This document shows, piece by piece, positions 1 to 64,000 of a stretch of DNA of 64,000 bases (the stretch's first letter is position 1; each line of letters begins with the position of its first letter). The stretch comes from Spirochaetia bacterium (lineage in GTDB: Bacteria > Spirochaetota > Spirochaetia > UBA9216). The notes under the pieces are model-generated. The model was not told the origin of the DNA. It did no database searches and saw only the letters and a program-made list of their open reading frames with translations. The DNA lies in NCBI GenBank assembly GCA_963677925.2, contig CAXXYH010000004.1, positions 1,792,001 through 1,856,000 on the forward strand. Reading direction: 5' to 3'. Both the position numbers and the translations under genes were made by a program.

Positions 1-49
1 CACAGAACGTGATGAAGAACTGATTACCCGTCAGGGAAGCCAGTTCTAA
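1..49 (+). CDS. rpoB: 3' end of RNA polymerase beta subunit (partial)
   Basis: Frame 2 reads TERDEELITRQGSQF* (TAA 47-49) directly before rpoC; identity inferred mainly from position. Confidence 0.75.
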   Translation, partial: TERDEELITRQGSQF

Positions 50-63
50 GGGGGGAATGAAGA

Positions 64-3000
64 ATGAGAGAAATTCAGGATTTTGATCATATACAGATAA
101 TGCTTGCCTCACCCGAGCAGATCAGGGCATGGTCTTACGGTGAAGTAAAAAAGCCGGAAACCATTAACTATAGAACTCTCAGGCCTGAAAAAGACGGTCT
201 GTTCTGTGAAAGAATTTTCGGAACAACCAAGGAATGGGAATGTTACTGCGGAAAGTTTAAGTCTATCCGTTATAAGGGTGTTATATGTGACCGTTGTGGA
301 GTAGAGGTTACTCACTTTAAGGTTCGCCGTGAAAGAATGGGTCATATTGAACTCGCATCACCGGTATCACATATATGGTACTACCGTTCTGTTCCATCAA
401 GAATGGGACTTCTGCTTGATTTAACAGTAGCTGCACTGAGATCTATTCTGTATTACGAAAAATATATAGTTATTGATCCGGGTGATACGGATCTTAAGAA
501 GATGGAACTCCTTACGGAGGAAGAATTTAACAGTGCCAGAGAGCGTTACGGAATGAGTTTTTCCGCCGGTATCGGTGCTGAAGCTATAAGAACGCTTCTT
601 GAGAGAATAGACCTTGACCTGCTCAGCTCGGAACTCAGAGTCAAGATGATCGAGAAGGGTGCAAAGGCTGATAAAAGACTTCTTAAAAGAATTGAGATTG
701 TAGAAAACTTCAGGGATTCAAAGAATAAGCCTGAATGGATGATTCTCGATGTTATTCCTGTTATACCGCCTGAGTTGAGGCCGATGGTTCAGCTTGACGG
801 AGGACGTTTTGCCACATCTGACCTTAATGATCTTTACAGAAGAGTAATTAACCGAAATAACCGTCTAAAGAGACTTATGGCGCTTAATGCTCCTGATATC
901 ATCATCAGGAATGAAAAAAGAATGCTTCAGGAAGCTGTGGATGCCCTTTTTGATAACTCAAAGAAGAAGAGAGTTGTTAAGGGTGCTTCAAACAGGCCTC
1001 TTAAGTCGCTTTCTGACTTCCTTAAGGGTAAGCAGGGTCGTTTCAGGCAGAACCTTCTTGGTAAGCGAGTTGACTATTCAGGCCGTTCGGTTATCGTTGT
1101 TGGTCCGGATCTTAGAATGCATCAGTGCGGTCTCCCTACAAAGATGGCTCTTGAGCTTTATAAGCCGTTTATAATGAAAAAACTCGTCGAAAAAGACGTT
1201 GTTTATAATATTAAGAAAGCAAAAAATCTTGTTGAGCAGGAGACTCCGGAAGTCTGGGCTGTTCTCGATGAGGTTGTAAAAGAGCATCCTGTTTTACTTA
1301 ACCGAGCACCGACTCTTCACAGGCTTGGTATTCAGGCTTTCGAGCCGGTACTGGTTGAAGGTAAGGCAATAAAGCTGCATCCGCTTGTCTGTCATGCATA
1401 TAATGCAGACTTTGACGGTGACCAGATGGCTGTTCACGTGCCTCTTACCCAGGCTGCACAGATAGAGTGCTGGACGCTCATGCTTTCAGTAAATAACCTT
1501 CTTAACCCTGCAAGCGGTACGCCTGTAGTATTTCCTTCACAGGATATGGTTCTTGGAATCAACTATCTTACCAGGGCCAGGGCCGGTGCTCATGGAGAAG
1601 GCAGATGGTACGGTTCGCCTGAGGATATCATACTTGCTCAGGAAGCCGGTGCTGTTGATTTTCAGGCACTTTGTAAAGTTAAAATAGACGGCGAGTATAT
1701 TGAAACAACAGCCGGACGTATAATTTTCAACCAGGCAATGCCTGAAGAGGTTGATTATGTAAACCATTCTCTTGGCGATAAGGAGCTTAAGGTTCTTATT
1801 GCTGAGAGCATAAAGAAAAAGGGTCCTGCAGTTACTGTACGTATGCTTGACGCCATAAAGGATACCGGCTTCAAGTATGCGACTGTTTTCGGGGCAACTA
1901 TCAGTATGGAAGATATTGTTATTCCAACTGAGAAAAAGGATATGATTGAAACTGCAAATAATGAAGTTCTGACTATTCAGGAGCAGTATCTGCAGGGGCA
2001 TATTACCTCAGAAGAGCGTTATAACAGGGTTGTCGAAGTATGGAGTAAGACGAATGAAGAGCTTACGAACGTACTGATGAAGACTCTGAAGGATGATCGG
2101 GCCGGGTTTAACCCTGTGTATATGATGGCTGATTCGGGAGCCCGAGGTAGCCGTACGCAGATTAGACAGTTGGCCGGTATGCGTGGTCTTATGGCTAAGC
2201 CTTCGGGTGATATTATCGAACTTCCTATCCGTTCTAACTTTAAAGAAGGACTTTCGATTATTGAGTTCTTTATTTCAACCAACGGTGCCCGAAAGGGTCT
2301 TGCTGATACGGCTCTTAAAACAGCCGACGCCGGTTATCTGACTCGTCGTCTTGTTGATATTGCTCAGGATGTTGTTGTTAATGAAGATGACTGCGGAACT
2401 ATTAATGGTATTGAAATCAGGGCTATTAAAGAGGGTGAGGAAGTAATCGAATCACTCAGTGACCGAATTGTAGGCCGTTTTACGCTTGAGCGGGTTAAAC
2501 ACCCGATTACCGGCGATATAATGGTCGACGTTAATGAAGAAATTACAGATGAGATTGCAATTGCAATAGAGGAATCCGGAGTTGAGACTGTAAGAATCAG
2601 AACAGTTCTTACCTGTGAAGCTGAGCATGGAGTCTGTCGTAAATGTTACGGTAGAAACCTTGCAAAGAATATGACTGTTGAAATTGGTGAGGCGGTAGGT
2701 ATTATTGCTGCTCAGTCGATTGGTCAGCCCGGAACCCAGCTTACCATGAGAACCTTCCATATCGGTGGTGCTGCTACAAAAGTTTCTGAAGAAAACAGAA
2801 CCTATCTGCACTATCCTGTTGTTATAAAGGAAGTTAACGGAACAACTGTAACTCTTGAAAACGGAGATGTGCTCTATACAAGAAAGGGTAATGTTATTGT
2901 TGCCCGTGTTCTTCAGAGGCTTCCGCTTGGAAAAGACGGGAAAGTTGTGGCTGAAAACGGTACAAAAGTAGTTCCCGGAGATGTTGTAGTTAAAACAAAA

Positions 3001-4392
3001 TCGGGTGAACTGGCTGCTGAGGAGATCGGGTTTGTGCATGTTCTTGAATCCGAGGTTGTTCTTATAGCACAGGATCAGAAAATAGATATCAGGACCGGTG
3101 CAAAGCTGATGATTGGTGTCGGTTCTGTTGTTGCTGCGGAAGATTCAATCGCGATATTCGACCCCTTCTCTGAGCCGATTATAGCTGAGGTAGAAGGTAC
3201 TGTAAAATATCAGGATATTATTCTCGGAACAACACTCAAGGAAGAGGTTAACGAGGATACCGGAAATATTGACAAGAAGATCACTGAGCATATGCTTGAA
3301 ACACTGCAGCCGATGCTGGTTATTGTTGATAGCGAAGGCGAGGAAATTGCAAATTATTACCTGCCGGGTAATGCATATCTTAATATTGAAGACGGTGAAA
3401 AAGTACGTGTAGGTAAAACTCTTGCAAAGCTGCTCAAAGAAAGTGTTAAAACAAGGGATATTACCGGTGGTCTTCCTAGAGTTGGTGAACTTTTTGAAGC
3501 CAGACGTCCTAAGAGTCCGGCAGTTCTTGCAAAGATTAGTGGAATTATCCATCTTAAGGGAATTGTAAAGGGTAAGCGTGTTATTGAGATAGAAGACAGT
3601 TTTGCAAAAGAAGACGGAGCGAACAGTAAGGTCTTCAAGCACCTTGTTCCTATGGGTAAACACCTTCTTGTAAGAGATGGAGACCTTGTTGAAGCTGGCG
3701 AACAGCTTTGTGACGGAAGCATTGATCCGCATGATATTCTTGATATCCTGGGTGAGAATGAACTCCAGTCCTTCCTTGTTAATGAGGTGCAGGAAGTTTA
3801 CCGAATGCAGGGTGTAGTTATTAACGATAAGCATATCGGTGTTATTGTCCGTCAGATGATGCGAAAGGTTGAAATTTGGCAGGTTGGCGATACTAACTTT
3901 ATCTATGGCCAGCAGGTTGACAAATATAAATTTCACGAAGAGAACCGTAAGGTTATGAGAGAGGGCGGGCAGCCTGCAGTGGCCAGGCCGCTTCTTCTTG
4001 GTATAACCAGGGCTTCGCTGAATATTGATTCCTTCCTTTCGGCAGCTTCCTTTCAGGAGACAACAAAGGTTCTTACCAATGCTGCAATTGCCGGAAGCAC
4101 TGATAAGCTCAGAGGTCTTAAGGAGAATGTTGTTATCGGACATCCGATACCTGCAGGAACAGGTATGAGAGCTTACAGGAATGTTCGTCTTTATGATGAG
4201 AACTCTGAAAACCTTGATGCTTCAATCGCTATGATTCTTGAACAGCGTAAGGCTGAAAAAGCGGCTATGGAAGCTATTGATAATGATGATGATGACGGCG
4301 ATGACAGTACACAGCTTAAACCGAAATTCGGTTTTGAGCAGACATTATCTGAAGCAGGGATTATTGATTCCAGAATGGATGATGACGAATAG
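64..4392 (+). CDS. rpoC: DNA-directed RNA polymerase beta' subunit
   Basis: NADFDGD catalytic motif, N-terminal Zn ribbon (CYCGK...CDRC), [25 protein letters not shown], acidic C-tail. Confidence 0.99.
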
Positions 4393-4444
4393 ATAATTAT
4401 TTGTATTTATTACATTTGTCTCTGAGTATGAAGGGACAGTGGGC

Positions 4445-4473
4445 TTGACTTTTTTTCAGCTGGCTGTTAGAGT
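4445..4473 (+). promoter_or_regulatory. sigma70-type promoter candidate for rpsL-rpsG, embedded in an inverted repeat
   Basis: TTGACT(4445-50), 17 nt, TAGAGT(4468-73), with TGn extended -10. Confidence 0.6.
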
Positions 4474-4521
4474 CAAGCTCACGAAAAACCAATATAAGGT
4501 ATTAGGGAGTAATACACGTAA

Positions 4522-4896
4522 ATGCCTACAATAAATCAACTTGTAAGAAAAGGCAGAAAGCAGGTAACTAAGAAAACTACAGCACCTGCTCTTGATGCCT
4601 GTCCACAGAAGAGAGGGGTATGTACCCGTGTGATGACTGTGACTCCTAAAAAGCCTAATTCTGCTTTGCGTAAAGTGGCAAGGGTAAGATTGACTAATGG
4701 AATAGAGGTTACTGCATATATTCCCGGTGTAGGTCACAATCTTCAGGAACACTCAGTTGTTCTACTGCGCGGGGGCAGGGTTAAGGATCTTCCAGGAGTT
4801 CGTTACCACATTGTCAGAGGAGCCAAGGATACCCTTGGTGTAGATGATCGAAAGCAGGGCCGTTCCAAGTACGGTACCAAGAAGCCAAAGGCATAG
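4522..4896 (+). CDS. rpsL: 30S ribosomal protein S12
   Basis: [34 protein letters not shown]. Confidence 0.99.
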
Positions 4897-4904
4897 GAGT
4901 CTGA

Positions 4905-5381
<477 letters not shown>

Positions 5382-5434
5382 TCTTAAAAATCTGTTTAAA
5401 AACAGGTTTACAGCCTCTTCGGCTATAGTAGAGG

Positions 5435-5463
5435 TTGACTTTAATGCCTATAGCTATTATAGT
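5435..5463 (+). promoter_or_regulatory. sigma70 promoter for tuf-S10 cluster
   Basis: TTGACT(5435-40), 17 nt, TATAGT(5458-63). Confidence 0.7.
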
Positions 5464-5469
5464 GCATGA

Positions 5470-5804
5470 ACTTGCTTGGAACTATTTTAGTTCTGCAATC
5501 GAACCGGTTGGTTCGATATAGGTTACCAAACCAATCGTCCTTTTGAGCTGTCGAATGGGTGATAAGGTGGTACTGTCTTAGATTTTTTCGCATTAAATGT
5601 GGCTTATTCTAAACATTACCATCTAATCTTACAGTTATACAGGCGAAGTTCGGTAATCTCCAGATCAGATCTGGACCAAAATAATGTTTGTTGATGACAG
5701 TGTTGTGAACAATCTTTTCTGCGGCAGTTTGTCGTCTGGATTGTACAGTATAGTCATACTATTTTTTATTGAGCCATTAATATAATCGTGGTAAGGAGGA
5801 ATAA
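5470..5804 (+). ncRNA. putative structured 5' leader RNA of tuf/S10 operon
   Basis: About 335 nt non-coding with several hairpins, e.g. ATCGAACC-ggtt-GGTTCGAT 5498-5517, TCCAGAT-cag-ATCTGGA 5659-5675, long GGTGGTA...TACCATC stem about 5566-5623. Confidence 0.45.
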
Positions 5805-6989
5805 ATGGCTAAAGAAAAGTTTAACAGAACTAAAGACCATGTAAACGTTGGTACTATCGGACACGTTGACCATGGAAAAACTACTCTTACTGCTGCTATC
5901 TCTATGTATTGTTCAAAGAAGGCAGGCGGTAAGATCATGAATTATGATGATATCGACAATGCTCCGGAAGAAAAAGCCAGAGGTATAACCATTAATACAC
6001 GTCACATTGAGTATGAAACAGAAAAAAGACATTATGCTCATGTTGACTGTCCGGGCCATGCTGACTACATCAAAAACATGATCACCGGTGCTGCTCAGAT
6101 GGACGGTGCAATTATTCTTGTTGCTGCTGATTCAGGACCTGAACCGCAGACAAGAGAGCACATCCTTCTTGCAAGGCAGGTTGGCGTTCCTAAACTTATT
6201 GTTTTCCTCAACAAGATGGACCTTGCGGATCCTGAGCTTGTTGAGCTTGTTGAAGTTGAGGTTCAGGAACTTCTTGAATCTTATGAGTTCCCTTCAGATT
6301 GTCCTATTATCAAGGGTTCAGCTTTTGAAGCTATGAGTAATCCTGATGATCCTGAGAAGACAGCATGTATTCAGGAACTTCTTGATGCTATGGATACTTA
6401 TTTTCCTGTTCCTGAAAGAGCAGTTGATAAGCCTTTCCTTATGCCTATTGAAGATATTTTCTCAATTCAGGGTCGAGGTACTGTAGTTACAGGACGTATT
6501 GAACGCGGTATTGTTCACGTTGGTGATGAGATTGAAATTGTCGGTATCAAAGATACTGCAAAGACTACATGTACCGGTGTTGAAATGTTTAATAAGCTTC
6601 TTGATGAAGGTCAGGCTGGTGATAACATCGGTGCTCTTCTTAGAGGTACTGACAAGAAAGAAGTTGAGAGAGGGCAGGTTCTTGCTAAGCCGGGAACAAT
6701 TACTCCTCATAAGAAGTTTAAAGGGGCTATCTACGTACTCAGTAAAGAAGAGGGTGGTAGACATTCTCCATTCTTTTCAGGATACAGACCTCAGTTTTAC
6801 TTCAGAACTACTGACATTACTGGTTCAGTAACTCTTGCTGAAGATAAGCAGATGGTTATGCCTGGCGATCATGTTGAGCTTACAGTTGAGCTTATTCACC
6901 CGATTGCTATGGATCCGGGTCTTAGATTTGCTATCCGCGAGGGTGGTAGAACAGTTGCCAGTGGTCAGGTAACTGAAATAATCGAATAA
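5805..6989 (+). CDS. tuf: elongation factor Tu
   Basis: [30 protein letters not shown]; strong SD AAGGAGG. Confidence 0.99.
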
Positions 6990-6994
6990 TTTTA

Positions 6995-7033
6995 GACAGG
7001 GGTCCCGGCCTGAGGGTTGGGACTCTATTTGTC
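6995..7033 (+). promoter_or_regulatory. stable RNA hairpin between tuf and rpsJ, abutting the rpsJ SD
   Basis: GACA-GGGGTCCCGGCC-tgag-GGTTGGGACTCT-att-TGTC with G-U pairs; AGGAGGA follows at 7034. Confidence 0.55.
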
Positions 7034-7043
7034 AGGAGGAATA

Positions 7044-7355
7044 ATGGCCAGTAATGATAGAATCCGCGTTAGGTTAAGAGGATTTGATGTTGAGTTAGTT
7101 GATCAGAGTGCCAAGTCTATAGTTCAGACTGTTGGTAAGGCAGGTGCCAAGGTGGCCGGGCCTATACCTCTTCCTACAAGGATTAACAAATATACTGTTC
7201 TTCGGTCTCCTCATGTTAACAAGAAGTCCAGAGAGCAGTTTGAGATGAGAACACATAAAAGACTGATTGACATTTTAGACCCTACTTCAAAAGTTATGGA
7301 CGCTTTAATGACTTTAGAGCTTCCCGCTGGCGTTGATGTAGAGATTAAGCAGTAA
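7044..7355 (+). CDS. rpsJ: 30S ribosomal protein S10
   Basis: [27 protein letters not shown]; start moved to ATG 7044 after SD. Confidence 0.98.
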
Positions 7356-7383
7356 CTGCAATTTTATTGATTTGAGGTATACG

Positions 7384-8004
7384 ATGTTAGGGCTAATCGG
7401 CAAGAAAGTCGGAATGACACAGGTCTATGATGAGATGGGAGTAATGACTCCTGTAACCGTTATTAAGTTTGAAGAAAATGTTGTAGTCGGTAAAAAAAGC
7501 ATAGATAAAGACGGTTACGAAGCCTGTGTGCTGGGGACTGTAGATAAAAAGAAGAATAGAGTAAGCAAACCTTACGCAGGACAGTTTCCTGAAGGCGTTG
7601 AGCCAAAGCAGTTTCTTTATGAAATGAGAGATTTTGAGCTCGAAGCAGAGGTTGGACAGAAATACGGTGTTGAGCTTTTTGATGAGCTTCGTTTTGTAGA
7701 TGTTATTGGAACAACCAAGGGTAAAGGTTACCAGGGTGTAATGAAGCGTCACGGTTTCGGCGGTGGACGCAAGACTCATGGTTCTAAGTTTCACAGAGCT
7801 AACGGTTCAACCGGTATGGCGGCTTATCCATCACGAGTTATGAAGGGTACAAAAATGCCCGGTAGGATGGGAGCTGATAGAAAGACGGTGCAGAACCTGA
7901 AAGTAGTCAGGGTTGATGCAGGTAAGCAGATTATTCTTGTGAAAGGTGCCGTACCTGGAACCAGAAACAGTGTTGTGCTGGTCAGGAAGGCCAAGAAGAA
8001 ATAG
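7384..8004 (+). CDS. rplC: 50S ribosomal protein L3
   Basis: GKKVGMTQ, KGKGYQGVMKRHGF; ATG 7384 after GAGGT. Confidence 0.98.
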   Translation: MLGLIGKKVGMTQVYDEMGVMTPVTVIKFEENVVVGKKSIDKDGYEACVLGTVDKKKNRVSKPYAGQFPEGVEPKQFLYEMRDFELEAEVGQKYGVELFDELRFVDVIGTTKGKGYQGVMKRHGFGGGRKTHGSKFHRANGSTGMAAYPSRVMKGTKMPGRMGADRKTVQNLKVVRVDAGKQIILVKGAVPGTRNSVVLVRKAKKK

Positions 8005-8018
8005 TAAAGGATAAGAAT

Positions 8019-8654
8019 ATGAAAGCAAAGGTCTTTTCGGTAAAAGGCGAAGAGATAAAAGATATAACTCTTAATGATGATGTTTTTGGTCGAGAGGTCA
8101 GCGAGGGTGCAATCTATTATGCTATCAGAAATGAGCTTGCTAATAGAAGAGTCGGAACTGCCTGCACAAAAACACGCGCCGAAGTTAATTATAGTAATGC
8201 TAAGCCATGGAGTCAGAAGGGTACTGGTCATGCCAGATCCGGTGATAAAAAATCACCTGTTTGGGTTGGCGGAGGTACAATCTTTGGGCCAAGGCCGAGA
8301 GATTATTCTTACAGCATTCCTAAGAAAATGAAGAGAGCAGCGATGAAATCAATTCTGAGCCTTAAGGTGAAGGAAGAATCGCTTCGAATAGTTGAGGACT
8401 TTAATGTAGAGTCCGGCAAAACTAAAGATCTTGTTAGTATTCTTAAAAACCATGTTGGCGGTGAAAAGACAATAATGGTTCTTAAAGATGATGATCAGAT
8501 GATAAAAAGAGCAGGAAAGAATATACCCTGGCTTAGAATACTTTCCTTTGATCGTCTTAATGCACATGATCTTTTCTACGGAAAAAAGGTTATTGTCCTG
8601 GAAGCTGCTGCGGGAAGCCTTAATGATTTTTACGGAAAGAAAGAGGGGAAATAA
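8019..8654 (+). CDS. rplD: 50S ribosomal protein L4
   Basis: KPWSQKGTGHARSG, WVGGGTIFGP. Confidence 0.98.
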   Translation: MKAKVFSVKGEEIKDITLNDDVFGREVSEGAIYYAIRNELANRRVGTACTKTRAEVNYSNAKPWSQKGTGHARSGDKKSPVWVGGGTIFGPRPRDYSYSIPKKMKRAAMKSILSLKVKEESLRIVEDFNVESGKTKDLVSILKNHVGGEKTIMVLKDDDQMIKRAGKNIPWLRILSFDRLNAHDLFYGKKVIVLEAAAGSLNDFYGKKEGK

Positions 8655-8957
8655 ATGGATTCAATGCAGGTATTGATTTCTCCGGTTTTAACCGAAAAAA
8701 CAAATCTCATGAGAGAAGGTGAAACCCGGAAGTATGTTTTTAAGGTTGATAGACGTGCTAACAAGGTACAGATTATGACTGCTGTTAAAGAAGTCTTTAA
8801 TGTGCAGCCTGTTGCATGTAATATCATAAATGTTAAGTCTAAACCAAGAATGTCACGTACCAAATCAGGTATGAGGTATGGTCAGACTGCAACATGGAAG
8901 AAAGCAATTGTTACCCTTAAAGCGGGTGATAAAATTGAGTCGGTTGACGGCGTATAG
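8655..8957 (+). CDS. rplW: 50S ribosomal protein L23
   Basis: PVLTEK, WKKAIVTL; operon position. Confidence 0.97.
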   Translation: MDSMQVLISPVLTEKTNLMREGETRKYVFKVDRRANKVQIMTAVKEVFNVQPVACNIINVKSKPRMSRTKSGMRYGQTATWKKAIVTLKAGDKIESVDGV

Positions 8958-8981
8958 ATGGTAAGGATTTAGGGGGCTAAT

Positions 8982-9806
8982 GTGGGAATCAAGAAATACA
9001 ATCCTAGAACTCCAAGCCTGAGGTATAAGACCACTCTGACCTTTGATGAAATTACAACAAGGGTACCGGAAAAGTCGTTAACCAAAGGGCTTAGTTATAA
9101 AGCTGGTCGTGGTGCCGGTGGAAGAATCAGTGTTAGAAGACGTGGCGGCGGTCACAAGAAAAAATATAGAGTAATTGACTTCAAAAGAGACAAATACGGA
9201 GTACCCGGCAAGGTTATTTCTGTTGAGTACGATCCCAACAGAACTGCAAATATTGCACTCGTAAGCTATGCTGACGGGGAAAAGAGGTACATCCTTGCTC
9301 CAAAGGGTCTTCAGGTAGGTGCTACCGTCATGAGCGGTCCTGAAGCTCCGCTTGAGTCAGGAAACAGTCTTCCTCTTGAAGCTATTCCGCTCGGTATGAC
9401 GGTTCACAATGTCGAACTTCAGCTGGGCAGGGGCGGTCAGATGGTACGCTCTGCAGGAATGAGTGCTTCAGTTGTTGCAAAGGAAGGCGATTACGTGACG
9501 CTTAAACTGCCTTCTGGTGAAATGAGAATGGTTTTCAAAAAATGTTCAGCAACACTTGGTATTGTTGGAAACGAAGACCATATGAACGTAAATCTCGGTA
9601 AAGCCGGTAGATCAAGATGGCTTGGCAAGAGACCTAAGGTTCGTGGTGTTGTTATGAATCCGCACGACCATCCGCATGGTGGTGGTGAGGGTAAAACATC
9701 CGGTGGTCGTCATCCGGTTACTCCATGGGGTATTCCTACTAAGGGATATAAGACCAGGAAGAAGAGTAAGTCTTCCAGCAGATTTATAGTCAAGAAGCGG
9801 AAGTAG
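8982..9806 (+). CDS. rplB: 50S ribosomal protein L2
   Basis: [26 protein letters not shown]; GTG start. Confidence 0.99.
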
Positions 9807-9817
9807 GAGTTTAACTA

Positions 9818-10099
9818 GTGGCAAGGTCAATAAAGAAAGGTCCTTTTATTGAAAGGAAACTGTATAAAAGAGTAGTTGAAATGGCTAAAGCCGGTGATAA
9901 GAAAATGCTCAAGACTTTTTCAAGAGCATCAACTATTATACCGGAAATGGTTGGGTTTACAGTATCCGTGTATAACGGAAAAACATGGGTTCCCGTGTAT
10001 GTAACTGAAAACCTTGTAGGTCACAAGCTCGGTGAGTTCGCACCTACAAGATTCTATAGAGGCCATACAGCTTCTGATAAGAAATCTTCTAAGAGATAG
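9818..10099 (+). CDS. rpsS: 30S ribosomal protein S19
   Basis: [20 protein letters not shown]; GTG start. Confidence 0.99.
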
Positions 10100-10105
10100 G
10101 GTGAG

Positions 10106-10471
10106 ATGATGGACGCGAAAAAAGGTTATAAAGCAAAATCAACACATCTGATGATATCTCCTACCAAATTAAGAAGGGTAGCTAATGTTGTAAGGATGAA
10201 ACCTTATACAGAGGCTGTTGCGATACTGGAAAGTCTTCCTCATAAAGGCGCTGTATATCTTAAAAAAACAATACAGTCTGCTGCAGCAAATGCTCTTGTT
10301 CAGAATAAAAATCTTGATGAAGAAATGCTCTACATTAAGACTCTGATGGTGGATGAAGGCCCTAGAATGAAAAGAGTATGGGCACGTGGTAGAGGAAGAA
10401 GAGACCTTCTTCTTAAGAGAATGAGTCATATAACTGTTGTTGTTGATGAAATAGGTAGTTTGGGGGAATAA
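10106..10471 (+). CDS. rplV: 50S ribosomal protein L22
   Basis: ISPTKLRRVA, SAAANA, VDEGPRMKR, SHITVVV. Confidence 0.98.
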   Translation: MMDAKKGYKAKSTHLMISPTKLRRVANVVRMKPYTEAVAILESLPHKGAVYLKKTIQSAAANALVQNKNLDEEMLYIKTLMVDEGPRMKRVWARGRGRRDLLLKRMSHITVVVDEIGSLGE

Positions 10472-11173
10472 ATGGGTCAGAAAGTTAATCCTATTGGTCT
10501 GCGGTTAGGTATAAATAAAACCTGGAAATCTAAGTGGTACGTAGACCCAAGAGAATATGCGGATACACTGCATGAAGATCTTGTTATTAGAAAAACCCTG
10601 CTCAATTGTCCTGAGACAAACGGAGCAGATATTTCGGATATTGAGATTATCAGACACCCGCAGAGAATAACTGTTGTGATTCATACTTCCAGACCGGGAA
10701 TCATTATCGGTGCTAAGGGTGCCAATATTGAGAAAATCGGCAACAGACTTCAGACTATTTCAGGAAAGAAAATCCAGATTAAAATTAAAGAGATAAAGCA
10801 GCCTGAAAATGATGCTCAGATTATTGCACTTAATGTAGCAAGACAGCTTAAATCAAGAAGTTCTTTCAGAAGAACTTTGAAGATGGCCGTTAACAACGCT
10901 ATGAAAACAGGTGTTCAGGGAATTAAAATTAAAGTTTCCGGAAGACTTGGCGGTGCTGAAATGTCAAGAACTGAACAGTATAAAGCTGGGCGTGTTCCTC
11001 TGCATACTCTTAGAGCTAATATCGATTATGGTTTCGCTGAAGCTGATACAACTTTCGGTTTAATCGGAGTTAAGGTCTGGGTTTTCACCGGCGAGGTATA
11101 CAAGAGAGACAGGAAGGAAGATGCCGGACTGCTTGTTAAAAAGCAGAGGGAAAAATCCTCCTCAAGGAGTTAG
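10472..11173 (+). CDS. rpsC: 30S ribosomal protein S3
   Basis: [32 protein letters not shown]. Confidence 0.99.
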
Positions 11174-11179
11174 TGCAAG

Positions 11180-11593
11180 ATGCTTAGTCCTAAGAGAACG
11201 AAATTTAGAAAAAAACAGAGAGGCAGGCTTGTAGGTGAAGCTACCAGAGGCAATACGGTTGCTTTCGGTGACTTCGGACTTGTGTCTCTCGAAAATAAAT
11301 GGATAACAAACCGACAGATAGAAGCAGCACGTATTGCGATGACAAGGCATATCAAGAGGGGCGGTAAAGTCTGGATTAGAATTTTCCCGGATTTTCCATA
11401 TACCAAAAAACCTGCTGAAACCCGAATGGGTAAAGGTAAGGGTAACCCTGAATACTGGGTAGCTGAGGTAAAACCCGGCACAGTTATGTTTGAAATGGCC
11501 GGAGTTAGCTCTGAGCTTGCTGCAGAAGCTATGAGACTTGCGGGTAATAAACTGCCTATAAAAGTTAAGTTTGTCGAAAGAAGGAGTCTTTAA
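11180..11593 (+). CDS. rplP: 50S ribosomal protein L16
   Basis: [24 protein letters not shown]. Confidence 0.99.
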
Positions 11594-11595
11594 GA

Positions 11596-11796
11596 ATGAA
11601 GAATTCATTTTCTGATTTAACTTATGAAGAACTTCTCAATAAAAGAGAAGAGCTTAAAAAGAAGCTTCTTGATGGCAGATTCAACAAGGTTCTTGGTCAT
11701 GTGGAAAGTCCGATTGAAATCAGGACTATGAGAAGACAGATCGCTAGATTGAATACTATTATTCATGAATATGCACTCGGAATTCGCAAGGCATAG
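11596..11796 (+). CDS. rpmC: 50S ribosomal protein L29
   Basis: [13 protein letters not shown]; position between rplP and rpsQ. Confidence 0.95.
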
Positions 11797-11810
11797 TGCA
11801 GGAGATAGTT

Positions 11811-12086
11811 GTGGATACTAAAGCAGTAGAAAAGACAAAAGGCTATAATAAGACATTTCAGGGTGTAGTTGTCAGCGATAAAATGGATAAGACCATTGTT
11901 GTCGAAGTAAGGACAAAGAAACTTCACAGACTGTACAAGAAATATCTTTCTAGAACAAAGAAGCTTAAGGCACATGATGAGAAGAATGATGCTCATATCG
12001 GAGACACAGTCCGTGTAATTGAAACCAGACCTATCAGTAAAGATAAGTGCTGGCGCCTTCTCGAAATTGTTGAGAGAGCAAAATAA
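11811..12086 (+). CDS. rpsQ: 30S ribosomal protein S17
   Basis: [28 protein letters not shown]; GTG 11811 follows AGGAG. Confidence 0.97.
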
Positions 12087-12118
12087 TTTAAAATTATTTT
12101 GTCTGAAGGAGTGATAAT

Positions 12119-12487
12119 ATGATCCAGATGCAAACGTATCTGAATGTTGCAGATAACAGCGGAGCCAAAAGGGTACAGTGTATCAAGGTTCTGGGCGGAA
12201 GCCACAAAAATATTGCCGGAGTAGGTGACGTAATTGTTGTAGCTGTTAAGGATGCACTTCCTAACGCAGCAATCAAGAAGGGCGATGTCCATAAAGCCGT
12301 TATTGTCAGAACAAGTAAGGAATACCGCCGTATTGACGGTACATATATCAGGTTTGATGATAATGCTTGCGTCATTTTGGATGCTAGTTTAAATCCTAGA
12401 GGAAAGCGTATCTTCGGCCCGGTAGCTCGAGAGCTGAGAGAGGGAGGCTTCATGAAGATTGTTTCCCTTGCACCGGAGGTCCTTTAA
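12119..12487 (+). CDS. rplN: 50S ribosomal protein L14
   Basis: [31 protein letters not shown]. Confidence 0.99.
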
Positions 12488-12499
12488 AGGGGTTTGGAA

Positions 12500-12811
12500 A
12501 TGGTTAAATATAAGATTAAGAAGAACGATACAGTAAAGGTTGTCTGCGGTAAGGACAAAGGTAAGACCGGTAAGGTCGTTAAGGTTAACCGTGAGAAAGG
12601 CCGTGTAGTTGTTCAGGGTATTAACATTGTAAAAAAAGCAATGAAACCTAAAAGCCAGAACGAAAAAGGCGGTATCGTCAGTATTGAAGCTTCAATGGAT
12701 ATATCCAATGTTAGAGTAATATGCAAGAAATGCGGACCTACAAGACTTGGGTACAAAATTGAAGGTGACGATAAGGTTAGAATTTGTAAGAAATGCGGAG
12801 AAGCAATCTGA
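12500..12811 (+). CDS. rplX: 50S ribosomal protein L24
   Basis: [13 protein letters not shown] motif; two CKKCG pairs. Confidence 0.98.
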
Positions 12812-13368
12812 TGGCAGTGAAAGAATATGTACCAACACTAAAGAAGTTTTATAAAGATTCAGTTGCGAAAGAACTTCGTGAAGAATTTGGATACAGCTCT
12901 GTTATGCAGATTCCCGCACTTGAGAAGGTTATAGTTAGCGTAGGCTGTGGTGATGCAATTCAGAACAAAAAGTTTCTTGAATCCGCAGTTTCCGAACTTG
13001 AACTGATTACCGGCCAGAAAGCTGTAAAGACAAAGGCCAGAAAGTCAATTTCTAACTTTAAGCTTCGTGAAGGTATGGAAATCGGCGCAAAGGTAACACT
13101 CAGAGGTGCATACATGTGGGAGTTTCTTGAAAGATTTATTTCAATAGCACTTCCCCGTGTTAAGGACTTCAGAGGTATTAATCCGAATGCTTTCGATGGA
13201 AACGGTAATTACTCACTTGGTATTACCGAACAGATCATTTTCCCTGAAATCGATTTTGATAAGATTGAACGGGTAAGTGGTATGAATATAGCAATTGTAA
13301 CAACCGCTAAAACAGACCAGGAAGCCAGAAGCCTTCTGCAGAAGCTCGGCATGCCTTTCAGGAAATAG
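12811..13368 (+). CDS. rplE: 50S ribosomal protein L5
   Basis: [27 protein letters not shown]; TGATG overlap with rplX. Confidence 0.98.
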
Positions 13369-13379
13369 GAGTGTAGATA

Positions 13380-13565
13380 ATGGCTAAAAAATCAATGATT
13401 GTAAAAGCTAACAGAACTCCGAAATATAGTACAAGAAAAGTAAACAGATGTAGAGTCTGTGGAAGACCGAGAGGCTATATGCGGAAGTTTCAGATGTGTA
13501 GGGTTTGTTTCAGAAAATACGCCAGTGAGGGACTTATCCCGGGTGTAACAAAATCGAGCTGGTAG
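13380..13565 (+). CDS. rpsN: 30S ribosomal protein S14 type Z (zinc-binding)
   Basis: 61 aa, CRVC...[13 protein letters not shown]. Confidence 0.98.
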
Positions 13566-13575
13566 GGAGAGTAAT

Positions 13576-13974
13576 ATGGCAGTTTCAGATCCTGTAGCTG
13601 ATATGTTAACTAAAATTCGAAATGCAAACAACGCAAGATTTGACAGAGTTGATATACCTACTTCAAAGTTGAAGCTTGAAATAGTTAAGATACTTAAGAA
13701 TGAAGGCTACGTTAAAAACTTTAAGAAAACGACAATAGATGGAATTAACTTCATCAGAATTTTTCTGAAATATGTAAATGATGATGAACCAATAATTCAT
13801 GGTATTACAAAGATTTCAAAGCCTGGTAGAAGAATCTATACAGGTTACAAAAAAATGCCCAGAGTGTATAACGGATACGGAACTCTGATTGTATCTACTT
13901 CAACCGGTGTAACTACCGGCAGGAAGGCTGCTGAAAAGAAAGTCGGCGGTGAAGTTATTTGCTCAGTTTGGTAG
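13576..13974 (+). CDS. rpsH: 30S ribosomal protein S8
   Basis: [30 protein letters not shown]. Confidence 0.99.
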
Positions 13975-13989
13975 GATAGGGGTAGCGAG

Positions 13990-14526
13990 ATGTCTCGAAT
14001 TGGAAAATTACCGGTAGCAATTCCGCAGGGAGTTAAGGTTTCTGTTTCAGAAGAGCTTATCACTGTAGAAGGACCGAAGGGAAAACTTGAACAGGATTAT
14101 AAACCTGAAGTTGAGATTAAGGTTGAAGATAATTCCGTAGTTGTTACGGCCAAATCCGACACAAAAAGCGCTCATTCTTACCATGGTTTATATCGTTCAC
14201 TTATAAATAATATGGTTACCGGAGTTTCAACCGGTTTTTCTAAAACACTTATTATTAACGGTGTAGGTTACCGTGCTGAAGTTAACAAGGATATCCTTAC
14301 ACTCAGCCTTGGTTACTCACAGCCGATTGATTTCTACATTGAAGAAGGAATCAATATCAGTGTTGAAGGCACAAAGGTAACTGTATCAGGTATCGATAAA
14401 CAGCGCGTTGGTCAGATTAGCTCTGAGATCAGAGGACTTAGACCGCCTGAGCCGTATAAGGGTAAGGGTATAAGATACGATAACGAGAATATCAGAAGAA
14501 AAGTCGGAAAATCTGGTATTAAATAG
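13990..14526 (+). CDS. rplF: 50S ribosomal protein L6
   Basis: [25 protein letters not shown]. Confidence 0.99.
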
Positions 14527-14535
14527 GGTACTTAA

Positions 14536-14895
14536 ATGAAGAAACTAATACAAAAGGCTAACCGAAGAGTTCGGAGAAAGAAACACGTTAGAAAAACTGT
14601 TAGTGGTACTCCTGAAAGACCTCGTTTGAGTGTTTTTAAGAGTAACAGGCACTTATATGCACAGGTAATTGATGATGCCACTGGTGTTACAATTGCTTAC
14701 GCAAATAACATGGAAAAAGATAACAAGGCGATTCCTTCTACGGTAGAAGGCGCAGAGAAGCTCGGTACGCTTCTTGGAGAACGTCTAAAAGAAAAAAATA
14801 TATCTACGGTTGTTTTTGACAGAAATGGATTTTTATATCACGGCAAGGTTAAGGCTATTGCTGAGGGTGTCAGAAAAGCCGGAGTTACTATCTAG
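14536..14895 (+). CDS. rplR: 50S ribosomal protein L18
   Basis: RPRLSVFKSN, VFDRNGFLYHGKV. Confidence 0.98.
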   Translation: MKKLIQKANRRVRRKKHVRKTVSGTPERPRLSVFKSNRHLYAQVIDDATGVTIAYANNMEKDNKAIPSTVEGAEKLGTLLGERLKEKNISTVVFDRNGFLYHGKVKAIAEGVRKAGVTI

Positions 14896-14904
14896 GAGGA
14901 GAAC

Positions 14905-15399
14905 TTGGACGCTGTAAACGAAAAAGAATACGTTGAAAAGCTGATTAAGCTCAACAGGGTAGCCAAAGTAGTAAAAGGTGGTAGACGATTTTCATTCTCC
15001 GCACTGGTAGTTGTCGGTGATCAGAATGGAAGAGTCGGATACGGATTTGGAAAAGCTAATGACGTTTCTGAAGCTATCAGGAAAAGCGTTGAAAAAGCTA
15101 AAGGCAACCTTATTACTGTACCCATTAAAAATGACACACTTCCGCATGAATACATCGGTGAATTTAAAAGCGCCAGAGTTATTCTGAAGCCTGCTGCACC
15201 CGGTACCGGTATTATAGCCGGTGGACCCGTTCGTGCTGTAATGGAAGTAAGCGGAATAAACAATATTCTCAGCAAATCTCTTGGTTCAAAGAATGTTATG
15301 AATATTACAAAGGCTGTTTTTAACGGACTTGAAAATATGATGAACGCCAAGAGCATAGCCAAGGGCAGAGGTAAAACTCTTGCTGATATGTGGGGTTAG
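14905..15399 (+). CDS. rpsE: 30S ribosomal protein S5
   Basis: [31 protein letters not shown]; TTG start after AGGAG. Confidence 0.98.
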
Positions 15400-15401
15400 A
15401 A

Positions 15402-15590
15402 ATGGCTGACAAGAAGATAAAGATTGAACTGGTTAGAAGCTATATCGGCCGAAAACCAAATCAGGTTAAGACACTTAAAGCTCTCGGGCTTAGAAAGATC
15501 AGCCAGTCGGTTGTTAAAGAAGCAAATCCGGCTATCTTAGGCATGGTCAATACTGTCTCACATCTCGTTAAGGTCGAGGAGATTAACTGA
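15402..15590 (+). CDS. rpmD: 50S ribosomal protein L30
   Basis: [20 protein letters not shown]; short 62-aa form. Confidence 0.96.
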
Positions 15591-15592
15591 TT

Positions 15593-16039
15593 ATGAGTGA
15601 TATTAGATTACCTGCTGGTGCAACCAGTAAGAAAAGAATAAAGGGTCGCGGTAACGGTTCAAGAAGAGGCGGTACAAGCGGTCGAGGCAGCAATGGTCAG
15701 AACGCAAGATCAGGCGGTGGTGTAAGACCGGGATTTGAAGGCGGTCAGATGCCACTCTACAGAAGAATAGCAAGCAGAGGTTTCTCTAACTATCCTTTCA
15801 AAGTGGAATATAAGACCATTAATCTCAAAGAACTCAGCGAAAAGTATGCTGATGGAGAGACCGTTAACATGGAAACTCTTCGTGAAAAGGGCATACTGAA
15901 AGGTAAGAATAAGCTTGTTAAAATACTCGGTGAGGGTGATATCGACAAGAAGCTTACAGTTGAAATTGAAAAAATCTCAGCCGGTGCAAAAGAGAAAATT
16001 GAAAAAGCCGGCGGAAATATTGTAGTTAAAGAAGGTTAG
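15593..16039 (+). CDS. rplO: 50S ribosomal protein L15
   Basis: GRGSNGQNARSGG, FEGGQMPLYRR, KILGEG. Confidence 0.98.
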   Translation: MSDIRLPAGATSKKRIKGRGNGSRRGGTSGRGSNGQNARSGGGVRPGFEGGQMPLYRRIASRGFSNYPFKVEYKTINLKELSEKYADGETVNMETLREKGILKGKNKLVKILGEGDIDKKLTVEIEKISAGAKEKIEKAGGNIVVKEG

Positions 16040-16040
16040 G

Positions 16041-17363
16041 ATGGCCGGAAATAAACTTGCAGACATGATGCGTGTAAAGGATTTAAGAGATAGAATCCTT
16101 TTTACTATTCTGATGCTGGTAGTATACAGACTGGGTGTAGCTATTCCTATTCCTGGTATTAACCTGAATGCACTGAAGTTATACTTCATGTCTCAGGATG
16201 CCGCAGGAGGAATAGGAGTTACTGAGTATATTGATTTCTTTTCAGGTGGAGGATTTAAAAACTTCTCCATATTTATGCTTGGTATTATGCCCTATATATC
16301 AATGTCTATTATCATGCAGCTCCTTCTAATGGTATTTCCTTTTTTAAAGAAAATATCAGAGGAAGACGGCGGAAGAAAGAAGATACAGAAATATGTAAGG
16401 TACGGTACAGTAGTTGTTTGTCTCGTGCAGTCATACGCGGTTACAATATATGCAAATCAGATTCCTGATGCTATTACAATGAGCAGACTTGCTTATTCAA
16501 TAATAGCGATGCTGACGGTAACAACAGGAACCCTGTTCCTGATGTGGATGGGAGAACAGATAACTCAGAGGGGCGTTGGAAACGGAATATCGCTTATAAT
16601 TTTTGCAGGTATCGTAGCCAGAATGCCTAATGCGTTTGTATCAATAATCAGAGCAGTAAGAGAAGATTCTCTTAATCCGGTTTTCGTAATCATTGTTCTT
16701 GCAATGTTTGTAGTTGTTGTTGCGCTCGTTATTTATGAGCAGCAGGGACAGCGAAAAATTCCGGTTCATTATGCTAAAAGGGTAGTCGGAAGAAAAATGT
16801 ACGGTGCTCAGAGTACCTACATTCCCTTTAAGATTAACCCGTCAGGTGTTATCCCTGTAATCTTTGCGTCATCAATTCTGACGTTCCTTTTACAGATTGC
16901 TAACAGTCTAGGCGGAGATGTCAAATGGCTTTCCAGTTTTGCTTACTGGTTAAGACCCAGAGGTCCGGCTTATCTTATTATATATACGCTGTTAATCATC
17001 TTTTTTGCTTACTTCTATACTCAGGCAACTTTAAACCCCATGGAGATAGCAAAACAGATTAGAGAAAACGGCGGTTCGATTCCTGGTGTCAGATCAGATA
17101 AACTTGAAGAGCACCTGAACAAGATACTTGCCAGGATAATTTTACCGGGCGCTCTCTTCCTGGCGTTTATAGCGATTATACCTACTATTGTTCAATCAGT
17201 ATTTAATTTTCCCGCCTCTGCGGCAATGTTATTGGGCGGAACTTCACTGCTGATTATGGTAGGTGTTGACCTGGATACGATGTCACAAATCGAAGGTCAT
17301 CTTAGGATGCATCATCAGGATGGATTTGTGAAGAAAGGAAAAATAAGATCAAGGAATCTTTAG
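16041..17363 (+). CDS. secY: preprotein translocase subunit SecY
   Basis: LGIMPYI, GVGNGISLIIF, GVIPVIFA, GGTSLLI; multiple TM helices. Confidence 0.99.
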   Translation: MAGNKLADMMRVKDLRDRILFTILMLVVYRLGVAIPIPGINLNALKLYFMSQDAAGGIGVTEYIDFFSGGGFKNFSIFMLGIMPYISMSIIMQLLLMVFPFLKKISEEDGGRKKIQKYVRYGTVVVCLVQSYAVTIYANQIPDAITMSRLAYSIIAMLTVTTGTLFLMWMGEQITQRGVGNGISLIIFAGIVARMPNAFVSIIRAVREDSLNPVFVIIVLAMFVVVVALVIYEQQGQRKIPVHYAKRVVGRKMYGAQSTYIPFKINPSGVIPVIFASSILTFLLQIANSLGGDVKWLSSFAYWLRPRGPAYLIIYTLLIIFFAYFYTQATLNPMEIAKQIRENGGSIPGVRSDKLEEHLNKILARIILPGALFLAFIAIIPTIVQSVFNFPASAAMLLGGTSLLIMVGVDLDTMSQIEGHLRMHHQDGFVKKGKIRSRNL

Positions 17364-17375
17364 AAGAGGTAGATG

Positions 17376-17489
17376 ATGAAAGTCAGAGCAAGTGTTAAAC
17401 CAATGTGTGATAAATGCAAGGTTATAAGAAGACGGGGTGTGCTCCGCATACTGTGTGAGAATCCAAAACACAAACAGAGACAGAGGTAG
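17376..17489 (+). CDS. rpmJ: 50S ribosomal protein L36 (not in ORF track)
   Basis: Translated by hand: [37 protein letters not shown]; SD GAGGT upstream. Confidence 0.98.
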
Positions 17490-17498
17490 GAGTATTTT

Positions 17499-17873
17499 AT
17501 GGCACGAATTTCGGGTGTTGACCTCCCAAATAAACAGATTAAAATAGCTTTAACATACATCTATGGAGTAGGCAGAACAACAGCTTTGGAAATCTGTAAA
17601 AAGCTTGATGTCAGTCCAGAAAGTAATATAAATGATCTTTCAAGTGATGATATAGCCAAGCTTCGCCAGATACTTGATAATGAGTACAAAGTTGAAGGAA
17701 GACTTCGAACAGAAACCGCGCTGAATATTAAGAGACTTATGGACATCGGCTGTTACAGAGGTCTTAGACATAGAAGAGGCTTACCGGTAAGAGGTCAGAG
17801 AACAAAGACCAATGCTAGAACCAGAAAGGGTAAGAAAAAGACCGTTGCTGGAAAGAAGAAAGCTGGTAAATAA
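17499..17873 (+). CDS. rpsM: 30S ribosomal protein S13
   Basis: [36 protein letters not shown]. Confidence 0.99.
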
Positions 17874-17890
17874 GTCGGAGGGAATTGAGA

Positions 17891-18271
17891 TTGGCTAAGG
17901 TAAAGAAAAAGAAAGATAAAAAGACGGTACAGGAAGGTAACGTCTATATTCAGGCTACTTTTAACAATACTATTGTTACAATTACCGATTTGAACGGAAA
18001 TGCTGTATCATGGGCAAGTGCCGGTGGACTTGGTTTCAGGGGTGCGAAAAAATCTACTCCCTACGCAGCACAGACAACTGCAGAGACTGCGGCTAAGAAA
18101 GCTATGGATTACGGTCTCAGAGAAGTCTACGTATATGTAAAAGGTCCCGGTGTAGGTAGAGAGTCTGCTATCAGATCTCTCGGTAATCTTGGACTGTGGG
18201 TTAAGGGTATCATTGATGTTACTCCTATACCTCATAACGGCTGCAGACCCAGAAAGAGCAGAAGAGTATAG
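17891..18271 (+). CDS. rpsK: 30S ribosomal protein S11
   Basis: [32 protein letters not shown]; probable TTG start 17891. Confidence 0.98.
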
Positions 18272-18288
18272 GTAGAGGGAGACAGGAA

Positions 18289-18924
18289 ATGGCAAGAAAT
18301 ACAGGTCCACAGTGCAGATTGTGCAGAGCTGAGAAGAAAAGACTTTATCTTAAAGGCGAAAGGTGCAGAAGCACTAAATGTCCTATTACAAAGAAAAGAA
18401 ATCCTCCTGGAAAAGGCCCGAAGACAAGAGCAGGTAAGCTCTCTGACTACGGTGTTCAGCTCAGGGAAAAGCAGAAACTTAAAAGAACTTACGGTATGCT
18501 TGAGAAACAGTTTAAGCTTACTTTTGACAAAGCTGAAAAAATGAAGGGTAAGACCGGTGAAAACCTGATCGTCCTTCTTGAAAGAAGACTCGATAATATC
18601 GTTTTCAGAATGAGGTTTGCTTCATCAAGGAATCAGGCAAGACAGCTTGTTTCTCATGGACATATCTTTGTTAACGGAAAAAGAGTTACTATCGCCTCCT
18701 ATATAGTTAAGGAAAACGACGTAATCGAAGTTGGTGAGAACAGCAAAAAACTTACTGTTATTAAAGACAGTTTGAAAGAATACACCAAGTCCGGTGTTTA
18801 TCCTTGGCTTCAGGTAGATCCTGATGCAATGAAAGGAAGCATAAAAGCGTTACCATTAAGAAGTGATGTCGCCGACCTTGCTGAGATCAATGAGCAGCTG
18901 GTCGTTGAGCTCTATTCAAGATAA
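18289..18924 (+). CDS. rpsD: 30S ribosomal protein S4 (Cys/Zn type)
   Basis: CRLCR...C...[30 protein letters not shown]. Confidence 0.99.
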
Positions 18925-18941
18925 AAAAACAGGGAGTGCAC

Positions 18942-19997
18942 ATGGCGAGGAAAAATCTTTTAAAGGGATTTAAGAAGCCTAAAGGTATATCCTTTGAGCA
19001 CAGTGAATTAAGCAATAATATCGGAAGATTTACAGCTTATCCGTTCGAAAGGGGATTTGGAACTACCATCGGAAATACACTGAGAAGGATTCTGCTTTCT
19101 TCTATACAGGGTTATTCTGTGACAGCAGTTAAGATAACCAGTTATGACAAAGAAGGCACTCCTCATATGATTTCCAGTGAGTTTGAGGCAATACCTGAGG
19201 TAGTAGAAGATACTCCGGAGGTTATTAATAACCTTAAGAAACTGAAAATCAAGCTTCCTGAAGAAGTTGAACAGAAGATCCTTAACCTTGAATTCAAGGG
19301 CGGCGGAAAAATCACTGGTGCTGATTTTAAAGTTGATGAGGACATTGAAATTTTCAATGAAGATCTTGTAATTGCAACTTTGATGGATAAAGCTAATCTT
19401 GATGTAGAAGTTCAGATTGATCTGGGAAGGGGCTATGTCCCGGCCGAGGTCAACGAGCAGTACATTGAGGTAATTGGAACTATTGCAATTGATTCAGTAT
19501 TTTCACCGATAGTGAAAGTCAGTTACGATATAGAGAATACAAGAGTTGGTCAGAGAAACGACTATGACAAACTGGTACTTGATGTAGAAACAGACGGTAC
19601 AATTTCTCCTGAAGATGCCGTTGCTGAGGCTGCGAAAATTGCTAAGGATCATTTCACCATATTCATTAATTTTGATGAAGATGCAATTGGCGGTGATGAA
19701 GAAGTTGACGAGGAAGAAGAGCGAATCAAAACTATCCTCGACACACCTGTTGAAGAGCTTGAATTATCAGTAAGATCAAGTAACTGTCTTAAGAACGCTA
19801 ATATTAAGACAATTGGGGATCTTACAAGAAGAAGTGAAGACGAAATTGCTAAAACAAGGAATTTCGGAAAGAAATCGCTTCTCGAAATTAAAGAAAAGCT
19901 CAGTGAATGGGGTCTTAGTCTTGGTATGACTGATTACAGCGTGCTTAAGACTTCAAGAAAATTACAGTCGAAGAAGGAAGAAGCAAATGAAGCATAG
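18942..19997 (+). CDS. rpoA: RNA polymerase alpha subunit
   Basis: [40 protein letters not shown]. Confidence 0.99.
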
Positions 19998-20592
19998 AGT
20001 TGGTTTTAACAAGCTCAGCAGGAAATCAAGCCACAGAAAGGCTTTACATAGAAATATGGTAACCTCTCTATTCAAACATGAAAGAATTACAACTACCAAG
20101 GCAAAAGCTCTAGAGATCAGAAGAACTGCTGAGAAAATGATCACCAGAGCAAAAAGTGATTCTGTTCATAATAGAAGGATTATTAACAAAGATATTAAGG
20201 ACGGTGAAGTTCTTAATAAGCTTTTTACTGAAATCGGACCTAGAAATGCTACAAGACCAGGTGGTTACACCAGAATCTACAAGCTTGGTTTCAGGAAAGG
20301 TGATGCAGCCGAGATGGTTATTCTTGAATTGGTTTCTGAAGAAGAATCAGAGACAAAAAAGAAGAAGCCTTCAAAAGCAAAAAAAGCAGCTGAACCAAAA
20401 GCAGCAGTAAAAACTGAAGTTAAAAAGGATACTCCTGTCAAGGAAGAAGTCCCTGTTGAAGCTCCAGTAACTGAAGAACCTGCAGTTGAAGAAGCAGCGG
20501 TTGAAGAAACTGAAGCAGAAGTTGTAGAAGACAAAGCTGCTGAAGTTGAAGATAAGGCTGAAGAAGCTGAAACAGTTGAAGAAGACAAATAA
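19987..20592 (+). CDS. rplQ: 50S ribosomal protein L17 with Lys/Ala then Glu-rich C-terminal extension
   Basis: [35 protein letters not shown], then about 85 aa of low complexity. Confidence 0.98.
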
Positions 20593-20613
20593 AGAATCAA
20601 CATATCTGAAAAG

Positions 20614-20641
20614 GAGGTGCTGAAAGGCACCTCTTTTTTTT
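20614..20641 (+). terminator. intrinsic terminator of the ribosomal super-operon
   Basis: GAGGTGC-tgaaag-GCACCTC followed by T8. Confidence 0.9.
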
Positions 20642-20684
20642 CCTCAAAGCATTCTTATAACGGTTACACTCGCAAAATTGCGCT

Positions 20685-20711
20685 ATAATATTTGCTGTTA
20701 AGTGCCGATAT
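20685..20711 (+). promoter_or_regulatory. sigma28-like promoter candidate
   Basis: GCCGATAT 20704-20711 with ATAA 15 nt upstream; a TATAAT at 20684-89 is an alternative sigma70 -10. Confidence 0.35.
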
Positions 20712-20751
20712 TAAAAGGAATAAATGTTTTTAGCTGGAGACCAGTGATTTA

Positions 20752-23700
20752 ATGAGATCCGGACTGAAATTTGCAGTCAGTTTATTAATAAGTGTTATCC
20801 TCTTTGCCGGTTTTATCGTGATCTCCTATTCAGGACTTTTCGACTATATTGAAACCACATTCTATCATTCCAGAGTGAAGGATTTTAAGCAGCAGGAATC
20901 TGAAGTATTAAAAAACAACATTGAAAGATATCATACTCTAAAGCTTGAATCCTTTTCTGTAATTAATGAGAATAATTCTATTGCAAGAAATTATCTTCCA
21001 AATATCAGTGAGGAAGATATTTTTTCAACATCTAATCTCGTATCTGTATTAAAAAAAGAAAATCCCGGTTTGCTCTTCATGCGTCTTATTGATCAAAATA
21101 GAAATATTCATTACAGCTCGCTTTCTCAGGACCTTAAAGAAGATAGTAGATATAAGAAAATATATAATAATTTTGATGAAGAGAGTGAGGGGATTTTATT
21201 AACTGAGATATTCGATAGGGTAAGTGATGGTCCCTTTGTTAGGTCAAACCCAGACAAGGCTTTGTTTGAATACTTTTTCCCGGTATATGATAATATAAGT
21301 ACTTTAAAAGGTGCTGCTGCATTTTATGTAGCAGAAAAAGATTTATACCAGTATTTGATAAAAGTAAATGCGGTTGAACTGGGTAGAGATTTTAACGTCT
21401 TAACGAATGGATATCTATCAGGGCTAAATATTACTGGGAAAAATGAAATTAAGGCTGAAATTGAAGATAAATTTCAACACGAAACTGATGATTTTGTAAT
21501 TATTCCGGTTACAGATGTAAACACAGAACTATTCATTTTCAGCACGCGATTGGAAAATGGATGGTATAGTGGTCTTGCTGTTGATTCAGTTGATTTTATT
21601 CTGACAAGAAATCTAAAGTTTTTACTAGTTGCTGCATTTGGCATAACCATTTTTTTAATAGTATTTCTAATTTTTAATATAAATCAGGATTCGGACATTG
21701 TTATTAATGACAGAATAAAAAAACTTCAAATGAGTTTTCTGCAGCAGTTCGTCGATCGGAAAGAGGAAATAGACTGGGCCGGTGTCCAAAATAATATTAT
21801 TGAAAAAAAAGAAATAATAAACAAACAAATAAAAAAGGGACTGGGTAGAAAAGCTTCTAAAAAAGATGCAGATGAAATAATAGAGAAAAATTGGGAAGAA
21901 ATTATCAGTTTAATTTCTGAAAAAAGTATTCAGCAGCCGGTTGCCCGTCCGCAATTGGAAAATATTGAAGAGATAATCAAGGAAGCGCTATCGAAAAGTA
22001 ATATTGTGATATCAGGCGACAATGTTAAATTGTCTTCTGCTGCATCAGCAAATACTGCAGATAGAGCGATATTGCCAACTCCCGCTTCAGATAATTCAAA
22101 ATCTGTAAAACAAATTGAAGAAGTTGAAGAGCTTGATTTTGGTGAAGAATTCCCGTCATTAGATGATGCTGAATCGGAAGATAAGTCTCAACCTGTCGAA
22201 ATTGAAGAAATACAGGATGCTGAAGAGATAGAAGATGCAGAGCCTGTTTTTGATGCTGAATCCGAAGAGTCAGCTGAAACAGTCGATGTTGAAGATGCCG
22301 AAGAACTAGATGATCTCGAAGAGCTGGAAGAACTCGAAGAGCTTGATGAAACCGATGAAGCATTGACTGATGAAACTGTAGAGGCTCAGCAGGAATCTCA
22401 ATCAGTTGAAGAAGCAGAAGATGCAGAGCCTGATTTTGATGCTGAATTCGAAGAATCAGCTGAAACAGTCGATGTTGAAGATGCCGAAGAACTAGATGAT
22501 CTCGAAGAGCTGGAAGAACTCGAAGAGCTGGAAGAACTCGAAGAGCTTGATGAAACCGATGAAGCATTGACAGATGAAGCTTTAGAGGCTCAGCAGGAAT
22601 CTCAATCAGTTGAAGAAGCAGAAGATGCAGAGCCTGTTTTTGATGCTGAACCCGAAGAGTCAGCTGAAACAGTCGATGTTGAAGATTCCGAGGAACTAGA
22701 TGATCTCGAAGAGCTGGAAGAACTCGAAGAGCTTGATGAAACCGATGAAGCATTGACAGATGAAGCTTTAGAGGCTCAGCAGGAATCTCAATCAGTTGAA
22801 GAAGCAGAAGATGCAGAGCCGGTTTTTGATGCTGAACCCGAAGAATCAGCTGAAACAGTCAATATTGAAGACGCCGAAGAGCTTGGTGATCTCGAAGAGC
22901 TGGAAGAACTCGAAGAGCTTGATGAAACCGATGAAGCATTGACAGATGAAGCTTTAGAGGCTCAGCAGGAATCTCAATCAGTTGTAGAAGCAGAACATGC
23001 AGAGCCGGTTTTTGATGCTGAACCCGAAGAATCAGCTGAAACAGTCGATATTGAAGACGCCGAAGAGCTTGGTGATATTCAGCCGGAAATCTTAATAACC
23101 GGCCCGGAACAGGTTTTGGTTTTTAATAATAGAGATAGTATTTTTGTTGAAGAACTTGATAATAGAACAGAATTAGAGATTGATAATGGTTCGGAATCTA
23201 TAGGTGATAGCCTTCAGGAAAAACTTCAGGTGCTTTATCCTGATATGAATTTATTAAAAACTGAACCGCTTGATTTGGAAATTCTTTTTCAGGAAGAGAA
23301 TATTGAAGGTGATATCGGTGTTTTCGATGATGAAGAATTAGAAGCTGAGAATGATTATGATGATCTTTCGGAAGAGCTTGCAGATGATCTTGAACCTGAG
23401 GAACTTGAGGAAATATCTGAATTAAATGATTTGGAAGTGCTTGAAGAGGAATTTTCTGAACTCGAAACGACCGAAATACGAAATGTGCCGGAAGAAGTTT
23501 CATATTCTGATGATGCACAATTAGAAGAACTTGAAGAATTGGATGCACTTGAAGAAATCGTGGACACGGATTCTGTGGATTATGTGCATGAAGAGTATGT
23601 TTCTGAAGAACTGGAATCCCTGGATGTAGAGGATGTTACCGAAGAAGAGCTGGAAGTGGAACTTGCTGAGGTAGAGGAACAACTTGAAGATCTTCCTGCT

Positions 23701-24720
23701 TTTGAGAATACGGATGAGGAAGTCTCAAATATAATTGAAATTGAGCATACTGTTTCTGGAAGCAGGACGGACAATTTCTATACTGCTTATAATTATAATA
23801 TTGATTTCCGTTCCCTTAAGGGGGAAAGTTCCAGAGTAATAGTCGATAAGGTTCCCGGGCATATGCAACCGGCAGCTTCAATTGCAGCAAAAGAATCAGA
23901 GGTAGTCCCTGTCCGGGAAGAAGTTTCAATTTCTCCTGCTGAACGTGATTTCCTAAAAGATTTGGAATCTGTTATAAAGAAAAATCTCATAGAAGTGGAG
24001 TCTGCGGAGTCTGTTTATTTTAAATCAGGCAGTCCTTCTGATAATAGTATTCAGGAAGAAGACGGTGTTTTCAGGATAAATGAAAGAACTATAGCCAATT
24101 CGGTAGCTAAAGATAACGCATTTAAAGAATTGGTTGATTCCATCATCGGCGGTGAGGAAGCTGTGGAAGAAGAATCTTTATCGATATTTAAAGATAGGGA
24201 AGTGGACCTGTTTGATCTCGGAGTCCCTGCTGAAGAGACGGAAAAAGAAATAGATCAACCTTCCGATTCGCAGCTTTTTAACCCTGAAGGTTTTGATTAC
24301 GATTTTTATCTAAGTAATTTCAGTGCTAATATAACGGGAATATCCAAATCACTATTAAGAATAACTCAGAAAATGGATGCTTTATGTGCAGCAGTTTTTA
24401 CATCCCAGGGTAATAAAATAAAAGTTGAATATTCTGTAGGTATGGATGCAAAGAGCAGAACTCTGATGTTTTTCAAGGACACAGAGCCGTTTTATCTGCA
24501 GATCATTAAAAGGAAGCAGTACGTATTTATTAAAAAGAACACAACCGGAATAGAAGCAATAGATTCCAGGATTAAGAAAGAAGACAGAGTGCATTTTAGC
24601 GGATATCTGTATATACCTGTAAAATTCAGAGAAACTGAAGCATACCTTTTTGTGGGATTAAAAAAGGATAAGGGCAGTATGGAGGAGTATATAAAAATAT
24701 TAAAAGAACAACTTGCTTGA
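20752..24720 (+). CDS. large membrane protein: TM, Cache-like extracytoplasmic domain, TM, very acidic repeat region, GAF-like C-terminal domain
   Basis: Two hydrophobic helices (about aa 7-27 and 290-310); Cache-type motifs MRLIDQNRNIHYSS and FFPVYDNISTLKGAAAFYV; several hundred D/E-rich residues; domain names are inference. Confidence 0.6.
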   Translation: MRSGLKFAVSLLISVILFAGFIVISYSGLFDYIETTFYHSRVKDFKQQESEVLKNNIERYHTLKLESFSVINENNSIARNYLPNISEEDIFSTSNLVSVLKKENPGLLFMRLIDQNRNIHYSSLSQDLKEDSRYKKIYNNFDEESEGILLTEIFDRVSDGPFVRSNPDKALFEYFFPVYDNISTLKGAAAFYVAEKDLYQYLIKVNAVELGRDFNVLTNGYLSGLNITGKNEIKAEIEDKFQHETDDFVIIPVTDVNTELFIFSTRLENGWYSGLAVDSVDFILTRNLKFLLVAAFGITIFLIVFLIFNINQDSDIVINDRIKKLQMSFLQQFVDRKEEIDWAGVQNNIIEKKEIINKQIKKGLGRKASKKDADEIIEKNWEEIISLISEKSIQQPVARPQLENIEEIIKEALSKSNIVISGDNVKLSSAASANTADRAILPTPASDNSKSVKQIEEVEELDFGEEFPSLDDAESEDKSQPVEIEEIQDAEEIEDAEPVFDAESEESAETVDVEDAEELDDLEELEELEELDETDEALTDETVEAQQESQSVEEAEDAEPDFDAEFEESAETVDVEDAEELDDLEELEELEELEELEELDETDEALTDEALEAQQESQSVEEAEDAEPVFDAEPEESAETVDVEDSEELDDLEELEELEELDETDEALTDEALEAQQESQSVEEAEDAEPVFDAEPEESAETVNIEDAEELGDLEELEELEELDETDEALTDEALEAQQESQSVVEAEHAEPVFDAEPEESAETVDIEDAEELGDIQPEILITGPEQVLVFNNRDSIFVEELDNRTELEIDNGSESIGDSLQEKLQVLYPDMNLLKTEPLDLEILFQEENIEGDIGVFDDEELEAENDYDDLSEELADDLEPEELEEISELNDLEVLEEEFSELETTEIRNVPEEVSYSDDAQLEELEELDALEEIVDTDSVDYVHEEYVSEELESLDVEDVTEEELEVELAEVEEQLEDLPAFENTDEEVSNIIEIEHTVSGSRTDNFYTAYNYNIDFRSLKGESSRVIVDKVPGHMQPAASIAAKESEVVPVREEVSISPAERDFLKDLESVIKKNLIEVESAESVYFKSGSPSDNSIQEEDGVFRINERTIANSVAKDNAFKELVDSIIGGEEAVEEESLSIFKDREVDLFDLGVPAEETEKEIDQPSDSQLFNPEGFDYDFYLSNFSANITGISKSLLRITQKMDALCAAVFTSQGNKIKVEYSVGMDAKSRTLMFFKDTEPFYLQIIKRKQYVFIKKNTTGIEAIDSRIKKEDRVHFSGYLYIPVKFRETEAYLFVGLKKDKGSMEEYIKILKEQLA
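22231..23076 (+). repeat. coding tandem repeat, about 4.5 copies of a 186-bp (62-aa) unit with a nested 18-bp subrepeat
   Basis: Unit starts at 22231, 22417, 22621, 22807, 22993 (spacings 186, 204, 186, 186); copy 2 has an extra GAAGAGCTGGAAGAACTC. Confidence 0.95.
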
Positions 24721-24745
24721 CCAATGGAAATTCTTCAAATATAAT
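24717..24745 (+). promoter_or_regulatory. sigma70 promoter for rny-ymdB-tlyA
   Basis: TTGACC(24717-22), 17 nt, TATAAT(24740-45); -35 overlaps the upstream TGA. Confidence 0.8.
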
Positions 24746-24783
24746 TGGTTCAGGTAAGTTTCACTTTAAAATGGAGGAAGATT

Positions 24784-26313
24784 ATGCTTGATATTAAGTT
24801 GATAATCCTTCCTCTCGTTGGAACAGTTCTAGGTTGGACGATTAGATGGCTTTATGCCAGATTTCAGCTGTCCTCCTCAGAGCAGAAGGCTGCGCGGTTA
24901 AACCAGGATGCTTTGAAAGAAGCGGAAGCAAAAAAGCGCGAGCTGCTGCTTGAGACTAAGGATCAGCTTCTTAAAGAAAGAGCTCAGCAGGAAAAAGAGC
25001 TCAGAGAAAGAAGAAATGAAATACAAAGACTTGAGAGAAGGTCGTTACAGAAAGAAGAAAATCTAGACAAAAAATCCGCGTCCCTGGAAAATCAGGAACG
25101 TGCGATTAGTGTACGAGAGGATAAGTTAAAAGAAAAAGAAAGAGTTTTATCAGAAGAAGAAATACGATGGAAGGCTGAACTTGAGAAAATAGCCGGAATC
25201 TCTACCGAGGAAGCCAAGGATTTAATTATAAAATCCATGGAAGATGAAGCACGCAAAGATGCTGTAGTTCTAATCAATAAGGTTGAACAGGAAGCACAGA
25301 AAAATGCAGAGAAAAAGGCCAGAGATATTGTTGTCAGTACTATTCAGCGTATTGCTACTGAAGTCAGCTCTGATGTAACTATTACATCTGTAAGTCTGCC
25401 GAATGATGAGATGAAAGGCCGAATTATTGGTCGTGAAGGTCGGAATATCAGATCACTTGAAACTCTTACCGGCGTAGATATCATTATTGATGATACACCC
25501 GAGGCTGTAGTTATATCATGTTTTGATCCGGTAAGAAAGGAGATAGCCAGAACAGCACTTGAGAGACTCATCTCTGATGGGCGAATCCACCCAGCCAGAA
25601 TAGAAGAAGTTGTTCACAAGGTTACAAAAGAGATTAACCAGACCATTATTGAAGAAGGTGAGAAGGTTGTTTTTGATTTAGGTCTTCACAATATTCACCA
25701 GGAAGGGATCCGGGCTCTAGGAAGATTGAAATACAGAACAAGTTATACACAGAATGTTCTTGATCATTCCAAAGAGGTTGCAGTTATAGCCGGGATGATT
25801 GCTTCAGAAGTCGGAGCGGATGTAGAAATCGCTAAAAGAGGTGCACTTCTCCATGATATTGGAAAGGGGATTGAGAGTGAAGGTGATGAAAATCATGCAG
25901 AACTCGGTGCAAGTCTTGCCAAGAAAATGGGTGAAGATCCGCGCGTAATAAATGCAATTATATCTCATCATAACGATGTTGAACCGACTACTATTGAGGC
26001 TATTATTGTTCAGGTAGCAGATGCGATTTCGGCATCAAGACCTGGAGCAAGAAGAGAAACTCTTAATAATTATATTAAGAGACTTGAAAACCTTGAGAAT
26101 ATTGCTGAGGGATTCGGCGGTGTAACTAAAGCTTTTGCCATTCAGGCAGGAAGAGAACTAAGAATCATGGTTAACAATGAATCTGTGACTGATGATGATT
26201 CTAAACTATTGGCAAAGGATATTGCCAAAAAGATTGAAGATGAATTGCGTTATCCGGGCAGAATTAAGGTAACTATTATCAGGGAGACAAGAGTTACTGA
26301 ATATGCCAGATAG
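24784..26313 (+). CDS. rny: ribonuclease Y
   Basis: N-terminal TM, coiled coil, KH (KGRIIGREGRNIR), HD (LLHDIGK); ATG 24784 after GGAGG. Confidence 0.97.
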   Translation: MLDIKLIILPLVGTVLGWTIRWLYARFQLSSSEQKAARLNQDALKEAEAKKRELLLETKDQLLKERAQQEKELRERRNEIQRLERRSLQKEENLDKKSASLENQERAISVREDKLKEKERVLSEEEIRWKAELEKIAGISTEEAKDLIIKSMEDEARKDAVVLINKVEQEAQKNAEKKARDIVVSTIQRIATEVSSDVTITSVSLPNDEMKGRIIGREGRNIRSLETLTGVDIIIDDTPEAVVISCFDPVRKEIARTALERLISDGRIHPARIEEVVHKVTKEINQTIIEEGEKVVFDLGLHNIHQEGIRALGRLKYRTSYTQNVLDHSKEVAVIAGMIASEVGADVEIAKRGALLHDIGKGIESEGDENHAELGASLAKKMGEDPRVINAIISHHNDVEPTTIEAIIVQVADAISASRPGARRETLNNYIKRLENLENIAEGFGGVTKAFAIQAGRELRIMVNNESVTDDDSKLLAKDIAKKIEDELRYPGRIKVTIIRETRVTEYAR

Positions 26314-26334
26314 GCAACCAGGGAATTTTAATTA

Positions 26335-27126
26335 ATGTCTGATACAGTAAATGCTCTGCTGCTTGGTGATGTCATAGGACAACCGGGCTGCAGAGCAGTT
26401 TTTATAGGTCTTAAAACTCTAATTGGAAAAACCAGAGCTGATGTTGTCATAGCGAACGGTGAGAATGCGGCCGATGGATTTGGTATTACTCCTGAAAATA
26501 CAGAAATGCTCTTTTCTGCCGGAGTTGATGTGATCACGACTGGTAATCATGTGTGGCAGAAAAAAGAAATCCTTCCTCTTCTTGACAGGAGGGATGAACT
26601 TTTAAGGCCTGCAAACTACCCTTCAGGGACACCAGGGCATGGTTCATGTGTTATTTCAAAAAAGGGTGTAAAAATCGGTGTGATTAACCTTCAGGGCCGG
26701 GTGGATATGGGGAATCTTGATTGTCCGTTCCGAACAGCGAAGGAGCTCGTAAGAAAAGTCTCTCAGGAGACAAAGATTATTATTGTAGATTTTCATGCTG
26801 AAAATGTTGAAGAGAAAGAGGCCTTAGGGCTGTATCTTGATGGTTCTGTTAGCTCTGTAACCGGGACTCATACACATATTCAGACTGCTGATGAACGAAT
26901 ACTGGTCGGCGGTACAGCCTATATGTCTGATATAGGTATGACAGGTCCGGGACACAGCGTTATAGGTTCAAATATTGAAACAGCTGTTAAAAGACAGCTT
27001 ACTCAAATGCCTTTCAAAATGGAAATAGAGGATGTTCCTGCAGCAATAAATGGAGTGCTCATTACGATCGACAGCAGTACCGGAAAGGCCACAGCTGTAC
27101 GGCGGATCAATGAAAAATCCTTCTAA
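26335..27126 (+). CDS. ymdB: YmdB-family metallophosphoesterase
   Basis: GDVIG, NGENAA, TGNH, DFHAE, GTHTH; classic position after rny. Confidence 0.92.
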   Translation: MSDTVNALLLGDVIGQPGCRAVFIGLKTLIGKTRADVVIANGENAADGFGITPENTEMLFSAGVDVITTGNHVWQKKEILPLLDRRDELLRPANYPSGTPGHGSCVISKKGVKIGVINLQGRVDMGNLDCPFRTAKELVRKVSQETKIIIVDFHAENVEEKEALGLYLDGSVSSVTGTHTHIQTADERILVGGTAYMSDIGMTGPGHSVIGSNIETAVKRQLTQMPFKMEIEDVPAAINGVLITIDSSTGKATAVRRINEKSF

Positions 27127-27895
27127 ACCGCTTATATCTATTCTTCAGTTAAAATATCCTGAAATCTCTGAAAAGGAGTTGTATTCAATGGTTCTGTGCG
27201 GAGAAGTCTCTGTTAACGGTGAAACTGTCAGAGAACACAGGAGATTGATACGTTCCGATTCTGAAATTAAACTTAAAATGAAGAAATGGGTGTCCAGGGC
27301 TGGTGAAAAGCTGGATTTTGCCTTAACGAAATGGGGTATTGCTGTGGGGGAAAAGACTGTTCTGGATGCAGGCTCTTCAACCGGCGGATTTACTGATTGT
27401 CTGCTTCAGCATGGGGCTTCGCTTGTTTATGCTGTTGATGTTGGTTACAATCAGCTTGCATACACCCTTAGACAGGATAAACGGGTCGTGGTTATGGAAA
27501 AAACCAATATCATGTCTGTTGAAAATCTTTCGCCCGCTGCAGATTTTGCTGTTGCAGATTTATCTTTCAGATCTATTTCCGGCGCAGCAGGGCATATTCT
27601 TTCAAATACTCGTGAAGATTTACTCATTGCACTTATTAAACCGCAATTTGAATATAAAGGTAGTATTGATTTCAACGGTATAATTACAGACAGAAAAGTC
27701 CTGAAAGAAATAATCATTGAAACCGCCGAAGTTTTGACAGCAGAGAAAGTTTATATTTCAGAAATGCTTGAATCCCCAGTCAGGGGGACTAAAGGAAATA
27801 CAGAATTTCTATTCCGGCTGGGTAAAAAAAAGCCGGAATCAAAATCAGCTTATGACTCCGGTCTTTTTCATATGATTGAAAAACTATTTAAATAA
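27110..27895 (+). CDS. tlyA: TlyA-family rRNA 2'-O-methyltransferase
   Basis: S4-like N-terminus, VSRAGEKL, LDAGSSTGGFTDCLLQHGA, VDVG, LIKPQFE, GTKGNTEF. Confidence 0.93.
   Translation: MKNPSKPLISILQLKYPEISEKELYSMVLCGEVSVNGETVREHRRLIRSDSEIKLKMKKWVSRAGEKLDFALTKWGIAVGEKTVLDAGSSTGGFTDCLLQHGASLVYAVDVGYNQLAYTLRQDKRVVVMEKTNIMSVENLSPAADFAVADLSFRSISGAAGHILSNTREDLLIALIKPQFEYKGSIDFNGIITDRKVLKEIIIETAEVLTAEKVYISEMLESPVRGTKGNTEFLFRLGKKKPESKSAYDSGLFHMIEKLFK
27824..27868 (-). terminator. possible terminator for the GerMN gene, inside the tlyA 3' end
   Basis: A8-G-CCGGA-a-TCA...TGA-c-TCCGG-t-C-T5 imperfect inverted repeat with A/T tracts on both sides. Confidence 0.35.
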
Positions 27896-27901
27896 TTCTA
27901 A

Positions 27902-28687
27902 TTATTCAAAATCATCTCTGTTCAGAGGAGCACCTATATATACCCCTTCAGGACCCATGTAGTCTGCTTTCTTTCCTTCAATCAGAAACTGTACAGAATC
28001 AACATTTGAAAATTCAGTAGTTGTGAAAACTATCTGTTTCAGCTGTGCATTATAGCCTTCAACTCCAAAAGCATTGAAGCGGAAACTCTCAGAAAAATTA
28101 AGGAATGCAGTTCCATTACTAATGCTGATAGAAAGCAGCTGTGTCTGTTCAGGGATAAGGGATATAAGGCCCATATTGAGCTCTGAAGTGGATAAGCCCT
28201 GAAGAAGTGTTTTGATAGTTTCGGTAAGGGGCGAATCTATGTAATATACGGGCCTGACAATTTTTTTCATCTGAATACCGCCGTCATCGGCTATTTCAAT
28301 AAAATACAGATTAGAACGTCTAATTTTCTTTGGTATTTCAGGAGCCTGTGTTTGCGGTGCTGTGATTTCAGGAATTGTTTCAGGTTCACTGATTTCAATT
28401 TCTACGGTCTTTTCCGGTAAATTTTCAGGCTTAGTGTCTGAGATTTCAGTTTCAGGAACGGTCTTAACCACTTCCGGGGTGGGGGTGGTTGATTCAGATT
28501 CCTGCGTTTTATTTATTGTGACTTCCGGTTCACCTTTTTCCTGCTTGATGAAGTCAATGAAGTCAGTATCTTCAAGAACATTTTGGATTGTTGCCCTGTT
28601 GAAAAGGAAAATGACCAGAATGAGAAGAATTAAAGCTATCCAGAAAAGACAGCCGATTGATGATTTATTTTTATTAGTTCGAGCCAT
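27902..28687 (-). CDS. membrane-anchored GerMN-domain protein
   Basis: N-terminal TM, P/E/T-rich linker, LISLIPEQTQLLSI...AFLNFSESF...QIVFTTTEFSNVDSVQFLIEG. Confidence 0.85.
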   Translation of the reverse strand: MARTNKNKSSIGCLFWIALILLILVIFLFNRATIQNVLEDTDFIDFIKQEKGEPEVTINKTQESESTTPTPEVVKTVPETEISDTKPENLPEKTVEIEISEPETIPEITAPQTQAPEIPKKIRRSNLYFIEIADDGGIQMKKIVRPVYYIDSPLTETIKTLLQGLSTSELNMGLISLIPEQTQLLSISISNGTAFLNFSESFRFNAFGVEGYNAQLKQIVFTTTEFSNVDSVQFLIEGKKADYMGPEGVYIGAPLNRDDFE

Positions 28688-28697
28688 ACTATGCTGA

Positions 28698-28724
28698 TTA
28701 TCGGCATGTGATTGGGCTTTATAA
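28698..28724 (-). promoter_or_regulatory. sigma28-like promoter candidate for the GerMN gene
   Basis: Minus strand TTATAAAG...GCCGATAA (28705-28698), 10 nt before ATG. Confidence 0.45.
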
Positions 28725-28759
28725 GTGAATTCACTTTATGATTAATTTAAGTATGTTGT

Positions 28760-28788
28760 TTGACGGGGCGATCAAAATGATTTATATT
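28760..28788 (+). promoter_or_regulatory. sigma70 promoter for ptsI-der
   Basis: TTGACG(28760-65), 17 nt, TATATT(28783-88). Confidence 0.65.
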
Positions 28789-28797
28789 TATTTTATA

Positions 28798-30543
28798 ATG
28801 AAAATTTTGAAGGGTATTCCCGCATCACAAGGAATTGTAATCGGAAGAGTTTTTTTCTACCTTGATGAAAACTTAAGGGTTCCTGAATATACCATCAGCA
28901 AAAAAGATATTGCAACTGAAGAAAAACGCTATTTGGATGCTGTTGCTAGAACTAAGTCAGATCTTCTTCAATTAAAAAGTGAAGTCGATTCCGGCACCGC
29001 CACCAGTGAAATCCAGTTTATAGATGCACATATCCTGATGTTAGAGGATCCAGAGCTAACCGGACAGATAAAGAAAAAAATTAATGATAAGCTCCACAAT
29101 GCTGAATGGGCATTGTATGAAACATTTAAGGATTATATAGAAATTTTAAAAAGTTCTTCGGATGAATACCTCAGAGAGCGTACTTTTGATATTCGGGATG
29201 TAGCAAAGAGAATTCTCGACAATCTGCTCTATAAGGAAAGAATTAATCTTAAAAATCTTAATGAAGAAGTAATTGTTGTCGCTCATGAACTCCTTCCTTC
29301 AGACACTCTTTCCATGAATAAAAGAATGGTTAGGGGTATTGCTACTGATACAGGCGGTAAAACATCGCATACTGCTATTCTGTCAAGAGCCTTTGAAATT
29401 CCTGCAGTTCTTGGTCTTTCAAATATTACAGCTGAAGTCAGAAACGGAGAGCAGATTATACTGGACGGAACCACCGGTGATGTTATTGTCAGACCTGATG
29501 ATGACATGCTGAAGCTTTACAGAATGAAACTTCAGCAATGGCAGCGCAAGGAAGTTGAACTGCTCAACCTAAACCGGCTTCCAGCTGAAACTAAGGATGG
29601 AAAACGGATAATGCTGACTGCCAACATCGAAATACCTGAGGAAACTGAGTCTGTAAAGGCTCACGGTGCAGATGGTATCGGCCTGTACCGTTCAGAGTTT
29701 TTCTTTATGCAGCCGGGAATTATACCATCCGAGGATGAACAGTATCAGGCTTATAAACGTGTCCTGACTTCCATGGGAAATTTACCGGTAACTATCCGTA
29801 CAATCGATCTTGGCGGAGATAAGCTTCTTCCTGGAATTTCTACCTCGGATGAGGCCAATCCAATTCTCGGCTGGAGATCTATACGATTCTGTATGTCCAG
29901 AAAGGATATATTCCGGACTCAGCTGAGGGCTCTTCTGCGTGCTTCTGTACATGGGAATCTAAGGATAATGTTTCCGATGATTTCAGGTGCTGAAGAGCTT
30001 GACCGGGTGCTTGAATTTTTTTCCGAAGTTCAGGCCGAATGCTCAGCAGATAAAATTAAATACAATAAAGATATTCAGCTTGGTATAATGATAGAAGTCC
30101 CGTCAGCCGCGCTTACTGCTGATATTCTTGCACGAAAAGTACAATTCTTCTCTATTGGAACAAATGACCTTCTGCAGTATACTATCGCAGTTGACAGGGG
30201 GAATGAAAAGATTGCGTATCTGTACGAACCGTTTCATCCCGGCGTGCTCAGACTGCTGAGGATGATTATTGAAGGTGCTCATTCACAGAGCATCCCTGTT
30301 GCAATGTGCGGAGAAATGGCAGGAGATCCCTATGCTGCTGTCATTCTTCTGGGGTTAGGTCTGGATGTTTTCAGTATGAGTTCATTCAGTATTCCCGAAA
30401 TTAAAAGCATAATCCGTACTGTATCAATGTCCCAGGCGGAAGAGCTTGTAGGAACCATTTTTGAAATGAAATCCTACAGGGAAATTGACAGATTTGTAAG
30501 AGGGTGGATGGATGACAGGTTTAAATTCCTTAAACAGCAATAA
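28798..30543 (+). CDS. ptsI: PTS enzyme I (phosphoenolpyruvate-protein phosphotransferase)
   Basis: GGKTSHTAIL phospho-His motif, GIGLYRSEF, FSIGTNDL, MCGEMAG; no GAF domain; start moved to ATG 28798. Confidence 0.95.
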   Translation: MKILKGIPASQGIVIGRVFFYLDENLRVPEYTISKKDIATEEKRYLDAVARTKSDLLQLKSEVDSGTATSEIQFIDAHILMLEDPELTGQIKKKINDKLHNAEWALYETFKDYIEILKSSSDEYLRERTFDIRDVAKRILDNLLYKERINLKNLNEEVIVVAHELLPSDTLSMNKRMVRGIATDTGGKTSHTAILSRAFEIPAVLGLSNITAEVRNGEQIILDGTTGDVIVRPDDDMLKLYRMKLQQWQRKEVELLNLNRLPAETKDGKRIMLTANIEIPEETESVKAHGADGIGLYRSEFFFMQPGIIPSEDEQYQAYKRVLTSMGNLPVTIRTIDLGGDKLLPGISTSDEANPILGWRSIRFCMSRKDIFRTQLRALLRASVHGNLRIMFPMISGAEELDRVLEFFSEVQAECSADKIKYNKDIQLGIMIEVPSAALTADILARKVQFFSIGTNDLLQYTIAVDRGNEKIAYLYEPFHPGVLRLLRMIIEGAHSQSIPVAMCGEMAGDPYAAVILLGLGLDVFSMSSFSIPEIKSIIRTVSMSQAEELVGTIFEMKSYREIDRFVRGWMDDRFKFLKQQ

Positions 30544-31849
30544 TATACCGCTGGTAGCTATTGCCGGCAGGCCGAATGTAGGCAAATCAACTTTATTTAA
30601 TAGAATTATCGGAAAGAGGAAGGCTATAACAGATCCGGTTCCGGGTGTTACACGTGATCCTGTTGAAGAAATTTGTGTAATCGGCGACACTAAAATAAGA
30701 CTTACAGATACCGGCGGGTATAAACTCGATCAGGAGGCTCTCGATGATCTTGTTGTTTCAAGAGCTCTTGAAGTAATTGATGCGGCAGATCTTGTTCTTC
30801 TGGTTCTCGATATAAAGGAAACAACGCCGGAGGATGAGATCCTGATTGAAGCACTGCGTCCATATACTGAAAAAATTCTTCTTGTTGTCAACAAGGTTGA
30901 CGGCCCCGAGAAAATGAATGAAATATGGAATTTTTATTCATATGGTTTTGAAAATATCTATCCAATCTCCGCTACTCACGGAATTGGTATTGGAGACCTG
31001 CTCGAAGTGGCCGAAGCCCGTGTAAAGGGAATTGCAGGCAGTTCCGAGTTTATCGAAGAAGATGCGGATATTCGGATTTCAATTCTTGGAAAACCGAATA
31101 CCGGAAAATCAACCCTTATCAACAGCCTTACAGGCAAGAAACATTCAATAGTTTCCGACATTCCAGGTACCACAAGAGATATTGTCGAAGGTCAGTTCGT
31201 CTATAAAGATAATAGGTTCAGAATACTTGATACAGCCGGCATCAGAAGAAAGAAGAAGGTTACTGAAGACGTTGAATATTATTCCGTTAACCGTGCAATC
31301 AAAAGCATTGATTTATCAGATATAATTCTATTGATGATGGATGCTGAAGAAGGCCTGACTGATCAGGATAAAAAGATTGCAGGTCTGGCTGTTCGCAAGG
31401 GTAAGGGTATCATTCTTGTTCTTAATAAGTGGGATCTAATGAAAGACGTCCCCAATGCCTTTGAGGCGGTTGCTGACAGGGTTAGGTTCCTTTTCCCGGT
31501 GCTATCCTTTGCTCCGATAGTTCCACTGTCTGCATTAAAATCGGAAGGAGTTAACGTTCTTCTGGATAATGTGCTTAAAGTCTGGTGGCAGCTTAACCGC
31601 AGAGTTGAAACATCGGCACTGAATGCTCATCTTAAAGACTGGGTTGAGGAAAATGAGCCTCCAAGAACCAAGACCGGCCGGTTCAAGATTAAATACATTA
31701 CCCAGGTCAGTGCAAATCCGCATCACTTTATTGCCTTTGTAAACAGAAATAAGAATTTTCCGGAATTCTATGCCAGATATCTTATGAGAATGATAAGGCA
31801 GGATTTTGGACTTAATTTAATACCTCTGACCCTAGATTTCAGGGAGTAG
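30512..31849 (+). CDS. der: ribosome biogenesis GTPase Der (EngA)
   Basis: Two G domains: GRPNVGKS/DTGG/NKVD and GKPNTGKS/DTAG/NKWD. Confidence 0.97.
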   Translation: MTGLNSLNSNNIPLVAIAGRPNVGKSTLFNRIIGKRKAITDPVPGVTRDPVEEICVIGDTKIRLTDTGGYKLDQEALDDLVVSRALEVIDAADLVLLVLDIKETTPEDEILIEALRPYTEKILLVVNKVDGPEKMNEIWNFYSYGFENIYPISATHGIGIGDLLEVAEARVKGIAGSSEFIEEDADIRISILGKPNTGKSTLINSLTGKKHSIVSDIPGTTRDIVEGQFVYKDNRFRILDTAGIRRKKKVTEDVEYYSVNRAIKSIDLSDIILLMMDAEEGLTDQDKKIAGLAVRKGKGIILVLNKWDLMKDVPNAFEAVADRVRFLFPVLSFAPIVPLSALKSEGVNVLLDNVLKVWWQLNRRVETSALNAHLKDWVEENEPPRTKTGRFKIKYITQVSANPHHFIAFVNRNKNFPEFYARYLMRMIRQDFGLNLIPLTLDFRE

Positions 31850-31861
31850 GACCTTAAGTGC

Positions 31862-32182
31862 ATGGAATCGTATTCAATCGGGGAAGTCTGCCGGCTGCTT
31901 AATGTTAAACCGCATGTGCTCAGATACTGGGAGCAGGAATTTTCCCTGCTCTCCCCGAGAAAAGATTTTAACGGTCAGAGGAAATATACTTCCAATGATC
32001 TGAACACTCTCTATCGGATAAGGCACCTTCTTTACGAGGAAAAGTATACTATAGAGGGCGCCCGAAACCGTATCTGGAAGGATGTTTCGTCCGGTAATGC
32101 CGATCTGCGGGCTGCAATTAATTCCATGAGACAGTCACTTGTAAGTCTTTCACTAAAAGTTGAAAAATCATCCGAATCCTGA
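31862..32182 (+). CDS. short MerR-family HTH protein
   Basis: YSIGEVCRLLNVKPHVLRYWEQEF, GQRKYT, LLYEEKYTIEGA. Confidence 0.9.
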   Translation: MESYSIGEVCRLLNVKPHVLRYWEQEFSLLSPRKDFNGQRKYTSNDLNTLYRIRHLLYEEKYTIEGARNRIWKDVSSGNADLRAAINSMRQSLVSLSLKVEKSSES

Positions 32183-33512
32183 CGATAATAAATCTGTGAG
32201 AAAAATCATCCTTAGTACAGCACTAATTACTTTTTTTATTTTAATTCCATCGGTATCAATATTCGCATGGCCTGAAGATAAAGATTACGGCTTTCCTGAA
32301 AATTATGAAATTCGTATGCAGCTTCGTGAAATAATTACAGCACCTACCGGTGATGTGCTTAATTCCCGGGAAAAAAACTATCCGCAGCAGTCCGGACGTT
32401 CAAGGGTTAAGTATGATGTTAAAACCCAGAATGACAGTTTCTATATGCTTTTTATCAATGAGAAGGATTATTGTTATCCTGTATACAGCAGCGGGACTTA
32501 TATAATAAGACGTAACCTGGATGACGGAAAGTTTAGTCAGATTAAGGTCTTTCTGAAAAACGACAGTGAATGTTTTGTCCGGATTTACCCTGATAATGAT
32601 CGCGCTGTGCTTGAGCTTAATATTTACGGTAAACTGATTTATTCAGGAATCAACCTTCCATACAGTTTTTCCGATGTTTTAGTACTTCCATTTGCTGATA
32701 TTATTAAGTCTACTGCCGGGATTATTGACTGGGATCTTATCTTTCCAGATAGATACTCAATCTCCTCGGACAGTAAGATGATTCTGCTTGATGAAATCCG
32801 CAGGGAACTTCCAAAGCTCAGTGATGAAGATGACGGTGCTTTAGATGCGGATGGTGAATTCCGTTTTATTGAAAATCTGGAGATCATGGAAACTCCGGGC
32901 TTTAACTGTTCGGGTTTTGTAAAGTGGGTTGCAGACAGTATTTATGCGGGACTTACAGGAAAATATATGGGGATTCGAGAGCTGAAAGAAAAGTTTCTTG
33001 ATCTTCGCGGAAATAGATGGTCTGCGAGATATGAGAACGAACGTGATCCATATTTCGGTCTGGACTGGACAAGGAATATAGCAACAGAAATCCGATCGGT
33101 ATGGAAGCATGAGGAGTCCGGATATGAATCAGCTGATGTGACCAGTGTCCCCTGGGCTGATTATGTTGAAGATGTAGGATTTCCGATTGGGGAACTTAAA
33201 ACAATAATGTACTACCTTGCAGTTACTGAACCTTCAGCCCTATATCTTGCATCAGTTAATATTCCCTGGGGAGAAGGTCCGGTACTGAGACAGCATGTAC
33301 ATACCGCAGTTCTTCTGCCATCCATCAGAAACAGAGATGATTTTGATGATGTTATTTTAGAACGTAATTTTGAGAGCAATACCGAAAGTCTTGAAAAAAG
33401 GTATCCCGGTGCTTATGTTCACCTTGTAAGAATTGAAGTCCCTTCTGTTGTGAGACTGCCTCAGCTCGTTAATGAGGAAGGTCTGGGGGATCGCAACCTT
33501 TTCAGGCGTTAA
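32160..33512 (+). CDS. secreted hypothetical protein with NlpC/P60-like Cys-His motifs
   Basis: Signal peptide (possible GTG start 32196), GFNCSGFVKWV and QHVHTAVLL. Confidence 0.55.
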   Translation: MKNHPNPDDNKSVRKIILSTALITFFILIPSVSIFAWPEDKDYGFPENYEIRMQLREIITAPTGDVLNSREKNYPQQSGRSRVKYDVKTQNDSFYMLFINEKDYCYPVYSSGTYIIRRNLDDGKFSQIKVFLKNDSECFVRIYPDNDRAVLELNIYGKLIYSGINLPYSFSDVLVLPFADIIKSTAGIIDWDLIFPDRYSISSDSKMILLDEIRRELPKLSDEDDGALDADGEFRFIENLEIMETPGFNCSGFVKWVADSIYAGLTGKYMGIRELKEKFLDLRGNRWSARYENERDPYFGLDWTRNIATEIRSVWKHEESGYESADVTSVPWADYVEDVGFPIGELKTIMYYLAVTEPSALYLASVNIPWGEGPVLRQHVHTAVLLPSIRNRDDFDDVILERNFESNTESLEKRYPGAYVHLVRIEVPSVVRLPQLVNEEGLGDRNLFRR

Positions 33513-33531
33513 CGGAAAAAATCGAAAAATC

Positions 33532-33560
33532 TTGAAAATTGGAATGCAAAGGTATATCCT
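33532..33560 (+). promoter_or_regulatory. sigma70 promoter candidate for the TPR-barrel-exbBD-tonB operon
   Basis: TTGAAA(33532-37), 17 nt, TATCCT(33555-60). Confidence 0.5.
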
Positions 33561-33569
33561 ATCAAGGAT

Positions 33570-36440
33570 ATGAAAAGGATATTCTTATCTTTATTGATTT
33601 TTATAATTCCTCTGCTTCATGTCTCTGCGGATGCCCGCGAACTTTATCTGGAAGCAGAAGGCCGATTCCGGAGCGCAAATTATACAGCTGCTCTTAATCT
33701 ATACCAGCGGTTGATTGATGACTATCCCATCTCAACCTATGTTGCTGATGCTCAGTTCAGAAAGGCTATCTGCCTGTATCAGACAGGGAAGGGTAATGAG
33801 GCCCTTAGTCTGTTTGAAAAAGTCAGCAGCCGTTACCGCTCGACATCCTATATTGAACTTGTTCCCTTCTGGCAGGCCAGAGTGTATCTGGAGCAGCAGG
33901 ACTTTTCAAAGGCAGTAGTCTTTTTTGATGATTATATAAAAAGCGGCGATGACCGGCTGATATCAGATGCCTATCTTTACCGTGCTATGTGTTATGATAA
34001 TATGGGTAATACAGCTGATGCCGCCTTTTCTCTTGAACTGCTTTTGCAGCGGGAGGACTTTAACGATGACGGTTATATATCTGCTTTGCTTTGCAGTCTT
34101 TATCTGAAGCAGAGTAAGTATCAGACTATTATTGATTTTTTTGATGAGACATCTCCTGATAATTTTGATTCACAATGGCAGGGACGTCTGAGGCTTTATC
34201 GTGCCGAATCCTATTACATGCTTGGAGATATGGATAATGCCCAGAGACTGTATACCGAGCTTATTGGTGTTGAGGGTGCAGAACCTGCGTGGCAGCGTCT
34301 TTTTACAATCTACCGGAAAGCGGGCAGAAACGATGAACTTGTAAGTCTTCTAAATGAGGCTGAAAAGACTCTTAATGATAAGCCTCTTATTCTTCAGGAT
34401 TTCAGAATGAGAATAGGAATTGCGTCCTATAATGCCGGAGATATAAAAACAGCCCAGACCTACCTGCTGAAAGCATGGGATACTTCAGATCCTTCAGCTC
34501 TTAACGGCCTTGTCCCATTATACCTGTCCCGGATTCTTGAAGACGCCGCAAATACGGATCGAGCAATTGAAATTCTTGAAATCTTTTTAACATCTTCTGA
34601 TTCGCATAGAATGGAGATTCTTGTCAGGCTGGCCGGGCTTTATACCTCTGAAGAAGAATGGGGCAGAGCTGAAAGTCTTCTTGATGAATTTTTCCGCGAC
34701 TATTCTGAATCTGCACTTTTTTCTGATGCTGCATATCTGAAAGCCTTTATCTGCTACAAGACAAACCGGATTGAAAATGCGTCAGAGTATGTCTCCAGGG
34801 CTTATTCTGCTGATGAGAAGGGAGAACGGACTGCAGCGCTGCTGCGTCTTGACTCCACACTTCTGAAGAAAACTGGTAAATACAGCAGAGCTGCAGAAAC
34901 TCTTCAGCGTTATATAGATCTGCGTCCCGATGAACTTTCTGCAAGGCTTGATCTTTTGAGAATAAGGTTTCAGATGAAAGACTATAATACACTTCTCAAC
35001 GAAGCCGTTGAACTTAAATGGAATGACAGTGTCAGAAGCGGAAACGAATATGTCTATGTGCTTTCATCATATCTAAGCGGTCTTGCCGCTACGGCTGAAG
35101 GTGATTATCAGAGGGCTCTTAATGAATTGGCGTTGATCAGCCCTGTGAATTCAGAGTCTGCAGGTGTTCCTGAGATTTATACTTATTCAGAGTATTACCG
35201 CGGGTGGGCTCTGTACCGCCTTGCACGTTATCCTGAGGCTGTTAAAGCTTTCGATGAGCTGACAAGAGATTATCCTGATTCGGATTCTGCCGCTGATGCA
35301 GCCTACATCGCCGGCTGGAGTTCATATTTGATGGGAGATTATGATGCCTCCTCTGGTTTTTTTCTCCGCTATACTACTTTAAGCGGCGATAGTACAAAAG
35401 GCCGCTTTATGTACGCTAAGAATCTTGCCTCACTTGGGCGCTACCGTGAAGCAAGCACTATTTTTGCAGAGATAGCGAACTCTGATGGCGCGGGTATGCT
35501 TGCCGACGATGCTTTATTTGAGAAGGCTGCGCTGGCAGCGATAGGGAATGACACCGAACAGGCGGCAAAAGACTATCTGACCCTGTATCAGAAATACGGC
35601 GGACAGCTTGCGGAAGAGGGAATGTACCGCAGGGGCGAGATTTATTATGCCGCGGGCAGCTTTAAAAAGGCTGTTGATGCATTCTATGATTTTCGAAGAA
35701 GCTATCCTGAAAGCAGAATGATGGATGCTGCTCTTTATTGGGGAGGCATGTCATCCATGAAAAATGATGAATCTTTTGGTGCTGTTCTACTCTGGGAAAA
35801 GCTGATAAATGATTATACTGAATCGGGCTTCCGATCTTCAGCAATGATGAAAACAGCTGAAGTCTTTACCAGTTCAGGTGATTATTCTTCTGCTCTTGAT
35901 ATGTATGAAAGATGCAGGCTTGAATACCCGGGTACCGACAGAGCTTCGGAATCTTCAGCTATGTCTGAGAAGATCAGGTTTCTGCTGGACGGTCTTTCAG
36001 ATAGAGAGGCTGAACTTAATGTTATAATCACACGTGAAGGCGGTGCGGATACTGCCGAGGGCCGTGAAGCGATGATAGAGCTTGCCGCGCTTCATATTTC
36101 CAGGGGCGGCGGTGATATGAAACCTGTTATTTCGATGCTGAATCAGGTGAAAGAAATGAAGGCTGAAGATCCCGTTTCCGCAGCCCTGGCTAATTACTAC
36201 CTTGGTGATTATTACTTCAGACAGAACAGGCCTGCCGAGGCTGCTGCAGCCTTCACTGAGGCTGCCGGCACAAATCCGGAGGATCTTGACTTCTCTGCCC
36301 GATCTCTGTACAGGGCGGCGGAAGCTGCTCTTCTTGCCGGAAGCCGGAGCGACGCTCAGGCGCTTGTAAGGCAGCTTAAGCTTCATTACGAAGAATCGGA
36401 ATGGGCTGATGAAGCTGACAAGCTTCTTGGAGGCAACTAG
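33570..36440 (+). CDS. exported long tetratricopeptide-repeat protein
   Basis: Sec signal MKRIFLSLLIFIIPLLHVSA; repeated BamD/CpoB-type caps YPxSxxAxDAxY along the whole length. Confidence 0.88.
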   Translation: MKRIFLSLLIFIIPLLHVSADARELYLEAEGRFRSANYTAALNLYQRLIDDYPISTYVADAQFRKAICLYQTGKGNEALSLFEKVSSRYRSTSYIELVPFWQARVYLEQQDFSKAVVFFDDYIKSGDDRLISDAYLYRAMCYDNMGNTADAAFSLELLLQREDFNDDGYISALLCSLYLKQSKYQTIIDFFDETSPDNFDSQWQGRLRLYRAESYYMLGDMDNAQRLYTELIGVEGAEPAWQRLFTIYRKAGRNDELVSLLNEAEKTLNDKPLILQDFRMRIGIASYNAGDIKTAQTYLLKAWDTSDPSALNGLVPLYLSRILEDAANTDRAIEILEIFLTSSDSHRMEILVRLAGLYTSEEEWGRAESLLDEFFRDYSESALFSDAAYLKAFICYKTNRIENASEYVSRAYSADEKGERTAALLRLDSTLLKKTGKYSRAAETLQRYIDLRPDELSARLDLLRIRFQMKDYNTLLNEAVELKWNDSVRSGNEYVYVLSSYLSGLAATAEGDYQRALNELALISPVNSESAGVPEIYTYSEYYRGWALYRLARYPEAVKAFDELTRDYPDSDSAADAAYIAGWSSYLMGDYDASSGFFLRYTTLSGDSTKGRFMYAKNLASLGRYREASTIFAEIANSDGAGMLADDALFEKAALAAIGNDTEQAAKDYLTLYQKYGGQLAEEGMYRRGEIYYAAGSFKKAVDAFYDFRRSYPESRMMDAALYWGGMSSMKNDESFGAVLLWEKLINDYTESGFRSSAMMKTAEVFTSSGDYSSALDMYERCRLEYPGTDRASESSAMSEKIRFLLDGLSDREAELNVIITREGGADTAEGREAMIELAALHISRGGGDMKPVISMLNQVKEMKAEDPVSAALANYYLGDYYFRQNRPAEAAAAFTEAAGTNPEDLDFSARSLYRAAEAALLAGSRSDAQALVRQLKLHYEESEWADEADKLLGGN

Positions 36441-36441
36441 G

Positions 36442-38121
36442 ATGAACAACAGATTACTGAATTTATGTTTAATTATATTCTTTATTGCCGGTTCAGTTTA
36501 TTCCCAGGAGCGGGAAAGTGATTTTCAGTCAGGCCCTGCTGAACCTGAGAGTACAGATATTATTCTTCCACCCATGTATCTTGAAATAGAAGATCTCAGT
36601 GTAGAGAATATAAATGCGGTTATTCCGGATGAAGATGAAGTTTACTATTCATCACTTGATACGCCTCTACCGCAGCTTGATGATATTGAACTTCCGTATG
36701 AAGCATTTGCTGTAACAGGTTCTCCGGATTCTTTTTCAGGCGTCAAGCCTGCCGATTCTGAACCTGTTTCATTTTTCAGTGAGGGAATGATTGGTTTTGG
36801 TTCTGCTCTGGATGTTACAGGAGATATCACTCTTTATAAAATAGGAGATCAGCCTAATTTCATGCTTCGATATTTTCATGACGGTTATGACGGCACCTGG
36901 GGTCATTCTCCCGGACAGGGATATTCCTACCGTCAGGAACTTATTGAGGCGGAAATTGAATATGCCGAAGGTAAAACTGATCTGTATGGATATTTCCAGT
37001 ATACGGAAACTGAGACCGGGCTGCAGGGGAATGCAGATTATTACTCTATGACTCAGCGTATTCCGGAACTCAGCAGTACGGCGGAATATAGAATTATTGA
37101 CTGGTTCAGACTGGAAGGACGTCTGGATAGTTCTTATGCCGGTCTTTTTCTAAATGGAACCGATCCGCTTAATTACGGAGTGTATCTTATTGATCCTGCA
37201 GCAGGGCTCAGGGTCGGAAATAATTCAATATGGTCCGAGCTAGGGCTGGAGTATAATATTACCGGAACTTCAGAGTCCGGTATGTTATCGGGCGCGGCTC
37301 TTCCGGTTGTTCAGGATTTCAGCGTTACTCTGGATTTCGGTTCTGATTTCGGTGATGTCATAAGTATAAAAGGCGGCGTTGATTATCTGCTTCACGATTT
37401 TACCGACTCTTACTGGCCTTTTTATCTAAGTGTTGACGGGCTTGGCGGTGATTTTCTTGAGTACAGTGCAGGAGGCGGGTACAGGGCTGAGACTCTTAAT
37501 TACGCAGAGTTCAGCACGGAATATCCTTTCGCTTCAGGGCCGCTGAGTGACACCATGATCGGGGAACTGCCCATTACAACCGGCTGGTTTGCCGATGCCG
37601 GCTTACGCTGGAAATTGACCGAGAATCTGACTGCGGGCGCTTCTGCCGGTTTTGAGATGCTTAATAATGCTCCGTATCCCGGAACCAGCAGTATAGGCGG
37701 GTTTAATTCAATTACAACCGCCGATCTTACATTGCTTAATCTTGATCTGGAGATTAACTGGAGGATGTCTGATAATCTTCTTTTTGAATCCACCTGGGCT
37801 GCACAGCTTTTAAATGATATTGACCCCTACAGACCAAGACATATGATAACCGCGGGGGTTGATCTTGAAGATGACAATTCCGATAAGGGACTGTCATTCT
37901 CGGCAGGAGTTTCAATATATGATGAATCGCAAAGCTGGTATGAAACAAACTGGATGCCGAAGCTGTCTCTTGAAGGATATCTAAGGCTTACTGAAGGCGT
38001 TCTCCTGTCTGCAGGTTTTGATGATATCGCGGGAAATCTCTTTGACAGCACTAGACTTTCCTGGAATACATTTGAGGCAAAGGGTGCTTCGGCACTGATT
38101 AAATTAAAAATTTCACTATAA
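36442..38121 (+). CDS. putative outer-membrane beta-barrel protein (TonB-partner-like)
   Basis: Signal peptide, acidic/Pro N-terminal segment, then alternating aromatic/Gly amphipathic strands; ends ALIKLKISL; ATG 36442 one base after the TPR stop. Confidence 0.65.
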   Translation: MNNRLLNLCLIIFFIAGSVYSQERESDFQSGPAEPESTDIILPPMYLEIEDLSVENINAVIPDEDEVYYSSLDTPLPQLDDIELPYEAFAVTGSPDSFSGVKPADSEPVSFFSEGMIGFGSALDVTGDITLYKIGDQPNFMLRYFHDGYDGTWGHSPGQGYSYRQELIEAEIEYAEGKTDLYGYFQYTETETGLQGNADYYSMTQRIPELSSTAEYRIIDWFRLEGRLDSSYAGLFLNGTDPLNYGVYLIDPAAGLRVGNNSIWSELGLEYNITGTSESGMLSGAALPVVQDFSVTLDFGSDFGDVISIKGGVDYLLHDFTDSYWPFYLSVDGLGGDFLEYSAGGGYRAETLNYAEFSTEYPFASGPLSDTMIGELPITTGWFADAGLRWKLTENLTAGASAGFEMLNNAPYPGTSSIGGFNSITTADLTLLNLDLEINWRMSDNLLFESTWAAQLLNDIDPYRPRHMITAGVDLEDDNSDKGLSFSAGVSIYDESQSWYETNWMPKLSLEGYLRLTEGVLLSAGFDDIAGNLFDSTRLSWNTFEAKGASALIKLKISL

Positions 38122-38135
38122 TTTCTGGAGGAAAT

Positions 38136-38753
38136 ATGTTTGTTCTGATTGAAAAGGGCGGTCCGGTAATGATTGTTATTCTGATCCTTTCCGTAATTGC
38201 CGCTGTTATTATAATAGAAAGACTTCTGTTTTTCAGGAGGATTAAAAGTGATGAAGAAAAGGTTATAGCAAACCTCAGGGGGGCACTTGAACAGAATCAC
38301 TTCTATGAAGCTATAGCGATTTGTGAAAGCGATCCTTCCCCGGTTGCAAACCTGATGAAGGTCGGTATCGAACACAGGCATTATTCTCAGTCAGAGATTA
38401 AAGAGTCGATTATGGGTGCTGCCAATATGGAAGTTCCCAGGCTGGAGAAGTATCTCTCTGCCCTCGGAACCATAGCTCATATTGCGCCGCTGCTGGGGCT
38501 TCTGGGAACAGTTACCGGAAATATCAAGGCTTTCGGACTTCTCGGTTCTGTCGGAGCCCTTGGAGATTTTTCTATGCTCGCTTCTGGAATTTCCGAGGCA
38601 CTGTTTACAACGGCAGCAGGCCTCATTGTATCAATTCCTGCAACGGTTTTTTACAACCATCTGGTTAACCGGGTCAATAACATTATTCTCAGGATGGAAA
38701 ACAGTGTAAATGAACTGGTACTTCTGCTGAAAGGAAAAGATAATGCATTTTAG
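38136..38753 (+). CDS. exbB: MotA/TolQ/ExbB proton channel protein
   Basis: GGPVM, APLLGLLGTVTG, GISEALFTTAAGL. Confidence 0.9.
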   Translation: MFVLIEKGGPVMIVILILSVIAAVIIIERLLFFRRIKSDEEKVIANLRGALEQNHFYEAIAICESDPSPVANLMKVGIEHRHYSQSEIKESIMGAANMEVPRLEKYLSALGTIAHIAPLLGLLGTVTGNIKAFGLLGSVGALGDFSMLASGISEALFTTAAGLIVSIPATVFYNHLVNRVNNIILRMENSVNELVLLLKGKDNAF

Positions 38754-39159
38754 AAGACGTCTGAGTCCCTCAGTCAAGGCTGATCTTGTGCCTATGATTG
38801 ATGTGGTATTTCAGCTTGTAATCTTTTTTATGGTTTCAAGCACGTTTCTGCAGACGCCCGGAATCTCAATTAATCTGCCTGAGTCATCAACTGCCGAGTC
38901 GGTTACCATGACCAGAATGGTAGTTTCTGTCGTTTCAGAAAATGAAATATACCTCAACAAGGATGTTTATAATCTGACAGGATTGAGAACAGCCTTATCT
39001 GAAGTTACTGAAGAGCAGAAGAGTGAACTTAGTGCAGTTGTAATAGAGGGGGATGAAACCGTATCTTATGAACTGCTTGTAAATGTTCTTGATTCGCTAA
39101 GAATGTACGGTTTTAACGGAATTAATCTTAAGATGAGGACACCGCAGGAATCGCAGTAA
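38743..39159 (+). CDS. exbD: ExbD/TolR protein
   Basis: DLVPMIDVVFQLVIFFMV with the conserved Asp; INLPES; IEGDETVSY. Confidence 0.9.
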   Translation: MHFRRRLSPSVKADLVPMIDVVFQLVIFFMVSSTFLQTPGISINLPESSTAESVTMTRMVVSVVSENEIYLNKDVYNLTGLRTALSEVTEEQKSELSAVVIEGDETVSYELLVNVLDSLRMYGFNGINLKMRTPQESQ

Positions 39160-40175
39160 TGACAGTTGAAAATAAACGGATGCTTACAAGCGTAAGTGCT
39201 GCTCTGCTTATTCATACTGCAGCATTTATACTCATCGGTATGAATACCCTTGATTTTACTCCCCCCAGAGAATTCGGTCCGCTCGAGGTCAGCCTTGAGC
39301 CGCTTCCGGTCAAGGATAAGCCTGCAGAGCCCGAACAGAAAAATCTTGAGCAGACGGCCCCTCAGCAGAGTCCTTCCGAGGCAGAACAGGTAAATCAGGC
39401 AGAGGCTCTTCCCTCTGAAAAGACTGTAACTCCTGCGCCGAAGCCTGTTCCCGTCCAGAAAACATCCCCGGCCAGGAGTACGACTGAGTCAAGGACCTAT
39501 ACAGCCTCAAGTGCTGATGATGATGTTATTTCATCAATACAGTCGCGTACAAGCACTTCAGGGAATGTGGATTTAAGCAGAATTTGGGGCAGCGGTTCCG
39601 ACTCGGTTCCTGCAACAAGGGCAGACAGTAGTACCGCAGCAGCCGGAGGAGAGGGGAGCTATGTAGAGTATTCTGATATACCTGTTGAAGCACAGACAGC
39701 TCCTCAACCGGTAGAAGAGCAGCCTTCAGATACATCTGTCCTTGGTTCAGAGGTTCTTGCAAATCTTGATGAAAGACTGAATAGTCAGAATACGAATTCA
39801 TCCTCCAATTCTGAATCTGCATCCAGTTCGACCGGTGCTGCCGGCAGTTCATCGGCACTGATAAATGATGGTCCGGCACTTATTGTTTTTGATGATCCAT
39901 CAATACAGCGGAAGGTTATAGAACCAAGGGCTCAGCCGGAAATCCCCGAGGATATTAAAACTGCAGGTATCCCTAAGTATACCCTCCGAATCACATTCCT
40001 TGTTGATGGAGAAGGATATACAAGCAGTTTTCAGATACTTCAGCCCTCAGGCAACTCAAGATTGGATTCTGCTGTGCAGGCGGCTTTACGAAAATGGCAG
40101 TTTGAGCCGGCAAGGGGACAATCCTCTGAAGAAAAAGTTCGAGCTACTCTTACATATGTTATAGAAACCAAGTAG
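39159..40175 (+). CDS. tonB: TonB-family energy transducer
   Basis: TM with His (ALLIH), Pro/Ser-rich linker, C-terminal FLVDGEG...SGNSRLDSAVQAALRKWQFEPA. Confidence 0.85.
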   Translation: MTVENKRMLTSVSAALLIHTAAFILIGMNTLDFTPPREFGPLEVSLEPLPVKDKPAEPEQKNLEQTAPQQSPSEAEQVNQAEALPSEKTVTPAPKPVPVQKTSPARSTTESRTYTASSADDDVISSIQSRTSTSGNVDLSRIWGSGSDSVPATRADSSTAAAGGEGSYVEYSDIPVEAQTAPQPVEEQPSDTSVLGSEVLANLDERLNSQNTNSSSNSESASSSTGAAGSSSALINDGPALIVFDDPSIQRKVIEPRAQPEIPEDIKTAGIPKYTLRITFLVDGEGYTSSFQILQPSGNSRLDSAVQAALRKWQFEPARGQSSEEKVRATLTYVIETK

Positions 40176-40185
40176 AATAAGCCCC

Positions 40186-40848
40186 ATGGAAATTAAAGCA
40201 GTCGGATTCGACATAGACGGTACTCTGTATCGAAATATGATGATGTATATATGCAGTACCCCGTCATTTATCAAGCACCCCGTACTTGTCTCTCACTTCA
40301 GTAAGGCCCGAAAAGAAATCAGGAATATCAGACCGATTGATGATTTCCGGAAGGTTCAAACCTCCCTTATTTCGGCATCTATGGGGATTCCGGAGGCCCG
40401 TGTTGAAGCTATGGTTGAAAAGCGTCTCTACAGGGACTGGGAAGATACCTTTAAATGTATAAGACCTGTTAAGGGTGTTAGACAGACTCTTGAAAAAATA
40501 AAGGAGCTTGGCCTTGGTCTTGGAGCCCTTTCTGATTTTCCGGTTCAGAATAAGCTCAAATATCTTGGACTTGACGGTTACTGGGACTGTGAATTTACAT
40601 CTGAGGAAACCGGCTACCTGAAACCTCATCCCGAATCCTTTCTTCTTCTCTCCGAGAGGTTGGGTGTGAAACCGGAAGAAATCCTTTATGTCGGAAACTC
40701 ATACAGCAAGGATGTTGAAGGTGCGGCAGCTGTAGGGATGAAGACAGCGCATTTCAGTTTAAAAAAGAAAGATAATTCTATTGCTGATATAACTTTCGGG
40801 AGATACAGCGAACTATATCAATACCTGTGCCGGCTGGAAAAACGTTGA
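40186..40848 (+). CDS. HAD-family hydrolase
   Basis: FDIDGTL motif I, LSD, LKPHP, YVGNS...D. Confidence 0.9.
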   Translation: MEIKAVGFDIDGTLYRNMMMYICSTPSFIKHPVLVSHFSKARKEIRNIRPIDDFRKVQTSLISASMGIPEARVEAMVEKRLYRDWEDTFKCIRPVKGVRQTLEKIKELGLGLGALSDFPVQNKLKYLGLDGYWDCEFTSEETGYLKPHPESFLLLSERLGVKPEEILYVGNSYSKDVEGAAAVGMKTAHFSLKKKDNSIADITFGRYSELYQYLCRLEKR

Positions 40849-40918
40849 CAAGTATGCTAAACTGGTAGAAGATGTAAAACAGAGAAATATAGCAAAAAAC
40901 TGGGAATTTGGGGGGGCT

Positions 40919-43900
40919 ATGTTATTCTCAATCGGTAACATAATCACAATACTTATAGTATTGACTATACTTGCGCTTTACAGGCAATTCGACAGAAATA
41001 ACAGATCTCTTGACAAGATAAGAAGATATGCTGAAAAGGTAACTTCAGATCTCGATTCCTTTGTGGATTCAAAGACTCAGGATATGAAAAACCTTGCAAT
41101 AGAGATAGATGTTCATCAGAAGGCTGGAAAGGAAGTGCTGAAGCGGATCACTGCTGTTGAAGACGGTTTCAGTGATAAAGCCCGTACAATCGACGAAATA
41201 AACAACAGAATTAATGAATACGACAAGGTTCTTAACCAGCTGATCGGAATGACCGGAAAGGTTGATGAAAACCTGCAGCGGCTTCATCAGGAATCTGAAT
41301 TTGTTGATAAGGTTGGAAAAAGGCTGAAAGATGCCCAGATCAGGGTCAGTCAGCTTGAAAAAAATATTCCGGAACTAAACAGTAAATTCGCTGTGGAAAA
41401 TGAAAAATCTCTTGAGCAGCTCCGCATTGAAGTAATGTCAGGAGTTGAACGTCAGATTTCAGCAATAATGGATAATGTTGAACGCAGCTCGGACCGTGTT
41501 GATGAGTTCAGCTCTTATATGACTGATCTTGAAAACCGCAGGGATAATGCCGCCGACGAGGTGATGAGTCAGGTTAATATGAAGCTTGACAAAGTGCTAT
41601 CCGACACCGATGAACAGGCTAAGACCATCATGCATGATTTTTCTTCTGCTCTTGAAGGGTATATTGAATCGGCAGATAAAAAGAAAAGTGATATCAATCA
41701 TCAGCTGGAAGCTTCAGAGCAGAAATTCAGAACTCATATCGACCAGATTGGGGAACTGCTGAATAATAAACTTGTTGATTTTAAGGATAATGTTAATTCT
41801 CTTGAAGAAGAGTACCAGAAAAACCTCAAGGACGCTGCGGAGAAGGCCAAGAAGCTCGAGGATGATGTATTTATCAGTCTTAAATCCTACATCGATTCAA
41901 AGGCCAATGATGCAAGAAAGGATATTACTGCCTCTCTTGAGTCTATTAAAAAAGAAACTGTTGTATATAAGAATCATATTGAGTCTTCATTCGGAGAAGG
42001 GCAGTCTCAGATTGCAGTATGGAAGGCTAAACTTAAGAAAGAATTTGATGATAGTGCAGAGGCGGCGTCACAGCAGTTTAATTCATTTAAAACTGCTATT
42101 GAAGCTCAGATCCAGGAGCTTCTTGCCAAAGATCAGGATATGTCTGATGAAGTCAATTCCCGCTATGAGAAAATGGCTCAGGGGATTGAAAATACAGCAG
42201 CTTCCTACAGGCAGTCGCTTGATAGCAGGCTGGAAGAGGTCAGAACCGGTTTTCTCGCATCAGTTGATGACAGCAGTGCAGAATTGAATCGTAAATTCAA
42301 CGGCAGAATGGATGAACTTATCTCTCTCGTAGGAGAAAAGGAAAAGCAGCTTACTGATTTTGAGGAATCTCTTGCTTATAAACTTTCCAGGATAGAGGAT
42401 GTAACATCTGATATCGATACACTTGAACAGAACCTCAAGCTGATGGTTGATAAATCTGTGGATGCGGTAAATGAGAACTTTACCGGCATACAGCAGCAGA
42501 TGGAGTCTTTCTGGAGCGGCAGCGAGCGTGAAATTAAGGATCAGGTTGCTCAGACCAGAGAAGTAATAAATGCACTTGAACAGGAAATAAACGAGCTTAA
42601 GACCCGTGCCTACGACAATGTTTCCGCCGGTCTGCGTGAATTTGAAGACGGCTTTTTTGATGATCTCCGTCAGCGAAGCAGCCAGATGACCACTCAGTTT
42701 ACCGAATGGCAGGAGTCTATCAACGAAAAACTCAAAACTCTGGCACAGGAACATTCTGAGGCACGCTCATCCATGGAAGCTGAGTATATCGAAGAGCTTG
42801 CTGCAGGAGTAGCCGGTCTTCGTGAGAGTACTGCTGAGCGGTTCCGGGGCTATGAGCATCAGCTTTCAGAATACGCTGATACTATCAGTGCAAAGATGGG
42901 ATCTGTGGACGAGCTTGTTGAGCGCTCAAAAGCTGACATCCAGAATCAGATGGAAAGCGGCCGACGAGACTCTGAAGCCCTTATTGCGGCCGAGATGGAC
43001 AAGGTTCGCGACTCACTTAATGAAGGCATGAACCGTGTAAGACGGGAGGCAGAAGAAAGCCTGAGCGGAGTTGAAGCAGCAATGGCTGCAGAGACTGAAA
43101 AACTCAGTGAGTCTGTTGAAGCCCGGAAGGCAGAACTTGAGTTGTGGCAGTCAAGACTGCTGCGGCAGATTCAGGATATAGAGAATGGTATTCTCGAGCA
43201 GTATGCCGGTATGCGTTCTGAATCATCTGAGCGGATCTCTGAAATCCGAGAGGCTCTTTCGACTCAAAGAGATGAGTTTGATAATGTTTCAGCGGACATT
43301 CAGAAACGCAGCCGTGATTTCCAGAATGAGCTTGAACAGCAGATGAGAACTTTTGAGGAAAGATCTTCTGAAATAAGTGAGAATTTTACCCTTGCTACCA
43401 AGCGGATGTATGAAAAGATAGATGAGCAGACAAGAGAACTGTCCTTCACTGTGGCCGAAATTGATAAACAGCAGAAAAGCTTTATTGCGCAGACAAAAAT
43501 ATTTGAGCGTGCTGATTCGATGAAGGAATCGCTGGAAGGCGGCATTGATGCTCTGAAGGATGAAATCCTCCGTGTAACAAACCAGGCTCAGGAAATAAGG
43601 GAAGCTGAGAAGAAATTTGCACTTATTAAAAAGCAGGCTGATGATATTTCGGCTAAAATGGCCAAATTTGCTGCTGATAAGCGTAAAATTGAGGAACTGG
43701 ATGAAGATTTTACAAAACTCCTTTCAATTAGTCAGTCGGTTGACTCAAAACTTGCACAGGTTACTACTGCCGATGATTCGCTTCAGCTTATTCAGGCTAA
43801 ACTGAAGGATCTTGACGGTCTGCAGTCAGAAGTTGAGGGCCGTTATGAGCGGCTTAAAAAGAAGGAATCTATCGTTGATTCAACTATCGACGGTGTTGAC

Positions 43901-44368
43901 AGAAGTTTCAAGCAGCTTAATGAGCTGGACCATCTTATAAGTGTTATTCAGGAAAAGAGTTCGCCTATGTCGTCAAGACTGGATGAACTTACCCGACGGA
44001 TTGATTTTCTTTCAAAGAACAAGAAGCAGATTGATACTGCCATAGAGCAGATTGAAGGTATAGATACTGTTATTTCCGATCTTGAAGACAGAATGGACCG
44101 CATGCAGAAGGCTAGAGAATGGCTTGCCGGAATCGAGACCAGGCTTGAGGATGTAAACAAGCAGGCTCAGGACCAGGTAAGGCTTCTGGGCACTCTTGTG
44201 AAAGATTCTGCTTCAAAAACACGCGGAGGAGGGGCTCCTCCCATGGAAATCAGGGATGTAGTTATAAAACTTGCGCATCAGGGCTGGACTGTAGAGCAGA
44301 TTGCACGTTCTACCAAGCTTGCCAGGGGAGAAGTTGAACTCATTCTTGAACTTCAGCCCAAAAAATAG
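40919..44368 (+). CDS. membrane-anchored long coiled-coil protein of spirochaete type with C-terminal HTH-like segment
   Basis: N-terminal TM then DRNNRSLDKIRRY, about 1050 aa heptad-rich, ends VIKLAHQGWTVEQIARSTKLARGEVELILEL. Confidence 0.8.
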   Translation: MLFSIGNIITILIVLTILALYRQFDRNNRSLDKIRRYAEKVTSDLDSFVDSKTQDMKNLAIEIDVHQKAGKEVLKRITAVEDGFSDKARTIDEINNRINEYDKVLNQLIGMTGKVDENLQRLHQESEFVDKVGKRLKDAQIRVSQLEKNIPELNSKFAVENEKSLEQLRIEVMSGVERQISAIMDNVERSSDRVDEFSSYMTDLENRRDNAADEVMSQVNMKLDKVLSDTDEQAKTIMHDFSSALEGYIESADKKKSDINHQLEASEQKFRTHIDQIGELLNNKLVDFKDNVNSLEEEYQKNLKDAAEKAKKLEDDVFISLKSYIDSKANDARKDITASLESIKKETVVYKNHIESSFGEGQSQIAVWKAKLKKEFDDSAEAASQQFNSFKTAIEAQIQELLAKDQDMSDEVNSRYEKMAQGIENTAASYRQSLDSRLEEVRTGFLASVDDSSAELNRKFNGRMDELISLVGEKEKQLTDFEESLAYKLSRIEDVTSDIDTLEQNLKLMVDKSVDAVNENFTGIQQQMESFWSGSEREIKDQVAQTREVINALEQEINELKTRAYDNVSAGLREFEDGFFDDLRQRSSQMTTQFTEWQESINEKLKTLAQEHSEARSSMEAEYIEELAAGVAGLRESTAERFRGYEHQLSEYADTISAKMGSVDELVERSKADIQNQMESGRRDSEALIAAEMDKVRDSLNEGMNRVRREAEESLSGVEAAMAAETEKLSESVEARKAELELWQSRLLRQIQDIENGILEQYAGMRSESSERISEIREALSTQRDEFDNVSADIQKRSRDFQNELEQQMRTFEERSSEISENFTLATKRMYEKIDEQTRELSFTVAEIDKQQKSFIAQTKIFERADSMKESLEGGIDALKDEILRVTNQAQEIREAEKKFALIKKQADDISAKMAKFAADKRKIEELDEDFTKLLSISQSVDSKLAQVTTADDSLQLIQAKLKDLDGLQSEVEGRYERLKKKESIVDSTIDGVDRSFKQLNELDHLISVIQEKSSPMSSRLDELTRRIDFLSKNKKQIDTAIEQIEGIDTVISDLEDRMDRMQKAREWLAGIETRLEDVNKQAQDQVRLLGTLVKDSASKTRGGGAPPMEIRDVVIKLAHQGWTVEQIARSTKLARGEVELILELQPKK

Positions 44369-44397
44369 TTGACGCCTACATTCGGTATTATTATTTT
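44369..44397 (+). promoter_or_regulatory. sigma70 promoter candidate for grpE-dnaK-dnaJ
   Basis: TTGACG(44369-74), 17 nt, TATTTT(44392-97). Confidence 0.5.
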
Positions 44398-44479
44398 ATA
44401 GACAAGGATTTGCTAATTTAATGAGAATCTCTATCAGAAACTGACAGGGGTTCTCTATATGTACGGTTAGAGGATATAT

Positions 44480-45142
44480 ATGGCGGAAAAGAGTGAACAG
44501 GCAGAGGCTGAGAAAGAGGTAAAGGAAGAAACTACTGCAGCCGATGCGGATGTGACTACGGCCGGTACAGAGGGACCGGAATCAGCATCAGAAGAAGTAA
44601 AGTCTGGTGATGATAAGAAAAGCGCTTCTAAATCAAAAAAGAAGCATGATAAGGAATTAGAAGAGCTGAAAGCGGCTAATGAGAAGCTGGATGCCGACCT
44701 TGCGGAGTTAAAAGACCAGTATCTGCGAAAGCAGGCTGATTTTGATAATTTTCGCAAAAGAATGATCCGTGATAAGGAAGATTCGATTCGTTATGCCAAT
44801 TCACAGCTGCTGATGGATCTCATCTCGGTTATTGATGATTTTGAAAGGGCTTTGCAGTCCGGGAAAGAATCTGAAGATTTTGAAAAACTGTACAGCGGTA
44901 TTGAAATCATTGAAAAACAGATGGTCGGAATGCTCGAATCGAACTGGGGCCTGAAACGCTTCGACAGTGCCGGTGAGGAGTTTAATCCTGAAAGGCATGA
45001 GGCCCTTATGATGGAAGAGAACGGTGATTATGATACTCAGACTGTTCTTGAAGACTATATGAAAGGATACACCCTTCATGACCGTGTTGTACGGCATGCT
45101 AAGGTTAAGGTTAGTAAACCTGTTGAAAAACAAACTGAATAA
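44480..45142 (+). CDS. grpE: nucleotide exchange factor GrpE
   Basis: LRKQADFDNFRKR, VIDDFERAL, FNPERHEAL, KGYTLHDRVVRHAKVKV. Confidence 0.97.
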   Translation: MAEKSEQAEAEKEVKEETTAADADVTTAGTEGPESASEEVKSGDDKKSASKSKKKHDKELEELKAANEKLDADLAELKDQYLRKQADFDNFRKRMIRDKEDSIRYANSQLLMDLISVIDDFERALQSGKESEDFEKLYSGIEIIEKQMVGMLESNWGLKRFDSAGEEFNPERHEALMMEENGDYDTQTVLEDYMKGYTLHDRVVRHAKVKVSKPVEKQTE

Positions 45143-45170
45143 GAAAAGCACCTAAAAAGGAGATAATAAT

Positions 45171-47105
45171 ATGGGAAGAATAATCGGAATAGACCTTGGA
45201 ACAACCAATTCATGTGTTGCAGTAATGGAAGGCGGTGAGCCTGTAGTAATTCAGAACTCAGAAGGTCAGAGGACAACCCCCTCAATTGTAGCTTTCACCG
45301 ATAAGGAAGAAAGACTTGTTGGTCAGCCGGCGAAAAACCAGATGGTTACAAACCCTGAAAATACTATTTACTCTATTAAGCGGTTTATGGGAAGAAAATA
45401 TTCAGAGGTTCCTTCTGAAGTTAAAATGATTCCATATAATCTCGTCGAGGGATCAAGCGGCGAGATTCGTGTTGACTCAAGAGGTAAACATTATTCACCG
45501 CCGGAGATTTCTGCTGCAATTCTTCAGAAGATGAAGAAAACAGCTGAAGACTACCTTGGTGAAACTGTAAGTGAAGCTGTTATCACTGTTCCTGCATATT
45601 TCAATGATGCACAGAGACAGGCTACAAAGGATGCCGGTAAAATTGCAGGCCTTGAGGTTAAGAGAATCGTTAACGAGCCTACTGCTGCTTCACTTGCATA
45701 TGGTCTTGGACGTGAAACCAAAGATGAAAAAATAGCTGTATACGACCTTGGCGGCGGTACTTTTGATATTTCAATTCTTGAACTTGGTGACGGTGTTTTT
45801 GAAGTTAAATCAACCAATGGTGATACACATCTCGGAGGTGATAACTTCGACCAGGCAGTTATTGACTGGCTGATTGATTCTTTCAAAAAAGATCAGTCAA
45901 TTGACCTTTCAAAGGATAAAATGGCTCTTCAGAGACTTAAAGAGGCTGCTGAAAAGGCTAAAATTGAGCTTTCTTCAAGACAGAGTACAGATATCAACCT
46001 TCCGTTCATTACAGCGGATGCATCAGGACCCAAACATCTTCAGTACAATCTGTCCAGAGCACAGTTTGATCAGATGACTTTATCACTTGTTGAAAGAACA
46101 AAGCAGCCATGTATCAATGCAATCAAGGATGCAGGACTTTCAGCATCTGAAGTTGATGAAGTTATCCTTGTAGGCGGTTCTACACGTATCCCTGCAGTTC
46201 AGGAAATGGTTAAACAGATTTTCGGGAAAGAACCTAACAGGGGAGTTAATCCTGATGAAGTTGTAGCAATGGGTGCTGCAATTCAGGGCGGTATTCTCGG
46301 CGGTGATGTTAAAGATGTTCTTCTTCTTGATGTTACCCCGCTTTCACTTGGTATTGAAACTCTTGGCGGAGTCTCAACAAAGCTCATTGAAAGAAATACT
46401 ACTATTCCTACTAGAAAGAGCCAGATTTTCTCAACAGCCGCAGATAATCAGACTGCAGTATCAATACATGTACTTCAGGGTGAGCGTGAAATGGCTGCGC
46501 AGAACAGAACTCTCGGCAAGTTTGACCTGGTAGGTATTCCATCAGCTCCAAGAGGTGTTCCTCAGATTGAAGTTGCTTTTGATATTGACGCTAACGGTAT
46601 TGTACACGTATCTGCAAAGGATCTTGGAACCGGTAAAGAGCAGAAGATTAGAATTGAATCTTCATCAGGACTCTCAGAGGCTGAAATTGAGAAAATGGTT
46701 AAGGATGCTGAGCTGAATGCGGAAGCGGACAGAAAAGAGAAAGAAAAAGCTGAAGTCAAAAATGAAGCTGAGACACTCGTTTATTCAACAGAGAAATCAT
46801 TGAAGGATTACGGTGACAAGGTAACAGATGAGGATAAAGCTAATATTGAAAAATCTCTTGAAGATCTTAAAGCAGCTCTTTCATCCGGTGATGTTGAGCA
46901 GATGAAAGAAAAGGTTGAAGCCCTTAAAACTGCATCACATAAACTTGCTGAAGAGATTTATAAGGCTGCAGGTGCTCAGGCCCAGCAGGGTGAGGCTGCC
47001 CCGGGCGCAGAAGCAGGTGCTCAGCCGGAGCAGGAAGAGGCTCCCAAGAGCGGCAGTGTAGATGATGTAGATTTTGAAGTTGTAGATGATGAGGATAACA
47101 AATAA
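45171..47105 (+). CDS. dnaK: chaperone DnaK
   Basis: [32 protein letters not shown]. Confidence 0.99.
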
Positions 47106-47139
47106 AAATTTTACTTCAGAAACTATATATTCAAATATC

Positions 47140-47171
47140 AAGCGCAAACCCCGTTTCGGGGATTTGCGCTT
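47140..47171 (+). terminator. stable hairpin between dnaK and dnaJ (partial terminator or stabiliser)
   Basis: AAGCGCAAA-CCCCG-ttt-CGGGG-a-TTTGCGCTT; short U-tail only. Confidence 0.6.
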
Positions 47172-47219
47172 TACTGCAATATGAGCTAGAACAATCAGCA
47201 TCAGTACAGGGTTAGTAAT

Positions 47220-48344
47220 TTGGCAAAGAGAGATTATTATGAGGTTCTTGGAGTAGACAAGAGCTCAAGTAAAGATGAAATTAAAAAGGCATACAGAAAG
47301 CTTGCAATACAGTTTCATCCTGATAAAAATGCAGGAAATGCAGAAGCTGAGGAGAAATTCAAGGAAGCAACCGAAGCCTATGAAGTTCTGAGTGATGACA
47401 AGAAAAAGGCAGCTTATGACCAGTTCGGGTTTGCCGGTGTTGACGGAGTTAACAGTCCCGGAGGCGGTCATGACTACTCCACAGTTTTCCATGATTTTGA
47501 AGATATTTTCGGCGGAATGGGAGGTATCTTTGATTCCTTCTTCGGCGGAGGCGGCAGAAGCCGCAGCGGTGGAGGCGGTGTGCCCAGGGGATCAGATCTC
47601 AGGTATAATCTCGAAATATCTTTCAAGGATGCTGTGTTCGGTACAAATGTTGAAATCAGTTATACAAGGGATGTTGCCTGTAAGACCTGCAGCGGTTCAG
47701 GTGCGGCAGCAGGAACCGGCAGAAAAGTATGTCCAACCTGCGGCGGAACCGGTCAGGTTCGGCGAAACTCCGGTTTCTTTTCTATCGCTTCTCCATGTCA
47801 CACATGCGGCGGTGAAGGACATATTATCGAAAATCCCTGTACTGCATGTCACGGCAGCGGTCTTTCCAGAAAGACTCAGAAGATAAAGGTTACCATACCG
47901 GCTGGAATCGAAAACGGAAAACGGATATCAATTCCGGGGCAGGGTGATGCTGCTCCTAATGGCGGAAGAACAGGTGACCTCTATGTTTATATAAAGATCA
48001 AGCCTCATAAGTACTTTGAGAGGGATGCAAACAACGTTTACTGTGCACTCCCGATTACATTTACTCAGGCAGCTCTTGGCGCTGAAGTTTTTGTTAAAAA
48101 TCTCGAAGAAAAGAGGATTAAACTGAAAATCCCTGCAGGAACACAGACAGGAAAAATGCTCAGGCTTAAGAATGAAGGTATACCATACGTTCAGAATAAA
48201 AGCAGGAAGGGTGATATGTATATAAAAATAATTGTACAAACCCCTGCCAAGCTTAGTTCCCAGGCAAAGGATATTCTTAAACAGTTTGCGTCTGTCCAGG
48301 GCGAAGATTCTAGTCCGGAACCGATAGCTCTCTCAGATTTATAA
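47220..48344 (+). CDS. dnaJ: chaperone DnaJ
   Basis: J domain HPD, G/F region, four CxxCxGxG; TTG start. Confidence 0.98.
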
Positions 48345-48355
48345 GACAATCAAAG

Positions 48356-48383
48356 TAACGATAATAAGCCGAAAAGCCGATAA
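48356..48383 (+). promoter_or_regulatory. sigma28-like promoter candidate
   Basis: TAAC(48356-59), 16 nt, GCCGATAA(48376-83), 7 nt before ATG 48391. Confidence 0.45.
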
Positions 48384-48390
48384 TTGTAGG

Positions 48391-48813
48391 ATGAAAACAA
48401 TTTCTTTTCTTACTGCAGTTATGCTGCTTTTTTCGGCGTTCAGCGGCTTCGCCTCGGTCATGGAAGATGACCTTAATAATGACGGTATCACGGATAAGTG
48501 GGTTGAAAGCGAGTCCGGACTGATATCATCAGTTAAGATCGATAGGGACTATAACGGACTTGTAGATTATATGGTCAGCTACGATGAAAATCAGAAGAAG
48601 ATTTATGAAGAAATGGATTTTAATTCTGATGGTGAAATGGATGATTTCTACTATTACAGTGGCGGCAAAATGACCCGAAGAGAAATAGATTCAAACTATG
48701 ACGGAAAAGTCGATATCTGGGTATTTCTTGATGGTATTTATATCCAGCGGTATGAAAAAGATACTGACTTTGATGGTGTAGTTGATGTAAAGAAAGACTT
48801 CGTAGAGGAATAG
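48391..48813 (+). CDS. exported protein with five DxNxDG-type (EF-hand-like, Ca-binding) repeats
   Basis: Signal peptide; DLNNDGITD, DRDYNGLVD, DFNSDGEMD, DSNYDGKVD, DTDFDGVVD at about 22-24 aa spacing. Confidence 0.7.
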   Translation: MKTISFLTAVMLLFSAFSGFASVMEDDLNNDGITDKWVESESGLISSVKIDRDYNGLVDYMVSYDENQKKIYEEMDFNSDGEMDDFYYYSGGKMTRREIDSNYDGKVDIWVFLDGIYIQRYEKDTDFDGVVDVKKDFVEE

Positions 48814-48815
48814 GA

Positions 48816-49589
48816 TTGGAAAGAGTTATTACAGGCCTGCATGGAATAGAGGAAGCGCTCAGGGCAGGGAAAAACAAAGGTGTCCTCTATGTTTCAAGAA
48901 AAAACAGCCGAATAAATTCTATTATACACAATGCGGGAAGCAGGATAAGAGTTGAAAACCTTTCTCCATCTGATATGAACAGGCGTTTTGGTGAAGATAA
49001 CAGAGGGGTCGTACTTGAACTTTACACCTCTGCCGGTGAAACTGCTTCATTTGGAAAGGGCCGTTCAGAGGGTAAGTCCGGCAGGCATGGTGGAGTTGAG
49101 CAGCCTTTTGAAGATGTAATTGACCATATTGCATCAGATAATGCACTTGTTGTTATTCTTGACGGAATTACGGATCCTCATAATTATGGTGCAATTCTCA
49201 GAAGCTCCGATCAGTTCAGCGTCGATCTTGTAGTTATTCCATCCAGACGCTCAGTTTCAGAAACAGATACCGTCGCAAAAACTTCTGCCGGGGCGGTTAA
49301 TTATGTTCCGGTAAGTGTAGTTACAAATCTTTCACGTTCAATAGATTATCTTAAAGAGCATGGATTCTGGGTTTACGGCGCGGATATGGCTACTCAGAGC
49401 ATAGATAAGACTGATTTTAAAGGCAAAGTTGCTATAGTTATGGGCAGTGAAGGCAAGGGGATATCACGGCTCTGTGCTGATAAATGTGATGCTCTTGTAA
49501 GTATTCCAGCCTCAGGAAAAATTGATTCGCTGAATGTTTCGGTGGCGGCTGGAATTATCATGTACGAGGTCAGAAGGCAGCAGGCTTAA
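48816..49589 (+). CDS. rlmB: 23S rRNA G2251 2'-O-methyltransferase (TrmH/SpoU family)
   Basis: LDGITDPHNYGAILRS, MGSEGKG, SLNVSVAAGI. Confidence 0.9.
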   Translation: MERVITGLHGIEEALRAGKNKGVLYVSRKNSRINSIIHNAGSRIRVENLSPSDMNRRFGEDNRGVVLELYTSAGETASFGKGRSEGKSGRHGGVEQPFEDVIDHIASDNALVVILDGITDPHNYGAILRSSDQFSVDLVVIPSRRSVSETDTVAKTSAGAVNYVPVSVVTNLSRSIDYLKEHGFWVYGADMATQSIDKTDFKGKVAIVMGSEGKGISRLCADKCDALVSIPASGKIDSLNVSVAAGIIMYEVRRQQA

Positions 49590-49607
49590 CCTTCGATTTT
49601 TTACTGT

Positions 49608-49643
49608 AAAAAAGGCTGACGCGAAATAATCCGCAGTCAGCCT
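49608..49643 (-). terminator. intrinsic terminator of the pur operon (convergent with rlmB)
   Basis: AGGCTGAC-GCG...CGC-a-GTCAGCCT with an A6 tract on the left, i.e. a U-tract on the minus strand. Confidence 0.75.
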
Positions 49644-49665
49644 GTAATATCAATATAAATAATAA

Positions 49666-50064
49666 TCAGCAGTTAATCATTCTCTCTGCCAGATGCACAG
49701 AGTTGAGTACTCCCTGTTTGCCGATTCCCATTGTTGCGCAAGGAATTCCCTTGGGCAGCTGGAGTATGGAAAGGAGGGCATCAATACCTGACAGCTCTCC
49801 TGAAACTAGAGGGATACCGATTACCGGCTTTTTTACCATCGCTGCAACAACTCCGGGAAGTGCAGCTGATAGACCGGCCGCAGTTATAATTACCCTGTAA
49901 TTTCCTTCTTCTTTTTCGAGAAATGCTGTGAGTTCAGGAAGGTTCCTGTGGGCAGAATAAACAACTAAATCATAGCTGAGGCCCTTTTCTGCTGCAAGTG
50001 CAGTTCCGTGCTCAATCTGTGATTTATCAGATTCTGAACCTATAATGAATAAAAGATCTTTCAT
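49666..50064 (-). CDS. purE: AIR carboxylase / N5-CAIR mutase, short form
   Basis: GSESD, SAHR, AGLSAALPGVVA, PVIGIP, QLPKGIP. Confidence 0.92.
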   Translation of the reverse strand: MKDLLFIIGSESDKSQIEHGTALAAEKGLSYDLVVYSAHRNLPELTAFLEKEEGNYRVIITAAGLSAALPGVVAAMVKKPVIGIPLVSGELSGIDALLSILQLPKGIPCATMGIGKQGVLNSVHLAERMINC

Positions 50065-50078
50065 TGCTAAACTCCTGA

Positions 50079-51338
50079 TTACTGATCGTTTGTGAAAAAT
50101 TTCTTGCCGATATCTTTCCGGTACCAGGAGCCTTCAAATGAAACACCCTTTACAGCCTCATATGCCCTGGCGTTAGCCTTTATAATGTTGCTGCTGATAC
50201 CAACACAGGTAAAGCATCTTCCGCCACCGGTTAGAACCTTGCCGTTATCGTCTTCTGTTGTTGAAGCATGGAAAACGAGCGCATCCTTTTCCGGATAGCT
50301 TGGGATAGGGTTCACTTGCTTTCCTTTTTCATAATCTCCGGGATAACCGCCGCTGGCGACTACAACCCCAAGTGCCGAGTTGTTTGAAATCCTGATATTA
50401 TATTCATCAAGCCAGCCGTTGAGAATGGCATCGGCAATATTTCCAAAATCAGAGTCGATAAGCGGCAGTAGAACCTGAGTTTCTGGATCTCCGAATCTAA
50501 CGTTATATTCAAGAAGCATTGGACCCTTTTCCGTTATCATAAGACCGAAGTAAAGAACACCCTTATAGCTTAATTTTTCCTTTTCCATTCCCTTGAAGGT
50601 TGGTATAACAATTTTTTCTTCAATATCTTTAAGCATTGAAGAGTTAATGATTGGTACTGGACATATTGCACCCATACCGCCTGTATTGGGGCCTGTATCA
50701 TTATTACCGGCACGCTTGAAGTCGGCGCAGACAGGAAGAAGTTTGTAATTTTTACCGTCAGTCAGGGCAAAGATTGAGACCTCATAACCTTCAAGGCATT
50801 CCTCTACAAGGAGGATATCTCCTACAAGAACATCTTTACCGAAGGCAATCAGTTCATCATGATCTGCTGAAACTAAAACACCCTTTCCGGCAGCAAGACC
50901 GTCTTTTTTGATTACTGCAGGCCCCTTGAGTGATTTGATATACTTTTCGAATTTATCGCTGTTGCTGAATGATTTTGCATCTGCAGTAGGGATCTTGTTG
51001 GATTTCATAAAATCCTTTGAAAAAATCTTGCTTGATTCAAGCTTTGAGGCTGCTTTATGAGGGCCAATGGCAGGTATACCTGCTTTTTCAAGTTCATCTA
51101 CAATGCCGGCAGCCAGAGGGGCTTCCGGTCCTACAAATACATGTGATATATCATTTTCACGGCAGGCCTGTATTACAGATTCCGCATTTTCCGGGTCAAC
51201 ATCCGGAAGATTCATTCCAAGTTCATTAGTACCGGCGTTTCCCGGAGCTATGAATAGTCCGCAAATTCTCTTGCTATTGGAATATTTCCAGGTAATTGCG
51301 TGTTCTCTGGCTCCTGATCCAAGAATTAGAACTTTCAA
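50079..51338 (-). CDS. purD: phosphoribosylamine-glycine ligase
   Basis: GSGAREHA, GPEAPL, DGLAAGKGV, GPNTGGMG, EYNVRFGDPETQ. Confidence 0.97.
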   Translation of the reverse strand: MKVLILGSGAREHAITWKYSNSKRICGLFIAPGNAGTNELGMNLPDVDPENAESVIQACRENDISHVFVGPEAPLAAGIVDELEKAGIPAIGPHKAASKLESSKIFSKDFMKSNKIPTADAKSFSNSDKFEKYIKSLKGPAVIKKDGLAAGKGVLVSADHDELIAFGKDVLVGDILLVEECLEGYEVSIFALTDGKNYKLLPVCADFKRAGNNDTGPNTGGMGAICPVPIINSSMLKDIEEKIVIPTFKGMEKEKLSYKGVLYFGLMITEKGPMLLEYNVRFGDPETQVLLPLIDSDFGNIADAILNGWLDEYNIRISNNSALGVVVASGGYPGDYEKGKQVNPIPSYPEKDALVFHASTTEDDNGKVLTGGGRCFTCVGISSNIIKANARAYEAVKGVSFEGSWYRKDIGKKFFTNDQ

Positions 51339-51384
51339 AAAAAACCTCCTGTGGTGCGATCGATCCGATTTTAGTTATTTTGTT

Positions 51385-51945
51385 TTATACAGAATCCAGC
51401 AATTCCCGAAGAACTGCCGGGTAGAAGAGGTGTTCGAGTTCGTGGATCTTTGACTCGATCTCATCTAATGATTCCTCTCCGTTTCTATTAAAAGACTTTT
51501 GCACAATTACGGGGCCAGTGTCAAGACCATAGTCAACCCGGTGGATTGTGATGCCCAGCTCCCTGTCGCCGGATTCGAAACTCTCAAGAATACCGTGTGT
51601 ACCGGGATATTTTGGAAGAAGTGAAGGGTGAATATTGATGATACGGCCTTGATAACTGTCTATCAGAACCGGGGTAAGAAGTCTCATAAAACCTGCAAGC
51701 GCTATTAGGTCGGTATTCCTCTCTTCAAGCTTCATTATTATATCTGTTTCAGCTTCTTCTCTAGTTCGTTTGTAATATGGGATGTAGATTCCCTCTATTC
51801 CCAGCCTCTCGGCTCTTTTGAATACCCCGGCATCTTTTCTGTCGCAGATCATGCAGACAGTCTTATGACTGCTGTCTGCAAGTGATTCTGCTATGGCCTC
51901 AAAGTTGGAACCGTTTCCCGAGGCCAGAATAGCGAGATTAGCCAT
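51385..51945 (-). CDS. purN: phosphoribosylglycinamide formyltransferase
   Basis: ASGNGSN, LAGFMR, NIHPSLLP, LDTGPVI. Confidence 0.97.
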   Translation of the reverse strand: MANLAILASGNGSNFEAIAESLADSSHKTVCMICDRKDAGVFKRAERLGIEGIYIPYYKRTREEAETDIIMKLEERNTDLIALAGFMRLLTPVLIDSYQGRIINIHPSLLPKYPGTHGILESFESGDRELGITIHRVDYGLDTGPVIVQKSFNRNGEESLDEIESKIHELEHLFYPAVLRELLDSV

Positions 51946-52900
51946 TTATTATTTTACCGATTTCCATAAGCTCTATACCGGTTTCTGAAGCAGTCTTTTT
52001 CAGTTTGTCAGCAAATTCAGGAGCTGATGTGAAAGCAATACCGACTCCCATGTTGAAAACCTTCCGCATCTCAGCGTCTTCTATCTTGCCTATGGAACTG
52101 ATTGCTTCAAATATTTCAGGAACGGGCCAGCTGTAGTTGAATTCAGGTTTCACATTTTTAGGCAGTACTCTGATGAGGTTTCCAGTCAAGCCTCCGCCCG
52201 TAATATGTGCGGCCGCATCGACGTATCCGCTTCCAATCAGAGTTTTGAGTGCTTTAACATAGATAACTGTCGGTTCAAGAAGCAGTTTCATGAGCTTCTC
52301 ATCCGTATCGGGTATTATCTTTCTTGCTAGAGACAGGCCGTTTGAGTGAATCCCGGATGAGGGCAGTCCGTAAATGATATCTCCGGCTTTAACCTTAGAG
52401 GTTCTTGGGAGCATTTCTGATTTTTCGACAAGTCCAACGCAGAAGCCGGCCAGATCGAAGTCGTCGCCCTGATACATGTCAGGCATTTCCGCTGTCTCTC
52501 CGCCGCTAAGGATACATTCAGCCTGTTCGCAGCCGTTTACAATACCGGAGATGACCTCTTTCATGATGTCTTCGTTAAGGCTTCCGCAGCCGATATAGTC
52601 CAGGAAGGTCAGCGGCCATGCGCCGCAAACTGCAAGGTCGTTTACGCACATTGCTGTAAGATCTATTCCAATTGTATCGAATTTCTTAAGTTTCTGTGCA
52701 ACCAGAAGCTTGGTTCCGACTCCGTCTGTTGAAGAGAGCATTACCGGATTCTTAAATCCACTCATATCAAGTTCGATTCCGCCGGCAAAGCCTCCGATTG
52801 CTCCGGATACGGCACTGGACTTAAGTCCGGAAATGTATTCGGCAAACCTGTCGCCCTTTTCTATATCTACACCGGCTTCAGAATATGATTTGATACCCAA
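51938..52900 (-). CDS. purM: phosphoribosylformylglycinamidine cyclo-ligase
   Basis: YSEAGVDI, TDGVGTK, GGETAEMP, HSNGLSL, HITGGG; start moved to TTG 52900 after AGGAG. Confidence 0.96.
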   Translation of the reverse strand: MGIKSYSEAGVDIEKGDRFAEYISGLKSSAVSGAIGGFAGGIELDMSGFKNPVMLSSTDGVGTKLLVAQKLKKFDTIGIDLTAMCVNDLAVCGAWPLTFLDYIGCGSLNEDIMKEVISGIVNGCEQAECILSGGETAEMPDMYQGDDFDLAGFCVGLVEKSEMLPRTSKVKAGDIIYGLPSSGIHSNGLSLARKIIPDTDEKLMKLLLEPTVIYVKALKTLIGSGYVDAAAHITGGGLTGNLIRVLPKNVKPEFNYSWPVPEIFEAISSIGKIEDAEMRKVFNMGVGIAFTSAPEFADKLKKTASETGIELMEIGKIING

Positions 52901-52901
52901 G

Positions 52902-54290
52902 TTAATATCTCCTATTTTCCGGTATCTGAACCGGATATTCTCCGCAGAAGCATGCATAACAGTAATCACTGCTGCTGCCTACGCATTCTTTAAGTTTTTC
53001 GATTGGAAGGAACATCACCGAATCGGCACCTATGTGCTCTGCTATCTGTTCGGGAGTCATGCTGTTTGAGATAAGTTCTTCACGCGTAGGAATGTCAATT
53101 CCAAAATAGCATGGCCATTTGAGTTCAGGTGATGAGAGTCGCAGGTGTACTTCAGCGGCACCTGCTTCTTTAAGAAGCTGAACAAGAATCTTGCTGGTTG
53201 TGCCGCGGACAAGTGAATCATCAATAAGGATTATTTTCTTCCCTTTAATGGTTTCTCGAATCGGATGAAGTTTCATCCTTACTGCAAGTTCGCGCTGGGC
53301 CGTTGTCGGCATGATAAATGAGCGTCCTGCATAGTGATTTCTTGTTAGACCGTGATCGAAAGGGATTCCGGAGGCTTTAGCGTAGCCGATAGCAGCGTTG
53401 TTTCCTGAATCCGGTACCGGTATTACGATATCGCCTTTGACGGGATCACATTCTGCCAATGCCGCACCCATTTTCTTTCGCATTCCATGAACGGATTCAT
53501 CAAAAACCTTGGAGTCCGGACGTGCAAAATAGATAAGCTCGAATATGCACTGACTTTTCGGGGCTGTTTTACCCAGAAAAATACTCCTGACGCCGGATTC
53601 ATCGGCGATAATCATCTCTCCGGGTTCTACCTGTCTGTATTCAGTTACATTCAGGGTCTCCAATGCACAGGTTTCGCTTGCAACTGCAATTAACCCGTCC
53701 TTCTCTCCTATATAGAGAGGTCTGAATCCATTGGGGTCGCGTACGGCGATGAAGCTGTCATTATGAAGCATCACCATACTGTAGGCTCCTTCCAGCTGCT
53801 CAAGTGTTTCTACAAGTGCATCATAGAAGCTTGTTTTCCTGCTTCTGGCTGTAAGGTGCAGGATAAGCTCGGTATCACTGGTTGTCTGGAATATTGAGCC
53901 CTCTGCACGCAGTGCTTTGTGAATATCAGCTGCATTGGAGATGTTGCCATTATGTGCAAGCGCTATTTCACCTTTATTGCATTCAACGTTTATGGGCTGT
54001 GCATTTTCGAGCCTGTTTCCGCCTCTTGTTGAGTAGCGCACATGGCCTATGCCTGCTGTGGTCAGCTTCTGTACCTGAAGGTATCTTGAAAGAACAGTTG
54101 AAACCATTCCAAGATCCTTATAGGTGACTGTGTGACCGTCTTTGCGATATGAAATACCGGTACTCTCCTGACCTCTGTGCTGAAGTGAGAAGAGACTGTA
54201 GAACAGCATTTCCGGGATGTTAACTGCTTTTTTTGAGTAAAAACCGGCCACTCCGCAGTAATGGCCAAGGCTGTCTGTTTTATCGTCCAC
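52902..54290 (-). CDS. purF: amidophosphoribosyltransferase (propeptide + Fe-S type)
   Basis: 11-aa propeptide then CGVAG, QHRGQES, GHVRYST, DDSLVRGTT, CYACF. Confidence 0.97.
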   Translation of the reverse strand: MDDKTDSLGHYCGVAGFYSKKAVNIPEMLFYSLFSLQHRGQESTGISYRKDGHTVTYKDLGMVSTVLSRYLQVQKLTTAGIGHVRYSTRGGNRLENAQPINVECNKGEIALAHNGNISNAADIHKALRAEGSIFQTTSDTELILHLTARSRKTSFYDALVETLEQLEGAYSMVMLHNDSFIAVRDPNGFRPLYIGEKDGLIAVASETCALETLNVTEYRQVEPGEMIIADESGVRSIFLGKTAPKSQCIFELIYFARPDSKVFDESVHGMRKKMGAALAECDPVKGDIVIPVPDSGNNAAIGYAKASGIPFDHGLTRNHYAGRSFIMPTTAQRELAVRMKLHPIRETIKGKKIILIDDSLVRGTTSKILVQLLKEAGAAEVHLRLSSPELKWPCYFGIDIPTREELISNSMTPEQIAEHIGADSVMFLPIEKLKECVGSSSDYCYACFCGEYPVQIPENRRY

Positions 54291-54295
54291 AATGA

Positions 54296-54324
54296 AAGCT
54301 ACCAGAACTGAAAAACCTTGTAAA
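54296..54324 (-). promoter_or_regulatory. sigma70 promoter candidate for the pur operon
   Basis: Minus strand TTTACA, 17 nt, TAGCTT with TGn; 5 nt before the purF GTG. Confidence 0.55.
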
Positions 54325-54395
54325 GACTCCGGCCTGAAAATTCAGGACATTAAATCTATGATTATCAGCTTAAAGCCATAGTCCTGATTCATTTA

Positions 54396-55382
54396 TCAAT
54401 ATAAAGACAGTATTGATCTGTATTCTTCAAAAGATGAGGCATGAACAATTCTATTACGCAGTGAAGCCGCTCCGGAGGATCCCTTTATGTATGAACATAG
54501 GTGTTTTTTCATTTCCCTGCATGCCCTCTGTTCTCCGTGAAGCTGAACAGCAAGTTCAAGATGTTCAAGCGCTGTTCTTATCTTTTCATTTTCCCGCGGA
54601 GGAGGGGGGACTGTTCCTATAGTAAGTAGCTCCCTGGTCATGCTGAAGATCCATGGATTGCCGAGTGAGCCCCTGGAAAACATTACACCGTCGCAGCGGG
54701 TTGAAGAAATCATATTGTATGCGTCTTCAGGACTGAAAAGATCTCCCGAACCAATTACCGGGACCGTTATATTTTCTTTCAGAATCTTTATAAGTGTCCA
54801 GTCGGCTTTTCCTGAATAGCCCTGAACCCGTGTTCTAGGGTGAAGACTTACCATTGAGGCTCCTGACTCTACTGCAGTTTCCGCAGCTTCAAGGAAATTC
54901 AGGCTGCCTGAATCCCATCCGGACCTGATTTTTACTGAAACCGGAATGTTTTTACCTGCAGCAGCAATTCCTTCATTCATGGCTTTCACAACTTCGCCTA
55001 GACGCACTGTATCTTTCATAAGTGCGGAGCCTGCGCCGTTTTTTATTACCTTTGGTACAGGACATCCGCAGTTTAAATCAATTACAGACGGGTTGTATTC
55101 CAGTACCGTTTGCATCGACTCTTTTGCAATTTCCGGATCTGAGGTAAAAACCTGGATGGCAAGGAATTTTTCATTTTCAGCCGGATTCATCAAGGCTATG
55201 GTTTTCTCCCCTTCTCGTATAATACCGTCACAGGAAACCATTTCGGTAAAGCACATATCCGCACCGAGTTTTGTTGAAATACTTCTGAAAGGCGCATCTG
55301 AAAACCCGGCAATAGGGGCTAAAAAAATATTGCCCGGAATCGTGATTCCGGGCAATTCTATTTCATGATATAAACTGTTCAT
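54396..55382 (-). CDS. dusB: tRNA-dihydrouridine synthase DusB
   Basis: LAPIAG, TEMVS, IDLNCGCPVPKV, VKIRSGW, HPRT. Confidence 0.92.
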   Translation of the reverse strand: MNSLYHEIELPGITIPGNIFLAPIAGFSDAPFRSISTKLGADMCFTEMVSCDGIIREGEKTIALMNPAENEKFLAIQVFTSDPEIAKESMQTVLEYNPSVIDLNCGCPVPKVIKNGAGSALMKDTVRLGEVVKAMNEGIAAAGKNIPVSVKIRSGWDSGSLNFLEAAETAVESGASMVSLHPRTRVQGYSGKADWTLIKILKENITVPVIGSGDLFSPEDAYNMISSTRCDGVMFSRGSLGNPWIFSMTRELLTIGTVPPPPRENEKIRTALEHLELAVQLHGEQRACREMKKHLCSYIKGSSGAASLRNRIVHASSFEEYRSILSLY

Positions 55383-55398
55383 TGAAAGTATTATTCTC

Positions 55399-56172
55399 TC
55401 AGTCGGAGATACCGAAGAAATTCATTGAATTCTCATAGATAATATCACTGAATTCTTCTATAGATATGCCTCTTAAATCAGCAAGAAATTCAGCAGTAGC
55501 ATGCAGATAAGCCGGTTTGTTTCGTTTACCGCGATAGAGTGAAGGAACCATGAAGGGGCTTTCTGATTCTATGAGCATGCGGTCAAGAGGCATATTCCTG
55601 GCTGTGTCATGCAGATTTCTTGCATTCCTGTAGGTTACATTTCCTGCGAAAGATATATACAGGTTGAGTTCGAGGGCTCTCTGTGCATAGTTCCAGTCTT
55701 CTGAGTAGCAGTGGAGTATGCCGCCCCTTGATGGAAGTTTTTCGCTCAGAATGCTGAGTACATCTTCACCGGCTTCCCTGTTGTGAATAATTACCGGTTT
55801 GTCCAGTTTCTCTGCAAGTTCCAGCTGGCGGATAAAAAGTTCGACCTGTGAATCTCTGTTTCCGAATTTACGGTAATAATCGAGACCTATCTCGCCTACG
55901 GCAACAACTCGTGGAAGTGATGTCCCTTCTATTATCTTCATTTCCCAGTCAGATCCGGGGTTCTGAACCTCAGAGGGCGATACACCTATACTGTGATATA
56001 TATGTGTTGCAGTCTCAAGATTGGGATAAACATAATCAAAATCTCCAAGGCTGTTACAGATACTGACAATATGTTTTACGTCTGATTGACGTGCTTCCTG
56101 GCAAATAATTAACTGCTCGATAGGGTCTTCATTGATAAGCCCTATATGCGCGTGAGTATCAAAAAGCTTCAT
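55399..56172 (-). CDS. tatD: TatD-family hydrolase
   Basis: DTHAH, GEIGLDY, IHNREA, LHCYS, ESESPF. Confidence 0.92.
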   Translation of the reverse strand: MKLFDTHAHIGLINEDPIEQLIICQEARQSDVKHIVSICNSLGDFDYVYPNLETATHIYHSIGVSPSEVQNPGSDWEMKIIEGTSLPRVVAVGEIGLDYYRKFGNRDSQVELFIRQLELAEKLDKPVIIHNREAGEDVLSILSEKLPSRGGILHCYSEDWNYAQRALELNLYISFAGNVTYRNARNLHDTARNMPLDRMLIESESPFMVPSLYRGKRNKPAYLHATAEFLADLRGISIEEFSDIIYENSMNFFGISD

Positions 56173-56230
56173 AGTATTTCCTATTTAAAAAAGTGGTTTA
56201 TTTTGGTCTATAATTACAATGATACAGTTA

Positions 56231-56259
56231 AAACTACCACGTTCACCATTCGCCGTCAA
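56231..56259 (-). promoter_or_regulatory. sigma70 promoter for tatD-dusB
   Basis: Minus strand TTGACG, 17 nt, TAGTTT with TGn. Confidence 0.6.
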
Positions 56260-56293
56260 CATTTATTTAATAAATGTTTTTATACTTATTATC

Positions 56294-56322
56294 TTGCTAG
56301 TATCCGAAAATTAAAATATAAT
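56294..56322 (+). promoter_or_regulatory. sigma70 promoter for the M23-bactofilin operon
   Basis: TTGCTA(56294-99), 17 nt, TATAAT(56317-22); SD GAGGAG 56328-33. Confidence 0.7.
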
Positions 56323-56340
56323 ACGCAGAGGAGAACGGTT

Positions 56341-57354
56341 TTGTCAGCTGAGCGCTATAAGAAGTTCGAAAACAGATTCGTCGAGAATGCTGGACGTGTA
56401 TTCAGGAAGATAGGTGTAACATTTTCTTCCGCAGTTCACAGCTTTCTAAACGGCGGAAAACAGAAAATTACCATCATGCTCATTCCTCATTCGGAAAAGA
56501 AGGTTGTAAATTTCAGAATCTCTGTTTTTGCACTTGTATTCATTTTTGTAATCACTGTTGGTGTAATTTCCTCTTTCTTTGTATACACCACCAGAATGTC
56601 AGGAATAGTACACCAGCTTGCTGAGCGTACCGAGGATCTTGATTCTGCGGAATCAAATCTGGACCTTCTGATGGACCAGGTTTCCGATCTTAAAAAATCG
56701 TCCAGAAGTTTTGAAGTAGCCCTCGATAAGGCTATGGATATTCTTAATATCGATAATGAAAAAGAACTAAAGGCCAGTGTTGCCGACGGTGATTTTGCCT
56801 CCCTTATTTCTGCAAGTGAAACAGAAGCAGGAGTTATCAGGGAAATCAGTGAACTGAAAAATCTATCCGCCTATCTTCAGGATTCAGTCGAATCATTCAG
56901 TAAGATTACGGATTTGATTATCTCTCAGGGTGATCTTCTGGTTGAAATGCCGACACTTTGGCCTGTTGAAGGCGGTGACGGCAGAATTACCAATTATTTC
57001 GGTCCGGCAGAACACCCCTTTACGCATCAATGGTACCTGCATAAGGGTATTGATATAGGGTACGGCTTTGGTAAGCCTATTCTTGCCGCGGCTAACGGCA
57101 AGGTTGTAGAAAAAAAGTATGAACCTCTAGGATTCGGAAACTACATTGTTATCAGGCATAATTACGGCTTTCTGACGAAATATGCGCATCTTAATGATGT
57201 TTACGTCAATGAAGGAGATGTTGTAACCCAGGGCCAGGTAGTCGGTGCTATGGGAAGCACAGGGCTTTCAACCGGACCTCATCTGCATTTTGAGGTAAGG
57301 ATCGGTTCACAGGTTGTTGACCCTGAAAAATTTCTCAACGTCAGAAAGAGGTAG
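56341..57354 (+). CDS. membrane-anchored coiled-coil M23 metallopeptidase
   Basis: HKGID, YAHL, STGPHLHFEV; TM and coiled coil; TTG 56341 after SD. Confidence 0.93.
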   Translation: MSAERYKKFENRFVENAGRVFRKIGVTFSSAVHSFLNGGKQKITIMLIPHSEKKVVNFRISVFALVFIFVITVGVISSFFVYTTRMSGIVHQLAERTEDLDSAESNLDLLMDQVSDLKKSSRSFEVALDKAMDILNIDNEKELKASVADGDFASLISASETEAGVIREISELKNLSAYLQDSVESFSKITDLIISQGDLLVEMPTLWPVEGGDGRITNYFGPAEHPFTHQWYLHKGIDIGYGFGKPILAAANGKVVEKKYEPLGFGNYIVIRHNYGFLTKYAHLNDVYVNEGDVVTQGQVVGAMGSTGLSTGPHLHFEVRIGSQVVDPEKFLNVRKR

Positions 57355-57389
57355 GACCGGACTCCGGATTTTTTGCATTTAAGGATTCT

Positions 57390-57842
57390 ATGATGAGTAA
57401 TTACCTTTCGGAAGAAGGAACATTCATTAATTCCCTGATAGGGGATGGTACCGTGTTTAAGGGAGAGTTATCTCTTAATGGTCTGCTTCGTATCGATGGA
57501 GATTTTTCAGGCACGGTAAAGACTGAAGGAAAAGTACTAATAGGAAAAACCGGCAGGGCGGAAGCTGTCATCGATGCCGGTACTATTGTTATAGGCGGTG
57601 TGCTTAAGGGAAACATAACTGCAACTGAGAAGGTTATTATTCTTTCAACCGGCATGCTTATAGGTAATGTTTCTACACCGCGTTTTATTGTTGAAGACGG
57701 AGTAATTTTTGACGGTAACTGCAAGATACTTCAAAACGACAATTCTGACCGTACTAACAGCAGTTCTGATGAAGGCAAGTTCTTTAAAGGCTATGCTGAG
57801 AAGCTGAAAGGGCTAGAACCAGTTTCTTCATGGAAAAGATAG
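57390..57842 (+). CDS. bactofilin (polymer-forming cytoskeletal protein)
   Basis: SLIGDGTVFKGEL...LRIDGDFSG...VIGGVLKGNITA...GVIFDGNC beta-helix pattern. Confidence 0.93.
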   Translation: MMSNYLSEEGTFINSLIGDGTVFKGELSLNGLLRIDGDFSGTVKTEGKVLIGKTGRAEAVIDAGTIVIGGVLKGNITATEKVIILSTGMLIGNVSTPRFIVEDGVIFDGNCKILQNDNSDRTNSSSDEGKFFKGYAEKLKGLEPVSSWKR

Positions 57843-58327
57843 ATTTCCCTTCCGGGGGCTCACTATCAAGCAAAGGCAGCGGTAATAATAAGGTAAAGAA
57901 AGGAAAGGAATCTCCTCTGGTTTTCAAGAGTCTTGTAGAGTCTGAAACTTTAACTGCAAATGCAGTTAAAGGTGTAGAGGGATTCGATGAAGATGCAGAT
58001 CTCGAAGACCTTCTTGATGATGTGCATCAGAATGGAGAACAGCTTCTTGAGAGCCCGTCATTGTCTGCTGTTATGGCCTATAAAAAATCAGTTAGAAACT
58101 TTATTCATTATATCACTCAGCAGTCACTTTCTGTTGAATCAATTGATGGTGTTAAATTCAGTAAATATAAACCATCGAATAAGCAGAAAAGGTATACCCT
58201 TATTCGTGTGATTGATGATAAACTTGAAAAACTTGCAAGTGGAATACTTCAGAACCAACTTAAACAGCTGGATCTTCTTGCCAAGGTTGAAGAGATAAAT
58301 GGTCTGTTAATTGATATGACCAGATAG
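57830..58327 (+). CDS. YaaR/DUF327-family protein
   Basis: GEQL...YKKSVRNFI...IDDKLEKLA...LLAKVEEINGLLIDM. Confidence 0.8.
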   Translation: MEKIDFPSGGSLSSKGSGNNKVKKGKESPLVFKSLVESETLTANAVKGVEGFDEDADLEDLLDDVHQNGEQLLESPSLSAVMAYKKSVRNFIHYITQQSLSVESIDGVKFSKYKPSNKQKRYTLIRVIDDKLEKLASGILQNQLKQLDLLAKVEEINGLLIDMTR

Positions 58328-58340
58328 GAGTACTTTTATT

Positions 58341-59201
58341 ATGGAAGGTAACAGTTCAACAGCTGTTAAACATATTTATAGATTTAAAATGCTGCATTCA
58401 AGCGAGACCCATCTTTGTGAGGTGGGGCAGGAGCTGGAAAACGGCAGTTTTTCAGTTATAACCAGCCGTTACGGCAAAGATGTTGCCAAAGTGATGGGGC
58501 AGCTGAAATGCAGACCTGAAGAGAAGCATGAGGGTGAATTCCAGAACTTTATCAGGATAGCTACTGAAGATGATATGTCACAGTATGAGGCCAATCTGAT
58601 TAAGGAAAAAGAGGCTGTTAAGATTTGCCGTGAAAAGGTTGCGGCGCATAGTCTTGATATGAAGCTTGTCTCTGCTCATTATCTTCCGGAAGAATCTAAG
58701 ATTCTATTCTTTTTTACAGCCGATGCCCGTGTTGATTTTAGAGAGCTTGTAAAAGATCTTGTTTCGATATTCAAGATGCGGATAGAGCTTCGGCAGATTG
58801 GTGTGAGGGATGAATCCAGGGTTCTGGGTGGAGTTGCTGTCTGCGGAAGGCAGTACTGCTGCCATAACATCACAGACAGGCTTCAGTCTGTCTCGATTAA
58901 AATGGCTAAAGAGCAGAATCTGTCACTGAATTCAATGAAGATTTCCGGCCCTTGTGGAAGACTTTTATGCTGTCTTTCCTATGAATATGATTTTTATAAG
59001 GAAGAAAAAAGAAAGCTTCCATCTGAAGGAAACAAGATTACAATAGGTAAAACAGTCTTTAAGGTAACTGAAGTAAATATTCAGTCCATGAAAATAACGT
59101 TATATGGTGACGACGGCCGTAAGGCGGAAGTTCCGGCAGATAAATTTGCCAGAAAGACGGAAAACGGTCCATGGGAATTTACAGGCAGTCTTGAAGATTG
59201 A
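58341..59201 (+). CDS. ricT: PSP1-domain protein (RicT/YaaT family)
   Basis: RVDFRELVKDL, RIELRQIGVRDE, CGRQYCC, KISGPCGRLLCCL. Confidence 0.9.
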   Translation: MEGNSSTAVKHIYRFKMLHSSETHLCEVGQELENGSFSVITSRYGKDVAKVMGQLKCRPEEKHEGEFQNFIRIATEDDMSQYEANLIKEKEAVKICREKVAAHSLDMKLVSAHYLPEESKILFFFTADARVDFRELVKDLVSIFKMRIELRQIGVRDESRVLGGVAVCGRQYCCHNITDRLQSVSIKMAKEQNLSLNSMKISGPCGRLLCCLSYEYDFYKEEKRKLPSEGNKITIGKTVFKVTEVNIQSMKITLYGDDGRKAEVPADKFARKTENGPWEFTGSLED

Positions 59202-59226
59202 CTTTCATAAAGTTTTTTGTTAGATT
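59198..59226 (+). promoter_or_regulatory. sigma70 promoter for the 56-aa gene
   Basis: TTGACT(59198-203), 17 nt, TAGATT(59221-26) with TGn. Confidence 0.7.
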
Positions 59227-59267
59227 AAAGCGTCGGAACAAGCATAAAATTACATAAGGAGTATCAA

Positions 59268-59438
59268 ATGGCACAGGTCAGTAAGAATGCGCGTGTTGGC
59301 TCTGGTACACATAAACACACATGTCCATGTGGTGGAGATGTTAAGATGAGAGCAGTTTTCCAGAATGGTAAACTCAAAAATGTCGCAGTATGTGAAAAAT
59401 GCAGCAGAAGAGAGAGAAGACCAAGCGACTTCAAATAA
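59268..59438 (+). CDS. 56-aa basic zinc-ribbon protein, candidate lineage-specific ribosomal protein (not in ORF track)
   Basis: MAQVSKNARVGSGTHKHTCPCGGDVKMRAVFQNGKLKNVAVCEKCSRRERRPSDFK*; SD TAAGGAG, own promoter and terminator. Confidence 0.85.
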   Translation: MAQVSKNARVGSGTHKHTCPCGGDVKMRAVFQNGKLKNVAVCEKCSRRERRPSDFK

Positions 59439-59461
59439 TCACTTTTAACTGTATTTAGCCG

Positions 59462-59500
59462 AGGCTGTCTTCATTATACTGAATGACAGCCTTTTTGTTT
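59462..59500 (+). terminator. intrinsic terminator after the 56-aa gene
   Basis: AGGCTGTC-TTCA-ttatac-TGAA-t-GACAGCCT then TTTTGTTT. Confidence 0.85.
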
Positions 59501-59551
59501 TATTACCGTAATTTAAGCAGATATCCACCTGGTATAATCAGAGATATATAC

Positions 59552-59580
59552 TTGACTATAAAGGATTTATCTGCTAATTT
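59552..59580 (+). promoter_or_regulatory. sigma70 promoter for rpsT-HU-lnt
   Basis: TTGACT(59552-57), 17 nt, TAATTT(59575-80) with TGn. Confidence 0.65.
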
Positions 59581-59618
59581 ATCACACCGTTAGATATAGA
59601 AATTATCGGAGGATTAAA

Positions 59619-59888
59619 TTGCCAGGAAAAGGTTCAGCGGCAAAACGCCATAGACAGAGTGAAAAAAGAAGAATGAAAAACAGGGTTGCCAAAAGCACAG
59701 TAAGAACTGTTACAAAAAACTTCATTCTTGCAGTAAAATCAGGTGATAAACCTGCTGCAGAAGCAAAATACCTTGAGATGACAAAGCTCATGGATACTGC
59801 TGCAGGAAAGGGTATCTACCATAAGAATATGGTTGCAAGAAAGAAATCCAGAATGCATAAGCTTCTGAATTCAATCGCTGCGGAATAA
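59619..59888 (+). CDS. rpsT: 30S ribosomal protein S20
   Basis: SAAKRHRQSEKRRMKN, KGIYHKNMVARKKSRM; TTG start after GGAGG. Confidence 0.96.
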   Translation: MPGKGSAAKRHRQSEKRRMKNRVAKSTVRTVTKNFILAVKSGDKPAAEAKYLEMTKLMDTAAGKGIYHKNMVARKKSRMHKLLNSIAAE

Positions 59889-59925
59889 TCTGCAGAACGA
59901 AGATTTTAATAACAGGGGATTGCTT

Positions 59926-60231
59926 GTGAGCCAGACCAAACTCACAAAAGCTGAAATAATCGAAAATATTCATGAAAGGGTTGAGTTGAACCGTAAGGAT
60001 GTTCATGCGGTAATCGATGCCATGTTTGATGAACTGAAAAATGCTCTTGAAGAGGATAAAATAGTCGAACTTCGTGGTTTCGGTACTTTTGAAATCCGTA
60101 CTAGAAAGGGCCGTGAGAAGGCCAGGAACCCTAAAACCGGAGAAATAGTTCCGGTAAAAGCTCATGGTGTAGCTGTTTTCAGGCCTGGTAAAGAACTGAA
60201 AACACTGGCCTGGCCTCTTAGGAATGAATGA
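59926..60231 (+). CDS. HU/IHF-family DNA-binding protein (Hbb-like)
   Basis: LTKAEI, VELRGFGTF, ARNPKTGE, FRPGKELK; probable GTG start. Confidence 0.93.
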   Translation: MSQTKLTKAEIIENIHERVELNRKDVHAVIDAMFDELKNALEEDKIVELRGFGTFEIRTRKGREKARNPKTGEIVPVKAHGVAVFRPGKELKTLAWPLRNE

Positions 60232-61855
60232 TTTGACAGTAACGGCAGAAAAAAAGTTCTCTTTACCGACCCTTCTGAAGGAGATCGGACTTTTAGTACT
60301 TTCTGCGGTTCTTTTTGCTTTATCGTTTCCCAACCTTCTAAATGAATGGGGGTTCTTCCCTGTTGCTTTTATTTGTTTAACCCCCATATTTATAGTTATT
60401 CATAATGCAGGGTGGCTGCGGACCGTTTTTTACGGGATGTTTTATGGGTACATCTGCTATGTCCTGTTCAATTACTGGCTGTCCACCTTTCATCCGCTGG
60501 CAATAGTTATTGTGCCGGTTATATATGCCGTGTACTTTCTTGTTCTGTTTCCATTTCTTAAACTTGCAGGTACGTTATTTCCAAAATGGGGCTTTATTGT
60601 TCAGGCTGGAGTCTGGCTTGCATATGAATATTTCAGAACACTAGGGTTTCTCGGGTATCCCTATGGCAATCTCGGCTATTCACAGTATCTTTTCAGACCA
60701 TTTATTCAGATTTCATCAGTAACCGGTTTCTGGTTTGTTTCCCTTTTAGTTGTTCTGCCTTCAGTATTTCTTGGAAATGCTTTGAGAGACGGTCTCAGAG
60801 AATTTGTAAATAATATTAAAAAACAGCGGATTTTTATCTATGTATATGCTGCACTTTTTGTTGCAGTCCTGATTTTCGGACTTTTTTCTCCGAAAGATTT
60901 TTCAGATGCCCGTCAGATTAAACTTGGATTTGTACAGCATAATGCAGATACCTGGAAAGGCGGTGTTAAAACCTACGAAAGCAATATGAACAAGATGATC
61001 GAACTCAGTAAGAAGGCTCTTGAGGAAGATCCTTCAATTGAGATGATGATCTGGTCTGAGACAGCCTTTGTTCCCGGGATTGATTATCACAGCAGATATA
61101 GAACAGAACCTGAAAAGTACAGACTTGTAAAAGAGCTCAAGGAATTTTTTGCCACCCAGGATATACCCTACGTCATAGGCAACGATGACGGGCAGTTGGA
61201 ACCTGATGAAAATGGTGATTTGAAGAGGGTTGATTATAATGCAGTACTTCTTTATGACGGAGATCTTCAGGCTACATACAGAAAAACTCATTTAGTGCCC
61301 TTTACTGAGAACTTTCCCTATCAGAAACAGATGCCCAGGTTTTATCAGGCTTTAAGGGATCATGATTTTCATTTCTGGAAGAAGGGGACTGAGTATACTG
61401 TTTTCGATGCTGCCGGAGTTAAATTCAGTACGCCTATCTGTTTTGAGGATGTATTCGGATACCTTTCAAGAGAGTTTGTTAATAACGGTGCTCAGATGAT
61501 AGTCAATCTGACCAACGATTCATGGTCAGGCTCTATTCCTGCAGAGATGCAGCATATGGCTATGGCGGTTTTCAGGGCAGTTGAGACCCGCAGAACCGTT
61601 GTTCGAGGAACTAATGCAGGAATTACCTGTACAATTGAACCGGACGGGGAGATAACGAATATCATCAGACCCTTTGAAGAGAATTATATGATAGCTTCAG
61701 TGCCTGTTTATGATAAGATTTACACCCTCTATCTGGCCTGGGGCGACTGGTTTGCCGTTCTGACTGTAATTCTGACTATAGCTGCGCTTATTGCAGGGGT
61801 GGTATTACGAATTAGGCGGTATGCTCTGCAAAATAGATTTGACAATCATCAATAA
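60224..61855 (+). CDS. lnt: apolipoprotein N-acyltransferase
   Basis: Multi-TM N-terminus, GYPYGNLGYSQ, nitrilase triad WSETA / KTHLVPFTE / ICFED, LTNDSW. Confidence 0.95.
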   Translation: MNDLTVTAEKKFSLPTLLKEIGLLVLSAVLFALSFPNLLNEWGFFPVAFICLTPIFIVIHNAGWLRTVFYGMFYGYICYVLFNYWLSTFHPLAIVIVPVIYAVYFLVLFPFLKLAGTLFPKWGFIVQAGVWLAYEYFRTLGFLGYPYGNLGYSQYLFRPFIQISSVTGFWFVSLLVVLPSVFLGNALRDGLREFVNNIKKQRIFIYVYAALFVAVLIFGLFSPKDFSDARQIKLGFVQHNADTWKGGVKTYESNMNKMIELSKKALEEDPSIEMMIWSETAFVPGIDYHSRYRTEPEKYRLVKELKEFFATQDIPYVIGNDDGQLEPDENGDLKRVDYNAVLLYDGDLQATYRKTHLVPFTENFPYQKQMPRFYQALRDHDFHFWKKGTEYTVFDAAGVKFSTPICFEDVFGYLSREFVNNGAQMIVNLTNDSWSGSIPAEMQHMAMAVFRAVETRRTVVRGTNAGITCTIEPDGEITNIIRPFEENYMIASVPVYDKIYTLYLAWGDWFAVLTVILTIAALIAGVVLRIRRYALQNRFDNHQ

Positions 61856-61867
61856 GTGTATCATTAT
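61839..61867 (+). promoter_or_regulatory. sigma70 promoter candidate for the response regulator operon
   Basis: TTGACA(61839-44), 17 nt, CATTAT(61862-67); 8 nt before ATG, no SD. Confidence 0.5.
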
Positions 61868-61875
61868 TAATTTAG

Positions 61876-62613
61876 ATGGAAAAAACCAGAATACTTATTG
61901 CAGATGATGAACCCGTAAATTTAGAGTTTTTTGATGTAACATTAAGCCGCCTTGGTTTTGATGTTGAGAAGGCTTCTGACGGGTATGAGACGCTTGAGAA
62001 AGTGAAAACTTTTGAACCTGATCTTGTTATCCTTGATAATATTATGCCCGGTCTTTCAGGCTGGAAGGTTACCAGCCTTCTTAAAACCAGCGATGAATAC
62101 GCTGAGTACCGTGATATACCAATTATTATGCTGTCGGCTATGGATAGCGTCAAAGATAAAGTGGAAGGTTTTGAGCTTGGTGTAGAAGACTATATTACAG
62201 AACCTTTTAATTTTTCAGAAGTTCTTGCCAGAATTCGGGCCGTTTTAAAGACCAGGGAACTGTCCAGGCAGGTTATTGCCAGGGAAAAAAGACTTTCTGT
62301 TCTTGAGTCACTTAACGAATCACTGAAGTATTTTACAGTTCATCTGAAAAAGCCGATGCAGGAGCTTGCAAATGAATGTTCTGAGCTTGACCTGAACGAC
62401 GCTGATGCAGTAAAAAATATTATTGAGAAAATTAAGAATGAGAGCAGAGAAGTTATTGCTGCGGTTGATGCTCTTGAAGATGAAATAAATGAATTTGAAG
62501 AAAATTCTGACAGCTTTTTCAGTGGTCAATCTATGAAGGATCTTGAAGAGAAATTCAGCAGGCATTTTCGCGCTTTGGGTGAAGAAGATTTTAATAAAGA
62601 GGCCCCGGTTTGA
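61876..62613 (+). CDS. atypical response regulator (receiver + helical C-terminal domain)
   Basis: ILIADDE, LVILDNIMP, IIMLSA, but DYITEPF in place of KPF; no HTH or enzyme output recognised. Confidence 0.85.
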   Translation: MEKTRILIADDEPVNLEFFDVTLSRLGFDVEKASDGYETLEKVKTFEPDLVILDNIMPGLSGWKVTSLLKTSDEYAEYRDIPIIMLSAMDSVKDKVEGFELGVEDYITEPFNFSEVLARIRAVLKTRELSRQVIAREKRLSVLESLNESLKYFTVHLKKPMQELANECSELDLNDADAVKNIIEKIKNESREVIAAVDALEDEINEFEENSDSFFSGQSMKDLEEKFSRHFRALGEEDFNKEAPV

Positions 62614-62831
62614 TTACAGAAGAAAAAAAACAGGTATTATCACTTTTTTCTGAAGGAAGAAAATGTTATAAACTTATGGACTTTGAGAAAGCGAAAGACT
62701 ATTTTTTAAAAGCATTACAGATTGATAAAGAGGATGGTCCCTCAAAAGTTTATCTTGCCAGATGCAAGCATTATATCACATCTCCTCCCCCCGAGGATTG
62801 GGATGGGGTATTTGTGATGACTACAAAATAA
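62610..62831 (+). CDS. small single-TPR protein resembling the C-terminal tail of class III adenylate/guanylate cyclases
   Basis: FSEGRKCY...AKDYF...DGPSKVYLARC...PPPEDWDGVF; TTGA overlap with upstream stop, SD GAGG. Confidence 0.75.
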   Translation: MITEEKKQVLSLFSEGRKCYKLMDFEKAKDYFLKALQIDKEDGPSKVYLARCKHYITSPPPEDWDGVFVMTTK

Positions 62832-62848
62832 TAATACAGCCGGAAGAT

Positions 62849-63262
62849 ATGAACAGAAAAGCAGAATTTTACAGATTTGATAAAGTAAATACAGTATTAA
62901 AAAATGGAACTGATTTTAATGGAATACTTAGATTCAGCAAACCTTTAAAGATAAATGGAAAATTTAATGGTGAGATTGAATCCGAAAGCATCCTGTATAT
63001 AGACACTGATGCAACTGTTACCGCTGACATCAAGGCAAAAACGGTAATTATCAGCGGGACTGTCAATGGCGATATTACTGCTGAGGAAAGAATTGAAATA
63101 CTAGCTGAAGGCAAGGTTAAAGGCAATCTTAAAACTTCACGGCTGAAAATATCCGATGGAGTTAAATTTGAAGGCAAATGCAGCATGATCAGGAACCCTG
63201 AATCTGTTGATGTCTTCTCAGCCAGGGTTGAGAAACTTAAAGAAATCGTAAAGAACGTCTGA
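62849..63262 (+). CDS. second bactofilin
   Basis: TVLKNGTDFNGIL...LKINGKFNGEI...IISGTVNGDITA...GVKFEGKC; ATG 62849. Confidence 0.9.
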   Translation: MNRKAEFYRFDKVNTVLKNGTDFNGILRFSKPLKINGKFNGEIESESILYIDTDATVTADIKAKTVIISGTVNGDITAEERIEILAEGKVKGNLKTSRLKISDGVKFEGKCSMIRNPESVDVFSARVEKLKEIVKNV

Positions 63263-63282
63263 AACCTTTGGTGTTTTAATAC

Positions 63283-63311
63283 TTGACAGCCCTTTGTTGA
63301 ATAACTATATT
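63283..63311 (+). promoter_or_regulatory. sigma70 promoter for rho
   Basis: TTGACA(63283-88), 17 nt, TATATT(63306-11). Confidence 0.75.
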
Positions 63312-63407
63312 GTAGGCATCGTAAAATTCTTTTTTCGATTACCCGCATGGTTTTTAAAATAATACTATAGAACAATTCGTATAGAAAATAATCTTACTGG
63401 AGATTTT

Positions 63408-64000
63408 ATGGCGATAATTCGAAAGAAGCAGGCTGCTGTCGAAGTTATTGATACAGAAGCCGGTGCTTCAGAAGAAAACCAACAGGAGCTCAATCTTGTT
63501 GAGTCAGGAGCAGAGACTGCATTAGACGCTGAAGCTGTGACCGAAACAGATAAGGCAGAGGGGAAAACTGAAGTCGAGGCAGAAGCTCCGTCTACAGAAT
63601 CACCCACTCAGGAGTCTGAAGCTCCTAAAAAAAGAGCTGTCAAGAAAAAAAAGGTGAGGGTCGAGATAGTTAAGGCTGATGATTCCGCTGACGGTGATAC
63701 AGATATAGAAAAAAATGAATCTGTAAAGAAGGAAACCCCGGATAATCAGGGGGCCAGACGGCCGATTGACCGTAAAAACAGAAAAAGTTATGTAAGAACC
63801 AAAAATAACAATGATGAACCACTCGGCGATGGTGAGAAGCTGAGTATAAATGACCTCACAAACATGAATATGAGGGAACTGAGGGATCTTGCAATATCCT
63901 ATCAGATTACCAGTGAAGAGCTGATGTCGATGAAAAAACAGGAAATTATTTTTTCTGTACTCAAGGCTCATACAGTCGGCGGCGGTCAGATTCATGCCTA
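63408..64000 (+). CDS. rho: transcription termination factor Rho, 5' part with long N-terminal extension (runs off window; not in ORF track)
   Basis: Open frame from ATG 63408 (SD GGAG); ends LSINDLTNMNMRELRDLA...MKKQEIIFSVLKAH..GG, the Rho N-terminal helical bundle. Confidence 0.85.
   Translation, partial: MAIIRKKQAAVEVIDTEAGASEENQQELNLVESGAETALDAEAVTETDKAEGKTEVEAEAPSTESPTQESEAPKKRAVKKKKVRVEIVKADDSADGDTDIEKNESVKKETPDNQGARRPIDRKNRKSYVRTKNNNDEPLGDGEKLSINDLTNMNMRELRDLAISYQITSEELMSMKKQEIIFSVLKAHTVGGGQIHA

Follow-up and report, generated by a model that had tools for sequence, protein, structure and literature searches.

What function is served by a gene cluster in which a complete ExbB-ExbD-TonB motor directly follows genes for a very large exported TPR protein and an outer-membrane barrel? 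We addressed this question for a cluster in a 64,000-nt stretch of a Spirochaetia bacterium genome (contig CAXXYH010000004.1; the whole stretch is hereafter called the window). A preliminary description had proposed a dedicated proton-driven machine, in which TonB pulls on a barrel with a reduced plug and a TPR superhelix serves as conduit, with a role in outer-membrane biogenesis, export, or homeostasis rather than siderophore import.

The five ORFs all lie on the plus strand, between positions 33570 and 40175 (Table 1). Their tight coupling was confirmed: going from the TPR gene to the TonB gene, neighbors are first separated by 1 nt and by 14 nt and then overlap by 11 nt and by 1 nt. A second open in-frame ATG is present upstream of the barrel gene at 36409, but it is at the 36442 start that homologues begin. 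The N-termini of both the TPR protein and the barrel were read by eye as hydrophobic, signal peptide-like, and free of a lipobox cysteine. The promoter candidate proposed for the cluster exists (9 of 12 positions) but is weaker than had been stated: the scanned region holds 33 such sites, compared to 21.6 +/- 4.3 in shuffled sequences, and this one ends 10 nt before the ATG of the TPR gene, leaving almost no leader. As no terminator-like site was found between the TPR gene and the 450-aa gene upstream of it, and a gap of 10 nt separates the TonB gene from that of the HAD hydrolase, the transcription unit may be longer than five genes.

Table 1. Features of the cluster and its immediate surroundings, in window coordinates.
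Feature	Positions	Strand	Description
Spirochaetota-specific protein, family unassigned	32160-33512	+	450 aa; upstream, possible accessory gene
Promoter-like site TTGAAA-17-TATCCT	33532-33560	+	9 of 12 positions; doubtful
TPR protein gene	33570-36440	+	956 aa; exported TPR solenoid, several CpoB/YbgF- and BamD-like TPR modules
Barrel gene	36442-38121	+	559-aa predicted outer-membrane protein; signal peptide 1-22, periplasmic tail 23-109, 22-strand barrel 110-559
Conserved acidic, strand-prone tail motif	36541-36627	+	Barrel residues 34-62, bounded by near-invariant prolines
ExbB/TolQ-family proton-channel subunit	38136-38753	+	205 aa; PF01618
ExbD/TolR-family subunit	38743-39159	+	138 aa; PF02472
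TonB-like transducer	39159-40175	+	338 aa; PF03544, TIGR01352
HAD-family hydrolase	40186-40848	+	220 aa; PF00702, PF13419

The nature of the barrel was assessed by structure prediction and profile searches. The AlphaFold2 model of the product of 36442-38121 contains 22 strands in residues 110-559 (pLDDT mostly 85-98), with short loops on both faces, while residues 16-105 are unstructured (pLDDT < 50). Among the matches listed in a Foldseek search of the PDB, all were TonB-dependent transporters (E 7e-18 to 2e-15, TMq 0.57-0.62), including OprC, PfeA, BtuB, and FepA. At the sequence level, the protein had no Pfam or NCBIfam match at E <= 0.01, the plug and barrel models PF07715 and PF00593 were silent, and a profile of the barrel family retrieved nothing from the PDB sequences at E <= 10. 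The plug, which had been described as reduced, is thus missing altogether from the model. As modelled, the protein is an outer-membrane barrel descended from TonB-dependent transporters that lacks a plug and has a periplasmic tail of ~85 residues instead.

This tail is where the barrel family (495 representatives at E <= 1e-3) is best conserved. Across 164 aligned members, the mean majority fraction was 0.55 for residues 36-66 versus 0.37 for the barrel, and the best-conserved segment spans residues 34-66. Prolines P43 and P62 were each present in 99% of these members and P35 in 90%; invariant columns in alignment A1 include P43, L47, E50, D51, L52, A59, and P62. The TonB box-like strand noted earlier sits inside this stretch, and the motif at residues 34-62 is a candidate docking site for TonB, the TPR protein, or both.

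The TPR protein matched many Pfam TPR models (TPR_6, TPR_19, TPR_16, and others). Its AlphaFold2 model is all-helical (53 helices, pLDDT 90.8), and a Foldseek search with this model returned only generic TPR solenoids (TMq <= 0.28). The CpoB/YbgF model TIGR02795 scored 186 bits over five stretches, above its cut-off of 90.1. However, this match may reflect only a common TPR subtype; matches to the NCBIfam models of BamD, PrsT, PorW, and LapB stand beside it.

The three motor proteins were compared with both the Ton and the Tol families. The ExbB-like protein matched PF01618 (E 3.5e-32) and scored higher with TolQ than with ExbB, both in NCBIfam (118 versus 65 bits, both under the cut-off) and against PDB sequences (68.8 versus 43.3 bits). 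The ExbD-like protein, which has Asp20 in its membrane helix according to the translation, matched PF02472 (E 1.1e-27) and was closer to ExbD (50 bits) than to TolR (29 bits) among PDB sequences. The TonB-like protein has only ~8 residues before its N-terminal membrane helix, followed by a ~220-residue linker rich in Pro, Ser, Ala, and Glu and a TonB_C domain at ~250-338, where PF03544 (residues 276-333, E 3.3e-07) and TIGR01352 matched, the two together covering residues 276-334. Its invariant columns include R7, H19, L203, and R251: His19, in the membrane helix, was found in 23 of 23 homologues, and L203 lies in a conserved Leu-rich motif of the linker. A profile of 23 homologues scored 35.2 bits with TonB and 21.4 with TolA. 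Judged by these scores, the ExbB-like protein is nearer to TolQ, while the ExbD-like protein and the TonB C-domain resemble ExbD and TonB more closely than TolR and TolA.

We then estimated how stable the arrangement is across 35 related loci, of which a single one does not carry a Spirochaet- title. In 34 of 34 loci, the gene directly upstream of the barrel gene was that of the TPR protein, and an in-frame start codon for the barrel lay between -8 and +2 nt relative to the stop codon of the TPR gene in every one (34/34). Among the 28 loci with enough downstream DNA, a TonB gene followed the barrel in all 28 and ExbB-ExbD in 20; the co-occurrence expected from the earlier reading was therefore seen, although 8 of the 28 lacked adjacent ExbB-ExbD, which means that the motor is not dedicated in the strict sense. 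Flanking genes differ between clades, and the module is therefore autonomous and travels as a unit. Within the close clade, gene order is kept far beyond it (up450, HAD, SpiroCoCo). The HAD hydrolase follows TonB in this clade only (7 of 28 loci; L001-L006 and L018) and is probably co-transcribed with the cluster while standing outside the core module. The 450-aa gene, which ends 57 nt before the TPR gene, precedes it in 18 of 35 loci. Its product had no match in Pfam, NCBIfam, or the PDB, its invariant columns include N249, C250, S251, G252, F253, H379, and H381, and it is possibly an accessory of the module. As we read it, the module is confined to one group of Spirochaetia, so far without cultured members; the similar pair of a long TPR gene and a short receptor gene mentioned earlier for Bacteroidota was not found in our searches.

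The surroundings of the cluster are those of a housekeeping region, as had been described. Upstream in the window lie rpoC, ribosomal protein genes, secY, rpoA, and genes for RNase Y, PtsI, and Der; grpE-dnaK-dnaJ lie downstream. The pur genes, an M23 peptidase gene, and lnt are more distant. Two genes upstream, a small regulator of the MerR family (HspR-like) is encoded (31862-32182). The 40 window ORFs scanned gave no match to a Fur-type regulator, TolB, or Pal. When 30 flanking ORFs from seven distant loci were added to these 40, neither a Fur-type regulator nor a periplasmic binding protein nor a dedicated ABC importer was found, one flanking ORF (locus L010) giving a weak match to ABC-type ATPases. 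Searches for a riboswitch and for an iron or B12 signal nearby were likewise negative, giving no sign of the iron- or B12-regulation that would mark an ordinary transporter.

We tentatively favor, at a probability of roughly 0.4, a proton-driven, self-contained Ton-type envelope module that uses the tail to act on the plug-less barrel, the TPR protein serving as scaffold. In this reading, the ExbB/ExbD stator would energize TonB, whose C-domain, conserved linker motif, or both would dock, together with the TPR solenoid, on the barrel tail. A pull on the tail could then gate the otherwise unplugged barrel or hold an energized link between the inner and outer membranes. Envelope maintenance (tethering, outer-membrane homeostasis, or trafficking) is slightly favored over the capture of a scarce nutrient because the housekeeping setting looks constitutive, uptake partners are missing, and two of the parts have a CpoB/TolQ-like flavor. 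Of the energized machine proposed originally, the 22-strand plug-less barrel, the conserved tail, and the gene linkage held up, while the assumption that Ton systems do without a TPR partner went too far, given TtpD2 in Vibrio (PMC6957404) and GltD in a model of the Agl-Glt system (PMC11761067). Several observations run counter to the favored reading: the similarity scores of ExbD and the TonB C-domain fit ordinary uptake equally well, the CpoB match may stand for no more than a TPR subtype, ExbB-ExbD are not always next to the other genes, and the plug-less TonB-type barrels reported from Bacteroides serve sugar uptake (bioRxiv 2025.11.13.688124).

Ordinary TonB-dependent nutrient uptake is the strongest competitor, and we consider it somewhat less likely than the favored reading. 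Here, a plug-less or tail-gated barrel would import, for example, an oligosaccharide or peptide, with TonB opening or priming the channel and the TPR protein acting as an accessory like TtpD2, the essential TPR protein of the Vibrio TonB2 uptake system (PMC6957404). The structural relatives of the barrel, among the matches listed, are importers only, and the Ton-like scores of ExbD and the TonB C-domain point the same way, as does the import of short fructans reported for plug-reduced or plug-less 'Type S' barrels (bioRxiv 10.1101/2025.11.13.688124). As described there, however, those barrels have CAZyme genes as neighbors and neither a TPR gene nor a motor. In the window and the seven distant flanks, neither a binding protein nor a dedicated inner-membrane importer nor a catabolic enzyme recurs across clades, and no riboswitch was found. 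The modelled barrel, with short loops on both faces and no plug, would offer little from which to form a binding site, and its best-conserved part is periplasmic rather than on the surface.

An export conduit, in which the TPR scaffold and barrel would carry a polymer or a protein towards the outside under Ton power (cf. AlgK-AlgE, BcsC, or PgaA for polysaccharides and the TonB-dependent Oar for the protease PopC), appears improbable. Synthase-dependent polysaccharide exporters do pair a TPR protein with a barrel, which is the layout seen here, and the lack of a plug would suit such a role. Moreover, a TonB-dependent transporter is reported to be required for protein secretion (PMC6434023). 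On the other hand, exporter barrels have 16-18 strands, whereas this one has 22 and TonB-dependent transporters as neighbors. Genes for a synthase or a cargo are not conserved beside the module: the genes for a glycosyltransferase, GH57, and a phosphorylase that flank locus L014, and look like glycogen metabolism, are missing from the other flanks. Longer proteins yielded no TPR-barrel fusion, weak evidence in the same direction. Least probable of all is that the genes are neighbors by descent only, with the TPR protein and barrel working unenergized (e.g., a porin and its chaperone or assembly factor) while ExbB-ExbD-TonB would serve other receptors encoded elsewhere in the genome. In favor of this, 8 of 28 loci lack ExbB-ExbD in the cluster, and plain synteny explains some linkage in the close clade. 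Against it, TonB follows the barrel in all 28 loci, even where ExbB-ExbD are lost, the five genes stay together in distant clades with otherwise unrelated flanks, and one genome has two modules (L024 and L029), each with its own TonB.

The favored envelope module was finally compared with known systems. TonB-dependent transporters such as BtuB, FepA, and OprC share its 22-strand barrel, of which they are the best PDB neighbors, the complete ExbB/ExbD/TonB set, and a conserved strand-prone N-terminal segment where a TonB box would be. The module differs in having a barrel without plug, PF00593 or PF07715 match, or PDB sequence similarity by profile, in the obligate pairing of this barrel with a 956-aa TPR protein, and in the absence of uptake or regulatory partner genes. 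Vibrio TonB2/TonB3 with TtpD, likened here by description, also has a TPR protein encoded in the Ton operon and required for function, but TtpD2 is 425 aa long and encoded after tonB2, with TtpB and TtpC (PMC6957404), and the receptors are ordinary, plugged, and encoded elsewhere. The newly reported 'Type S' SusC-like barrels of Bacteroides are natural TonB-type barrels with a small plug or none that are missed by Pfam; they are ~770 aa long and come from a different phylum (bioRxiv 10.1101/2025.11.13.688124). Tol-Pal with CpoB (YbgF) resembles the module in its proton-driven TolQ-like channel and TonB/TolA-type transducer, in a TPR protein above the CpoB cut-off (186 versus 90.1 bits), and in its housekeeping context. 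In contrast to Tol-Pal, the cluster and the 40 scanned window ORFs yielded no TolB or Pal, the outer-membrane partner is a barrel rather than a lipoprotein, the scores of ExbD and the TonB C-domain place them closer to Ton than to Tol, and the TPR protein is ~4 times as long as the 263-position E. coli CpoB model. The Agl-Glt/Nfs machinery of Myxococcus and its core complex (AglRQS, GltD/E/G/C) likewise unite a TolQR-type motor, a TonB-C transducer, large TPR proteins, and barrels in one envelope-spanning unit, a precedent for a TonB-like domain with a TPR scaffold (PMC3169522); in an AlphaFold-based model, GltD is bound by TonB-like domains (PMC11761067). The available parts of these two sources describe the core complex as having an unknown function outside gliders and do not name spirochaetes among its carriers. 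The spirochaetal module has one ExbD homologue rather than two, a TonB without a cytoplasmic FHA domain, and a 22-strand transporter-type barrel in place of the small GltA/B/H barrels, the TPR proteins being set side by side by description. Motor, TonB-like arm, large TPR protein, and plug-less receptor-like barrel together form a conserved and uncharacterised combination.

The preliminary description had reported five genes for a TPR protein, a barrel protein and ExbB-, ExbD- and TonB-like proteins (hereafter, the module), and our analysis confirmed this observation. It had read them as an energised envelope machine with a reduced-plug barrel and the TPR protein as conduit. This reading was borne out in part, by the identity of the parts, the plug-less barrel fold, the conserved barrel tail and the linkage of the genes; a pair of long-TPR and short 'TBDR' genes that it had suggested for Bacteroidota was not found in our searches. 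The junctions between the module genes are, in order, a 1-nt gap, a 14-nt gap, an 11-nt overlap and a 1-nt overlap. ORFs on the minus strand within the cluster (35997–36449 and 37827–38381) were taken to be shadows of the plus-strand genes.

Coordinates of the module genes and of the genes flanking them
Feature	Coordinates	Strand	Remark
Gene of a 450-aa protein (up450), family not recognised	32160–33512	+	Ends 57 nt before the TPR protein gene
TPR protein gene	33570–36440	+	ORF
Barrel gene	36442–38121	+	ORF
ExbB-like gene	38136–38753	+	ORF
ExbD-like gene	38743–39159	+	ORF
TonB-like gene	39159–40175	+	ORF
HAD hydrolase gene	40186–40848	+	10 nt past the TonB-like gene
SpiroCoCo coiled-coil gene, 1149 aa	40919–44368	+	70 nt past the HAD gene

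The proposed promoter at 33532–33560 is present in the DNA, but it matches only nine of 12 positions, and such sites were commoner in the scanned region than in shuffled sequences (33 observed versus 21.6 ± 4.3). As this weak site ends 10 nt from the TPR start codon and no terminator-like site was found ahead of it, the transcription unit may take in the up450 and HAD genes besides the five. An inverted repeat with 6-nt arms and a 6-nt spacer (33554–33571) spans the −10-like hexamer, a Shine–Dalgarno-like AAGGA and the TPR start codon; it could be a chance occurrence, a small hairpin or an operator.

The relationships of the motor proteins were assessed via profile and sequence scores. The ExbB-like protein (PF01618) was closer to TolQ than to ExbB both on NCBIfam models (118 versus 65 bits) and among PDB sequences (68.8 versus 43.3 bits). 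The ExbD-like protein (PF02472), the translation of which keeps Asp20 within the membrane helix, was closer to ExbD than to TolR among PDB sequences (50 versus 29 bits), with the order reversed on NCBIfam models (TolR 67.8 bits, ExbD 55.8 bits). The TonB-like protein matched PF03544, with a TonB_C domain at its C-terminal end, and its profile scored 35.2 bits for TonB versus 21.4 bits for TolA. All 23 homologues keep His19 of its membrane helix, and its long linker, rich in Pro, Ser, Ala and Glu, carries a conserved Leu-rich motif around L203. None of the three proteins reached an NCBIfam equivalog cut-off. The features of a Ton energy transducer were found: the channel family, an ExbD-type partner with the membrane Asp, and a TonB with the His, the linker and TonB_C. 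The motor is thus a genuine member of the ExbB/TolQ–ExbD/TolR–TonB/TolA superfamily; with the ExbB-like protein nearer to TolQ, the TonB-like protein nearer to TonB and the ExbD-like scores in conflict, it is neither cleanly Ton nor cleanly Tol.

The AlphaFold2 model of the barrel protein, built with 29 sequences, had a pLDDT of 78.7 overall and mostly 85–98 over residues 110–559. This region comprises 22 strands with short loops (322–324 and 327–335 being counted as one strand). Only about 87 residues separate the signal peptide from the first strand, and residues 16–105 were modelled almost without secondary structure (pLDDT < 50). All PDB matches listed by Foldseek were TonB-dependent transporters (TBDTs), namely OprC, PfeA, BtuB, FepA, PirA and FrpB, with E-values from 7e-18 to 2e-15, TMq of 0.57–0.62 and, for BtuB, TMt of 0.58–0.59. 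On the strength of the 22-strand model, the TBDT-only matches among those listed and the structureless N-terminus, the barrel is of the receptor type, plug-less and about the size of the BtuB barrel. Sequence searches gave little to set beside the fold. The plug model PF07715 had no match in the protein at E ≤ 0.01, no other Pfam (PF00593 included) or NCBIfam model matched it, and a profile of 29 family members retrieved nothing from the PDB sequences at E ≤ 10. One source named one family member 'TonB-dependent receptor'. The ESM Atlas search yielded nothing but Spirochaetota clusters without a name; the closest clusters that do carry one (PF00593 in 38% of members, an auto-named BtuB cluster and Porin_10) serve as leads only.

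The best-kept part of the barrel family lies in its N-terminal periplasmic tail. We aligned the window's barrel with 163 full-length representatives, after 13 of 176 proteins had been dropped for being shorter than 500 aa. The mean majority fraction over the 164 sequences was 0.55 for tail residues 36–66, 0.37 for the barrel and 0.32 for residues 67–109. Prolines P43 and P62 were kept in 99% of the sequences and P35 in 90%, and the conserved strand-prone motif covers residues 34–62. That the family conserves an acidic, strand-prone periplasmic peptide best of all points to a candidate protein-docking site. A complex prediction for tail residues 23–115 and the TonB C-domain (240–338) scored 0.00 against a mark of 0.32, which counts neither for nor against binding. 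No TPR–barrel or plug-bearing fusions were found among longer proteins, which is weak evidence. In a 94%-identical MAG (locus L001, 9947–11681), the barrel is encoded as two separate ORFs of 131 and 444 aa, the latter corresponding to the public protein record P0001; the break stems from a frameshift or from faulty assembly in that record.

The TPR protein was matched by numerous TPR models in Pfam. Its score against the CpoB/YbgF model TIGR02795 was 186 bits (cut-off 90.1), summed over five stretches of its 956 aa, and the NCBIfam models of BamD (98 bits), PrsT, PorW and LapB matched alongside. The AlphaFold2 model (27 homologues) shows a solenoid made up of helices alone, 53 in all (pLDDT 90.8, pTM 0.52). 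Its PDB neighbours were generic solenoids only (IFT-A, Ski3, Ctr9, APC and OGT; TMq ≤ 0.28), and such model-based likeness is not informative about partners. Self-comparison revealed six weakly related internal modules and no clean tandem duplication. Judged by eye, the N-terminus is signal-peptide-like and the lipobox cysteine is absent.

Among 1.84 billion cluster representatives, the barrel family had 495 at E ≤ 1e-3, 420 at E ≤ 1e-10 and 230 at E ≤ 1e-30. In 20 clusters looked up, all five names that bore an organism were a 'hypothetical protein' of a Spirochaet- MAG, the other named members were 'hypothetical protein' without organism, and no cultured carrier was identified. An alignment-based word-index search added a single protein, P0084, which the family search had already found. 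Genome contigs were scanned with one peptide pattern from the barrel tail, which gave 79 matches, 35 of them encoding a relative; 34 of these loci were titled Spirochaet- and one 'uncultured bacterium'. Because the scan relied on this single motif, the taxonomic range given here is a minimum.

Neighbouring genes were called with HMMs of our own alignments on six-frame ORFs. The TPR gene lay directly upstream of the barrel gene in all 34 loci with upstream DNA (L026 has none), and in each of these the barrel has an in-frame start between −8 and +2 nt relative to the TPR stop, usually as a 4-nt or 1-nt overlap. This arrangement speaks for coupled translation, with the two proteins made in a fixed ratio. 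Where at least 3 kb of downstream DNA was available, TonB followed the barrel in 28 of 28 loci and ExbB–ExbD were present in 20 of 28; the remaining seven loci are short of downstream DNA, with L025 and L027 showing the start of TonB. Eight loci had the order barrel–TonB–SpiroCoCo without ExbB–ExbD, and one (L024) had barrel–TonB–ExbB–ExbD. In a distant clade with barrels 23–28% identical to that of the window, the flanks varied by locus (30 ORFs, seven loci) and included NAD(P)HX repair, a flotillin-like protein, a LysR regulator, a PLP enzyme and glycogen-type enzymes. Since the five genes stay together there in differing surroundings and with up450, HAD and SpiroCoCo absent, the module is an autonomous unit, with TPR–barrel–TonB as its invariable core.

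Two contigs of one MAG (L024 and L029) place two modules in one genome. One has the order TPR–barrel–TonB–ExbB–ExbD with divergent motor genes (77 and 52 bits to those of the window); the other has the up450...SpiroCoCo setting without ExbB–ExbD. Motor-less modules may borrow a motor from a paralogous module. In the window, SpiroCoCo scored 336 bits for NF047515 and 252 bits for NF047514. Among the 28 loci with at least 3 kb of DNA beyond the module, 17 have it as the next conserved gene. On the other side, up450 is the gene just ahead of the TPR gene in 18 of the 35 loci. Its product is Spirochaetota-specific with a signal- or anchor-like start, had no match in Pfam, NCBIfam or the PDB, and received no name from the ESM Atlas. 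Its invariant columns (15 homologues) include Asn249-Cys250-Ser251-Gly252-Phe253, His379 and His381, which are reminiscent of NlpC/P60-type cysteine peptidases and may mark the protein as a putative peptidase of this kind.

The context of the module in the window, as seen in 40 scanned ORFs, is that of housekeeping genes: rpoC, rpsG, tuf, secY, rpoA, rplQ, RNase Y, TlyA, PtsI and Der, with a small MerR/HspR-like regulator, grpE-dnaK-dnaJ, pur genes, an M23 peptidase and lnt. No match to Fur, a binding protein, an ABC importer, TolB or Pal was found among these ORFs. No riboswitch was found at 31000–41000 with Rfam, the sole match being IsrM at a chance-level 15.4 bits (gathering score 376). 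The MerR-family gene (31862–32182, plus strand) has HspR as its best match (E 6.7e-08, below cut-off) and overlaps the beginning of up450; grpE-dnaK-dnaJ (44480–48344) is also on the plus strand, 12 kb further downstream, and the envelope module separates the two. Elsewhere, a plus-strand ORF of 1322 aa (20752–24720) between rplQ and RNase Y had no NCBIfam match at E ≤ 1e-5, and the local GC content falls to 0.34 at 20001–22000.

We propose that the ExbB/ExbD stator would drive the TonB-like protein, and that the TonB C-domain, perhaps with the conserved linker motif, and the TPR solenoid would bind the barrel tail. The pull on the tail might then gate the unplugged lumen or keep an energised link between the membranes. 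Our tentative reading of the role is envelope housekeeping, with a probability of roughly 40%. We prefer it to nutrient uptake on account of the constitutive setting, the lack of uptake partners, and conservation that is periplasmic rather than at the surface. This lean is weak, as the barrel's only relatives are importers and, according to a preprint, plug-less receptor-type barrels import sugar in Bacteroides (bioRxiv 10.1101/2025.11.13.688124); we consider uptake the somewhat less probable role. Even as an importer, the module would carry the idea of a plug-less receptor outside Bacteroidota. A bolder version of the housekeeping reading, which we regard as doubtful, is a new class of machine doing the job of Tol-Pal in these Spirochaetia, using proton-motive force for outer-membrane tethering, lipid or protein homeostasis, or constriction. 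Equally doubtful is the cast of parts that this version assigns, in which TolB and Pal would give way to a paralogue of TonB, a TPR solenoid spanning the periplasm and a plug-less barrel recruited from the receptor family. The attachment and supply of the spirochaete outer membrane are poorly understood, and the five genes offer a defined target for genetics and structural work. A conserved module in which a Ton-type motor is combined with a giant TPR protein and a receptor-type barrel lacking its plug would provide a third outer-membrane end for Ton/Tol. The module also shows that a 22-strand receptor barrel can survive the loss of its plug when tied to other periplasmic partners.

Compared with known systems, the module shares the 22-strand outer-membrane barrel with TBDTs. 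Membership in the plugged family was rejected: the globular N-terminal plug (PF07715) that fills TBDT barrels is missing, and the protein lacks both PF00593 and similarity to solved TBDTs. Where TBDTs pair a TonB box with the TonB C-domain, the module barrel has the conserved motif of its tail as a possible counterpart. Tol-Pal proper was rejected, as neither TolB nor Pal was found in the cluster, among the 40 window ORFs scanned or, in 28 loci, anywhere from the barrel to the next gene that is conserved; the match of the TPR protein to the CpoB/YbgF model of that system is a sum over separate stretches and stands beside matches to other TPR models. The Glt core complex proper was also rejected, as the Agl-Glt/Nfs core has one TolQ-like and two TolR-like genes and a TonB-like GltG with a cytoplasmic FHA domain, whereas the module has a single ExbD homologue and a TonB with its membrane helix after about eight residues and no FHA match. 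Synthase-dependent polysaccharide exporters (AlgK-AlgE, BcsC, PgaA) combine a TPR scaffold with a 16–18-strand barrel and nearby synthase genes, and were dismissed given the 22-strand TBDT-type barrel and no synthase gene conserved beside the module.

The use of TPR proteins by such motors has precedents. In an AlphaFold-based model of Myxococcus Agl-Glt, GltD, a TPR protein, carries the TonB-like domains of both GltG and GltJ and has a crevice that takes up a long segment of GltG; another TPR protein, GltC, links outer-membrane barrels (PMC11761067). The ancestral Agl-Glt 'core complex' is described as linked motor, TonB-like and TPR genes of unknown function in non-gliders (PMC3169522). Vibrio TonB2 is reported to depend on the TPR protein TtpD2 (PMC6957404), and clusters of TPR, tolQ and tolR with other transducers are reported from the PVC group in a recent survey of periplasmic force transducers, the main text of which does not mention spirochaetes (PMC12204202). 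In the literature searched, with most subscription journals outside it, we found no description of a TPR, plug-less barrel and ExbBD–TonB cluster in spirochaetes. The module stands outside the plugged TBDTs, Tol-Pal and the Glt core, each of which has a defining feature that it lacks, and in its working it is closest to a Ton-type system.

Follow-up and report, generated by a model that had tools for sequence, protein, structure and literature searches.

The window analysed here, a 64,000-nt stretch of DNA from a Spirochaetia bacterium, contains a small open reading frame (ORF) between a PSP1-family gene and rpsT. The features of the locus, numbered from the first letter of the window, are as follows:

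58341..59201, PSP1-family gene, the upstream neighbour (Pfam)
59198..59226, + strand, sigma-70-type promoter: TTGACT at 59198-59203, a 17-nt spacer and the extended -10 element TGtTAGATT at 59218-59226
59255..59261, + strand, Shine-Dalgarno sequence TAAGGAG, 6 nt before the ATG
59268..59438, + strand, bL38-like coding sequence, ATG start, 56 codons (ORF list)
59322-59324, 59328-59330, 59391-59393 and 59400-59402, + strand, codons of C19, C21, C42 and C45 of this ORF (direct reading)
59461..59503, + strand, intrinsic terminator: a bulged G+C-rich hairpin (59461-59493), then TTTTTGTTTT
59619..59888, + strand, rpsT, encoding bS20 (Pfam Ribosomal_S20p, E 1.3e-25)
59920..60231, HU-family gene after rpsT (Pfam)
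60224..61855, lnt, after the HU-family gene (Pfam)

The genes assigned by Pfam on the upstream side encode an M23 peptidase, a bactofilin, a DUF327 protein and the PSP1-family protein, and an earlier reading of this DNA, made from the sequence only, had correctly placed the ORF directly upstream of rpsT, which follows after a gap of 180 nt. The ORF encodes MAQVSKNARVGSGTHKHTCPCGGDVKMRAVFQNGKLKNVAVCEKCSRRERRPSDFK, a protein of 56 aa and 6.2 kDa with a calculated pI of 10.2. The K/R-rich product with CPC...CEKC described in the sequence-only reading was confirmed, in that Lys and Arg number 13 against 4 Asp and Glu, and the motifs CPC (C19 and C21) and CEKC (C42 and C45) are read directly from the codons. 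The opposite strand carries a mirror ORF of equal length (59264..59434). The Arg codons of the 56-codon ORF (five AGA and one CGT) had also been taken as a mark of a ribosomal protein gene. This argument is weak: AGA (0.40) and CGT (0.147) rank first and third among the Arg codons of the window's 38 long ORFs, and codon usage was dropped as a sign of ribosomal protein status.

The ORF is equipped with a complete set of putative expression signals. The promoter proposed earlier, TTGACT-17-TAGATT with an extended -10 element, is present, with the -10 hexamer TAGATT at 59221-59226, its TG at 59218-59219, and a -35 hexamer that overlaps the TGA stop codon of the PSP1-family gene. In this A+T-rich DNA, a consensus promoter scan alone is no better than chance (3 sites per 1.5 kb versus 3.1 expected); the promoter is nevertheless credited because comparative data rescue it. 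The pattern TTGAC-N16-18-TAnnnT lies at most 110 nt upstream of the gene in 78 of the 126 homologous loci, the window's own counted, compared with 0.6% of mononucleotide shuffles, and the hexamers stay in register in the close relatives L032-L036 and L038 despite differing spacers. In addition, the Shine-Dalgarno sequence TAAGGAG is found where the sequence-only reading had it, and an SD-like word precedes the gene in 117/126 homologous loci. The strong terminator that had been claimed also stands: the hairpin, followed by UUUUUGUUUU, has a predicted stability of -17.6 kcal/mol (z = -4.1), which none of 200 shuffles equalled. It was overlooked by a simple scan because its stem is bulged. Together, these signals predict a monocistronic transcript that would start near 59233 and end near 59500. 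An Rfam scan of positions 58800-60400 returned three matches, every one far under its gathering score.

The homologue search across Spirochaetota that had been proposed earlier revealed a widespread family. A single-sequence HMMER search found 17 close homologues, and these four-Cys sequences, free of Borrelia-type rows, make up profile A1, whereas profile A2 has 95 rows from across the family, zinc-less forms included. A1 retrieved 711 clusters at the 90% identity level and, in a library of 1.84 billion proteins, 141 representatives at the 50% level. Of ten highly divergent metagenomic representatives, eight have no taxon name; one of the other two clusters has named members, and the sole taxon given is 'Spirochaetales bacterium'. 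The window's own genome holds a single copy. Of 400 other genomes spread evenly over the phylum, 78 are from the window's class, and 77 of these carry the family, the exception being a 220-contig assembly; the carriers include a 1.14-Mb Treponema-like genome. By comparison, the family was not found in any of the 322 sampled genomes of other spirochaete classes with A1, nor with A2 apart from one weak match. We speak of genomes searched because the set is a sample and its genomes are related. Since these 322 genomes lack a recognisable member, the protein is not a universal requirement. The weak match (G376, E 1.4e-4) comes from an 82-aa zinc-ribbon ORF that has neither the SKNA N-terminus nor the R-R-P-x-D-F tail, and was set aside as unrelated.

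An ORF of only 56 codons, with an equally long frame opposite and a promoter that scanning alone cannot tell from chance, might be a chance frame, or the DNA between the PSP1-family gene and rpsT might be non-coding spacer. We give this reading next to no credence, as it is refuted by the conservation data. The frame is open, with no internal stop codon, in all 82 matches from the genome sample and in 126 loci, and dN/dS against the window gene ranges from 0.05 to 0.14 in pairs with unsaturated dS, values by which the gene is under purifying selection. The number of clusters retrieved and the significant match to a chain resolved in a ribosome (8fmw_Ai) speak against a chance frame as well.

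This match points to the identity of the family. A phmmer search against all PDB chains placed 8fmw_Ai, annotated '50S ribosomal protein bL38' of Borreliella burgdorferi, at the top with E 3.4e-4, the next chain having E 0.72; the value for 8fmw_Ai fell to 3.6e-8 with A1 and to 1.2e-14 with A2. In the PDB copy searched, the solved structures matched by sequence are the Borrelia entries 8FMW and 8FN2 and no other. Furthermore, BLASTP aligned the window protein end to end with P0276, a 55-aa protein encoded at about 161 kb of the main contig in a Borrelia-like genome (22/55 residues identical, 40%, E 1e-13). The sequence-only reading had pointed to a bL38 of the Borrelia ribosome with the frame SKNA...GGxIxM...GK...AxC...RxPxD and an incomplete Cys set. 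It was right in each respect: among PDB chains the ORF matches bL38 of B. burgdorferi best, the frame given is that of bb0162 as printed in Supplementary Note 4 and is also encoded by Borrelia-like genomes, and three of the four Cys are missing there, only the first Cys of the second knuckle being kept.

As described in the accessible parts of the Borrelia report (PMC10618245), bL38 is the product of bb0162 (UniProt O51184), a previously uncharacterised protein of 55 residues found by density and LC-MS/MS. According to the same parts of that report, it folds into a beta-hairpin, a small third strand and a short C-terminal helix, and contacts 23S helices H95 and H97 as well as uL6 and uL14, with K34, K36, R49, K50 and R52 as its RNA-binding spine (PMC10618245). 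In the phmmer alignment, four of these five positions are basic in the window protein (K35, K37, R50 and R51), the fifth being S53. The main text and readable supplements of the Borrelia paper do not mention zinc, cysteine or Treponema homologues in connection with bL38, and the literature within our coverage, which leaves most subscription journals outside, held nothing on a zinc form of bL38 or on bL38 in other spirochaetes. Sources that name homologues label them 'hypothetical protein'; no model in NCBIfam (June 2026) names the window, Borrelia-like or Treponema-like proteins, and no local Pfam model scores above threshold for the family. Sub-threshold matches in Pfam and NCBIfam were to CSL, DUF7129 and bL31, weak zinc-ribbon matches of this kind being usual for short Cys-rich proteins. 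PF27425 (AF0631_N, Pfam 38.1), which appears on some homologues and on 12% of one cluster, was rejected as a generic zinc-ribbon match and not the family's own model.

The bL31 similarity raises a different origin for the gene, as a truncated paralogue of bL31, whose N-terminal domain has the same CxC...CxxC spacing. Weak matches to bL31 chains (E 0.14-2) cover query residues 18-46, and NCBIfam PRK00019 matches with E 0.009, but its 15.6 bits compare with a curated cut-off of 70. With A2, no bL31 chain is found at E<=10, while bL38 climbs to the value given above, and Pfam Ribosomal_L31 matched 2 of the 95 family members, with a best E of 0.053. In addition, just outside the window the genome encodes a complete bL31 of 69 aa with all four Cys, and bL31 is missing from the structural matches with Z>=2. 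Descent from bL31 by truncation is thus very improbable, and orthology to bL38 is the reading pursued below.

A structural model built with AlphaFold2 from A2, without templates, has a mean pLDDT of 74.4, with residues 1-16 poorly defined. The predicted elements are a beta-hairpin (strands 24-32 and 35-42) and a short C-terminal helix (52-55). In a Foldseek search of 350,542 PDB chains, 8fmw_Ai came first (E 1.1e-2, prob 1.00, TM 0.62/0.74), followed by a chain with E 0.93, and the superposition on 8fmw_Ai gave an rmsd of 2.8 over 43 columns. VIA-align applied to the Foldseek list aligned 46/46 residues with the bL38 chain at Z 5.6, the next being 3.5. Run independently of Foldseek on 48,161 representative chains, it returned 8fn2_i, from a 50S entry, as the sole match with Z>=5 (Z 5.5, 46/46 residues; next 3.3). 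These scores are modest, the Z values of 5.5-5.6 being middling, which is expected because only 46 residues are compared; yet the bL38 chain stands well clear of the rest. The comparison with the bL38 chain of the Borrelia 70S ribosome proposed in the sequence-only reading therefore has one outcome by both routes, sequence and predicted fold each ranking that chain first. Below bL38, the structural matches are to C4 zinc ribbons, Rpb9 and GRF fingers among them. When uL6 of the window (alignment A3) was paired with the protein (A2) in a complex prediction, the score was 0.35 versus 0.41 for a control with uL6 replaced, and the prediction was counted neither for nor against.

In the model, the hairpin falls between C19-x-C21 and C42-x-x-C45, so that two conserved Cys knuckles flank a predicted hairpin as in a C4 zinc ribbon; the motif suggests that the protein would bind zinc. 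The tabulation of C+ and C- variants, which had been suggested earlier, gave a complete CxC...CxxC in 115 of the 126 loci, whereas the other 11 are zinc-less, with Ser, Trp, Cys and Ser/Thr at the four Cys positions. The zinc-less loci belong to five families, the Borrelia-like one (genomes of 1.0-1.8 Mb) and four others (1.5-3.9 Mb). Among the 114 full-length metagenomic representatives, the pattern is CCCC in 85 and HCCC in 11.

A maximum-likelihood tree, obtained by a quick IQ-TREE search over 56 columns with SH-aLRT support only and a root that is not established, puts all 11 zinc-less loci on one side of a single branch (SH-aLRT 99). The Cys state requires one change on this tree versus a mean of 10.7 in shuffles. 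On the simplest reading, the zinc ribbon would be the older state and zinc would have been lost once. C+ and C- copies were found together in none of the genomes searched, and the sole two-copy genome has two four-Cys copies; the loss of Cys looks like substitution in place within one branch, not a Zur-type paralogue switch. The Trp at the second Cys position of the zinc-less branch presumably fills the core instead of the metal. Set against zinc economy, the loss of Cys shows a mixed pattern in five genomes that are few and related: genome G210 is zinc-less also in bL31, bL32, bL33 and bL36, whereas in G371 these four proteins retain their full Cys sets although bL38 is zinc-less.

The linkage to rpsT was counted in 114 four-Cys loci, the window's own left out. 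Of these, 81 have a co-directional rpsT downstream, at a median gap of 177 nt, and six have it adjacent but divergent; it was absent from the stretch examined, which was short for some loci, in the remaining 27. In 21 of the 81 co-directional loci, no more than 100 nt separate the two genes, which suggests that the gene may be co-transcribed with the ribosomal protein gene rpsT at these loci. By comparison, rpsT is nearby in none of the 11 zinc-less loci. The Borrelia-like gene sits between an alanine racemase gene and a Na/Ca exchanger gene, and in the zinc-less genome G210 the bL38-type gene lies about 70 nt upstream of rpmG. Because the zinc-less loci, the lineage with proven ribosome binding included, are not beside rpsT, the rpsT linkage and the proof of ribosomal function come from different branches.

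An alternative is a bL38 homologue that works off the ribosome in four-Cys species, as a free zinc-ribbon binder of nucleic acid, for example a regulator of rpsT and the HU-family gene or a transient assembly or hibernation factor. The one form with proven ribosome binding is the zinc-less Borrelia protein, and no internal branch of the tree is longer than the one between the zinc-less and the four-Cys forms (1.52 changes per column). The next structural neighbours are generic zinc ribbons (Rpb9, GRF and also MqsA), and the window gene has its own promoter and terminator, outside any ribosomal protein operon. However, the protein aligns from end to end, with 40% identity, to a Borrelia-like orthologue of the ribosomal chain, and four of the five RNA-contacting residues are conserved. 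The gene is moreover single-copy, near-ubiquitous in the class and under strong purifying selection, and the short gaps to rpsT in 21 of the 81 same-strand loci again suggest co-transcription. We therefore hold a purely off-ribosome role to be unlikely.

Taken together, these data make it highly probable that 59268..59438 is a real, independently transcribed gene for a four-Cys orthologue of spirochaete bL38 (bb0162). The orthology is supported by homology to a ribosome-bound chain, a matching predicted fold, presence across the class as sampled, purifying selection and linkage to rpsT, and the suggestion in the sequence-only reading of a four-Cys version of this lineage-specific ribosomal protein is upheld by the A1 match to the PDB chain and by the fold match. 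On this reading, the window protein would associate with the ribosome and, to judge from its Cys motif, bind zinc.

In the mechanism that we propose, the knuckles C19-x-C21 and C42-x-x-C45, flanking the beta-hairpin, would hold one Zn2+, which would stiffen the hairpin and rigidify the 6-kDa module. The module would dock on the 50S subunit at the site of Borrelia bL38, against uL6 and uL14 and on H95 (the sarcin-ricin loop) and H97, with K35, K37, R50 and R51 standing in for the RNA-contacting K34, K36, R49 and K50 of the Borrelia protein. A possible function is offered by Flavobacterium johnsoniae, whose bL38 is described in the accessible parts of two reports as a small basic 50S protein beside uL6 (PMC7797042, PMC11851116); it promotes uL6 incorporation, and its depletion leads to 50S precursors without uL6, according to the latter (PMC11851116). 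Extra uL6 is reported to suppress the defect in Flavobacterium. By analogy, a probable role of the window protein in 50S assembly is to stabilise uL6 and the stalk base. In the Borrelia-like family and the four others, the protein would be a derived zinc-less form (S-W-C-S/T) of single origin.

A bolder proposal, which we regard as rather doubtful, is that the four-Cys protein represents the ancestral state of all bL38: a zinc ribbon, possibly of common origin with the knuckles of bL31, would have joined the 50S subunit beside uL6, and the zinc-less forms of Borrelia, and perhaps of Rhodothermus and Bacteroidia, would be degenerate. If so, most members of the class would need zinc to assemble the 50S subunit around uL6 and the sarcin-ricin helix. 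The N-terminal SKNA[RQ] is almost invariant in the family, and the motif is disordered in the hibernating Borrelia ribosome; were the four-Cys state ancestral, SKNA[RQ] might be a contact made only in assembly or in active translation.

On the orthology favoured here, Borrelia bL38 would be no oddity. It would be a zinc-less branch of a family that almost all sampled genomes of the class carry and whose members are mostly predicted zinc ribbons. bL38 is among the newest bacterial ribosomal proteins, and, according to a 2025 Flavobacterium study, the clades that depend on it are yet to be defined (PMC11851116). For one class, our survey answers which genomes carry bL38. It also puts forward one more candidate for the few ribosomal proteins that depend on zinc, provides annotators with a profile for a gene now labelled as hypothetical, and opens cultivable non-pathogenic spirochaetes for the study of bL38 function. 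The zinc form would extend known biology and does not amount to a new kind of system.

Our comparison with the bL38 of Bacteroidia reveals a looser resemblance. Both are small basic proteins, the Bacteroidia one lying in the 50S subunit at a similar site beside uL6. The Bacteroidia gene, however, follows those of bL28 and bL33 in one operon, an order that differs from the window locus, where a PSP1-family gene lies upstream and rpsT downstream and the genome's bL33 gene is outside the window (G000:C4:1785049). Furthermore, the Bacteroidia sequence printed in the supplement of the Borrelia paper has no Cys set. In searches started from the window protein and its family, no Bacteroidia bL38 chain was matched at E<=10 by A1 or A2 in the PDB, and none was listed by three structure searches, with Z>=2 as the limit for VIA-align. 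In the accessible parts of a published comparison, the Flavobacterium and Borrelia proteins share 16-18% identity, their homology is questioned, and Rhodothermus appears as a possible bridge.

The resemblance to Borrelia bL38 is closer. The two proteins have 56 and 55 aa, respectively, and share the motifs SKNA (N-terminal), GG-x-[IV]-x-M, NGK, A-x-C and R-[RK]-P-x-D. The differences are that Borrelia bL38 has S-x-W...C-x-x-S where the window protein has the full CxC...CxxC, so that zinc is expected in the latter and could not be held likewise by the former, that the gene neighbours differ (alanine racemase and Na/Ca exchanger genes in the Borrelia-like genome, rpsT here), and that ribosome binding is proven for the Borrelia form only.

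The zinc-ribbon ribosomal proteins bL31, bL32, bL33, bL36, uS14 and bS18 occur in C+ and C- forms. Unlike them, bL38 did not show C+ and C- copies side by side in the genomes searched, but it resembles them in being a short basic protein with four Cys in some lineages and other residues elsewhere, here in 115 and 11 loci, respectively.

The most conserved part of the bL38-type protein lies at its N-terminus, where alignment A2, which spans the four-Cys and zinc-less forms of the family, reveals the motif M-A-x-x-S-K-N-A-[RQ] (residues 1–9; 59268..59294 in the window), with conservation of at least 90% at M1, S5, K6 and N7 across 95 diverse rows. Despite the conservation of this motif, the first nine residues of bL38 were not resolved in the hibernating Borrelia ribosome (PMC10618245).

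Past the terminator of the bL38-type gene, rpsT seems to possess a promoter-like site of its own (TTGACT-17-TAATTT, 59553..59581), as read directly from the sequence; this site was not called by the promoter scan. In about 20 loci, including L032, L035, L038, L042 and L043, rpsT is located more than 400 nt past the bL38-type stop codon. Because the rpsT offsets in these loci are 1.1–1.5 kb, an extra gene seems to have been inserted between the two genes.

The surrounding region contains a DUF327 gene and a PSP1-family gene and is flanked by two bactofilin genes:

57390..57842, bactofilin gene 1
62762..63262, bactofilin gene 2

The bactofilin/DUF327/PSP1 block, counted by PSP1, is also found upstream of the bL38-type gene in 61 of the 114 other four-Cys loci. 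In addition, part of a large ribosomal protein operon is present in the window (13576..14895):

13576..13974, uS8, named from reading of the translation
13990..14526, uL6, confirmed with PF00347
14536..14895, uL18, named from reading of the translation

The predicted ribosomal neighbour of the bL38-type protein, uL6, is therefore encoded 45 kb upstream.

Two four-Cys copies of the bL38-type gene were observed in the Treponema-like genome G341:

G341:C4:29925-30092, four-Cys copy (L014)
G341:C12:58595-58762, four-Cys copy (L126)

One of them adjoins rpsT–HU and the other stands alone, with a long branch (0.32) in the tree; either paralogy or a mixed assembly may account for the pair.

Lineages that carry a zinc-less bL38 differ from one another in the Cys counts of their other zinc-ribbon ribosomal proteins, taken from loci L153–L172. 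In the five genomes compared, including that of the window (G000), G210 is zinc-less throughout, and G371 is zinc-less in bL38 only.

Cys counts of zinc-ribbon ribosomal proteins
G000: bL31 4, bL32 4, bL33 3, bL36 3
G124: bL31 0, bL32 4, bL33 2, bL36 3
G210: bL31 0, bL32 0, bL33 1, bL36 2
G332: bL31 0, bL32 4, bL33 1, bL36 3
G371: bL31 4, bL32 4, bL33 3, bL36 3

In G210, the zinc-less bL38-type gene and rpmG (bL33) share a strand, with the bL38-type gene lying upstream at a distance of about 70 nt:

G210:C1:3188977-3189344 (about 2800–3170 of locus L120), minus strand, bL38-type/rpmG region

This arrangement recalls the bL28–bL33–bL38 operon that has been reported in Bacteroidia.
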